Below, in pieces: positions 1-64,000 of a stretch of 64,000 bases of DNA. The stretch is from Eledone cirrhosa (Eukaryota), in contig OZ024741.1 in the NCBI GenBank assembly GCA_964016885.1, forward strand, positions 405,976,001-406,040,000, given 5' to 3'. How positions within the stretch are numbered: position 1 is the first letter of the stretch; the number at the start of each line of letters is the position of its first letter. The notes under the pieces were generated by a model. That model saw only the letters and a list, made by a program, of their open reading frames with translations. It ran no database searches and was not told the DNA's origin. The position numbers and the translations under genes were made by a program.

Positions 1-3000
1 CTGGGAAGACTGGAACAGGTAGATGATACTAACAACTGGGAAGACTGGAACAGGTAGATGATACCAATAACTGGGAAGACTGGAACAGGTAGATGATACT
101 AACAACTGGGAAGACTGGAACAGGTAGATGATACCAACAACTGGGTAGACTGGAACAGGTAGATGATACTAACAACTGGGAAGACTGGAACAGGTAGATG
201 ATACTAACAACTGGGAAGACTGGAACAGGTAGATGATACTAACAACTGGGTAGACTGGAACAGGTAGATGATACTAACAACTGGGAAGACTGGAACAGGT
301 AGATGATACCAACAACTGGGAAGACTGGAACAGGTAGATGATACTAACAACTGGGAAGACTGGAACAGGTAAATGATACCAACAACTGGGAAGACTGGAA
401 CAGGTAGATGATACTAACAACTGGGAAGACTGGAACAGGTAGATAATACCAACAACCGGGAAGACTGGAACAGGTAGATGATACCAACAACTGGGAAGAC
501 TGGAACAGGTAGAAGATACTAACAACTGGGAAGACTGGAACAGGTAGATGATACTAACAACTGGGAAGACTGTAACAGGTAAGTGATACTAACAACTGGG
601 AAGACTGGAACAGGTAGATGATACTAACAACTGGGAAGACTGGAACAGGTAGATGATACTAACAACTGGGAAGACTGGAACAGGTAAATGATACTAAAAA
701 CTGGGAAGACTGGAACAGGTAAATGATACTAACTACTGGGAAGACCGGAACAGGTAAATGATACTAACAACTGGGAAGACTGGAACAGTTAAATGATACT
801 AACAACTGGGAAGACTGGAACAGGTAGATGATACTAACAACTGGGAAGACTGGAACAGGTAGATGATACTAACAACTGGGAAGACTGGAACACGTAAATG
901 ATACTAACAACTGGGAAGACTGGAACAGGTAGATGATACCAACAACTGGGAAGACTGGAACAGGTAGAAGATACTAACAACTGGGAAGACTGCAACAGGT
1001 AAATGATACCAACAACTGGGAAGACTGGAACAGGTAGATGATACTAACAACTGGGAAGACTGGAACCGGTAGATGATACCAATAACTGGGAAGACTGGAA
1101 CAGGTAGATGATACTAACAACTGGGAAGACTGGAACAGGTAGATGATACTAACAACTGGGAAGACTGGAACAGGTAGATGATACTAACAACTGGGTAGAC
1201 TGGAACAGGTAGATGATACTAACAACTGGGAAGACTGGAACAGATAGATGATACTAACAACTGGGAAGACTGGAACAGGTAGATGATACCAACCACTGGG
1301 AAGACTGGAACAGGTAGATGTTACTAACAACTGGGAAGACTGGAACAGATAGATGATACTAACAACTGGGAAGACTGGAACAGGTAGATGATACTAACAA
1401 CTGGGAAGACTGGAACAGGTAGATGATACTAACAACGGGGAAGACTGGAACAGGTAGATGATACCAACAACTGGGAAGACTGGAACAGGTAGATGATACC
1501 AACAACTGGGAAGACAGGAACAGGTAGAAGATACTAACAACTGGGAAGACTGGAATAGGTAAATGATACTAACAACTGGGAAGACTGTAACAGGTAAAGG
1601 ATACTAACAACTGGGAAGACTGGAACAGGTAGATGATACTAACAACTGGGAAGACTGGAACAGGTAGATGATACTAACGACTGGGAAGACTGGAACAGGT
1701 AGATGATACTAACAACTGGGAAGACTGGAACAGGTAGATGATACCAACAACTGGGAAGACTGGAACAGGTAAATGAAAATAACAACTGGGAAGACTGGAA
1801 CAGGTAGATGATACTAAAAACTGGGAAGACTGGAACAGGTAAATGATACTAACAACTGGGAAGACCGGAACAGGTAAATGATACTAACAACTGGGAAGAC
1901 TGGAACAGGTAAATGAAAATAACAACTGGGAAGACTGGAACAGGTAGATGATACTAACAACTGGGAAGACTGGAACAGGTAGATGATACTAACAACTGGG
2001 AAGACTGGAACAGGTAAATGATACTAACAACTGGGAAGACTGGAACAGGTAGAAGATACCAACAACTGGGAAGACTGGAACAGGTAGATGATACTAACAA
2101 CTGGGAAGACTGGAACAGGTAGATGATACCAACAACTGGGAAGACTGGAACAGGTAGATGATACTAACAACTGGGAAGACTGGAACAGGTAAATGATACC
2201 AACAACTGGGAAGACTGGAACAGGTAGATGATACCAACCACTGGGAAGACTGGAACAGGTAGATGATACCAACCACTGGGAAGACTGGAACAGGTAGATG
2301 ATACTAACAACTGGGAAGACTGGAACAGGTAGATGATACAAATAACTGGGAAGACTGGAACAGGTAGATGATACTAACAACTGGGAAGACTGGAACGGGT
2401 AGAAGATACCAACCACTGGGAAGACTGGAACAGGTAGATGATACTAACAACTGGGAAGACTGGAACAGATAGATGATACTAACAACTGGGAAGACTGGAA
2501 CAGGTAGATGATACTAACAACTGGGAAGACTGGAACAGGTAGATGATACTAACAACTGGGAAGACTGGAACAGGTAGATGATACTAACAACTGGGAAGAC
2601 TGGAACAGGTAGATGATACCAACAACTGGGAAGACTGGAACAGGTAGATGATACTAACAACTGGGAAGACTGGAACAGGTAAATGATACCAACAACTGGG
2701 AAGACTGGAACAGGTAAATGATACTAACAACTAGGAAGACTGGAACAGGTAAATGATACTAAAAACTGGGAAGACTGGAACAGGTAAATGATACTAACAA
2801 CTGGGAAGACTGGAACAGGTAAATGATACTAACAACTGGGAAGACTGGAACAGGTAAATGATACTAACAACTGGGAAGACTGGAACAGGTAGATGATACT
2901 AACAACTGGGAAGACTGGAACAGGTAGATGATACCAACAACTGGGAAGACTGGAACAGGTAGATGATACTAACAACTGGGAAGACTGGAACAGTTAAATG

Positions 3001-6000
3001 ATACCAACAACTGGGAAGACTGGAACAGGTAAATGATACTAACAACTAGGAAGACTGGAACAGGTAGATGATACTAACAACTGGGAAGACTGGAACAGGT
3101 AGATGATACTAACAACTGGGAAGACTGGAACAGGTAGATGATACTAACAACTGGGAAGACTGGAACAGGTAGATGATACTAACAACTGGGAAGACTGGAA
3201 CAGGTAGATGATACTAACAACTGGGTAGACTGGAACAGGTAGATGATACCAAACACTGGGAAGACTGGAACAGGTAGATGATACTAACTACTGGGAAGAC
3301 TGGAACAGGTAGAAGATACTAACAACTGGGAAGACTGGAACAGGTAGATGATACCAACCACTGGGAAGACTGGAACAGGTAGATGATACTAACTACTGGG
3401 AAGACTGGAACAGGTAGAAGATACTAACAACTGGGAAGACTGGAACAGGTAGAAGATACTAACCACTGGGAAGACTGGAACAGGCAGATGATACCAACAA
3501 CTGGGAAGACTGGAACAGGCAGATAATACTAACAACTGGGAAGACTGGAACAGGTAGATGATACTAACAACTGGGAAGACTGGAACAGGTAGATCATACT
3601 AACAACAAGGAAGACTGGAACAGGTAGATGATACTAAGAACTGGGAAGACTGAAACAGGTGGATGATACTAACAACTAGGAAGACTGGAACAGGTAGATG
3701 ATACTAACTACTGGGAAGACTAGAACAGATAGATGATACCAACCACTGGGAAGACTGGAACAGGTAGAAGATACTAACAACTGGGAAAACTGGAACAGGT
3801 AGATGATACTAACAACTAGGAAGACTGGAACAGGTAGATGATACTAACAACTGGGAAGACTGGAACAGGTAGATGATACTAACAACTAGGAAGACTGTAA
3901 CAGGTAGATGATACTAAAAACTGGGAAGACTGAAAAAGGTAGATGATACTAACAACTGGGAAGACTGAAACAGGTAGATGATACTAACAACTGGGAAGAC
4001 TGGAACAGGTAGATGATACTAACAACTGGGAAGACTGGAACATGCAGATGATACCAACAACTGGGAAGACTGGAACAGTTAGATGATACTAACAACTGGG
4101 CAGACTGGAACGGGTAGATGATACTAACAACTGGGAAGACTGGAACAGGTAGATGATACTAATAACTGGGAAGACTGGAACAGGTAGATGATACTAACAA
4201 CTGGAAAGACTGGAACAGGTAGAAGATACTAACAACTGGGAAGACTGGAACAGTTAGATGATACTAACAACTGGGCAGACTGGAACGGGTAGATGATACT
4301 AACAACTGGGAAGACTGGAACAGGTAGATGATACCAACAACTGGGAAGACTGGAACAGGTAGATGATACTAACTACTGGGAAGACTGGAACAGGTAGATG
4401 ATACTAACAACTGGAAAGACTGGAACAGGTAGAAGATACTAACAACTGGGAAGACTGGAACAGGTAGATGATACTAACAACTGGGCAGACTCGAACAGAT
4501 AGATGATACTAACTACTGGGAAGACTGGAACAGGTAGATGATACTAACAACTGGGAAGACTGGAACAGGTAGATGATACTAACAACTGGGAAGACTGGAA
4601 CAGGTTGAAGATACTAACAACTGGGAAGACTGGAACAGGTAGATGATACTAACAACTGGGAAGACTGGAACAGGTAGAAGATACTAACAACTGGGAAGAC
4701 TGGAACATGTAGAAGATACTAACAACTGGGAAGACTGGAACAGATAGATGATACTAACAACTGGGAAGACTGGATCAGGTAGATGATACTAACAACTGGG
4801 AAGACTGGAACAGGTAGATGATACTAACAACTGGAAAGACTGGAACAGGTAGATGAAACTAACAACTGGGAAGACTGGACAGGTAGATGATACCAACAAC
4901 TGGGAAGACTGGAACAGGTAGATGATACTAACAACTGGGAAGACTGGAACAGGTAGATGATACCAACCCCTGGGAAGACTGGAACAGGTAGAAGATACTA
5001 ACAACTGGGAAGACTGGAACAGGTAGATGATACTAACAACTGGGAAGACTGGAACAGGTAGATGATACTAACAACTGGGAAGACTGGAACAGGTAGATGA
5101 TACTATCAACTGGGAAGACTGGAACAGGTAGATGATACTAACAACTGGGAAGACTGGAACAGGTAGAAGATACTAACCACTGGGAAGACTGGATCAGGTA
5201 GATGATACTAACAACTGGGAAGACTGGAACAGGTAGATGATACTAACAACTGGAAAGACTGGAACAGGTGGATGATACTAACAACTGGGAAGACTGGAAC
5301 AGGTAGATGAAACTAACAACTGGGAAGACTGGAACAGGTAGATGATACTAACAACTGGGAAGACTGGAACAGGTAGCTGATACCAACCACTGGGAAGACT
5401 GGAACAGGTAGATGATACTAACAACTGGGAAGACTGGAACAGGTAGATGATACCAACAACTGGGAAGACTGGAACAGGTAGATGATACCAACAACTGGGA
5501 AGACTGGAACAGGTAGATGATACTAACAACTGGGAAGACTGGAACAGGTAGATGATACTAACAACTGGGAAGACTGGAACAGGTAGATGATACCAACAAC
5601 TGGGAAGACTGGAACAGGTAGATGATACCAACAACTGGGAAGACTGGAACAGGTAGATGATACTAACAACTGGGAAGACTGGAACAGGTAGATGATACCA
5701 ACAACTGGGAAGACTGGAACAGGTAGATGATACTAACAACTGGGAAGACTGGAACAGGTAGATGATACCAACCACTGGGAAGACTGGAACAGGTAGAAGA
5801 TACTAACAACTGGGAAGACTGGAACAGGTAGATGATCCTAACAACTGGGAAGACTGGAACAGGTAGATGATACCAACCACTGGGAAGACTGGAACAGGTA
5901 GAAGATACTAACAACTGGGAAGACTGGAAGAGATAGATGATACCAACAACTGGGAAGACTGGAACAGGTAGATGATACTAACAACTGGGAAGACTGGAAC

Positions 6001-9000
6001 AGGTAGATGATACTAACAACTGGGAAGACTGGAACAGGTAGATGATACTAACAACTGGGAAGACTGGAACAGGTAGATGATACTAACAACTGGGAAGACT
6101 GGAACAGGTAGATGATACTAACAACTGGGAAGACTGGAACAGGTAGAAGATACTAACAACTGGGAAGACTGGAACAGGTAGATGATACTAACAACTGGGA
6201 AGACTGCAACAGGTAGATGATACTAACAACTGGGAAGACTGGAACAGGTAGATGATACTAACAACTGGGAAGACTGGAACAGGTAGATGATACTAACAAC
6301 TGGGAAGACTGGAACAGGTAGATGATACTAACAACTGGGAAGACTGGAACAGGTAGATGATACTAACAACTGGGAAGACTGGAACAGGTAGATGATACTA
6401 ACAACTGGGAAGACTGGAACAGGTAGATGATACTAACAACTGGGAAGACTGGAACAGGTAGATGATACTAACAACTGGGAAGACTGGAACAGGTAGAAGA
6501 TACTAACAACTGGGAAGACTGGAACAGGTAGATGATACTAACAACTGGGAAGACTGCAACAGGTAGATGATACTAACAACTGGGAAGACTGGAACAGGTA
6601 GATGATACTAACAACTGGGAAGACTGGAACAGGTAGATGATACTAACAACTGGGAAGACTGGAACAGGTAGATGATACTAACAACTGGGAAGACTGGAAC
6701 AGGTAGAAGATACTAACCACTGGGAAGACTGGAACAGGTAGATGATACTAACAACTGGGAAGACTGGAACGGGTAGATGATACTAACAACTGGGAAGACT
6801 GGAACAGATAGATGATACTAACAACTGGGAAGACTGGAACAGGTAGATGAAACTAACAACTGGGAAGACTGGAACAGGTAGATGATACCAAAAACTGGGA
6901 AGACTGGAACAGGTAGATGGTACTAACAACTGGGAAGACTGGAACAGGTAGATGATACTAACAACTGGGAAGACTGGAACAGGTAGATGATACCAACAAC
7001 TGGGAAGACTGGAACAGGTAGATGATACCAACAACTGGGAAGACTGGAACAGGTAGATGATACTAACAACTGGGAAGACTGGAACAGGTAGATGATACCA
7101 ACCACTGGGAAGACTGGAACAGGTAGAAGATACTAACAACTGGGAAGACTGGAACAGGTAGATGATACCAACAACTGGGAAGAATGGAACAGGTAGATGA
7201 TACCAACAACTTGGAAGACTGGAACAGGTAGATGATACTAACAACTGGGAAGACTGGAACAGGTAGATGATACCAACAACTGGGAAGACTGGAACAGGTA
7301 GATGATACCAACAACTGGGAAGACTGGAACAGGTAGATGATACCAACAACTGGGAAGACTGGAACAGGTTGATGATACTAACAACTGGGAAGACTGGAAC
7401 AGGTAGATGATACCAACAACTGGGAAGACTGGAACAGGTAAATGATACCAACAACTGGGAAGACTGGAACATGTAGATGATACTAACAACTGGGAAGACT
7501 GGAACAGGTAGATGATACCAACAACTGGGAAGACTGGAACAGGTAGATGATACTAACAACTGGGAAGACTGGAACAGGTAGATGATACCAACAACTGGGA
7601 AGACTGGAACAGGTAGATGATACTAACAACTGGGAAGACTGGAACAGGTAGATGATACCAACCACTGGGAAGACTGGAACAGGTAGAAGATACTAACAAC
7701 TGGGAAGACTGGAACAGGTAGATGATACTAACAACTGGGAAGACTGGAACAGGTAGATGACACTAACAACTGGGAAGACTGGAACAGGTAGATGATACTA
7801 ACAACTGGGAAGGCTGGAACAGGTAGATGATACTAACAACTGGGAAGACTGGAACAGGTAGATGATACTAACAACTGGGAAGACTGGAACAGGTAGAAGA
7901 TACTAACCACTGGGAAGACTGGAACAGGTAGATGATACTAACAACTGGGAAGACTGGAACAGGTAGATGATACTAACAACTGGGAAGACTGGAACAGGTA
8001 GATGATACTAACAACTGGGAAGACTGGAACAGGTAGATGAAACTAACAACTGGGAAGACTGGAACAGGTAGATGATACCAACAACTGGGAAGACTGGAAC
8101 AGGTAGATGATACCAACAACTGGGAGGACTGGAACAGGTAGATGATACCAACAACTGGGAAGACTGGAACAGGTAGATGATACTAACAACTGGGAAGACT
8201 GGAACAGGTAGATGATACCAACAACTGGGAAGACTGGAACAGGTAGATGATACTAACAACTGGGAAGACTGGAACAGGTAGAAGATACTAACAACTGGGA
8301 AGACTGGAACAGGTAGATGATACTAACAACTGGGAAGACTGGAACAGGTAGATGATACTAACAACTGGGAAGACTGGAACAGGTAGATGATACTAACAAC
8401 TGGGAAGACTGGAACAGGTAGAAGATACTAACAACTGGGAAGACTGGAACAGGTAGAAGATACTAACAACAGGGAAGCCTGGAACAGGTAGATGATACTA
8501 ACAACTGGGAAGACTGGAACAGTTAGATAATACTAACAACTGGGAAGACTGGAACAGGTAGATGATACTAACAACTGGGAAGACTGGAACAGGTAGATGA
8601 TACTAACAACTGGGAAGACTGGAACAGGTAGATGATACTAACAACTGGGAAGACTGGAACAGGTAGAAGATACTAACAACTGGGAAGACTGGAACAGGTA
8701 GAAGATACTAACAACTGGGAAGACTGGAACAGGTAGATGATACTAACAACTGGGAAGGCTGGAACAGGTAGATGATACTAACAACTGGGAAGACTGGAAC
8801 AGGTAGGTGATACTAACAAGTGGGAAGACTGGAACAGTTAGTTAATACTAACAACTGGGAAGACTGGAACAGTTAGTTAATACTAACAACTGGGAAGACT
8901 GGAACAGGTAGATGATACTAACAACTGGGAAGACTGGAACAGGTAGATGATACCAACCACTGGGAAGACTGGAACAGGTAGATGATACTAACAACTGGGA

Positions 9001-12000
9001 AGACTGGAACAGGTAGATGATACCAACCACTGGGAAGACTGGAACAGGTAGATGATACTAACAACTGGGAAGACTGGAACAGGTAGAAGATACTAACAAC
9101 TGGGAAGACTGGAACAGGTAGATGATACTAACAACTGGGAAGACTGGTACAGGTAGATGATACCAACCACTGGGAAGACTGGTACAGGTAGATGATACCA
9201 ACCACTGGGAAGACTGGTACAGGTAGATGATACCAACCACTGGGAAGACTGGAACAGGTAGATGATACCAACAACTGGGAAGACTGGAACAGGTAGATGA
9301 TACTAACAACTGGGAAGACTGGAACAGGTAGATGATACCAACAACTGGGAAGACTGGAACAGGTAGATGATACTAACAACTGGGAAGACTGGAACAGGTA
9401 GATGATACTAACTACTGGGAAGACTGGAACAGGTAGAAGATACTAACAACTGGGAAGACTGGAACAGGTAGAAGATACTAACAAGTGGGAAGACTGGAAC
9501 AGGTAGATGATACTAACAACTGGGAAGACTGGAACAGGTAGAAGATACTAACAAGTGGGAAGACTGGAACAGGTAGATGATACTAACAACTGGGAAGACT
9601 GGAACAGGTAGAAGATACTAACAAGTGGGAAGACTGGAACAGGTAGATGATACTAACAACTGGGAAGACTGGAACAGGTAGATGATACTAACAACTGGGA
9701 AGACTGGAACAGGTTGATGATACTACAAGTGGGAAGACTGGAACAGGTAGATGATACCAACCACTGGGAAGACTGGAACAGGTAGATGATACCAACAACT
9801 GGGAAGACTGGAACAGGTAGATGATACTAACAAGTGGGAAGACTGGAACAGGTAGATGATACTAATAACTGGGAAGACTGGAACAGGTAGAAGATACTAA
9901 CAACTGGGAAGACTGGAACAGGGAGATGATACCAACAACTGGGAAGACTGGAACAGATAGATGATACTAACAACTGGGAAGACTGGAACAGGTAGATGAT
10001 ACTAAAAACTGGGAAGACTGGAACAGGTAGATGATACTAACAACTGGGAAGACTGGAACAGGTAGAAGATACTAACAACTGGGAAGACTAGAACAGGTAG
10101 ATGATACTAACAACTGGGAAGACTGGAACAGGTAGAATATACCAACTACTGGGAAGACTGGAACAGGTAGATGATACCAACAACTGGGAAGACTGAAACA
10201 GGTAGATGATACCAACAACTGGGAAGACTGGAACAGGTAGATGATACCAACAACTGGGAAGACTGGAACAGGTAGATGATACCAACAACTGGGATGACTG
10301 AAACAGGTAGATGATACCAACAACTGGGAAGACTGGAACAGGTAGATGATACCAACAACTGGGAAGACTGGAACAGGTAAATGATACTAACAACTGGGAA
10401 GACTGGAACAGGTAGATGATACCAACAACTGGGAAGACTGGAACAGGTAGATGATACTAATAACTGGGAAGACTGAACAGGTAGAAGATACTAACAACTG
10501 GAAGACTGGAACAGGTAGATGATACCAACAACTGGGAAGACTGGAACAGATAGATGATACTAACAACTGGGAAGACTGGAACAGGTAGATGTACTAACAA
10601 CTGGGAAGACTGGAACAGGTAGATGATACCAACCACTGGGAAGACTGGAACAGGTAGATGATACTAACACTGGAAGACTGGAACAGGTAGAAGATACTAA
10701 CAACTGGGAAGACTGGAACAGGTAGATGATACTAACAACTGGGAAGACTGGTACAGGTAGATGATACCAACCACTGGGAAGACTGGTACAGGTAGATGAT
10801 ACCAACCACTGGGAAGACTGGAACAGGTAGATGATACCAACAACTGGGAAGACTGGTACAGGTAGATGATACCAACCACTGGGAAGACTGGAACAGGTAG
10901 ATGATACTAACAACTGGGAAGACTGGAACAGGTAGATGATACTAACTACTGGGAAGACTGGAACAGGTAGAAGATACTAACAACTGGGAAGACTGGAACA
11001 GGTAGAAGATACTAACAAGTGGGAAGACTGGAACAGGTAGATGATACTAACAACTGGGAAGACTGGAACAGGTTGATGATACTACAAGTGGGAAGACTGG
11101 AACAGGTAGAAGATACTAACAACTGGGAAGACTGGAACTGGTAGATGATACTAACAACTGGGAAGACTGGAACAGGTAGATTATACTAACAACTGGGAAG
11201 ACTGGAACAGGTTGATGATACTACAAGTGGGAAGACTGGAACAGGTAGATGATACTAACAACTGGGAAGACTGGAACAGATAGATGATACTAACAAGTGG
11301 GAAGACTGGAACAGGTAGATGATACTAACAACTGGGAAGACTGGAACAGGTAGAAGATACTAACAACTGGGAAGACTGGAACAGGTAGATGATACCAACC
11401 GCTGGGAAGACTGGAACAGGTAGATGATACTAACAACTGGGAAGACTTGAACAGGTAGATGATACCAACAACTGGGAAGACTGGAACAGGTAGATGATAC
11501 TAACAACTGGGAAGACTGGAACAGGTAGATGATACTAACAACTGGGAAGACTGGAACAGGTAGAAGATACTAACAACTGGGAAGACTAGAACAGGTAGAT
11601 GATACTAACAACTGGGAAGACTGGAACAGGTAGATGATACTAACAACTGGGAAGACTTGAACAGGTAGATGATACCAACTACTGGGAAGACTGGAACAGG
11701 TAGATGATACCAACAACTGGGAAGACTGGAACAGGTAGATGATACCAACTACTGGGAAGACTGGAACAGGTAGATGATACCAACAACTGGGAAGACTGGA
11801 ACAGGTAGATGATACCAACAACTGGGAAGACTGGAACAGGTAGATGATACCAACAACTGGGAAGATTGGAACAGGTAGATGATACCAACAACTGGGAAGA
11901 CTGGAACAGGTAAATGATACTAACAACTGGGAAGACTGGAACAGGTAGATGATACCAACAACTGGGAAGACTGGAACAGGTAGATGATACTAATAACTGG

Positions 12001-15000
12001 GAAGACTGGAACAGGTAGAAGATACTAACAACTGGGAAGACTGGAACAGGTAGATGATACCAACAACTGGGAAGACTGGAACAGATAGATGATACTAACA
12101 ACTGGGAAGACTGGAACAGGTAGATGATACTAACAACTCGGAAGACTGGAACAGGTAGATGATACTAACAACTGGGAAGACTGGAACAGGTAGAAGATAC
12201 TAATAACTGGGAAGACTGGAACAGGTAGATGATACCAACAACTGGGAAGACTGGAAAAGGTAGATGATACTAACAACTGGGAAGACTGGAACAGGTAGAT
12301 GATACTAACAACTGGGAAGACTGGAACAGGTAGATGATACTAACAACTGGGAAGACTGGAACAGGTAGATGATACCAACAACTGGGAAGACTGGAACAGG
12401 TAGATGATACCAACAACTGGGAAGACTGAAACAGGTAGATGATACCAACAACTGGGAAGACTGGAACAGGTAGATGATACCAACAACTGGGAAGACTGGA
12501 ACAGGTAAATGATACTAACAACTGGGAAGACTGGAACAGGTAGATGATACCAACAACTGGGAAGACTGGAACAGGTAGATGATACTAATAACTGGGAAGA
12601 CTGGAACAGGTAGAAGATACTAACAACTGGGAAGACTGGAACAGGTAGATGATACCAACAACTGGGAAGACTGGAACAGATAGATGATACTAACAACTGG
12701 GAAGACTGGAACAGGTAGATGATACTAACAACTCGGAGACTGGAACAGGTAGATGATACTAACAACTGGGAAGACTGGAACAGGTAGAAGATACTAATAA
12801 CTGGGAAGACTGGAACAGGTAGATGATACCAACCACTGGGAAGACTGGAACAGGTAGATGATACCAAAAACTGGGAAGACTGGAACAGGTAGATGGTACT
12901 AACAACTGGGAAGACTGGAACAGGTAGATGATACTAACAACTGGGAAGACTGGAACAGGTAGATGATACCAACAACTGGGAAGACTGGAACAGGTAGATG
13001 ATACCAACAACTGGGAAGACTGGAACAGGTAGATGATACTAACAACTGGGAAGACTGGAACAGGTAGATGATACCAACCACTGGGAAGACTGGAACAGGT
13101 AGAAGATACTAACAACTGGGAAGACTGGAACAGGTAGATGATACCAACAACTGGGAAGAATGGAACAGGTAGATGATACCAACAACTTGGAAGACTGGAA
13201 CAGGTAGATGATACTAACAACTGGGAAGACTGGAACAGGTAGATGATACCAACAACTGGGAAGACTGGAACAGGTAGATGATACCAACAACTGGGAAGAC
13301 TGGAACAGGTAGATGATACCAACAACTGGGAAGACTGGAACAGGTAGATGATACTAACAACTGGGAAGACTGGAACAGGTAGATGATACCAACAACTGGG
13401 AAGACTGGAACAGGTAAATGATACCAACAACTGGGAAGACTGGAACATGTAGATGATACTAACAACTGGGAAGACTGGAACAGGTAGATGATACCAACAA
13501 CTGGGAAGACTGGAACAGGTAGATGATACTAACAACTGGGAAGACTGGAACAGGTAGATGATACCAACAACTGGGAAGACTGGAACAGGTAGATGATACT
13601 AACAACTGGGAAGACTGGAACAGGTAGATGATACCAACCACTGGGAAGACTGGAACAGGTAGAAGATACTAACAACTGGGAAGACTGGAACAGGTAGATG
13701 ATACTAACAACTGGGAAGACTGGAACAGGTAGATGACACTAACAACTGGGAAGACTGGAACAGGTAGATGATACTAACAACTGGGAAGGCTGGAACAGGT
13801 AGATGATACTAACAACTGGGAAGACTGGAACAGGTAGATGATACTAACAACTGGGAAGACTGGAACAGGTAGAAGATACTAACCACTGGGAAGACTGGAA
13901 CAGGTAGATGATACTAACAACTGGGAAGACTGGAACAGGTAGATGATACTAACAACTGGGAAGACTGGAACAGGTAGATGATACTAACAACTGGGAAGAC
14001 TGGAACAGGTAGATGAAACTAACAACTGGGAAGACTGGAACAGGTAGATGATACCAACAACTGGGAAGACTGGAACAGGTAGATGATACCAACAACTGGG
14101 AGGACTGGAACAGGTAGATGATACCAACAACTGGGAAGACTGGAACAGGTAGATGATACTAACAACTGGGAAGACTGGAACAGGTAGATGATACCAACAA
14201 CTGGGAAGACTGGAACAGGTAGATGATACTAACAACTGGGAAGACTGGAACAGGTAGAAGATACTAACAACTGGGAAGACTGGAACAGGTAGATGATACT
14301 AACAACTGGGAAGACTGGAACAGGTAGATGATACTAACAACTGGGAAGACTGGAACAGGTAGATGATACTAACAACTGGGAAGACTGGAACAGGTAGAAG
14401 ATACTAACAACTGGGAAGACTGGAACAGGTAGAAGATACTAACAACAGGGAAGACTGGAACAGGTAGATGATACTAACAACTGGGAAGACTGGAACAGTT
14501 AGATAATACTAACAACTGGGAAGACTGGAACAGGTAGATGATACTAACAACTGGGAAGACTGGAACAGGTAGATGATACTAACAACTGGGAAGACTGGAA
14601 CAGGTAGATGATACTAACAACTGGGAAGACTGGAACAGGTAGAAGATACTAACAACTGGGAAGACTGGAACAGGTAGAAGATACTAACAACTGGGAAGAC
14701 TGGAACAGGTAGATGATACTAACAACTGGGAAGGCTGGAACAGGTAGATGATACTAACAACTGGGAAGACTGGAACAGGTAGGTGATACTAACAAGTGGG
14801 AAGACTGGAACAGTTAGTTAATACTAACAACTGGGAAGACTGGAACAGTTAGTTAATACTAACAACTGGGAAGACTGGAACAGGTAGATGATACTAACAA
14901 CTGGGAAGACTGGAACAGGTAGATGATACCAACCACTGGGAAGACTGGAACAGGTAGATGATACTAACAACTGGGAAGACTGGAACAGGTAGATGATACT

Positions 15001-18000
15001 AACAACTGGGAAGACTGGAACAGGTAGATGATACTAACAACTGGGAAGACTGGAACAGGTAGATGATACTAACAACTGGGAAGACTGGAACAGGTAGATG
15101 ATACTAACAACTGGGAAGACTGGAACAGGTAGATGATACTAACAACTGGGAAGACTGGAACAGGTAGATGATACTAACAACTGGGAAGACTGGAACAGGT
15201 AGATGATACCAACCACTGGGAAGACTGGAACAGGTAGATGATACTAACAACTGGGAAGACTGGAACAGGTAGAAGATACTAACAACTGGGAAGACTGGAA
15301 CAGGTAGATGATACTAACAACTGGGAAGACTGGTACAGGTAGATGATACCAACCACTGGGAAGACTGGTACAGGTAGATGATACCAACCACTGGGAAGAC
15401 TGGTACAGGTAGATGATACCAACCACTGGGAAGACTGGAACAGGTAGATGATACCAACAACTGGGAAGACTGGAACAGGTAGATGATACTAACAACTGGG
15501 AAGACTGGAACAGGTAGATGATACCAACAACTGGGAAGACTGGAACAGGTAGATGATACTAACAACTGGGAAGACTGGAACAGGTAGATGATACTAACTA
15601 CTGGGAAGACTGGAACAGGTAGAAGATACTAACAACTGGGAAGACTGGAACAGGTAGAAGATACTAACAAGTGGGAAGACTGGAACAGGTAGATGATACT
15701 AACAACTGGGAAGACTGGAACAGGTAGAAGATACTAACAAGTGGGAAGACTGGAACAGGTAGATGATACTAACAACTGGGAAGACTGGAACAGGTAGAAG
15801 ATACTAACAAGTGGGAAGACTGGAACAGGTAGATGATACTAACAACTGGGAAGACTGGAACAGGTAGATGATACTAACAACTGGGAAGACTGGAACAGGT
15901 TGATGATACTACAAGTGGGAAGACTGGAACAGGTAGATGATACCAACCACTGGGAAGACTGGAACAGGTAGATGATACCAACAACTGGGAAGACTGGAAC
16001 AGGTAGATGATACTAACAAGTGGGAAGACTGGAACAGGTAGATGATACTAATAACTGGGAAGACTGGAACAGGTAGAAGATACTAACAACAGGGAAGACT
16101 GGAACAGGGGGATGATACCAACAACTGGGAAGACTGGAACAGATAGATGATACTAACAACTGGGAAGATTGGAACAGGTAGATGATACTAACAACTGGGA
16201 AGACTGGAACAGGTAGATGATACTAACAACTGGGAAGACTGGAACAGGTAGAAGATACTAACAACTGGGAAGACTAGAACAGGTAAATGATACTAACAAC
16301 TGGGAAGACTGGAACAGGTAGAATATACCAACTACTGGGAAGACTGGAACAGGTAGATGATACCAACAACTGGGAAGACTGAAACAGGTAGATGATACCA
16401 ACAACTGGGAAGACTGGAACAGGTAGATGATACCAACAACTGGGAAGACTGGAACAGGTAGATGATACCAACAACTGGGAAGACTGAAACAGGTAGATGA
16501 TACCAACAACTGGGAAGACTGGAACAGGTAGATGATACCAACAACTGGGAAGACTGGAACAGGTAAATGATACTAACAACTGGGAAGACTGGAACAGGTA
16601 GATGATACCAACAACTGGGAAGACTGGAACAGGTAGATGATACTAATAACTGGGAAGACTGGAACAGGTAGAAGATACTAACAACTGGGAAGACTGGAAC
16701 AGGTAGATGATACCAACAACTGGGAAGACTGGAACAGATAGATGATACTAACAACTGGGAAGACTGGAACAGGTAGATGATACTAACAACTGGGAAGACT
16801 GGAACAGGTAGATGATACCAACCACTGGGAAGACTGGAACAGGTAGATGATACTAACAACTGGGAAGACTGGAACAGGTAGAAGATACTAACAACTGGGA
16901 AGACTGGAACAGGTAGATGATACTAACAACTGGGAAGACTGGTACAGGTAGATGATACCAACCACTGGGAAGACTGGTACAGGTAGATGATACCAACCAC
17001 TGGGAAGACTGGAACAGGTAGATGATACCAACAACTGGGAAGACTGGTACAGGTAGATGATACCAACCACTGGGAAGACTGGAACAGGTAGATGATACTA
17101 ACAACTGGGAAGACTGGAACAGGTAGATGATACTAACTACTGGGAAGACTGGAACAGGTAGAAGATACTAACAACTGGGAAGACTGGAACAGGTAGAAGA
17201 TACTAACAAGTGGGAAGACTGGAACAGGTAGATGATACTAACAACTGGGAAGACTGGAACAGGTTGATGATACTACAAGTGGGAAGACTGGAACAGGTAG
17301 AAGATACTAACAACTGGGAAGACTGGAACTGGTAGATGATACTAACAACTGGGAAGACTGGAACAGGTAGATTATACTAACAACTGGGAAGACTGGAACA
17401 GGTTGATGATACTACAAGTGGGAAGACTGGAACAGGTAGATGATACTAACAACTGGGAAGACTGGAACAGATAGATGATACTAACAAGTGGGAAGACTGG
17501 AACAGGTAGATGATACTAACAACTGGGAAGACTGGAACAGGTAGAAGATACTAACAACTGGGAAGACTGGAACAGGTAGATGATACCAACCGCTGGGAAG
17601 ACTGGAACAGGTAGATGATACTAACAACTGGGAAGACTTGAACAGGTAGATGATACCAACAACTGGGAAGACTGGAACAGGTAGATGATACTAACAACTG
17701 GGAAGACTGGAACAGGTAGATGATACTAACAACAGGGAACACTGGAACAGGTAGAAGATACTAACAACTGGGAAGACTGGAACAGGTAGATGATACTAAC
17801 AACTGGGAAGACAGGAACAGGTAGATGATACTAACAACTGGGAAGACTGGAACAGGTAGAAGATACTAATAACTGGGAAGACTGGAACAGGTAGATGATA
17901 CCAACCACTGGGAAGACTGGAACAGGTAGATGATACCAACAACTGGGAAGACTGGAACAGGTAGATGATACTAACAACTGGGAAGACTGGAACAGGTAGA

Positions 18001-19113
18001 TGATACTAACAACTGGGAAGACTGGAACAGGTAGAAGATACTAACAACTTGGAAGACTGGAACAGGTAGATGATACTAACAACTGGGAAGACTGGAACAG
18101 GTAGATAATACTAACAACTGGGAAGACTGGAACAGGTAGAAGATACTAACAACTTGGAAGACTGGAACAGGTAGATGATACTAACAACTGGGAAGACTGG
18201 AACAGGTAGATAATACTAACAACTGGGAAGACTGGAACAGGTAGAAGATACTAACAACTGGGAAGACTGGAACAGGTAGATGATACTAACAACTGGGAAG
18301 ACTGGAACAGGTAGATGATACTAACAACTGGGAAGACTGGAACAGGTAGAAGATACCAACCACTGGGAAGACTGGAACAGGTAGAAGATACTAACAACTG
18401 GGAAGACTGGATCAGGTAGAAGATACTAACAACTGGGAAGACTGGAACAGGTAGATGATACTAACAACTGGGAAGACTGGAACAGGTAGATAATACTAAC
18501 AACTGGGAAGACTGGAACAGGTAGATGATACTAACAACTGGGAAGACTGGAACAGGTAGATGATATTAACAACTGGGAAGACTGGAACAGGTAGAAGATA
18601 CTAACAACAGGGAAGACTGGATCAGGTAGAAGATACTAACAACTGGGAAGACTGGAACAGGTAGATGATACTAACAACTGGGAAGACTGGAACAGGTAGA
18701 TGATACTAACAACTGGGAAGACTGGAACAGGTAGAAGATACTAACAACTGGGAAGACTGGAACAGGTAGAAGATACTAACAACTGGGAAGACTGGAACAG
18801 GTAGATGATACTAACAACTGGGAAGACTGGAACAGGTAGATGATACTAACTACTGGGAAGACTGGAACAGGTAGATAATACTAACAACTGGGAAGACTGG
18901 AACAGGTAGAAGATACTAACAACTGGGAAGACTGGAACAGGTAGATGATACTAACAACTGGGAAGACTGGAACAGGTAGATGATACCAACCACTGGGAAG
19001 GCTGGAACAGGTAGATGATACTAACAACTGGGAAGACTGGAACAGGTAGAAGATACTAACAACTGGGAAGACTGGAACAGGTAGATGATACCAACCACTG
19101 GGAAGGCTGGAAA
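1..19113. repeat. 35-bp tandem satellite array, ~546 monomers, consensus AACAACTGGGAAGACTGGAACAGGTAGATGATACT; open at the left edge of the window
   Basis: Uninterrupted 35-nt periodicity with recurrent variants (GATACT/GATACC, GATG/GAAG/AATG, AACAAC/AACCAC). Ends abruptly at GGAAGGCTGGAAACATTG near 19113. Confidence 0.99.
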
Positions 19114-19189
19114 CATTGTGTACTTGGTCCGATTTGATGAGCCCAACCCATTCGGAAAGTGAATGTGGTCAGGGATCTTGTCGATTAGC

Positions 19190-19310
19190 GTTGTCATCGT
19201 CTTTGTCGTCGCCGTCATCGCTGCGGCCATCGTCGTTGTTGTCGTCATCGCCGCCGCCGTGGCCATTGTCGTCACCATGGTCTTCCACCTCTTCGTCGTT
19301 ATCGTTACTT
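19190..19310. repeat. Degenerate (TCG/GTC/GCC)n low-complexity tract
   Basis: GTCATCGTCTTTGTCGTCGCCGTCATCGCTG... next to the satellite end. Confidence 0.7.
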
Positions 19311-19634
19311 GTTAACCAACTACACCACACCCGTCCAAACTAAATGACACGTGAACCTTCCCCAGTCCAAGACAATAGCTTTATATATTGTTGAGCAAGA
19401 ACGACTGCTCCTTTAATTCTCCTTAATTACCACCATTAACATCACCTGTGTACGTCAATCCCAACCTAACAACTGTCTTTCATTGAGGAAAAACAATAAA
19501 AACTGATAAATCTCCAGGTATGAACTTTAAATTAATCCCACCTGACATATTGTCAATAGCAATTGACGTCACAGCTCCTGGCGAGAGCTGTGAATGGTCA
19601 TATATATACATGTACATATGTGTATGAATATATA

Positions 19635-19683
<49 letters not shown>

Positions 19684-19923
19684 CATTGATTGAGTATACA
19701 TATAGTTATTCTTTTAATATCCAATTGAGTTCTTATACATGTGGTTAATACCTGACAGGTTTAAATGACCAGCGTGTATATTGTTTTATATTTTAAGATT
19801 ACCTCCCCTTACCTCCTTGGGGGCAGCGTGTATTTTATCTTTGGGAGGACAGCTGGATTTTCGAATCTACGAGTCTCTTTCTAGCGCCGAAGGTGTAATT
19901 CTTATATCGATATTATTTGGGCA

Positions 19924-20047
19924 TCCACTGATGAGTTTATAAGAGCCCGCTTGTGTATAAAACTATGGATTATATACAAGTTTCTACATAACCTGAAAAT
20001 TATTTATCCCAAATTGTAGAAATCTTATAACGAAACAATCGTCTGGA
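19924..20047 (+). ncRNA. Type I hammerhead ribozyme motif with large branched stem II
   Basis: Stem I TCCA/TGGA; core CTGATGA; stem II G-TTTATAAGA...TCTTATAA-C enclosing two hairpins (CTTGTGTATAA/TTATATACAAG and TTTCTACA/TGTAGAAA); GAAA; minimal stem III CAATCG; cleavage triplet GTC. Confidence 0.8.
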
Positions 20048-20226
20048 AGGAAAGAGATATTTATTTAATAATGTCTCATATAAAATAATACAACCAGCTA
20101 TCCACGAAATACTGATTAGTTAGCACCCCAAACACTAAATTGGGATTATAATTAGGTATATCCTAATGTTTGTTGAGTGAGATGGAGTTGGTCAGAGTAT
20201 CGCTTAAGGCTTTCTCTGTTAATGTA

Positions 20227-20292
<66 letters not shown>

Positions 20293-20293
<1 letters not shown>

Positions 20294-21153
20294 GAGGTGT
20301 TTCAGAAAAGTTCAGGACTGATGTCACAAAAGATTTATTTCAAACCCAAACTTAACACTAAGAGTTTTCTCCTTCAAAGTAATGCCCCTGGAGTATGTAA
20401 CTGTCATCTTAGCTCTCTGCAGCGATCAAACTTTTTTCTTCATAATTTTATAAACATCTCCTCTGTTTCAGGTCGTCAAGCAATGAGCACAGAGAAACGA
20501 ACAAACTTGAAGTTTCTGGTACGGTTGGGGAAAACTCCGTCAGAAGCACTGGGATTGCTGCAGCATGTATATGGAGATGAGATGATGTCACGCTCACGTG
20601 TTTTTGAGTGGTGCAAGATGACCCCAGGAGCGGAAGGCCCTCAACAACCAGGACAGAGGTCAACGTTGAGCGCGTCAGGCAGATGGTGCGTAGCGATCGT
20701 CGGCTGACTGTTCGACTGATGGCAAATGAGCTGGGCATGAATCGGGACAGCGCCTGGAAGATTCTCTCTGAAGATTTGGACATGCTGATAGTCTGCGCGA
20801 AGATGGTGCCAAAACTGCTGAACGATGACCAGAAGGGTCGACGCATGCATGTGTGCCAGGACATCCTCGATTGCTAGGACAGTCATCACCGGTGATTTAG
20901 TCATGGATGCTCAAAGGGGTCATCAAGAGGACCGTTTTGAAGACGTGGAAGACATCAAAAAGGCCGTGACGACGGAAATGCGGAGGATCCCGGAAGAATC
21001 CTTCCAGGAGTGCATGCAAGCGTGGCAGAAAAGGGTGGAAAAGTGCATTAGACTCCAGGGGGATTACTTTGAAGGAGAAAACTCTTAGCGTGAAGTTTGG
21101 GTTTGAAATAAATTTTTTGTGACATCAGTCCTGGAACTTTTCTGACACACCTC

Positions 21154-21154
<1 letters not shown>
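20293..21154 (+). mobile_element. Mariner-family DNA transposon, internally deleted and non-autonomous, inserted in (TA)n
   Basis: ~60-bp TIRs (CGAGGTGTTTCAGAAAAGTTCAGGACTGATGTCACAAAA... / ...TTTTGTGACATCAGTCCTGGAACTTTTCTGACACACCTCG) with TA on both sides, enclosing transposase fragments. Confidence 0.95.
20483..21088 (+). pseudogene. Mariner transposase remnant: HTH region and C-terminus present, catalytic DD(D) region deleted, frameshifted
   Basis: MSTEKRTNLKFLVRLGKTPSEA..VYGDEMMSRSRVFEWC; DDPRSGRPST..DRRLTVR..A.ELG; CAKMVPKLL (WVPHEL-like); RFEDVEDIKKAV..WQKRVEKCIRLQGDYFE. Confidence 0.9.
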
Positions 21155-21210
<56 letters not shown>

Positions 21211-21212
<2 letters not shown>

Positions 21213-21291
21213 AACAAATTACTCTACTACCCTAAGTATTGAGTACTTTCATGCGTTATGGTCCACCTGGTTCCTTACCACATTTCCTTCG

Positions 21292-21293
<2 letters not shown>
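21211..21293 (+). repeat. Terminal fragment of the HHR-bearing dispersed repeat also at 52063-52140 and 61108-61190
   Basis: Reverse complement of TAACGAAGGAAATGTGGTAAGGAACCAG..GTACTCAATACTTAGGGTAGTAGAG; embedded in (TA)n. Confidence 0.8.
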
Positions 21294-21330
<37 letters not shown>

Positions 21331-21338
21331 TGTGTATA

Positions 21339-21419
<81 letters not shown>

Positions 21420-21501
21420 GCACATATATGTATATAAATGTGTATATAAATGTGTGTATATATATATATATGCACATATATGTATATAAATGTGTATATA
21501 A

Positions 21502-21568
<67 letters not shown>

Positions 21569-21686
21569 GTATATATTCATACACATGTGTACATGTATAT
21601 ATATGACCATTCCCAGCTCTCGCCACGAGCTGTGACGTCATTCTTTATGAATAGATACTGTGTGTGTGTGTATATATTTATATATA

Positions 21687-22935
21687 TCCGTCATCTACTA
21701 CCGCCTGAACGTGGTGCCTTGCCCAAGGGAAACGCTCGCCAAAATGGAGCGCGCACTCTTCCAATTCCTTTGGAAGAAGCGGGCTCCTATGGTGAGGAGA
21801 TCCATCTGCTGTCAACACCCTTCGAAAGGAGGGCTGGGGATGCCGTGGCTAATGATACGTAAACACGCATTAAGGCTACGGCACCTTCAGGTATTCCTCT
21901 CCGGTCAACCGGTGTGGGCCCCGTTTGTGAGGCGAGCCTTTCCCAGACTCGTCTCACTCACCGAGCTGCAATCCTGGGTCAAGCAAAGACCGAGAAAACT
22001 GGGCGCCTGGCACACCGAGTGTGCCCAGGCACTCACGGCTCTCTGGCAGGCGGACCCGGCTGTCAGTGGAGAATCCACCTCGTCATTCTATAGAGGGCTG
22101 GTGGTTAGCAGGTGCGACCACGCCCTCGGAGAAGCCCTAGGCATGGAGGAAGACGAACTGGCCAACCTGTTCGGTAGGACATTCAGCTCGGGACCCATGG
22201 ATAACTTCCAGAGGTCCCTGGCCTGGCAATGCTACAGAAGGGCTCTGCCCGTTCGAGAAAGGCTCTACAGACACGGGCGCCCGGGTAGGGACCCATCGAA
22301 GAAGATCTGTCCCAGATGCGTGTGCAACGAGGAAACCGTTGCACACGCATTGGTACACTGCTCGGGCATTGCCGATCTGTGGGGTTATGTCGAACAACTG
22401 CTGTCAAGGGTGGGACCAATCCGGTTGACCACCGAGTCTATTGTAACGATCAAGCCGCCTCCCCTCTTAAAAAACTAAGGAGAGGCGGTGTGAAAGGACT
22501 GAGGTCAGACACCTTTCTCTCTGGCCAACAACTGGTCCGTTTCTTCCGATATCATTTCGGAAGAAGGATCAGGATGGAGAGAGAGGTGCTGCACCCCAGC
22601 CGTTTCTATGAAAGATGGGTGAAAGTGGCGAGAATGGCCCGTGTGAATGGGCCTTCACTCTGCATCAGACTATAGGTGAGGAAGATGAAAGACCAAGGGA
22701 ACACCCCTTCTCTGTGCTCCTGAGGAGAAGGGTTGCACACTTTTTTCGGGGGTGTGTGCGACCCCCCAAGGCGCCTCCTCTCTATTGAGGACTTTGTTAT
22801 AAATTTTATTTTTTGTTATATTTTATTTTATTTTTATATATTGTTATTGCCTCCTCCTTATCGAGGACGCCTTGTTTTGTAAACTCCCCCCATTGTACTT
22901 GTCCCACTTTTGATGCCCTGGTGGCAAATAAAAGA

Positions 22936-22938
<3 letters not shown>
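21687..22938 (+). mobile_element. 5'-truncated Tx1/L1-clade LINE (family 1) in a (TA)n tract
   Basis: ORF2 C-terminal part ([26 protein letters not shown]), short internal deletion near 22490, 3' UTR ending GGCAAATAAAAGAAAC then (AT)n. Highly similar to 49995-51293. Confidence 0.95.
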
Positions 22939-22991
<53 letters not shown>

Positions 22992-22995
22992 CATG

Positions 22996-23069
<74 letters not shown>

Positions 23070-23125
23070 CATGTATGTATATATGTATATATGTATATAT
23101 GTATATATGTATATATATATATATG

Positions 23126-23200
<75 letters not shown>

Positions 23201-23416
23201 ATATATCAATAAAAGATAATGGTGAAAATGGTCGATGAAAGTGCTTCCCAAGAAGTCTTTCAATATAGCTTTCATTCAGCAGGTTCCCATATAAACAAGG
23301 TCCATTCCAGCTCTGGCCAGGAGCTGTGACGTCAATTGCTATTCATAATATGTCAGGAACGGATGTTTTAAAGTATGTGTGTATATATATATATATGTGT
23401 GTGTGTGTTTACACAG

Positions 23417-23448
<32 letters not shown>

Positions 23449-23465
23449 CAGTATATGTATATATA

Positions 23466-23541
<76 letters not shown>

Positions 23542-23677
23542 GTGAGGTTTTTTTTTTTTTACAAAATGAAAAATAACCGAGGTGTCCTACACGAGTGAAA
23601 GTATAAAGAAAAAGAGATGAAATCGAAAATGCAACTGGAGTCTTATTTTAAAAAAATATATATATATTTATTTGGTT

Positions 23678-23715
23678 CCTTTACCGGTTTCGCAGTTCTT
23701 CTGCTTTTCAAAAGG
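23678..23715 (-). ncRNA. Minimal type I hammerhead, U3-A8 core variant
   Basis: Minus strand: CCTT TTGAAAA GCAG aagaa CTGC GAAA CCGG TA AAGG. Stem I 4 bp, stem II 4 bp, palindromic CCGG in stem III, triplet GTA. Part of a ~150-bp repeat with an inverted copy at ~59850-59990. Confidence 0.8.
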
Positions 23716-23755
23716 TGAGTTGAAATGGAGGGTCTGTGGTTTTTCTCACATCTGT

Positions 23756-23806
<51 letters not shown>

Positions 23807-24528
23807 GATATTAAACAAATGGAAACTATATTTATAAAACCATATTTATTTCGTTATATATATTTCTGGCATATCATATTAAAAATATGGTATGCCTTCC
23901 TCAGACAAAATACAATACATAAGCTGTTTTATAAATAATTATTGACATACCTTATAATAATGCAACTTCATTTAAAAAGTTGATTTGGTAGTGAAACTGT
24001 TATGACAGTTATATAGAAAGAAAAACGAAGATGAGAAGAAGAAGATGAAGAGATGTATGTAAATAAAAAAAATAAAAAAATAAAAAATAAAAATAAAAAA
24101 AGAAGAAGATGAAGAGATATATGTAAAGAAAAACAACAGAGCGAGATAGAGAGACAAGGAGATATGGGAGAGAGAAATACATTGAGGAAGTGAAAAAATA
24201 TAGTAGGCAGCTTTTGGACAGATGATCATCGTATATGTGAGAGGTTAAGGAGGGAAGGGATACAGTTAAACTAGCCGACACATAAATCACGTCCAGTGTA
24301 TAGGAGAAAAAGAAAGAAAGATGATATATTTAAAATATATTAAAAATATATTATGTCTCATCCATTTGAATTATCAATTTTTATGAATTAGGTATTATAA
24401 TGTAAATATCAGTATTCATGAATGAGACACATATCCATAATGTGTGAAAAAATGACCACATGCTCAGTTTAAAAATTCTTAGGTCTATAAGCAAAATCTG
24501 AGATAAAACTTTGTATCATATGCATTCT

Positions 24529-25058
24529 CAGTCATACAAAAGTGAGTTACAAACGAAACGAAATTTAATTTCGTTTCGTTATTTGTTTTTATCGTCTCCG
24601 TTGAACCGGTACTTACTCACACTCTATGCAAGTTGGTCTGCCCACTACTAATTTTCATAGAAAAAGCATATAGCGATATGTGCTTTTACGATTCTCTAGA
24701 GAGGCCGGAAGATAGGTAAATATTGCTGATGAGTTGTAACAACAACGAAACTAGTTCAATATTCCTTGTCTGGCTTTCTGGAGAATAGAGGAAAGGTGTT
24801 TCCTCAAAAACCAGTATGACTCTAAAAACCGGTTTGTCTGTGTGTTTACATACAGAATAGCTGGCCACTCACAGTAAAGTGATCAGTGAAAAAAAACTTG
24901 GTACATCTACATATGTATACGTGTGTGTATTCATATACATACTAGTATTTCAGTATACATATATGGATGTACATCTTTGACTTAATTGTTTGAGCGTCAG
25001 TCATACAAAAGTGAGTTACAAACGAAACGAAATTTAATTTCGTTTCGTTATTTGTTTT

Positions 25059-25060
<2 letters not shown>
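24529..25060 (+). repeat. ~470-nt HHR-containing unit bounded by a ~62-bp direct repeat with an internal palindrome
   Basis: CAGTCATACAAAAGTGAGTTACAAACGAAACGAAATTTAATTTCGTTTCGTTATTTGTTTTTAT at 24529 and 24998. Confidence 0.8.
24719..24763 (+). ncRNA. Minimal type I hammerhead ribozyme
   Basis: AATATTG CTGATGA GTTG taacaa CAAC GAAA CTAG TT CAATATT. 7-bp stem I, 4-bp stem II, palindromic CTAG, triplet GTT. Confidence 0.88.
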
Positions 25061-25700
<640 letters not shown>

Positions 25701-25950
25701 TAAATGTAAGTATGCATGTACACGTACATACACATATGTATACAGACGTACAGTAGCACGCACATATATATATATATATACATATATACATACATATGCA
25801 TACAGGTACACATACATATATGCATGTATCAGTTTAGCGGCGCTTATTATAACGTCGCTTTGTTCGTTTGTAAACAAACTGAACAGCCTGAATTTATGCC
25901 ATACGGTGTTAAGGCAACCACGTCACCTTTTTGTTCAACACTGACACAGG

Positions 25951-25995
25951 AACGATGTACTAGTTTCAAGCTTGTTAGCTATCATCAGCACCGTT
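25951..25995 (-). ncRNA. Minimal type I hammerhead (unit 1)
   Basis: Minus strand: AACGGTG CTGATGA tAGCT aaca AGCTt GAAA CTAG TA CATCGTT. Confidence 0.85.
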
Positions 25996-26422
25996 TACCC
26001 ATCTGCCAGATAGTTGAACGTTCGAAAGTATATACTTTCCTTATGAAAATTAACGGCTGAGCAGCCTAATTTGCATATTGAGTGAGTTAAATCGGTCAGG
26101 CATACCGAAAACGATAAATTGAAACAAAATGAAAACGAAATTTCATTTCTCACTCTTAGTATGGCACTTACTTAAATGTAAGTATGCATGTACACGTACA
26201 TACATATATGTATACAGACGTACAGTAGCACGCACATATATATATATATATACATATATACATACATATGCATACAGGTACACATACATATATGCACGTA
26301 TCAGTTTAGCGGCGCTTATTATAACGTCGCTTTGTTCGTTTGTAAACAAACTGAACAGCCTGAATTTATGCCATACGGTGTTAAGGCAACCACGTCACCT
26401 TTTTGTTCAACACTGACACAGG

Positions 26423-26467
26423 AACGATGTACTAGTTTCAAGCTTGTTAGCTATCATCAGCACCGTT
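26423..26467 (-). ncRNA. Minimal type I hammerhead (unit 2)
   Basis: Identical to 25951-25995, 472 nt away. Confidence 0.85.
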
Positions 26468-26766
26468 TACCCATCTGCCAGATAGTTGAACGTTCGAAAG
26501 TATATACTTTCCTTATGAAAATTAACGGCTGAGCAGCCTAATTTGCATATTGAGTGAGTTAAATCGGTCAGGCATACCGAAAACGATAAATTGAAACAAA
26601 ATGAAAACGAAATCTCACCTCTCACTCCCAGTATGGCACAGCTTTGTAGAATTAGCTTTTAATGAATTCCCTTTTCTATCAACCAATGACCTGCACCCAT
26701 CCAACTCCCCACCCTCTCCTACCACTTGTAGAGACCTATAAATACCATATTTATTTTTTGATACCC

Positions 26767-26817
26767 AGATTCCTGATGATTTCTAATGAATGAAACAGTT
26801 CTAGTCCTGTAGAATCT
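26767..26817 (+). ncRNA. Type I hammerhead ribozyme
   Basis: AGATTC CTGATGA tTTC taat GAAt GAAA CAG ttctagtc CTG TA GAATCT. 6-bp stem I, 3-bp stem III, triplet GTA. Homolog at 52375. Confidence 0.8.
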
Positions 26818-26829
26818 CATCTATATTAA

Positions 26830-26928
<99 letters not shown>

Positions 26929-27303
26929 GATAACAAATTATTGTTATCGGTAGTCCACTTATATATATATGTAAATATATGTATATATAATTATATATAT
27001 AAGTGATTATAACCTTGGTTCTCTTCATTATATATATATATACTTATATATAAACATCATATGGAATATATATATAAATATATATTGAATCTGTATTTCT
27101 ATGTTGATTGATTTCATATGAAACGAGGGAATGAAAATACGAACGAATCATTGAATGAAAGAAATAATGAAGGAATAAATGAAACAAATAAACGAAAGAA
27201 AGAATGATCAAAATAAAACAAAAACAAGCTAAGGAATGAATAAATTAACGAATTCAAAACAAGAATAATCGTATGAAAGAATAAAGATATAAGACTGGAT
27301 ATT

Positions 27304-27530
27304 GGTATCTTATATAGGCACAAGGCCAGCAATCTTGGCGGAGGGGAAAGTCGATTAAATCGACCCCAGTGCGTGACTGGTACTTTATTTTATCGACCCC
27401 GTGACCCCGTAAGGATGAAAGGCAAAGTTAACCTCGGCGGGATTTGAACTCAGATCATAAAGGGCCGTAACTCTATGCTGCAAAGCATGGCGTCCGACCC
27501 TCTACCGATACTGCCAATCCACCGCCCTCG
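27304..27530 (-). mobile_element. tRNA-derived SINE with CORE-like body, resembling octopus OR-family SINEs
   Basis: Minus strand starts AGGGCGGTGGATTGGCAGTATCGG (A box), GAGTTCAAATCCC (B box), body TTTGCCTTTCATCCTT..GGGGTCGATAAAATAAAGTACCAG. ~15-bp TSD ATAAGACT(G/A)GATATT at 27289 and 27531. Family name is from memory. Confidence 0.85.
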
Positions 27531-27654
27531 ATAAGACTAGATATTAACTTCCTTATCCACAGGACAAAATCTACGAACAATGGCGTTAGTTGGAGGTGGA
27601 GAATTCTTCAGATGTCATATAAACACTAACACAAAATAGATTAAAAGTTTGTAC

Positions 27655-28790
27655 TTTTGAGTCTCGAATAATCGTCCCCACACCCCTTATTAATTTTTCA
27701 GATATTTTCCTACCCGTCCACCCCCGCTCTTATTCCACACCCCCTCCTATTAATTTTTGATAATCTATCTCCGGCGATATTTTATTCCTAGTGGTAGCCA
27801 TTCCTGCAACAATTTTCTACATTACTAGAAATCCCATAAAATATATAGAATAGGTTGGGGTCTCTGTAAACTAAACGTTTAATTCTGGTTTTGTTTGTTT
27901 TTTTAATCAACGGAGACAACTTAGAAAAATTACCGATTTTCCACCCCAACCCCCGCGCATATCCGCCCCCGTGCTTATTCTAAACCCCCGCACTTATTCT
28001 AACTTATTCTACCCCCCCCTCTAATTCTAAACCACCCCCACTTATTGTAACCCCTGCACTTATTCTAACCCCCACTTATTCTACCCCCCCCCCGCACTTA
28101 TTATAACCCCCCCCTTTATTCTAACCGCCCACTTATTTTAAACCCTACTCTTATTCTAACTTATTCTAAACCCCCCACTTATGCTAACCCCCGCACTTAT
28201 TCTGCCTCCCCCCTATTCTAACCCCCGCACTTATTCTAACCCCCCCCCACTTATGCTAACCCCCGCACTTGTTCTGCTCCCCCTCTATTCTAACCGCCGC
28301 ACATATTCTAACCCCCCCCCACACACACACTTATTTTAACCCCCCACGTATGCTAACCCCCGCACTTATTCTGCCCCCCTATTCTAACCACCGCACTTAT
28401 TGTAACCCACTCCCCACACTTATTTTAAACCCCCCACTTATGCTAACCCCCGCACTTATTCTGACCCCCCCCCCTATTCTAACCGCTCGCACTTATTCTA
28501 CCCTCCCCCCACACTTATTTTAAACCCCCACTTATGCTAACGCCCGCACTTATTCTGCCCCCCCCTATTCTAACCCCCGCACTTATTCTAACACCCCCCC
28601 CACTTATTTTAACCCCCCACTTATGCTAACTCCCGCACTTATTCTGCCCCCCCCCTATTCTAACCTACCTCACTTATTCTAAACCCCGCACTTATTCTAA
28701 ACCCCACACTTATTCACACACCCCACACACACACTTATTCCAATTCCCTCGTTTATTCCAACCCTCACTCCTCTTATTTCCAACACCACT
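27655..28790. repeat. C-rich minisatellite (motif CACTTATTCTAACCCCC, ~17-18 bp), possibly expanded subterminal repeats of a MITE
   Basis: Dense degenerate repeats at 27970-28790. Related TTATT/CCCC motifs from 27655. No matching right-hand TIR identified. Confidence 0.75.
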
Positions 28791-28859
28791 AAAAATTAAA
28801 AAAAGAAAACAAGAAAAGACCATTTCCATTTTAACAGAAAATATTTCCCCCAAACCTCG

Positions 28860-29598
28860 TTATTAGAAGGTTCCATTAGAAGGTTCCATTAGGTTTCATT
28901 AGAAGGTTCCATTAGAAGGTTCCATTAGGTTTCATTAGAAGGTTCCATTAGAAGGTTCCATTAGAAGGTTCCATTAGAAGGTTCCATTAGAAGGTTTCAT
29001 TAGAAGGTTCCATTAGAAGGTTCCATTAGAAGGTTTCATTAGAAGGTTCCATTAGAAGGTTTCATTAGAAGGTTCCATTAGAAGGTTCCATTAGAAGGTT
29101 CCATTAGAAGGTTTCATTAGAAGGTTCCATTAGAAGGTTTCATTAGAAGGTTCCATTAGAAGGTTCCATTAGAAGTTTCCATTAGGTTTCATTAGAAGGT
29201 TTCATTAGAAGGTTCCATTAGAAGGTTTCATTAGAAGGTTCCATTAGAAGGTTCCATTAGAAGGTTCCATTAGAAGGTTTCATTAGAAGGTTCCATTAGA
29301 AGGTTTCATTAGAAGGTTTCATTAGAAGGTTCCATTAGAAGGTTTCATTAGAAGGTTCCATTAGAAGGTTCCATTAGAAGGTTCCATTAGAAGGTTTCAT
29401 TAGAAGGTTCCATTAGAAGGTTTCATTAGAAGGTTCCATTAGAAGGTTTCATTAGAAGGTTTCATTAGAAGGTTCCATTAGAAGGTTTCATTAGAAGGTT
29501 CCATTAGAAGGTTTCATTAGAAGGTTTCATTAGAAGGTTCCATTAGAAGGTTTCATTAGAAGGTTTCATTAGAAGGTTCCATTAGAAGGTTTCATTAG
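28860..29598. repeat. 13-bp minisatellite TTAGAAGGTT(C/T)CA, ~56 copies
   Basis: Direct reading; two alternating variants and a few 10-bp deletion units. Confidence 0.97.
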
Positions 29599-29946
29599 AC
29601 TGTATGTTTCCAAGTATTTCTTCCATCTCTCGCAGACACCACTAATTATATCAACACCTTCAATATATTTAATAGTGAGTCTATTGAAAGTAACTTTGTT
29701 GCTTTATAAATAATACTAATATTTACCTCAGTCTATTTATTGCTAAAGCAAACATAAAATATTGAACATTTTCTACAAATATTTCGGTTATAATTTGGAA
29801 GTAAAGATTGGTTTGGGGGTTGTTTTTTGTGCTGATTTCTGGCGGTTTTGTGTGTTTTGAAGAGCACGAGTTAATTAACATAGTTTCTAATGCAAAGCTG
29901 GAAGATATGACTAAATCCCCGCCATCTACCTTTCTCTCATTCTATC

Positions 29947-29985
<39 letters not shown>

Positions 29986-30110
29986 GAGTAAAAGAGAGAG
30001 AGAGCGAGAAAGAGAAAGAGGCATACACACAGAGATAGATACATTGAGAGAGATAAATAGATAAGACGATAGATCGATAAGTATATATAGATATATAAAT
30101 AGATAGATAA

Positions 30111-30140
30111 CTTTCTTTTTATTTGCCACCAGGGCATCAA
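30111..30140 (-). mobile_element. 30-bp extreme 5'-truncated family-1 LINE 3' end inside degenerate (GATA)n
   Basis: CTTTCTTTTTATTTGCCACCAGGGCATCAA matches the 3' terminus at 36391-36419. Confidence 0.8.
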
Positions 30141-30182
30141 GACAAACAGACAGACAGAGAGACGGACAGATAGATACATATA

Positions 30183-33100
30183 TTTCTTTATTAGCCACAG
30201 GGGTGCACAAGAAAAGGGGACAAAACAAAGACATGCAAAGGATTTTACATACAGTCGTGTAAAAATATAAAACAAACAAATATAACAATCGAAATCCCCA
30301 ATAGGGGGGAAGCGCCACAAATGGGTTGTTTAATACCCCGTAGATAGAACAACCCTCAACTTCAGGAGCGTGTTGTGCAAGTGCTCCTTTCTTCCTTTTG
30401 CTCTCTTCTTCAACCTACAGGCTTATATACAAAAAAGGCCCAATCACTCGGGCTATTCTCGCCACATTCAGCCACCTTTCAGTAAATTTACTGGGGTGCA
30501 GTGCCTCTCTCTCCAGTCTGATTCTCCTTCTAAAGCGGTACTTAAAGAAGGGAATGGGTTTTTGTCCGGAGAGAAAGGCGTCTGTCCTCAGTCCTCTCAA
30601 TCTCGTCCACCATATAACCTCTTTCACCATAGCCGCTGCACAAGGGAAAAGCGCCTCTCTTTCGTTTTTGAAAGAAGTTGGCCGGTTTGATCCTTACTAT
30701 GGACACGGCAGTCAACTGCATTTGTCACATACGCGTAGTTCCACAGGTCGGTTACGCCGGGGCAGTGTACAATTGCGTGCAGGAAGGTTTCAATGTCCTG
30801 CGCGCATCTTGGACTCGTTCTCTTGGAAGGATCCCTGCCTGTAGATCCCTGTCCGTGCCTGTAGATCTTGTCACGAACTGGTAGAGCTCCTCGGTAGCAC
30901 TGCCAGGCCAGGGACCTCTGGAAGTTGACCACAGGTCCCGGACGGAAAGTCCTACCAAACAGACTGGTGAGCCCATCGTCTTCGACACCCAGAGTCTCTC
31001 CGAGCACGTCGTCACCCTTGTAACATACAATCCCTCTGTAGAATGTCGAAGTGGAGTTTCCACTGATTGCTGTGCCCGCTTGCCAGAGGACTGTGAGCGC
31101 CTGAGCGCATTCAATGTGCCAGGCGCCCATCATTTTCGATCTTTTCTTGACCCAAGACTGCAGCTCCGTCAGCGAGACAAGCTGCGGGAAAGCCTGTCTC
31201 ACAAACGGTGCCCACACCGGTTGGGGGTCGGTGAGGAATACCTGGAGTTGCTGCAGTCTCAGCATATGTTTACGCATCATCAGCCACGGTATTCCCAGCC
31301 CTCCGTTGGAAGGGTGCTGACAGCAGACGGATTTCCTCACCAGCGGAGCCTGCTTCTTCCACAGAAACTGGAAGAGCATGCGTTCCATCTTGGCGAGGTG
31401 TTCACGGGACAAGGCACGACAGTCAAGCGGTAGTAGATGATGGACGCTATGAAAGTGTTCGCCACCTCCGCTCGACCTTTCAATGACAGTTTGCACTCTG
31501 CCCACTTCTGGGTGAGCGCAAACACCTTGGCCGTGACCTCGTTCCAGTTTTTCTCCACCTGGAGGTCTGCACCGAACCAGAACCCGAGCAATTTCACCGG
31601 TCCGTCCGTCCAGCGTCCAACGACGCTGTCGGTCGTCATTGGTTTGCCTCTCCACGTACCGAGTTGCAAACCGACTGACTTGTCCTGGTTTAGTTTTGCT
31701 CCCGTCAGCGTTTCGTATTCTTTCAGTAAGTTGCCGATCATCCCGATTTCCAAGGTGCTCGACATCATTACTGTCACGTCGTCGGGATAAGCCGACGCCG
31801 CTTTTCGCAGTCTCGGTTCTAGAAGGATGCCCTGCAACAGCTCCAATTTCCGCAGTAGTGGCTCTAGAGTCAATACATACAGAATGGAGGAGAGAGGGCA
31901 GCCCTGTCGAATGGAACGCGTGATTGCGAACGGATCCGATAGGTAGCCGTTCACCTTGACGCTCGAGCAGATGCTGGTGTGCATCGTCTCGATCCAGCTT
32001 CTGAAACCGGGACCGAAACCGGCCGCCTTGAGAACCACTTCCAAATATCGATGGTCGACCCTGTTGAATGCCTTAGACTGATCCAAATTGATCAGACCCC
32101 CACCGAAGCCGGGTTTACTACCCACCCTCGCTATGATGTATCGCATGAGGTGGAGGTTGTCGTATATGGACCTGGTCGGGATTGCACACGTTTGCGCTTT
32201 CTCTACCAGGTTCTCGACGACAAGCGCCGACCTCGTCGCTAGGACCTTGGCCAAAATCTTTAACTCTGTGTTGAGCCGCGTTATGGGCCTGAAGTTGTTA
32301 ATTTCGTCCTCCTTGTTCTCGTCTTTCCTGATCAGCGTTACTACGCCCTTGCCTGCAGAACTGGGAATTCTCTCGTTCTGCTGCCAATTGCAGTAGACGG
32401 CTTCGAGGACGCCAGAGAACGAGTCCGGCATGCCTATGTAAAACTCATAGGGTAGACCATCTAGACCGGGTGACTTGCGTTTCCCGCAGCGGCCCAGAGC
32501 GTCCCGTATCTCAGTGTCCGTGATCGGTCTTTCACAGAACTCGCCGTCCGTGTTCGAGAGACGCAGCAAACCGTCGAAGTATGAACTAAAGTCCATTGCC
32601 CCGTTCGGCTCACCGTCGTTCTGCTCAAACAGTCGCGCAAAGTGCTGCTGAAAGGCCGCGCACATTCGCTTGAGGTCAAGTAGCACGCGTCCGTTTTGGT
32701 CTTTCAAAGACCGAATCGTAGACTTGTTGCCACTTTTTGCCTCCGCCACTCGGGCCCAACTGACAGCTTTCGCTCCTTCGTGTTTCGCGTTGAAGAACTG
32801 GTCCAGTGCCGTTCTCGACGCTAACACTCTAACCGTGTTGCCACTTCTAAGTGGGTGCTGGAGGGGTGTTGGGTGGGGTGGGGAAACATTTTAACAGGAC
32901 GCGGTTGATGGGTTTCTTGCAGGGGGTGCTCACGTCTAGCCAAAATTTATTTTTCATGTCACTATAGGTCTCCATAGAAACCCTTATAAGTTTAAGGTGT
33001 GGGGACGATTCTGCTTTGACGAAAGTTTTGCCCTCCGTCTCCACCTTGGGGTTTGGGGAGATGACCTCCATTAAACTCTTGTTGCTTGTGTTGATGTATG

Positions 33101-34836
33101 CGTATTGTTGTTTGTGTTTTTGTTGTGTTGTTTTAGTTTGTTGTTCGTCCGGGAGTTTTCTTTTTATGGTGGGTGCTTGTGTTTGGGGTTGTGTTGGTGT
33201 TGGTTTTGCTCTAGGGGGATGTTTGACTGTGGTGTTGTTTGTGTTGTTGGTTGTGTCTGTGGTTGTGTGTTGGTGTTGGTGATTGGAGTTTTGGGGGTTT
33301 TGTGGTATCTCTTTTTTTGTATTTTAGATTTCCGAGGCTCTCCTTCTTCTTCACTTAAAGAAGGGGAAGCAGCCTCATCTGTTGCTGAATAATCATCGTC
33401 AAGAGTGTAGTTGTGGTGTTTCGGTGTGTGTGTTTGTGGTAGTGTTTGATGGTGGGGCTGTGTTCATCAGGGGTGTTGTCTGTGTTTTTTCTGTTGTTGG
33501 TTGAGTGGCTGTTTGTTTTGGTGTGTTTGCTTGTTTCGTGAGTTGTTGTGGTGGTGGTCGTGGTTGTTTGGGTATTGGTGTTGGTAACGGTGTTTTCTTT
33601 TGTATTATTTTGGTTGACCGTGTTTGTAAAGGGCAGAAAGCCTTTAGGTGGTTGTGCTACCACAGCGAAAGCAATGAAATTTACGCCCCTCCACCGAAAT
33701 GTTTATTATGTTGTTGTCGTCGATGACGACTTTTTCGGGTATTTTGAAGATTCTCTCCGGCCTCATTTGCATCAGAATCTCCAAATCAGTACCCGCCCAC
33801 CTTTGTCTAATAGACTTTCGTATTGAAAGAATGGCATCAGTCTCTGGCTCTACGAAGCCAGCCACGATCCACCAGATGTTAATGTTTTTTTTTTTTGTGT
33901 GTCCTTTTTCCCATATACGTAGAGAAATAGGTGAATGCTTTTGACACCATTGGTGTCACAGAATGTTTTGGGGCGAGTGCCTCGCTTTTAAACAGTACGG
34001 AAATACTTCCGTACAGTTTTCCTCGTTGGAGAAAGTCAATATTTGCTAGAGTGTCCTTCAATGTGGCTTCTATGTCTGCTTGACTCACAAATATTGGCTT
34101 TCTCATTGTGTTGGAGACAGTCCTGAAGGTCACTGACCTTCGAACTGTCTCTTCTTTTATATCGAGGGGTGAGTTGATTCTAAACCCACCCTTGTCTTCG
34201 AAAGTTACAGATTTTCTCCCTTGCTGGAGCATATTTCTTGCATTGGAGATGTCAAGATTTATAAAATCTTGTTTTTTGTTCACTTTTTCAGCGAAAGACA
34301 TTATTTTTTGTGGTGTTGTTGTTATCGTTGTTAGCCTCGTTGTTGGAAATCGCAATTTCTTGACGAGGTGAAACTTTATGTGAAGATGTATCTATGGAGT
34401 TGTTGTTGTCTTTTTCATGTGTGTGTATATTAATAGGTTTAATTCCTGTGTTTTCCTGTGTGTTTTTTTTTCTCGCTTGGACAGTAGAAATTTTAAAATC
34501 TTAAAGTGGTGATATTAATTTTTTCTCTTATCCATGGCGACGTCCATAGTAGCAGAAGCAGATATAACGTTAATATCTGCCTCTCTACCTCTCTTCTCTC
34601 TGTCGACGTTCTCCGGCGTTCTTTCCGAGCTATTCATGTTTTATAGTTGGCAAAATTTGATATTTTAAAACAATTTTTAAATTAAATTTTCGCCACTAAA
34701 GGGGCGAAAATGGGATTACCACCCAGCTGACAATTCAGCTTGGCGGTTAATCTACAAAATGATATGTTTTTTCAAACAATTTGTTCAGTTTTTTGTATGG
34801 AAATTTACAAAAAAGCTTACCGGCGATGTTCCACGC

Positions 34837-34838
<2 letters not shown>
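30183..34838 (-). mobile_element. Tx1/L1-clade LINE, diverged family 2; 5' end retained but endonuclease region deleted; degraded
   Basis: 5' UTR next to (GATA)n at 34839; ORF1 fragments (33879-34355, 33644-33865 with VEGRKFHCFRCG); RT (KSPGLDG, NFRPI, DQSKAFNRV, SIRQGCPLS, AYPDD). ORF1 tail joins directly to the post-endonuclease region near 32845. Confidence 0.9.
30415..32827 (-). pseudogene. ORF2 remnant (RT plus C-terminal Cys/His domain) of the family-2 LINE
   Basis: ORFs 31337-32827, 30624-31655 and 30415-30630 in shifting frames. Confidence 0.9.

Positions 34839-34887
<49 letters not shown>
34839..34887. repeat. (GATA)n spacer between LINE copies
   Basis: Direct reading. Confidence 0.97.
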
Positions 34888-36322
34888 GAATTTTTTTATT
34901 AGCCACAAGGGCACAAAAGAAGGGGACAAATACAAATGGGGAGTTTACATACAGGTATGTGAAAATAAAACTATTAATACAATAACAAATAACGATTGAA
35001 ATCCCCAATAGGGGGGGGGGGTTACACAGGGGTTGTACACACCCCGAAAAAATGTACAACCCTCATCTCCAGGAGGACCAAGAGTGAGTACTCCCTTCCT
35101 CTCTTCCTCTTTTTCCTCAACCTACAGGCTTATATAGAGAGAAGGCCCAACCACTCGGGCCATCTTTGCCACATTCACCCACCTTTTATAAAATTTGCTG
35201 GATTACAGCACCTCTCTCTCTATGCTGATTCTTCTTCCAAAATAATATTTGAAAAAACGGATCAGTTGCTCGCCGGAGAGAAAGGTGTCTGACCTCAGCC
35301 CATTTAACCTCGTCCACCATATAACCTCTTTCACCATAGCCATAACACAAAGGAAAACCGCCTCTCCCTCGTTTTTTAAGGAGGGTGGCGGTTTCATCAT
35401 GACAATGGACTCGGTGGTCAACTGGATTGGTCCCACCCGCGACAATAGTTGTTCTACATAGCCCCACAGGTCGGTAACGCCCGGGCAGTGTACAAATGCG
35501 TGTGCGATGGTTTCCTCGTCGCGCACGCATCTCGGACAGATCTTTTTCGAAGGGTCCCTACCCGGGCGCCCGTGTCTGTAGAGCTTGTCTCGAACTGGTA
35601 GAGCTCCTCGGTAGTACTGCCAGGCCAGGGACTTTTGGAAGTTGTCCATTGGTCCCGGGCGGAAGGTCCTACCGAACAGACTGGCCAGTTCGTCCTCCTC
35701 TACTCCTAGAGTTTCTCCGAGCGTGTTGTCGCACTTGCTGCGGACCAACCCTCTATAGAATGTCGAAGTGGAGTCTCCACTGATCGCCGGGTCTGGTTGC
35801 CAGAGGACTGTGAGCGCCTGAGCACATTCGATGTGCCAGTCGCCAATTTTCCTCAGTCTTTGCTTGACCTAGGACTGCAGCTCGGTCAGCGAGACGAGTC
35901 GTGGGAAGGCTCGCCTCACGAACGGGGCCCACACCGGTTGTCTGGTGAGAAATACGTGGAGGTGCCGCAGGCTGGGCGCCTGTTTGCGCATCGTCAGCCA
36001 CGGCATCCCCAGCCCTCCGTTTGAAAGGTGTTGGCAGCAGATGGAACTACTCACCAAAGGAGCCCGCTTCTTCCTAAGGAATTGGAAGAGCACGCGCTCC
36101 ATTTTGGTGAGCGTTTTGGCTGACAAGGCACAACGGTCAAGCGGTAGTAGATTACGGACGCTATAAAAGTATTCGCCACCTCCGCTCGACCTTTCAAGGA
36201 TAGTTTGCACTCGGCCCACTTCTGGGTGAGCGCAAACACCTTGGCCGTCACCTCGTTCCAGTTCTTCTTCACCTGGAGGTTAGGACCAAACCAGACCCCG
36301 AGCAGCTTTACCGGTCCTTCCG
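34888..36322 (-). mobile_element. 5'-truncated Tx1/L1-clade LINE (family 3)
   Basis: ORF2 C-terminal fragments (EGPVKLLGVWFG..CPRCVRDEETIAHAFVHC); 3' UTR ends GTGGCTAATAAAAAAATTC then (ATCT)n. Confidence 0.93.
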
Positions 36323-36325
36323 ATT

Positions 36326-36389
<64 letters not shown>

Positions 36390-36390
36390 T
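36326..36390. repeat. (GATA)n spacer between LINE copies
   Basis: Direct reading. Confidence 0.97.
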
Positions 36391-36653
36391 GTTTCTTTTA
36401 TTTGCCACCAGGGCATCAAAAGCGGGACAAGTACAATGGGGGGAGTTTACAAAACAAGGCGTCCTCAATAAGGAGGAGGCAATAAGAATATATAAAAATA
36501 AAATAAAATATAACAAAAAATAAAATTTATAACAAAGTCCTCAATAGAGAGGAGGCGCCTTGGGGGGTCGCACACACCCCCGAAAAAAGTGTGCAACCCT
36601 TTTCCTCGGGAGCACAGAGAAGGGGTGCTCCCTTGGTCTTTCATCTTCTTCAC

Positions 36654-39600
36654 CTATAGTCTGATGTAGAGTGAAGGCCCATTCACACGGGCCATTATCG
36701 CCACTTTCACCCATCTTTCATAAAAACGGCTGGGGTGCAGCACCTCTCTCTCCACCCTGATCCAATGATATTGGAAGAAACGGACCAGTTGTTGGCCAGA
36801 GAGAAAGGTGTCTGACCTCAGTCCTTTCAGACGCGTCCACCATACAACCTCTTTCGCCATGGCTATTACGCACAGAAACACCGCCTCTTCTTCGTTTTTG
36901 AAGAGGGGAGGCGGCTTGATCGTTACAATAGACTCGGTGGTCAACCGGATCGTTCCCACCCTTGACAGCAGTTGTTCGACATAGCTCCACAGATCGGCAA
37001 TGCCCGAGCAGTGTACCAATGCGTGTGCAACGGTTTCCTCGTCGCACACGCATCTGGGACAGATCTTTTTCGAGGGGTCCCTACCCGGGAGCCCGTGTCT
37101 GTAGAGCCTTTCTCGAACGGGCAGAGCCCTTCTGTAACATTGCACACTCGGTGTGCCAGACGCCCAGTTTTCTCGGTCTTTGCTTGACCCAGGATTGCAG
37201 CTCGGTGAGTGAGACGAGTCTGGGAAAGGCTCGCCTCACAAACGGGGCCCACACCGGTTGACCGGAGAGGAATACCTGAAGGTGGCGTAGCCTTAATGCG
37301 TGTTTACATATCATTAGCCACGGCATCCCCAGCGCTCCTTTCGAAGGGTGTTGACAGCAGATGGATCTTCTCACCATAGGAGTCCGCTCCTTCCAAAGGA
37401 ATTGGAAGAGTGCGCGCTCCATTTTGGCGAGCGTTTCCCTTCGGCAAGGCACAACGGTCAGGCGGTAGTAGATGACGGACGCGATATAAGTGTTCGCCAC
37501 CTCTGCCCAACCTTTCAGGGACAGTTTGCACTCGGCCCACTTCTGGGTCAGTGCAAACACCCTGTTCGTTACCTCACCCCAGTTCTTCTCCACCTGGAGG
37601 TCTGGTCCGAACCAGACCCCGAGCAACTTCACCGGGCCCTCCGTCCAGCGCCCGACGACGCCATCGGAGGGCATCGATCTGCCCTCCACGTGCCGAGTTG
37701 CAGACCGATCGACTTGTCCCGGTTCAGCTTAGCCCCTGTAAACCTTTCGTACTCCTCCAGTAAGGTGCCGATCGCCCCGATTTCCGAGGCCGTCGACACC
37801 ATTACTGTTACGTCATCGGCGTAGGCTGACACCGCTTTCCGCAATTCCGGTTCCAACAGGATGCCCTGCAACAACTCCAACTTCCGCAGCAGTGGCTCTA
37901 GAGTCATTACATACAGAAGGGAGGAGAGAGGGCACCCCTGTCGGATGGACCGCGCGATTTCGAACGGCTCCGAGAGGTAGCCGTTCACCTTGACCCTAGA
38001 GCAGATGCGGCTGCTGTACATGGCATTGATCCAGCCCCTGAAACACGGTCCGAAGCCTGCCGCCGCTTACACCGCATCCAGGTAACCATGGTTGACCCTA
38101 TCGAATGCCTTAGATTGATCCAAGTTGATCGGGGCCCCACCAAAGCCGGGTTCGTTCCCAACCCTCTCTATGATGTATCGCATGAGGTGGAGGTTGTCGT
38201 GGATGGACCTGGACGGGATAGCACAAGTCTGCGCATCTCCCACCAGGTTGCCCACGACAAGCGCCAACCTCTTTGCTAACACCTTGGCCAAAATCTGTAA
38301 CTCTGTATTTACCAGAGTTATGGGCCTGAAATTATTTATATCGTCCCCCTTGTTCTAGTCCTTCCTCACTAGCGTGACTACGCCCTTGGTCACAGCACAG
38401 GGAATTCTCCCGTTCTGTTGCCAGTTGCAGTAGACCGCCTCGAGGATATCGGGGAACAAGTCCGGCATAGCTAGATATAGTTCGTATGGAAGACCATCGA
38501 GACCCGGGGATTTGCGTTTGCCGCATTGGCTCAGCACGTCCTCTATCTCAGCGGCTGAAATCGGCTCCTCGCAGGACTTCGCCTCCCTGTCCGAGAGATG
38601 CGGCAGGCCGTCGAGGTATGGACCGAAGTCCACATCCCCAACCGGCCCCCCGCCCCTTCCGAACAATCCGGCAAAGTGCTTTTGAAAAGCCTCGCACATC
38701 TGCTTAGGTTCAAGGATCACTCGTCCATCCTGGTCTCGCAAAGATCGGATAGTGGATTTGCTCCCTCTTTTGGCTTCTGTCACGCGGGCCGAGCTAACAG
38801 CTTTGGTCCCCTCGTTTCCCAGAGCACGTATTTTTCTTCGTACCATGCAGCCTTCGTGTTTCGCGTCGAAGAACTGGCCCAGGGCCGTTCTCGACGCTAG
38901 CACTCTGGCCACGTCGCCGCTTCTAATTGCCTCTTCTACACTATCTACCAACTCCCTTTCCTTCCTATTTCTATTTGAGGCTAACTCCTTACTAAATTCT
39001 ATAGAGACTACTCTAATCTCTCTTTTGAGAGATCCCCACCACCTGCTGTTGACGATGGCGCCTGTCAACCGCTCCTTAACTAAAGTGCTAATCCGGTCCC
39101 TGTAAGCCTTAATTGCCGGTAAGGACAAGTTGAGCTTCTACTAACCGGGTCCTTGTCTATGAGTTCTTTCAAGGTTGACCATGCAGGTCACTAACTTGTG
39201 GTCTGAATAGCCAACCATGCGCATTTTCGGACAACTTAAAAAGTCCTTACCTTAATTCTAACTAAGAACCTATCTAGGTACGACCTAGATGATCCGCTAC
39301 GATTTGCCCAAGTCCAGGTTGGCGCAGTCGGAAAATCTAGTCGATATCTATCGGCCAGGTCAAATCGACCGATTAACCCTTTGAGGCTATTACACCCCTC
39401 TCTATCGGGACAGGCCCCTACGTAGTCCCAGCGTGCAACTAGGATACCATTCCAGTCCCCCACTAATAGCAAGGAGCGGGACGTCCCTAAAAAAGTCTCC
39501 AGACGATGGAAGAAGTCCGGCCGCATTGACCCGAAAGGGCCGGAGGCGGCTACCAACCTAAACGCTCCGCCTTTACCACTGCCAATGTCCAGAACCACTA

Positions 39601-39877
39601 GTCGACCCTCTGGGACGAAATGTACCATCTGTGTTGCGAGACCCAGATGTTTTTGCAGCAGAACGACAACTCCACCCCCACCTCCGGGCTGACAGAGAGA
39701 TGCGTGCATCTCAAAGTCATCAAAGGTGGGGGCCAGCTGTCGCACGTTGCTGATCCGGGCCTCGCAAATAACCATCACATATATACGTTGTGACCTGAGG
39801 TCATTTAGAAGCATTGCTTGCTTCCAAGTTGAGCCCAGGCCACGCGCATTTAAACGGCCTACTCTTAGCATAGCCAT
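36654..39877 (-). pseudogene. ORF2 (APE endonuclease, RT, C-terminal Cys/His domain), disrupted
   Basis: LNARGL, GDWN, SYLDRFL; KSPGLDG, DQSKAFDRV, IRQGCPLS, YADD; CPRC..HALVHC across several frames. Confidence 0.93.
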
Positions 39878-39901
39878 GTTGGTGGTGAAGAGAAAAGGCA
39901 C

Positions 39902-41680
39902 TTACCTCTCTGCGTCCCGGGTATCGGGCTGCACAATTTCCATTAGGGTGGGGGATGGGTTGTTGGGTGGGGTGGTGGTTTGTGGAAGTGTAGGGGCATC
40001 AGTGTTTTGTGTGGTTGGGGAGTTTGTAGTTGTGTGGGTGTTTGGGGAGGGGGTGGGGTAGTTTTTTTAGAAGGACGTGGTTAATGGGCCCGATGCAGGG
40101 GGGACCCACGTCCTCTTTAAAGTTGTTTTTTATAGTTTTATAAGTGTCCTGTGGGGCCTTAATCATTTTGAGGTGGGGGAAATCCCCTGCCTGGGTGAAG
40201 TTAGGCCCTTGTGTTTTTATTAGATTGTTGTTGTACACAATGTTTAACAGTTTTTTTGTTTCTTGTGTTTATGTATGTGTATGCATGTTTTTGTTTTTGT
40301 GTGGTGTTTTTTGTTTGCTGTTGTTGTGAGCTCTTTTGTGTTGGTGTCAGTGTTATGTTTTGGGGAGGGTTTTTTTTCATTTGTGTGTCTGAGGTGTGTT
40401 TTCTTTTTTTTTTCTTTTGATTGTTTGGAAGTGCTCCTCCTCGTCTAACGACGAACTAGGGTCATCTTCCGCGTTGGAGGGGAGGGGTATATTTTCGGGT
40501 TGTGTTTGCGGTGCGGGTGTTTTGGAAATTGTTTTTGTTTTTTGAGTGGAGGGGATGGGTTGGACATTGTTTTGTTTTGGTTTGAGCTGTGGTTGTTGTT
40601 TTTGTAGTGGTAGTTGTGGTGATTGTGTTGGTTGTGCAGTTGTTGGTGGTGTAGGCAGGATTGGGGTTTTCTTATCAAGTTGGGGACAGACAGCCCTCAG
40701 GTGACCTCTGGTTCCGCAGAGGTAACACGAGGGCCGTCTACCCTCAACGGTAATGTTGATGAAAGTTTGATCATCCAGTATGACGCGTTCAGGGATCTGG
40801 GCGATCCTTTCGGGCCTCATTTGAACTACAATTTCGAGGCTCGTTCCACTGAACGCGTCACCCGATGCCTTTCCCATGGACACCAGCGTGTCATTATCCA
40901 GGTTCAGGAAACCTGTCAAAACCCACCATATGTCCATAATCGGCAGGATGGTGTGGATTTTTATTTTTTGTGTTCTTCTACCCATGTACGTAGGGTAGAA
41001 GGTGTATGCGGTGGAAGTGATTGGTTTGATGGACAGTTTCACTGCTGTGTCCCTGTCCTTCATGAGAATGGATAGACTCCCGTAGAGTCTATCTTTCTGA
41101 ATGAAGGTGATGTCCTTCATGACGTCTTTTAAAACCAGCTCTATCTCACTCTGTGATGGTTGATCTGGTTTTTTGCTTTTATTTGGGACTGTCCTAAACA
41201 TGACAGTGTTTAGGAGTCTCTGGCTTTTTAGTTCGGGGGGGGGGGGGAATGGATCGTGAATGAACCATTTTCCCCGTACACTATATATTTTTTGGCATCT
41301 GCCAATAGCTCCTTCGCTTTGGTTATATCTACTGGCAGATAGTCGAGGATTTTCCTTGCCGTCTGGGCGAAGGAGACCCTTTCCCTGCTTGTGTTGCTGT
41401 TGTAGTTGGTGGTGTTGTTGTTATCACAGTTATTGGTCTTGTTGTTGTTGTTATTGTTATTGGTGTTGTTTTCGTCCGTCGCATTGTTGTTGTTGCTGGT
41501 GCCGCTGGTTCTTTGGTTTGTTGCCATGGCAACGTCAAGTTGTCGGTCAGCAGGTGGAGAAAATCCTTCCTCTAGCTGACCTTTGTTTTTGACCTCTGCT
41601 ACTGTGACAGTGGCAGGGGGAAGCTGTAAGTTCAGCTTCCCCTTTCCTCCTTCGAATTTTGGTGAAGAAGCTTCAGCCAT
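39902..41680 (-). pseudogene. ORF1 (gag-like, CCHC zinc knuckle), frameshifted
   Basis: Fragments 41228-41680, 40377-41201 (CYLCGTRGHLRAVC) and 39999-40238; breaks fall in homopolymer runs. Confidence 0.9.
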
Positions 41681-41906
41681 TTTTTAAAATGTTAACTTTT
41701 CAACAAAAAAAAATTTTTTGTTTAACTATTTCGCCTAAAGGCGTAGAATATTTTGAGAGACTGACCAGATCAAAGTTTGACCTGGCAGTCCCTCTACAAA
41801 ATGGTACATAAATTAAAGTTTACAGAGAAGAATTTCTATAGAAATTTAAACAGAACTTACTCAGCAATGTTATACGCGTGTGTCCATCCCAGAGATAGAT
41901 AGATAT

Positions 41907-42935
41907 GTTTCTTTTATTTGCCACTAGGGCATCAAAAGTGGGACAAGTACAAAGGGGGGAGTTTACACAAAAAGGCGTCCTCAATAAGGAGGAGGCAATA
42001 ACAAAATATAAAAATAAAATAAAATATAACAAAAAATAAAATTTATAACAAAATCCTCAATAGAGAGGAGGCGCCTTGGGGGGTCGCACACACCCCCGAA
42101 AAAAGTGTGCAACCCTTCTCCTCAGGAGCACAGAGAAGGGGTGCTCCCTTGGTCTTTCATCTTCCTTACCTATAGTCTGATGTAGAGTGAAGGCCCATTC
42201 ACACGGGCCATTCTCGCCACTTTCACCCATCTTTCATAGAAACGGCTGGGGTGCAGCACCTCTCTCTCCATCCTGATCCTTCTTCCGAAATGATATCGGA
42301 AGAAACGGACCAGTTGTTGGCCAGAGAGAAAGGTGCCTGACCTCAGTCCTTTCAGACGCGTCCACCATACAACCTCTTTCGCCATGGCTATTACGCACAG
42401 AAACACCGCCTCTGCTTCATCTTTGAAGGGGGGAGGCGGCTTGATCATTACAATAGACTCGGTGGTCAACCGGATCGGTCCCACCCTTGACAGCAGTTGT
42501 TCGACATAGCCCCACAGATCGGCTACGCCCGAGCAGTGTACCAATGCGTGTGCAACGGTTTCCTCGTCGCACACGCATCTGGGACAGATCTTTTTGGCGG
42601 GGTCCCTACCCGGGCGCCCGTGTCTGTAGAGCCTTTCTCGAACGGGTAAAGCCCCTCGGTAGCACTGCCAGGCCAGGGACTTCTGGAAGTTGTCCATAGG
42701 TCCCGGGCTGAATGTCCTACCGAACAGGCTGGCCAGTTCGTCCTCCTCCATGTCTAGGGCTTCTCCGAGGGTGTCGTCGCACCTGCTGCGTACCAGCCCT
42801 CTATAGAATGTTGCGGTGGAGTCTCCACTGATAACCGGATCCGCCTGCCAGAGGGCGGTGAGCGCCTGGGCACACTCAGTGTGCCAGGCGCCCAGTTTTC
42901 TCGGTCTTTGCTTGACCCAGGATTGCAGCTCGGTG

Positions 42936-42937
<2 letters not shown>
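41907..42937 (-). mobile_element. 5'-truncated Tx1/L1-clade LINE (family 1), nearly identical to the 3' part of the 45.5-51.3 kb copy
   Basis: ORF 42170-43015 (TELQSWVKQRPRK..NGPSLYIRL); flanked by GATA repeats on both sides. Confidence 0.95.
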
Positions 42938-42968
<31 letters not shown>

Positions 42969-42970
42969 TA

Positions 42971-43799
42971 TTTCTTAATTAGCCACAGGGGCACAAAAGA
43001 AGGGGACAAATACAAAGGGGGAAGTTTACATACAATAAAAACGTGTAAAATGTTATCACAGATGGAATTTAAAAGTTAGTCGATTTTCCCCAATAGAGGG
43101 AGACAGTTTATATGGGTAACACAGACCCCCGAAAAAAAATGTGCAACCCTCATCTCCAGGAGTACGAAGAGCTTGTACTCCTTTCCTCTCCTCCTCCTTT
43201 TCCTCAACCTACAGGCTGATATAGAGAGAAGGCCCATTCACTCGGGCCATTCTCGCCACTTTCACCCACCTTTCATAAAACTTGCTGGGGTACAGCACCT
43301 CTCTCTCCATCCTGATTCTTCTTCCAAAGTGGTATTTGAAAAAAAGAATCAGTTGTTGGCCGGAGAGAAAGGTGTCTGACCTCAGCCCTTTCAACCTTGT
43401 CCACCATACAACCTCTTTCGCCATAGCTATCACACAAAGGAAAACCGCCTCTCCTTCGTTTTTGAAGGAGGGTGGCGGTTTGATCATGACAATGGACTCG
43501 GTGGTCAACTGGATTGGTCCCACCCGCGACAATAGTCGTTCTACATAGCCCCACAGGTCAGTGACGCCCGGGCAGTGTATGAATGCGTGCGCGACGGTTT
43601 CTTCGTCTCGCACGCACCTCGGACAGATCTTTTTTGCAGGGTCCCTGCCCGGGCGCCCATGTCTGTAGAGCTTGTCTCGAACTGGTAGAGCTCCTCGGTA
43701 GCACTGCCAGGCCAGGGACTTTTGGAAGTTGTCCATCGGTCCCGGGCGGAAGGTCCTACCGAACAGACTGGCCAGTTCATCTTCCTCTACGCCTAGAGT

Positions 43800-43800
<1 letters not shown>
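42971..43800 (-). mobile_element. 5'-truncated Tx1/L1-clade LINE (family 3)
   Basis: ORF 43209-43859 (TLGVEEDELASLFG..NGPSLYISL); 3' UTR like the 34888 copy; (GATA)n at 42938-42970 and 43801-43854. Confidence 0.95.
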
Positions 43801-43854
<54 letters not shown>

Positions 43855-44165
43855 CACAAAACAAATGAACATTATTCTATATTCTTTTCCAAGAAATATC
43901 TTCTGTTTACTTTACATTTTTTTCAGTTTTTCTTGTCTTTTCTGTTTTCCCAGCCTTTATTATTAAATAATTCCATCCCACCCGCTGTCATCAAATATGG
44001 GGAGTCGTAATTTAGAGAGCTTCTGCCAGAATTCTGAGCATATGTATGTAATTAGGATATTTTAGATGACAATTCCGTTGTGTTCCCTATGGCGATAATG
44101 AAATTGAAATATATCTATACTTCCTCTTAGCCCATACATCAAGACAGAAAGTATCTTTGCGGAAG

Positions 44166-44212
<47 letters not shown>

Positions 44213-44253
44213 CAAAAGGGGTATTCAATTTGTTGGTAATTCAACAAATATAA

Positions 44254-44810
44254 ATGTTTATAACTGATTCAAAGCACTCGATAAGTTTTCTGGAGTATAA
44301 TATTCAAACAAACCAAGATAGCAATAATAATATTTCTAACAACAATATTCATAATAATAGTACCGTTCCTAGTAACAACAACTCAAGAAAATGTAACTGT
44401 AGAATTAAATCAAACTGCCCTTTACAAAATAATTGCTTAGACAAAAACGTAATTTATAAATGCACAGTTAAAACTAGAGACAAAATATTTAACTATATAG
44501 GTGCCACTACGACAAAATTCAAAGAACGCTGTACAACCATAAACATACATTTAATAGGTCCGATAAAAATCTTCCACTTAACTTTCACATTTAATTTGGA
44601 ATTTAAAAGACAACAATATAGACTATTCAATATCTTGGGAAACGATTTCGAAAGCACCTGCATACCGAAATATGGCTTTCTCAAGAATCTGTCATTTGTG
44701 TATCGATGAAATTTTTTATATAATTAACTGTCAAAACTCTATTAATCTTAAAACATAATTATTTTCTAGTTGCAGATATCACCAAAATTCCACTTTCAGA
44801 AGTATTTTTA
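44254..44810 (+). pseudogene. Penelope-like element GIY-YIG endonuclease remnant
   Basis: CNCRIKSNCPLQNNCLDKNVIYKCTV..NYIGATTTKFKER. After a frameshift: LSHLIWNLKDNNIDYSISWETI..ICHLCIDE. This matches the Cys-rich/GIY-YIG C-terminus of Penelope-like ORFs. Confidence 0.85.
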
Positions 44811-45773
44811 ACTTATGATATTCATTACACTTGACTATATCTTATACACCTTTAAAATGATCCAATTATTTACTAAATATTTCTTTAAAAATAAAAATTG
44901 TTTTTTTAAATGATCTTCCTTCTTAATTTTAATATTTTTACCATTTGACATTCTTTTCCTCTTCTAAATCTATTTTTTTAGATGTAGATTGATAATCTTT
45001 AATTGACATTCTGAAAGATATCCTCTTTACGATAGTTCTTCGAAATGTATAATACATTTTTCCCTCATTTTTGAACTTCAAACTTTTCACACATCTTTCG
45101 ACTAAATAATATATAATTGAAACTCTCATCCTTGAAAAAATTAATTTCACACAAAATAATATATAATTTTCTCTGCATACTTTCTGAGTAAATCATTCAT
45201 CAAATTTGACTGTTAGCAAATAAGATTGGAGTTATCTTTTCCTTTACAATTGAGCAAACATAAACATTATAACATGTATGATAAACTATATAACTTCGCT
45301 AAATTAACAATATTCTGAAAGCATTTTCAACGTTGGAACAAAATATTTGAATCTACAAATTGTTCTCCTCTTACAACTTGAACTACGTCTTTTTCTTAAA
45401 TTTTTTTATGTAAAATGCAAAATCAACATCCTTCGTAACTCATATCATAAATATAAACAACTAATAATTGTGATTTATTTCTATAAAATCACCAATAATA
45501 CTTATACTTGCACATTTATTAATCTATATAGATATTTATATACTTCTCTCTATCTACCTATCTTGGGATGGACACACGCGTATAACTTGCTGAGTAAGTT
45601 CTGTTTAAATTTCTATAGAAATCCTTGTCTGATAACTTTAATTTTTGTACCATTTTGTAGAGGGACTGCCAGGTCAAACTTTGATCTGGTCAGTCTCTCA
45701 AAATATTCTACGCCTTTAGGCGAAATAGTTAAAAAAAAAAGTTTTTTCTTGTTGAAAAGTCAATATTTTTTAA

Positions 45774-47567
45774 ATGGCCGAAGCTTCTTCACCAAAATTC
45801 GAAGGAGGAAAGGGGAAGCTGAACTTACAGCTTCCCCCTGCCACTGTCACAGTAGCAGAGGTCAAGAAGAAAGGTCAGCCAGAGGAAGAATTCTCTCCAC
45901 CTGTTAACCAACAAATTGACGTTGCCATGGCAACAACCCAAAGAACCAGCAGCAACAGCAACAACAACAACAATGCGACGGACGAAAACAACACCAATAA
46001 CAATAACAATAACAACAACAAGACCAATAACGGTGACAGCAACAACAATGATAACAACAACACCACCAACGACAACAACAACACAAACAAACAAAATTTC
46101 TCCTTCGCCGAGACGACAAGGAAAACCCTCGACTATCTGCCAGTAGATATAACAAAAGCGAAGGAGCTACTGGCGGATGCGAAAAAATATATAGTGTACG
46201 GAGAAAATGGTTCATTCACAATCCATCCCCCCCCCCCGGAACTAAAAAGCCAGAGACTCCTAAACACGGTCATGTTTAGGACAATCTCGAACAAAAGTAA
46301 AAAACCAGCTCAACCATTACAGAGCGAGATAGAGCTGGTTTTAAAAGACGTCATGAAGGACATCACCTTCATTCAGAAGAATAGACTCTACGGGAGTCTA
46401 TCCATTCTCATGAAGGACAGGGACACAGCAGTGAAACTGTCCATCAAACCAATCACATCCACCGCATACACCTTCTACCCTACGTACATGGGTAGAAGAA
46501 CACAAAAAATAAAAATCCACACCATCCTGCCGATTATGGACATATGGTGGGTTTTGACAGGTTTTCTGGACCTGGAGGATGACATGCTGGTGTCCATGGG
46601 AAAGGCATCGGGTGACGCGTTCAGTGGAACGAGCCTCGAACTTGTAGTTGAAATGAGGCCCGAAAGGATCGCCCAGATCCCTGAACGCGTCATACTGGAT
46701 GATCTAACCTTCATCAACATTACCGTTGAGGGTAGACGGCCCTCGTGTTACCTCTGCGGAACCAGAGGTCACCTGAGGGCTGTCTGTCTCCAACTTAATA
46801 AGAAAACCCCAATCCTGCCTACACCACCAACAACTGCACAACCAACACAATCACCACAACTACCACTACAAAAACAACCACCACAGCTCAAACCAAAACA
46901 AAACAATGTCCAACCCATCCCCTCCACTCAAAAAACAAAAACAATTTCCAAAACACCCGTACCGCAAACACAACCCGAAAATATACCCCTCCCCTCCAAC
47001 GCGGAAGATGACCCTAGTTCGTCGTCAGACGAGGAGGAGCACTTCCAAACAATCAAAAGAAAAAAAAGAAAACACACCTCAGACACACAAATGAAAAAAA
47101 ACCCTCCCCAAAACATAACACTGACACCAACACAAAAGAGCTCACAACAACAGCAAACAAAAAACACCACACAAAAACAAAAACATGCATACACATACAT
47201 AAATACAAGAAACAAAAAACTGTTAAACATTGTGTACAACAACAATCTAATAAAAACACAAGGGCCTAACTTCACCCAGGCAGGGGATTTCCCCCACCTC
47301 AAAATGATTAAGGCCCCACAGGACACCTATAAAACTTTAAAAAACAATTTTAAAGAGGACGTGGGTCCCCCCTGCGTCGGGCCCATTAACCGCGTCCTCC
47401 TAAAAAACTATCCCACTCCCTCCCCAAACACCCACACAACTCCAAGCTCCCCAACCACACAACACACTGATGCCCCCACACTTCCACAAACCACCACCCC
47501 ACCCAACAACCCATCCCCCACCCTAATGGAAATTGTGCAGCCCGATACCCGGGACGCAGAGAGGTAA
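45774..47567 (+). CDS. LINE ORF1 protein, 597 aa: Asn-rich N-terminus, central domain, CCHC zinc knuckle, Pro/Thr/Gln-rich tail
   Basis: Uninterrupted ATG-TAA frame; CYLCGTRGHLRAVC knuckle; located upstream of ORF2. Confidence 0.92.
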   Translation: MAEASSPKFEGGKGKLNLQLPPATVTVAEVKKKGQPEEEFSPPVNQQIDVAMATTQRTSSNSNNNNNATDENNTNNNNNNNNKTNNGDSNNNDNNNTTNDNNNTNKQNFSFAETTRKTLDYLPVDITKAKELLADAKKYIVYGENGSFTIHPPPPELKSQRLLNTVMFRTISNKSKKPAQPLQSEIELVLKDVMKDITFIQKNRLYGSLSILMKDRDTAVKLSIKPITSTAYTFYPTYMGRRTQKIKIHTILPIMDIWWVLTGFLDLEDDMLVSMGKASGDAFSGTSLELVVEMRPERIAQIPERVILDDLTFINITVEGRRPSCYLCGTRGHLRAVCLQLNKKTPILPTPPTTAQPTQSPQLPLQKQPPQLKPKQNNVQPIPSTQKTKTISKTPVPQTQPENIPLPSNAEDDPSSSSDEEEHFQTIKRKKRKHTSDTQMKKNPPQNITLTPTQKSSQQQQTKNTTQKQKHAYTYINTRNKKLLNIVYNNNLIKTQGPNFTQAGDFPHLKMIKAPQDTYKTLKNNFKEDVGPPCVGPINRVLLKNYPTPSPNTHTTPSSPTTQHTDAPTLPQTTTPPNNPSPTLMEIVQPDTRDAER

Positions 47568-47591
47568 GTGCCTTTTCTCTTCACCACCAAC

Positions 47592-50500
47592 ATGGCTATG
47601 CTAAGAGTAGGCTGTTTAAATGCGCGTGGCCTGGGCTCAACTTGGAAGCAAGCAATGCTTCTAAATGACCTCAGGTCACAACGTATAGATGTGATGGTTA
47701 TTTGCGAGGCCCGGATCAGCAACGTGCGACAGCTGGCCCCCACCTTTGATGACTTTGAGATGCACGCATCTCTCTGTCAGCCCGGAGGTGGGGGTGGAGT
47801 TGTCGTTCTGCTGCAAAAACATCTGGGTCTCGCAACACAGATGGAACATTTGGACCCGGAGGGTCGACTAGTGGTTCTGGACCTTGGCAGTGGTAAAGGC
47901 GGAGCGTTTAGGTTGGTAGCCGCCTACGGCCCTTTCGGGTCAATGCGGCCGGACTTCTTCCATCGTCTGGAGACTTTTCTAGGGACGTCCCGCTCCTTGC
48001 TATTAGTGGGGGACTGGAATGGTATCCTAGATGCACGCTGGGACTACGTAGGGGCCTGCCCTGATAGAGAGGGGTGTAATATCCTCAAAGGGTTAATCGG
48101 TCGATTTGACCTGGCCGATAGATATCGACTAGATTTTCCGACTGCGCCAACCTGGACTTGGGCAAATCGTAGCGGATCATCTAGGTCGTACCTAGATAGG
48201 TTCTTAGTTAGAATTAAGGATAAGGACTTTTTAAGTTGTCCAAAAATGCGCATGGTTGGCTATTCAGACCACAAATTAGTGACCTGCATGGTCAACCTTG
48301 ACAGAACTCATAGACAGGGCCCCGGTTACTGGAAGCTCAACTTGTCCTTGCCGGCAAGTAGAGCCTACATGAATCGGATTAGTACGTTAGTTAAGGAACG
48401 GTTGACTGGAGCGATCGTCAACAGCAGGTGGTGGGTATCTCTAAAGAGAGAGATTAGAGTAGTCTCGATAGAATTTAGTAAGGTTCTAGCTGCGGATAGG
48501 AATAGGAAGGAAAGGGAGCTAATAGATAGAGTAGAAGAGGCAATTAGAAGCGGCGACGTGGCCAGAGTGCTAGCGTCGAGAACGGCTTTGAGCCAGTTTT
48601 TCGACGCGAAGCACGAAGGCTGCGTTGTCCGAAGTAAAATACGTGCTCTAGGGAACGAGGGGACCAAAGCTGTTAGCTCGGCCCGCGTGACAGAGGCCAA
48701 CAGTGGAACTAAATCCACCATCCGGTCTTTGCGAGACCTGGATGGACGGGCGATTCTTGAGCCTAAGCAGATGTGTGAGGCCTTTCAAAGGCACTTTGCC
48801 CGACTGTTCGGGAGGGGCGGGGAGCCGGTTGGGAACGTGGACTTCGGTCCATACCTCGACGGCCTGCCGCGCCTCTCGGACAGGGAGGCGAAGTCCTGCG
48901 AGGAGCCGATTTCGGCCGCTGAGATAGAGGACGTGCTGAGCCAATGCGGCAAACGCAAATCCCCGGGTCTCGATGGTTTTCCTTACGAATTATATCTAGC
49001 TATGCCGGACTTGTTCCCCGATCTCCTCGAGGCGGTCTACTGCAACTGGCAACAGAACGGGAGAATTCCCTGTACTGTGACCAAGGGCGTAGTCACGCTA
49101 GTGAGGAAGGACGAGAACAAGGGGGACGAAATAAGTAACTTCAGGCCCATATCTCTGCTAAATACAGAGTTACAGATTTTGGCCAAGGTGCTAGCAAAGA
49201 GGTTGGCGCTTGTCGTGGGCAACCTGGTGGGAAATGCGCAGACATGCGCTATCCCGTCCAGGTCCATCCATGACAACCTCCACCTCATGCGATACATCAT
49301 AGAGAGGGTTGGGAACGAACCCGGCTTTGGTGGGGCTCTGATCAACTTGGATCCATCTAAGGCGTTCGATAGGGTCGACCATGGTTACCTGGATGCGGTG
49401 CTAGCGGCGGCAGGCTTCGGACCCGTTTTCAGGGGCTGGATCACTGCTATGCACAGCAGCCGCATCTGCTCTAGGGTCAAGGTGAACGGCTACCTCTCGG
49501 AGCCGTTCAAAATCGCGCGGTCCATCCGACGTAGGGTGCCCTCTCTCCTCCCTTCTGTATGTGTTGACTCTCGAGCCACTACTGCGGAAGTTGGAGTTGT
49601 TGCAGGGCATCCCTTTGGAACCGGGATTGCGGAAAGCGGTGTCGGCCTACGCCGATGACGTGACATTAATGGTGTCGACGGCCTCCGAAATCGAGGCGGT
49701 CGGCACCTTACTGGAGGAGTACGAAAAGTTCACAGGGGCTAAGCTGAACCGGGACAAGTCGATCGGTTTGCAACTCGGCACGTGGAGGGGCAAACCGATG
49801 CCCTCCGATGGCGTCGTCGGACGCTGGACGGAGGGCCCGCTGAAGTTGCTCGGGGTCTGGTTCGGACCGGACCTCCAGGTGGAGAAAAACTGGGCGGAGG
49901 TTACGAACAGGGTGTTTGCACTGACCCAGAAGTGGGCCAGTTGCAAACTATCCCTGAAAGGTCGGGCGGAGGTGGCGAACACCTACATAGCGTCCGTCAT
50001 CTACTACCGCCTGACCGTAGTGCCCTGCCCAAGGGAAACCCTCACCAAGATGGAGCGCGCGCTCTTTCAATTCCTTTGGAAGAGGCGGGCTCCTATGGTG
50101 AGGAGATCCATCTGCTGTCAACACCCTTCGAAAGGAGGGCTGGGGATGCCGTGGCTAATGATGCGTAAACACGCATTAAGGCTACGGCACCTCTACGTAT
50201 TCCTCACCGGACAACCGGTGTGGGCCTCGTTTGTGAGACGAACCTTTCCCAGACTCGTCTCACTCACCGAGCTGCAATCCTGGGTCAAGCAAAGACCGAG
50301 AAAACTGGGCGCCTGGCACACTGAGTGTGCCCAGGCGCTCACCGCCCTCTGGCAGGCGGATCCGGTTATCAGTGGAGACTCCACCGCAACATTCTATAGA
50401 GGGCTGGTACGCAGCAGGTGCGACGACGCCCTCGGTGAAGCCCTAGACATGGAGGAGGACGAACTGGCCAGCCTGTTCGGTAGGACATTCAGCCCGGGAC

Positions 50501-51030
50501 CTATGGACAACTTCCAGAAGTCCCTGGCCTGGCAGTGCTACCGAGGGGCTTTACCCGTTCGAGAAAGGCTCTACAGACACGGGCGCCCGGGTAGGGACCC
50601 CGCCAAAAAGATCTGTCCCAGATGCGTGTGCGACGAGGAAACCGTTGCACACGCATTGGTACACTGCTCGGGCGTAGCCGATCTGTGGGGCTATGTCGAA
50701 CAACTGCTGTCAAGGGTGGGACTGATCCGGTTGACCACCGAGTCTATTGTAATGATCAAGCCGCCTCCCCCCTTCAAAGATGAAGCAGAGGCGGTGTTTC
50801 TGTGCGTAATAGCCATGGCGAAAGAGGTTGTATGGTGGACGCGTCTGAAAGGACTGAGGTCAGGCACCTTTCTCTCTGGCCAACAACTGGTCCGTTTCTT
50901 CCGATATCATTTCGGAAGAAGGATCAGGATGGAGAGAGAGGTGCTGCACCCCAGCCGTTTCTATGAAAGATGGGTGAAAATGGCGAGAATGGCCCGTGTG
51001 AATGGGCCTTCACTCTACATCAGACTATAG
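47592..51030 (+). CDS. LINE ORF2 (APE endonuclease, reverse transcriptase, C-terminal Cys/His motif) with a single +1 frameshift at ~49530
   Basis: LNARGL, GDWN, YLDRFL, SDH (APE); KSPGLDG, NFRPISLLN, SKAFDRV, YADD (RT); CPRC..HALVHC. CGACGTAGGGTGCC here versus CGACAGGGGTGCC in the 36-42 kb copy breaks IRQGCPLS. Confidence 0.93.
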
Positions 51031-51724
51031 GTGAGGAAGATGAAAGACCAAGGGAGCACCCCTTCTCTGTGCTCCTGAGGAGAAGGGTTGCACACTTTTT
51101 TCGGGGGTGTGTGCGACCCCCCAAGGCGCCTCCCCTCTATTGAGGATTTTGTTATAAATTTTATTTTTTGTTATATCTTATTTTATTTTTATATTTTGTT
51201 ATTGCCTCCTCCTTATTGAGGACGCCTTTTTGTGTAAACTCCCCCCTTTGTACTTGTCCCACTTTTGATGCCCTAGTGGCAAATAAAAGAAACATATATA
51301 CTTACAATGTAATAAGATAAAATGTACTTACAACCATAATTCTTCATATAATCTAATTGATTATATATACACTATTATAACTCATAATATAGCTAAATAA
51401 TTTTTTTAAATTCTGGAATCATATTCTATCATTCCTACAAACTGTTAATTCTTTTTAAATTAACGTAAATACAACCTCTTCTTTCTTTCTCTTTCTTCTT
51501 CCTACACATACATACACATATCTTAACGATTATTTAAATCTGCATAGCGTCTAAAAATAATGTTTTTTTCAGCTCTATACCTCAACCTCATTTGCATACT
51601 CATCTTAATAATTTGAAATATTTGACTTTTCTTCTCTTTCCATTTTTTCCTTTACTCTCCAGGAAAAACTTGAATCTTTAAGTTCTTCTTCCTGGTTATG
51701 TTAATATTTATAAAACAAACTTTG

Positions 51725-51785
51725 TATTTTATCTGATGAGGGCGTACCAAAGTTTTGGTACCATTGAAATATATATAATAGAATA
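51725..51785 (+). ncRNA. Type I hammerhead at the 3' end of the Penelope-like remnant
   Basis: TATTTTAT CTGATGA gggcGTACCAAAg tTTTGGTACcatt GAAA TATATA TA ATAGAATA. 8-bp stem I. Same strand as, and downstream of, the 44.3 kb GIY-YIG. Confidence 0.7.
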
Positions 51786-51829
51786 AATATAGTTTTATAA
51801 ATATAGTTTCCATTTATTTAATATCATTG

Positions 51830-51864
<35 letters not shown>

Positions 51865-51868
<4 letters not shown>

Positions 51869-51976
51869 ATAATAATAAATTTGAAGACTAAAATCGAAAG
51901 AGGGCTCGATAAGGATAAATATATATCAAATATATAAGAACCGTAGAGCAAATATTTATTTTAATCTGTTATTTTA

Positions 51977-51983
<7 letters not shown>
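51865..51983. repeat. Short terminal fragment of the 54.8-56.5 kb Penelope-like family, with a small inverted piece
   Basis: Matches 54777-54872, followed by the reverse complement of ~54863-54885. Confidence 0.8.
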
Positions 51984-52062
<79 letters not shown>

Positions 52063-52063
<1 letters not shown>

Positions 52064-52277
52064 ACGAAGGAAATGTGGTAAGGAACCAGATGGACCATAA
52101 CGCACCAAAGTACTCAATACTTAGGGTAGTAGAGTGGGTAATAGGAACGAGTAGGACCCCGACGGCTGAGCTCAAGCCGTTTCAACGGCTAATTCTGGAC
52201 TAGTCCAGTCTTCATTTAGTCCAGAGTTAGCCGTCGAAACGGCTTGAGCTCAGCCGTCGGGGTCCTACTCGTTCCTA
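52063..52277. repeat. HHR-family fragment forming a fold-back with ~60-bp arms (52141-52277)
   Basis: ATAGGAACGAGTAGGACCCCGACGGCTGAGCTCAAGCCGTTTC.. and its reverse complement; same family as 61108-62277. Confidence 0.85.
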
Positions 52278-52374
52278 TATATATAACTTTATCCCGGGTT
52301 CAATCGGGGGTAACCACAACGCAGAGTATAAATATTTAATATAGAAAGGCTTCTACAGGACTAGAACTGTTTCA

Positions 52375-52419
52375 TTCCTGATGATTTCTACCGAATGAAA
52401 CAGTTCTAGTCCTGTAGAA
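52375..52419 (+). ncRNA. Type I hammerhead inside a fold-back with 40-bp arms (52338-52432)
   Basis: TTC CTGATGA tTTC tacc GAAt GAAA CAG ttctagtc CTG TA GAA; homolog of 26767. Confidence 0.72.
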
Positions 52420-52629
52420 GCCTTTCTATATTGAATATATATATACACACCTACATCCACATATGTCGGTAACATATACATTCATACATAAATACTTGGT
52501 GGCTGCCAACTCGTTTTCGAGTACGGCCACTACTTTATATCCATGTAGGAGAACCCCTACCGATGCGCTGAACAAGTGTGACTTTTTAGTCCAGCCAGCG
52601 ACTTGAAAACTCTGGTACAAACACTACAC

Positions 52630-53110
52630 TTGTGACAATTATTGACACATAGTGCTTTACATTTGGTACCATGTGACGACAAGTGCAGAGAGATCTCTAG
52701 ATACAAAGCAATGCCTGTGCCGTGAAGCTTTTATAGTGAGCAAAGGCACTGCACAAAGCCAGTCCCACTCTCTTAACGAAGATGATATTTACCAAAAAGA
52801 AGAACAAGTCAACATCATTGGATACCATCAGGGTTGCAGGTGTTATATCAGAGTTTTCCTTCTCCTAGAATTCTGCCTTGACAAAGGCTAAGGGGTCATC
52901 TCTCCCAGTGATTTTGGATGGCCATTGACTCTTAAAAGCTCCTTTGCCCTTTGACAGGTTTTGTTTTTAGTCCTGCAGGATGTCCAAAGTCACCCTCCTC
53001 ACCAAGAAACCTTGGTGGGATTGCCAGTTTAGTCGCCAACGACCCGACCATGAGACAGGTTGTACTGGGATACATGTTACCAGTAGCACCAAGTGGTGAC
53101 CTGACAACAT
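52630..53110. mobile_element. Probable RTE-clade LINE non-coding terminal fragment
   Basis: TCAGAGTTTTCCTTCTCCTAG..TGCC..AAGGCTAA and GTACTGGGATACATGTTACCAGTAGCAC resemble RTE 5'-region motifs as recalled; no ORF. Confidence 0.4.
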
Positions 53111-53657
53111 AAATACATACATACATGCATACATACATACATACATACATACATATACATACATATATATATATTATCATAACCATTTAACCTCTATTTT
53201 CCACTCTAGCATGGGTTAGACGGGTTTGTCCCATTAGAAGCAAGTTGGGTCAGGTGACCGTGTCTTCCTAGCTACCCCGGTACTTCCACTGCTTCTCTCG
53301 CCTCTGCCTCTTCTTTATCTACTCCTGCGGAGGTCAGACCTGTGATTTTTTCGCTCCCTGTTTCACCGTCTACATAGCCTCTGTCTTAAGTCCTGTAGCT
53401 GATGCTGACAGTCTTTCTTTCTCTTCCGTTGCTATTACACGTGCTTCGGTATGTCTTTTTTCCGTTTATTTTTCCTTTTATTTTCTTTCTTTTTTCCCTT
53501 CTGTTATATTTTTTTCTCTCTCTCATTTTCCCCCAAATAACTTCCTTTAGTTATTGACGCACTCGAGTTAGACATCTTGTCTTTAATGCGTAGAAATGCC
53601 CATGATATCCAGCAGGCAACTGATGAAAGGGAAATTATCCCCGGTTCGTGCTTTCCT

Positions 53658-53749
<92 letters not shown>

Positions 53750-53754
<5 letters not shown>

Positions 53755-54394
53755 AATTAGTATATCGAGTAACATATATATACACAGATGCATACTTATG
53801 TTAGCAAATATATAGGTTTTGTCTTAGTAACTATGTGGTTCAATGCATGGGGTTGCAGAACAATAATATGAGAGACGTAAAATAAGAAAATTATAAAATT
53901 AACTTACTTACTTAAATTTCACTCCCAACTAATTAGTTTCTGAAAGGGATTAAACGTACTATCCGAAGAACGCACGGAGAAGCCTTTCGTCATCAGGGAA
54001 GTCTATTCTCAGCCAAGTTTCCAGGCAACACGTGGACACAGGGAACTTATACAAAAATAATTCAGTGGATGGAAAAAGCAAAGCGAGGACTAATTCCAAG
54101 CCATTGATAAAATCACTGCCTACTGCGTCGATGGCAAATTCAAAAGAATCAATCACGTGGCATCGAGGTCAATCAGTGGATAGTGGTTTGTTAGTAAGAC
54201 AGCAGCCGTACTGCTACTATAGCAGCAGTCTAGGCCATTTTTGCTCGACATATAATTTTGGAGATAATTATAAGACAAAACCTATATATTTGCTAACATA
54301 AGTATGCATCTGTGTATGTATATGTTACTAGATATACTAATTCTTTATAATTATCTCCAAAAGTAAGTTAATTTTATAATTTTCTTATTTTACG

Positions 54395-54402
<8 letters not shown>
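53750..54402 (-). mobile_element. ~520-nt ORF-less HHR unit plus two inverted fragments, related to the 56.5-58 kb units
   Basis: Unit 53750-54271; 54271-54362 and 54363-54402 are reverse complements of parts of it; flanked by (TA)n. Confidence 0.8.
53923..54000 (-). ncRNA. Type I hammerhead ribozyme
   Basis: Minus strand: TTCC CTGATGA cGAAAGG..CCTTTCa GAAA CTAATTAG TT GGGA; palindromic stem III ACTAATTAGT. Confidence 0.8.
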
Positions 54403-54475
<73 letters not shown>

Positions 54476-54673
54476 ATGATTAGGTATCGAGAGAGAGAAG
54501 AGAATGGAAAGATGGTCGATGCATATATTTAGTTGCCAATAGTTTATGTGTGCTCAATACTCGTGCCTACAGGGTTAAATATTAGAGGCGTCAATATATA
54601 GTGGGCGAGAAAAATTACGCAGAGCGATTATAAAGGAAATGATTACAAAGAGTTTAAAACCGTTAAAACATGT

Positions 54674-54772
<99 letters not shown>

Positions 54773-55864
54773 TATAGTAATAATAATAAATTTGAAGACT
54801 AAAATCCAAAGAGGGCTCGATAAGGATAAATATATATCAAATATATAAGAACCGTAGAGCAAATATTTATTAAAATAACAGATTAAAGTTTCAGCAAAGA
54901 ATCGCTGCTTTCACCCTTAACGGGATCTTCTGAAACTAACAAAGTCAAACTGTGAACGCAGAAGTGGATATTTCAAAAAACGTTGCAACCGGAGGAAGAC
55001 AGGAAGACGATACTTTAGTTCGTGGAAACGTTCGCTGGCAAAGAACGGGAAAAAACGAATAATACGTCATTAATAGGAGCGGTGAAAAACAATTACGCGC
55101 AAAGACAGAACCACGTTTATGGTATAAAAGAGGTCGTAGACTAATGTTCTCTTAGGTGGTGCATAGAGACGTTCTCTGGCAATGAACGAAAAAACGAAGA
55201 AAATAAGTCATATGTGGAGCGTGGAGAACAATAGCACGCAAAGACAAAACCACGTAAATGGTATAGCAGAAGTCGTAGACTAAAATTCTAACTAGGAGAC
55301 CAAATGAATCTCCGCTACAGAGTTAAGAACAAAGTAAATAAATACAATACAGAAGTAATAGAAATAAATAAATACATACACGCAAACAAATACGTACATA
55401 CACAAGCATACGCAAAAACTTACCATAGGTATACAAAACCCCACACATATAAATATGTGTGTGTGTGTATGCGTGTATACAAATAAATAAATAATTATAT
55501 AAACGTATATAAATAAATAAATACGTATATAACAAGCGCACACACATACCTACATATAAATACACGAATGTTCGGAGACGTAAGTCAACCAAAACATGAA
55601 GTACACATATACACACACCCACCAAACTTACGAACCTGCATACTCACACAGACGCAAAACTCCCGTATACACATAGCCAAACCATATGTACCAGAATATC
55701 TAAAACTATACGCCATAACAATCAAATATACGTACGAGAAGGTATACGTACCTTCACAAAACATACGGGTGATATATACTTACCTATGCAAATAAGTAAA
55801 GGTATAAACAAAACATATACTTAGCTCCCACATCAAGACGTAAAATATCCACGTATAGATCGTC

Positions 55865-56288
55865 CTATCCGTTAGGGTATAACGTGGGGCTGTAATACAG
55901 GAAAGTTTTGTGCAATTTATGTTTACAAGCCGAAATTGCCTCAGATTTTTTGTTTAAGATGTGGTCTGTGGCGTAGAGTATTTCCAGGGCCTCAGTGGCG
56001 CAGAGGTCACATGGTCTTTTATTTCCGTTATACGATCTAGCCCTAGTTAGGATCTCCCAGTGTAACTTATATTGGATGTGGTTGTCTTTTAGACTCCAGA
56101 TATAAGCTGAAAGTGACGTCATATTCTTTCTTAGAGGGTAACGAACAGAATGGGTATGCATGTAAAGACGCTGCTTGAAACTATTGGCGGTTAACCCTAT
56201 GTAGGCCCTACGGGACGTGGGTGTTACAACCTTACATTTGTAGACAATGTTGCTAGAGAGGCATTTCCCGGATAGGGGGCAATCCTTT
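55865..56288 (-). pseudogene. GIY-YIG endonuclease domain (C-terminus of a Penelope-like ORF), 5'-truncated but with an open frame
   Basis: CPLSGKCLSSNIVYKCKVVTPTSRRAYIGLTANSFKQRLYMHTHS..TSLSAYIWSLKD..WEIL..CDLCATE..LNKKSE.ISACKH. Confidence 0.9.
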
Positions 56289-56390
56289 GCCAGCGAACGT
56301 TTCCACGAACCAAAGTATCGTCTTCCTGTCTTCCTCCGGTTGCAACGTTTTTTGAAATATCCAGTTCTGCGTTTACAGATTGACTTTGTT

Positions 56391-56441
56391 AGTTTCAGAA
56401 GATCCCGTTAAGGATGAAAGCAGCGATTCTTTGCTTAAACT
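56391..56441 (+). ncRNA. Hammerhead-like fold with atypical core CAGAAGA; sister copy on the minus strand at ~54886-54936
   Basis: AGTTT CAGAAGA TCCc gttaa GGAt GAAA GCA gcgattctt TGC TT AAACT. All three stems form, but U4 is replaced by A. Confidence 0.5.
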
Positions 56442-56465
56442 TTTATCTGTTATTTTAATAAATTA

Positions 56466-58166
<1,701 letters not shown>

Positions 58167-58417
58167 ACGCCTATGAACGCATCCAAGCAACATTACTACA
58201 AATATATATATAGGTCAGTCTAAAATCTTTTCCTGAACCTGTATTTTCGTTGCTGTGGTAATGCGGCTGGACTGCCGATCGCTATATTTGATTTGCTAAG
58301 CTGTCTAAACGTATTGTTATTACTCTGGGGTACTATTCCCATTCGAGTGCTAAAGCTACATACCGAATTTGCATTCGTTAGCTTGACCGCAAACTAAAGC
58401 TTCGTTAATGCTGTACT

Positions 58418-58463
<46 letters not shown>

Positions 58464-58732
58464 TATAAGGGAAACGCCCCTTATATATATAAAAAGAGGG
58501 AACTTTATAACATGTACCAAATGTTCGTGTTTAGGAAGCTTGTTCTCTCTTACGTTATATTTAACATCGGTTTTAAATGTTCTTTGGCTGTTTTCCGACA
58601 ACGAAAGAACAACACAAAAATATTTCTTATCTTGTTCCTTATATACTGTGATCTCTATAGAACGTTTTCTAACGTCCACACTTATATATATTTAATGTTG
58701 TTGTAGTATTAAGGTGGCAACACGCCCCTCCT

Positions 58733-58802
58733 CCTATATTTCATTGTCACTATTACCTTACTTAAATATATATATAAGGTAATAGTGACAATGAAATATA
58801 GG
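58733..58802. repeat. Inverted repeat with 28-29-bp arms
   Basis: CCTATATTTCATTGTCACTATTACCTTA ... TAAGGTAATAGTGACAATGAAATATAGG. Confidence 0.85.
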
Positions 58803-59670
58803 ACTTTTACTTGTCATAAAATTCTCTAATAAGGCTACAGAATAGATTTCCAAATAAGGGCGCGAAAATTTAATGAAGACTTGTTCACGTGACAGCAATA
58901 ATTTCATTTATAACCAATCAAATTACGTTTATTTTAAAAAAGCCTTCGTGAGCCCCCTTTTTTTAAGTAAAAAGAAATTCAAACACACACACACAACACA
59001 CACACACACACACACACAAGCACACAAATAAACATACATATCTTTACTTTCTTTATTCAATAGAAAATCTGAATTCTGACACCCCAGCGAACTAACCATA
59101 TTCACTGAACCAGCACAATTCTCCCATCCAATTTCTCTTGACCCTTATCTTTTACTTGTCATAAAATTCTCTAAAAAGGCTACAGAATAGATTTCCAAAT
59201 AAGGGTGCGAAAATTTAATGAAAACTTGTTCACGTGACAGCCATAATTTCATTTATAACCAATCAAATTACGTTTATTTAAAAAAAGCCTTCGTGAGCCC
59301 CCTTTTTTTCAAGTAAAAAGAAATTCAAACACACACACACAACACACACACACAAGCACACACATAAACATACATATCTTTACTTTCTTTATTCAATAGA
59401 AAATCTGAATTCTGACACCCCAGCGAACTAACCATATTCACTGAACCAGCACAATTCTCCCATCCAATTTCTCTTGACCCTTATCTTTTACTTGTCATAA
59501 AATTCTCTAAAAAGGCTACAGAATAGATTTCCAAATAAGGGTGCGAAAATTTAATGAAAACTTGTTCACGTGACAGCCATAATTTCATTTATAACCAATC
59601 AAATTACGTTTATTAAAAAAAGCCTTCGTGAGCCCCCCCCCCCCCTTTTTAAGTGAAAAGAAATTCAAAT
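58803..59670 (+). repeat. 2.5 tandem copies of a ~340-bp unit, continuing into the HHR-bearing segment at ~59850-59990
   Basis: CTTTTACTTGTCATAAAATTCTCTAA.. at ~58804, ~59149 and ~59486. Confidence 0.9.
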
Positions 59671-59890
59671 ACTCATATATAAAAAAACAACCTGTGACAC
59701 CCCTCTCTCCTTGTTTGAAGAACTTTGTAACGCGAACTGGTGCGAAATTTATTATAATTATTGACCAACCAATCAAATTACTTCTCGAAAAACCTGGCAT
59801 TTCGAGCCACTTTTTCCATATAAAACAGAAGTAACATTCAGAGACCAACCAGATGTGAGAAAAAACCACAGACCCTCCATCTCAACTCTA

Positions 59891-59927
59891 CTTTTGAAAA
59901 GCAGAAGAACTGCGAAACCGGTAAAGG
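59891..59927 (+). ncRNA. Minimal type I hammerhead, U3-A8 core variant
   Basis: CTT TTGAAAA GCAG aagaa CTGC GAAA CCGG TA AAG; same as 23678. Confidence 0.78.
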
Positions 59928-60078
59928 AACCAAATAAATATATATATATTTTTTTAAATAAGATCCAGTTGCATTTTCGATTTCATCTTTTTATATATAA
60001 CACCCCACTCTCCAGAGCGTGAAATTAATAAACATTCGTTGTACTGCCTCTCTGTTTTGTCCCTGTTCAAATTTTTCC

Positions 60079-60140
<62 letters not shown>

Positions 60141-60162
60141 TAAACCATATATATATATAGAT

Positions 60163-60294
<132 letters not shown>

Positions 60295-60430
60295 AGTGTA
60301 ATTTTCTACACAAAACGAAGGTTATAGAGAAAATTGAGGTTGGTAATGGCACATGGAATATATAAGAGACAGAATACTTTTTTGTGAAAAAACATAATTT
60401 TATAAGGTAAGGAAATAATAAAGGGTATAA

Positions 60431-60478
60431 AAAATGACCGGTTTCGATGGGTCTGCAAAAGCCATCTTTTCAAATGTT
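60431..60478 (-). ncRNA. Minimal type I hammerhead, U3-A8 core variant (second family)
   Basis: Minus strand: AACAT TTGAAAA GATGG cttttgcagac CCATC GAAA CCGG TC ATTTT; stem I has one mismatch. Confidence 0.7.
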
Positions 60479-60949
60479 GATTAATATTAAGAAAAATTAA
60501 TAATACGAAGAGTTAAAATTTGAGACTTGAAAATTCAAGTATAAAATTCATTGTGGGACTTCATAGCAGTTTTCATCTAGGTAGCAACAACAGGTTGACT
60601 GCTGTGTCCCTTTCTGGTAGTGAATGAGAAGTTATTTGGGGTGTGGGTTATTTTATAAAGGTCAGATTTAGCAATCACCAACTGGCCAGCTGCTGGTCAG
60701 TGAGGGGGTGGAAGCAATATACATACACATATCTTCCTGTGATGGGTAGGAGAGTGGAGCGTGATAGAAAGGGATTTAGTGCACTTACACCTATATATAC
60801 ACACATACCTTCATCCACACATACATACATATACATATACATATATATATATACATATATATACATATACACACATACATACACACACACATACATATAC
60901 ATACACACATACACACACACACATATATACACATACACACACACATATG

Positions 60950-62277
<1,328 letters not shown>

Positions 62278-62279
62278 TA

Positions 62280-64000
<1,721 letters not shown>

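Follow-up and report, generated by a model that had tools for sequence, protein, structure and literature searches.

Head-to-tail Tx1-like LINE insertions in a GATA microsatellite of Eledone cirrhosa and a genome-wide insertion preference for TAT(C/A)T sites

Several non-LTR retrotransposons insert preferentially into microsatellites. Among Tx1 elements, Kibi and Koshi of teleost fish and families from crocodilians are reported to prefer (TC)n, (TTC)n, (TTCC)n or (TTTC)n (PMC4494074), and Waldo and Mino (R1 clade), Dong and Togen are microsatellite-specific, with ACAY, AC, TAA and TG as their repeats (PMC3812793; PMC4640811). How APE-type elements target microsatellites at the molecular level is reported to be poorly understood (PMC3812793). 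Tandem copies with the duplicated target between them, read as the product of sequential insertion, have been reported for SINEU-3/Tx1-Mar (PMC4494074) and Utopia (PMC4640811). For cephalopods, 13 recently active L1-Tx1 families are reported from Octopus vulgaris (PMC13282606) and an expansion of L1-Tx1 is reported in coleoids (PMC8967140); these families may be of the same lineage as those described here. The words "target" and "GATA" do not occur in the main text of the former paper, and the passages of the latter that we consulted make no mention of a target. Our search of the open literature, with Repbase outside its scope, found no TATC-targeting or cephalopod case, and (TATC)n is probably undescribed as the target of a known kind of site-specific element.

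We analyzed a stretch of 64,000 nucleotides of the E. cirrhosa genome (contig OZ024741.1, positions 405,976,001 to 406,040,000), hereafter the window, in which one GATA repeat holds six minus-strand element pieces arranged head to tail, none interrupted by another. A first-pass annotation had placed six such insertions and their GATA spacers here, and all were found at the following positions. In element orientation the stack is flanked 3' by a degenerate GATA repeat (30037..30110; degenerate run 30033-30109), which adjoins insertion 1 (30111..30140), a 30-bp 3' stub of family A type that matches the 3' ends of family A at 93-97% identity across 29 bp. A degenerate GATA/GACA spacer (30141..30182; degenerate run 30140-30174) leads to insertion 2 (30183..34838), a family C copy with remnants of the 5' UTR and ORF1, a broken RT and a 3' UTR, from which an internal deletion of ~1.1 kb has taken the APE region; it is about 71% identical to family A at the amino acid level. 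After a (GATA)12 spacer (34839..34887; perfect run 34837-34887) comes insertion 3 (34888..36325), a 5'-truncated family B copy of 1,438 bp, and after (GATA)16 (36326..36390; perfect run 36322-36389) insertion 4 (36391..41891), a 5'-complete family A copy whose ORFs are broken by stops and frameshifts and which has an internal deletion of ~220 bp and 93.8% identity to a copy at 45565. The short GATA spacer that follows (41892..41906) takes in an ATCTCT-like 5' leader that belongs to insertion 4. Insertion 5 (41907..42937), a 5'-truncated family A copy of 1,031 bp, is 99.3% identical to the copy at 45565 and is therefore recent. It is followed by (GATA)8 (42938..42970; perfect run 42936-42968), by insertion 6 (42971..43800), a 5'-truncated family B copy of 830 bp, and by (GATA)13 (43801..43854; perfect run 43800-43854), which in element orientation borders the stack on its upstream side.

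The 3' ends in the stack carry no poly(A) and pass from AATAAA (AATTAA at 42971) and a few bases into TAT(C/G/A)T, in agreement with the annotation. Classified by their 3' UTRs, the pieces do fall into its three families, but the B copies (34888 and 42971), 87% identical, belong to different subfamilies. The A copies at 36391 and 41907 share 94% identity in their main 762-bp block, and the insertion at 30183 shares 69-81% with the other pieces in coding blocks. Because the pieces differ in their 5' ends and pairwise identities, they represent independent insertions; tandem duplication was rejected as the origin of the stack, since family, identity and truncation point vary from piece to piece. 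We infer that a single original microsatellite was common to all six. Contigs from four sequencing runs, none of which bridges the stack or carries an empty site, were uninformative on the pre-insertion state.

Two plus-strand family A copies, omitted from the annotation, lie elsewhere in the window and outside GATA arrays: a 5'-truncated copy that runs into (TA)n (21687..22939) and a full-length copy (45565..51293) with an ORF1 that includes a CCHC knuckle (45774-47567) and an ORF2 encoding APE, RT and zf-RVT with one frameshift in the RT (47568-51030). The APE domain that had been offered for testing (47592 on) is part of this plus-strand copy and not of the stack. Pfam detected Exo_endo_phos (E 3e-8) in the N-terminal APE of family A, and the catalytic motifs N, E, Y, GDWN, D and SDH are kept in an alignment to human L1 ORF2. 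The ORF2 also matched RVT_1 above cut-off and zf-RVT at E 1e-5 (26.5 bits, cut-off 27.5), and its best PDB match was L1 ORF2 (E 2e-43). Structure prediction for the APE domain from a single sequence reached a pLDDT of 31.7, too low to be of use. The separate ORF1 displays a CX2CX4HX4C motif and gave no hit in a Pfam search. Intact ORF2s of 1,153-1,156 aa exist in the genome, and the APE catalytic motifs are conserved in them by the same alignment. In a proxy RT tree of 44 rows, built by a quick method and composed without named Tx1 or vertebrate L1 rows, the elements group with U2-/U1-flanked elements (SH-aLRT 95), and plant L1-like, fungal and Phallusia rows fall apart from them. Domain content and this tree, rather than named Repbase families, suggest membership of the Tx1 clade. 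The nearest named homologue is from Argonauta hians (65% over the RT region); metagenome relatives are mostly 24-32% identical, apart from L181 and L192 at 42-47%, for which no TATC flank was seen in the stretches read.

Family sizes were estimated by counting exact 3'-end patterns over the genome, in place of a DNA similarity search. This gave 2,531 ends for family A, 6,259 for family B and 3,501 for a sister family, F; the patterns of family C (insertion 2) and of the element L103 each occur once, too few for pattern-based sampling of their targets. Of the family A ends, 1,592 continue into TATCTATC and 162 into TATATATA, whereas a background sample of only 200 kb, drawn from two contigs, contains 26 positions of TATCTATC and 5,752 of TATATATA, the latter being ~220-fold commoner. 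Set against this background, the preference amounts to about 2,200-fold when calculated per position and ~380-fold when calculated per array, which bears out the expectation that junctions are non-random. TATCTATC follows about 63% of family A ends genome-wide (38/71 in a sample), a share above the >20% of flanks with one sequence type by which target-specific non-LTR families have been recognized (PMC4494074). All 71 consecutively listed family A 3' flanks have TAT at positions 2-4 and T at position 6, with position 5 occupied by C in 59, A in 11 and T in one; ATCT-type flanks were also found in most of 30 family B ends examined. The target is TAT(C/A)T, with TATCTAT the best site, and not the (TC)n or (TTC)n of Kibi and Koshi. 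It is a strong preference that includes non-microsatellite sites, with ~6% of family A ends in (TA)n and ~30% in other TAT(C/A)T contexts. The proposal of strand-specific (TATC)n targeting stands for motif and orientation but not as strict (GATA)n specificity. Inspection by eye of 3' flanks (71 from family A, 30 from family B) revealed no U2 continuation, the TATCT core alone being common.

TATC repeats are also found upstream of the elements. They precede 18 of 45 solo 5'-truncated copies and GATA none of them, as the annotation's target reading had predicted, compared with TATC in 26 of 9,960 background windows. TATC also lies upstream of 28 of 30 full-length 5' ends, and upstream GATA was seen in 0/69 family copies sampled. 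The upstream TATC 8-mer is missing in the remaining 27/45 truncated copies; some of these occupy TA or non-repeat targets with duplications and many have no detectable duplication, and subsequent deletion is assumed. Copies L013 and L023, whose 5' end is not resolvable, were left out of the 5'-junction counts, and 38 of 40 fetched full-length copies were used, L206 and L210 having no 3' end in range.

Informative target duplications were scored with a non-repeat-anchor test, which replaced an earlier criterion (longer than any cross match; 7/69) that was too strict near TATC arrays. Non-microsatellite duplications of at least 9 bp flank 16 of 108 copies, compared with 117 of 11,556 shuffled pairs; they are 9-20 bp long, 10/16 start with TATCTAT, and the start position is the same in 15/16. 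Duplication of the target by insertion, which had been claimed from the stack, is seen directly in these anchored cases. Inside pure arrays the limits of most duplications cannot be set. Of the 16 cases, L081 probably reflects a TA run with microhomology, and L232 and L233 resemble one duplicated event. None of the 15 anchored duplications has extra TATC units on the 3' relative to the 5' side, and a repeat tail between element end and duplication, the mark of RTE/CR1-type elements, is absent from all 15; target sequence on both sides, duplication and fixed orientation are found together, as in target-specific non-LTR families. The copy at 45565 is preceded on the plus strand by the 9-bp duplication TATATACTT and a 19-nt ATCT-like leader (45537..45564); the second duplication copy lies at 51295-51303, and the leader is missing on the 3' side. 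A leader of 9-24 nt separates the duplication from the element in this copy and in L116, L232, L233 and L105, and several full-length copies have a short ATCT-like 5' leader.

Neighbouring copies within 7 kb lie on the same strand in 32 of 32 pairs, with 2.3 pairs expected, and 33/69 sampled copies have a neighbour of the same lineage. Stacking occurs across families and not within one alone, and the genome as a whole is expected to hold about 16 stacks of six members. The six-copy stack is ordinary for these families, one instance of a genome-wide pattern.

Copies of these APE-type LINEs thus occupy TAT(C/A)T sites, most of them (TATC)n, in a single orientation and with 9-20 bp duplications. 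We consider the likely reason to be that their endonuclease nicks the GATA-reading strand at the motif and reverse transcription is primed there. The first nick would fall on the GATA strand, no more than a few bases into TATCT, and the 3'-OH so released would prime copying of an RNA ending a few bases past AATAAA, probably aided by short pairing with read-through target bases. A second nick ~15 bp away would duplicate 3-5 repeat units and so keep the array on both sides. Full-length RNA would start within the upstream repeat and so take a few units of ATCT with it. The same sites would be used by at least five related families, so that stacks would grow head to tail through repeated independent hits.

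A less probable alternative is that the target is set mainly by the RNA: the transcript would read through into (ATCT)n, nicking of TA-rich DNA would be loose and only primer-paired nicks would be extended, so that a change of repeat would need little change in the protein. The first base past the conserved end (in L213 also the second) differs from the pre-insertion site, which indicates that sequence as far as the junction comes from the RNA, and RNA-primer pairing has been proposed for RTE and other LINEs (PMC6007223). Family F likewise points this way: its ORF2 is 67% identical to that of family A and its APE hairpin loop nearly identical, yet it targets (TTA)n, with TATCT in 0/30 flanks. 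However, given a long repeat tail, other pairing registers should leave extra 3' units, which none of the 15 anchored cases has; position 5 has whichever base the site has there (C, A or T); the shared duplication start in 15/16 is expected from a defined nick; and Tx1L endonuclease is reported to nick its own target almost exclusively in vitro (PMC1950540). The share of the endonuclease in target choice is itself only putative, because the hairpin loop does not track the target: relative to family A, TTA-targeting F differs at 2/11 positions and TATC-targeting family D at 3, and the loop was rejected as sole determinant. RNA and endonuclease can contribute jointly.

It is highly improbable that the elements themselves encode (ATCT)n as a 3' tail, as RTE/CR1 elements do, and that stacks are elements landing behind each other's tails. 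The predominance of TATCTATC after family A ends would fit a tail, as would L025 and L094, which have TATC runs 3' and no 5' repeat, and L242, with six TATC units 3' inside (TA)n. The TATC upstream of solo truncated copies and the non-repeat duplications that adjoin the element end without added units nevertheless identify the motif as target rather than tail and already largely refute this reading, and the copies at TA or unique sites (21687 and 45565 in the window) are tail-less. Random insertion with passive retention in repeats, as reported for accumulation of Drosophila Waldo-A and Waldo-B near microsatellites (PMC3812793), or an assembly or tandem-duplication artefact, which the lack of reads spanning the stack would allow, can be dismissed, as the junction motif is base-exact in 71/71 copies in one orientation, the six pieces are unlike each other, and the sister family has a different, equally exact motif.

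Beyond site choice by nicking and priming, we tentatively speculate, at somewhat longer odds than for RNA-set targeting, that an octopod Tx1-like lineage radiated into the microsatellite niches of one genome, TATC (at least five families), TTA (the sister family) and TAG-rich (a third). Targets would have switched mainly through RNA ends and not the endonuclease hairpin, ATCT leaders and site duplication would have seeded new GATA arrays and so made the elements' own targets, and the TATCT core may descend from Keno's U2-gene target. Families A and F, with mutually exclusive targets in our samples, form a natural pair that could serve to separate endonuclease from RNA-pairing determinants, and the genome supplies thousands of junctions and intact ORF2s for dissecting microsatellite targeting. 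GATA microsatellites here are hot spots for multi-kilobase insertions, which is of practical concern for the use of microsatellite markers, for assembly and for the annotation of repeats in cephalopods.

Since Tx1-type microsatellite targeting with tandem arrays is already known, the surprise is limited. The elements resemble Kibi, Koshi and the crocodilian Tx1 families in being APE-type with preferential microsatellite insertion (PMC4494074) and, compared by description only, differ in target, (TATC)n or TATCTAT, and in their octopod host. Waldo is a tetranucleotide precedent; Waldo, Mino, Dong and Togen differ in clade or lineage and in repeat unit. The U2-flanked (Rfam) metagenome elements L176 and L178, which we take as Keno-like, share a 29-row group with the present elements in the RT tree (SH-aLRT 95) and end at GTATCTGTT, with TATCT at positions 2-6 as in the junction here, which may be coincidence; they differ in their RT, which is no more than 36-37% identical, in their poly(A)-like tails and in having a gene as target. 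Unlike SINEU-3/Tx1-Mar and Utopia, whose targets are a transposon or a U2 gene, several families here share one microsatellite.

The six minus-strand pieces of the stack (30111-43800), drawn from LINE families A, B and C, and the GATA spacers between them lie where the first-pass annotation had placed them, and all six are parts of APE-RT LINEs. The 5' region survives in insertions 2 and 4, both of which have internal deletions and broken frames, whereas insertions 3, 5 and 6 are 5'-truncated and insertion 1 is a 30-bp stub; because they differ in family, identity (69-99%) and truncation point, the pieces represent independent insertions. Two more family A copies (21687-22939 and 45565-51293, both plus strand) lie on the opposite strand to the stack and outside GATA arrays; one continues into (TA)n and the other is flanked by a 9-bp TATATACTT duplication. 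Two minisatellites (28002-28726 and 28862-29599, units of ~18 and ~13 bp) adjoin the stack on the left, and elsewhere the family A copies in fetched sequences L027, L091, L092, L213 and L232 sit inside minisatellites with TATCT-like units. The window also contains a satellite array (1-19112, 35-bp unit, ~546 copies, 95% matches), a tandem duplication of 472 bp (25697-26639, two copies, 98% matches), ORF fragments that may be a decayed mariner-type transposase (20231-20873), and two mutually similar ORF fragments (44254-44709, plus strand; 55865-56407, minus strand) that may correspond to the nuclease region at the C terminus of Penelope-like elements.

Upstream repeats, duplications and 3' unit counts argue that the TATC motif (in element orientation) pre-existed insertion and was not added as a tail. 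The 5' end was resolved in 69 family A copies. Of these, 57 were truncated, 45 of them without an element end upstream; a TATC 8-mer lay within 40 nt upstream in 18 of the 45, against 26 of 9,960 background windows, and the GATA orientation was found upstream of none of the 69. With 38 copies chosen by their 5' end and one window copy added (n = 108, both ends known), duplications of 9-20 bp containing non-repeat letters were detected in 16 copies, compared with 1% of shuffled pairs, and in 23 copies versus 8/400 when one mismatch was permitted. Ten of the 16 began with TATCTAT and 15 began at flank position 1-2, counted from the conserved 3' end; none of 15 anchored duplications had surplus TATC units on the 3' side relative to the 5' side. 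Many copies show no detectable duplication, that of L081 is doubtful, and L232 and L233 are probably a single duplicated event.

Genome-wide, we counted 2,531 exact 3' ends of family A, 6,259 of family B and 360 family A 5' ends, all lower bounds for copy number. The family A end, in a slightly shorter pattern, plus one A/T base was followed by TATCTATC 1,592 times and by TATATATA 162 times; as shares of family A ends, 63% and 6% are slight overestimates because the pattern is shorter than in the count of 2,531. Background was sampled as 20 stretches of 10 kb, placed at even intervals along contigs C1 and C2; there, TATCTATC occupied 26 positions and TATATATA 5,752 (7 vs 270 arrays). TATC was favoured over TA ~2,200-fold per position and ~380-fold per array, or at least 1,480-fold and 180-fold with the background count at its upper 95% bound. 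In the first 71 family A copies listed, flank positions 2-4 were TAT and position 6 was T in all 71, with C (59), A (11) or T (1) at position 5. The targeting proposed in the first-pass annotation is upheld by the junctions, upstream TATC and duplications, but the target is looser than (GATA)n; the finding is real. The family A copies in L207, L243 and L013 adjoin long (CTAC)n runs beside TATC, which suggests that TACC variants are tolerated or that the repeat turned over after insertion.

Sites are shared among families. The 172 A and B ends listed for the initial 87 Mb of C1 gave 32 pairs of neighbours within 7 kb (2.3 expected), all 32 on the same strand; strands were split 76/139 in pairs farther apart. 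A same-lineage neighbour lay across the repeat in 33/69 family A copies, and no downstream neighbour among the 69 was in opposite orientation. Sequences recurring after TATC runs were 5' ends of additional related families, and another 3'-UTR type was followed by TATCT in 5/5 cases, so at least five families have this target in common. Given 8,790 copies and a neighbour rate of 0.30 per side, ~16 chains with at least six members are expected; the six-member stack thus falls in the tail that the chain-length distribution predicts.

The favoured reading is target-primed reverse transcription, the established priming mode of APE-type LINEs, starting from a GATA-strand nick at TATCT, a position we infer from the junction sequences. 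A second nick ~15 bp from the first would duplicate 3-5 repeat units, and the same array could be used again by several families. Endonuclease recognition and RNA-primer pairing may each contribute a share of the targeting. TATC lay upstream of 28/30 full-length 5' ends, most of the 30 having an ATCTCT-like run directly before the conserved start; where the duplication could be delimited (L116, L232, L233, L105 and the window copy at 45565), 9-24 surplus ATCT-like bases separated it from the element. We infer that full-length RNA starts inside the upstream repeat and brings units along; template slippage is a possible alternative source of this leader.

Intact ORF2s (1,153-1,156 aa) are present. 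Among named homologues the nearest, at 65% across the RT region, comes from Argonauta hians, which makes an octopod host likely; another group follows at ~50%. In an RT tree with no named Tx1 families among its rows, the lineage formed a strongly supported clade within a wider group including U2- and U1-flanked elements. Sister family F of the same genome (3,501 exact 3' ends, ORF2 67% identical) has (TTA)n after most of its ends, with (CTA)n or (TTC)n in occasional cases; TATCT occurred in 0/30 of its flanks, and TTA repeats lay upstream of several truncated copies. Family F also forms head-to-tail arrays with ~6.05-kb spacing (L084, L246-L275, L277-L284). Alignment to L1 residues T192-S202 (PMC1950540) places the APE hairpin loop, which differs between A and F at 2/11 positions and between A and D, another TATC-targeting family, at 3, so the loop does not account for the target switch. 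More distant relatives (L139:5400-9050, minus strand; L103:1450-1900) have a similar AATAAA end that continues into TTATTAG(TAG)n and CATTATTGTCATC, one distant copy running into TAG-rich repeats, hinting at additional microsatellite targets within the lineage.

In the portions of the literature consulted, Tx1-clade microsatellite targets comprise TC, TTC, TTCC and TTTC (PMC4494074), and those of other clades ACAY, AC, TAA and TG (PMC3812793, PMC4640811); the portions on cephalopods report L1-Tx1 as present or recently active (PMC13282606, PMC8967140), and that on molluscs likewise reports L1-Tx1 (PMC10294476), without mention of a target; PMC3124438 contributed nothing further. Neither a TATC/GATA-targeting LINE nor a cephalopod microsatellite-targeting Tx1 element was found in these portions of the open literature, Repbase and Dfam apart, which does not establish absence from print. 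Metagenome elements end at U2 snRNA (L176:4675-4885 and L178:5815-5977, Keno-like) and at U1 snRNA (L180:9202-9356). Microsatellite targeting in Tx1 is already known, and the TATC target probably adds a member; the added value of the finding is a sister family on another repeat. TATCT is common to the Keno-like U2 junctions and the target of the present families.
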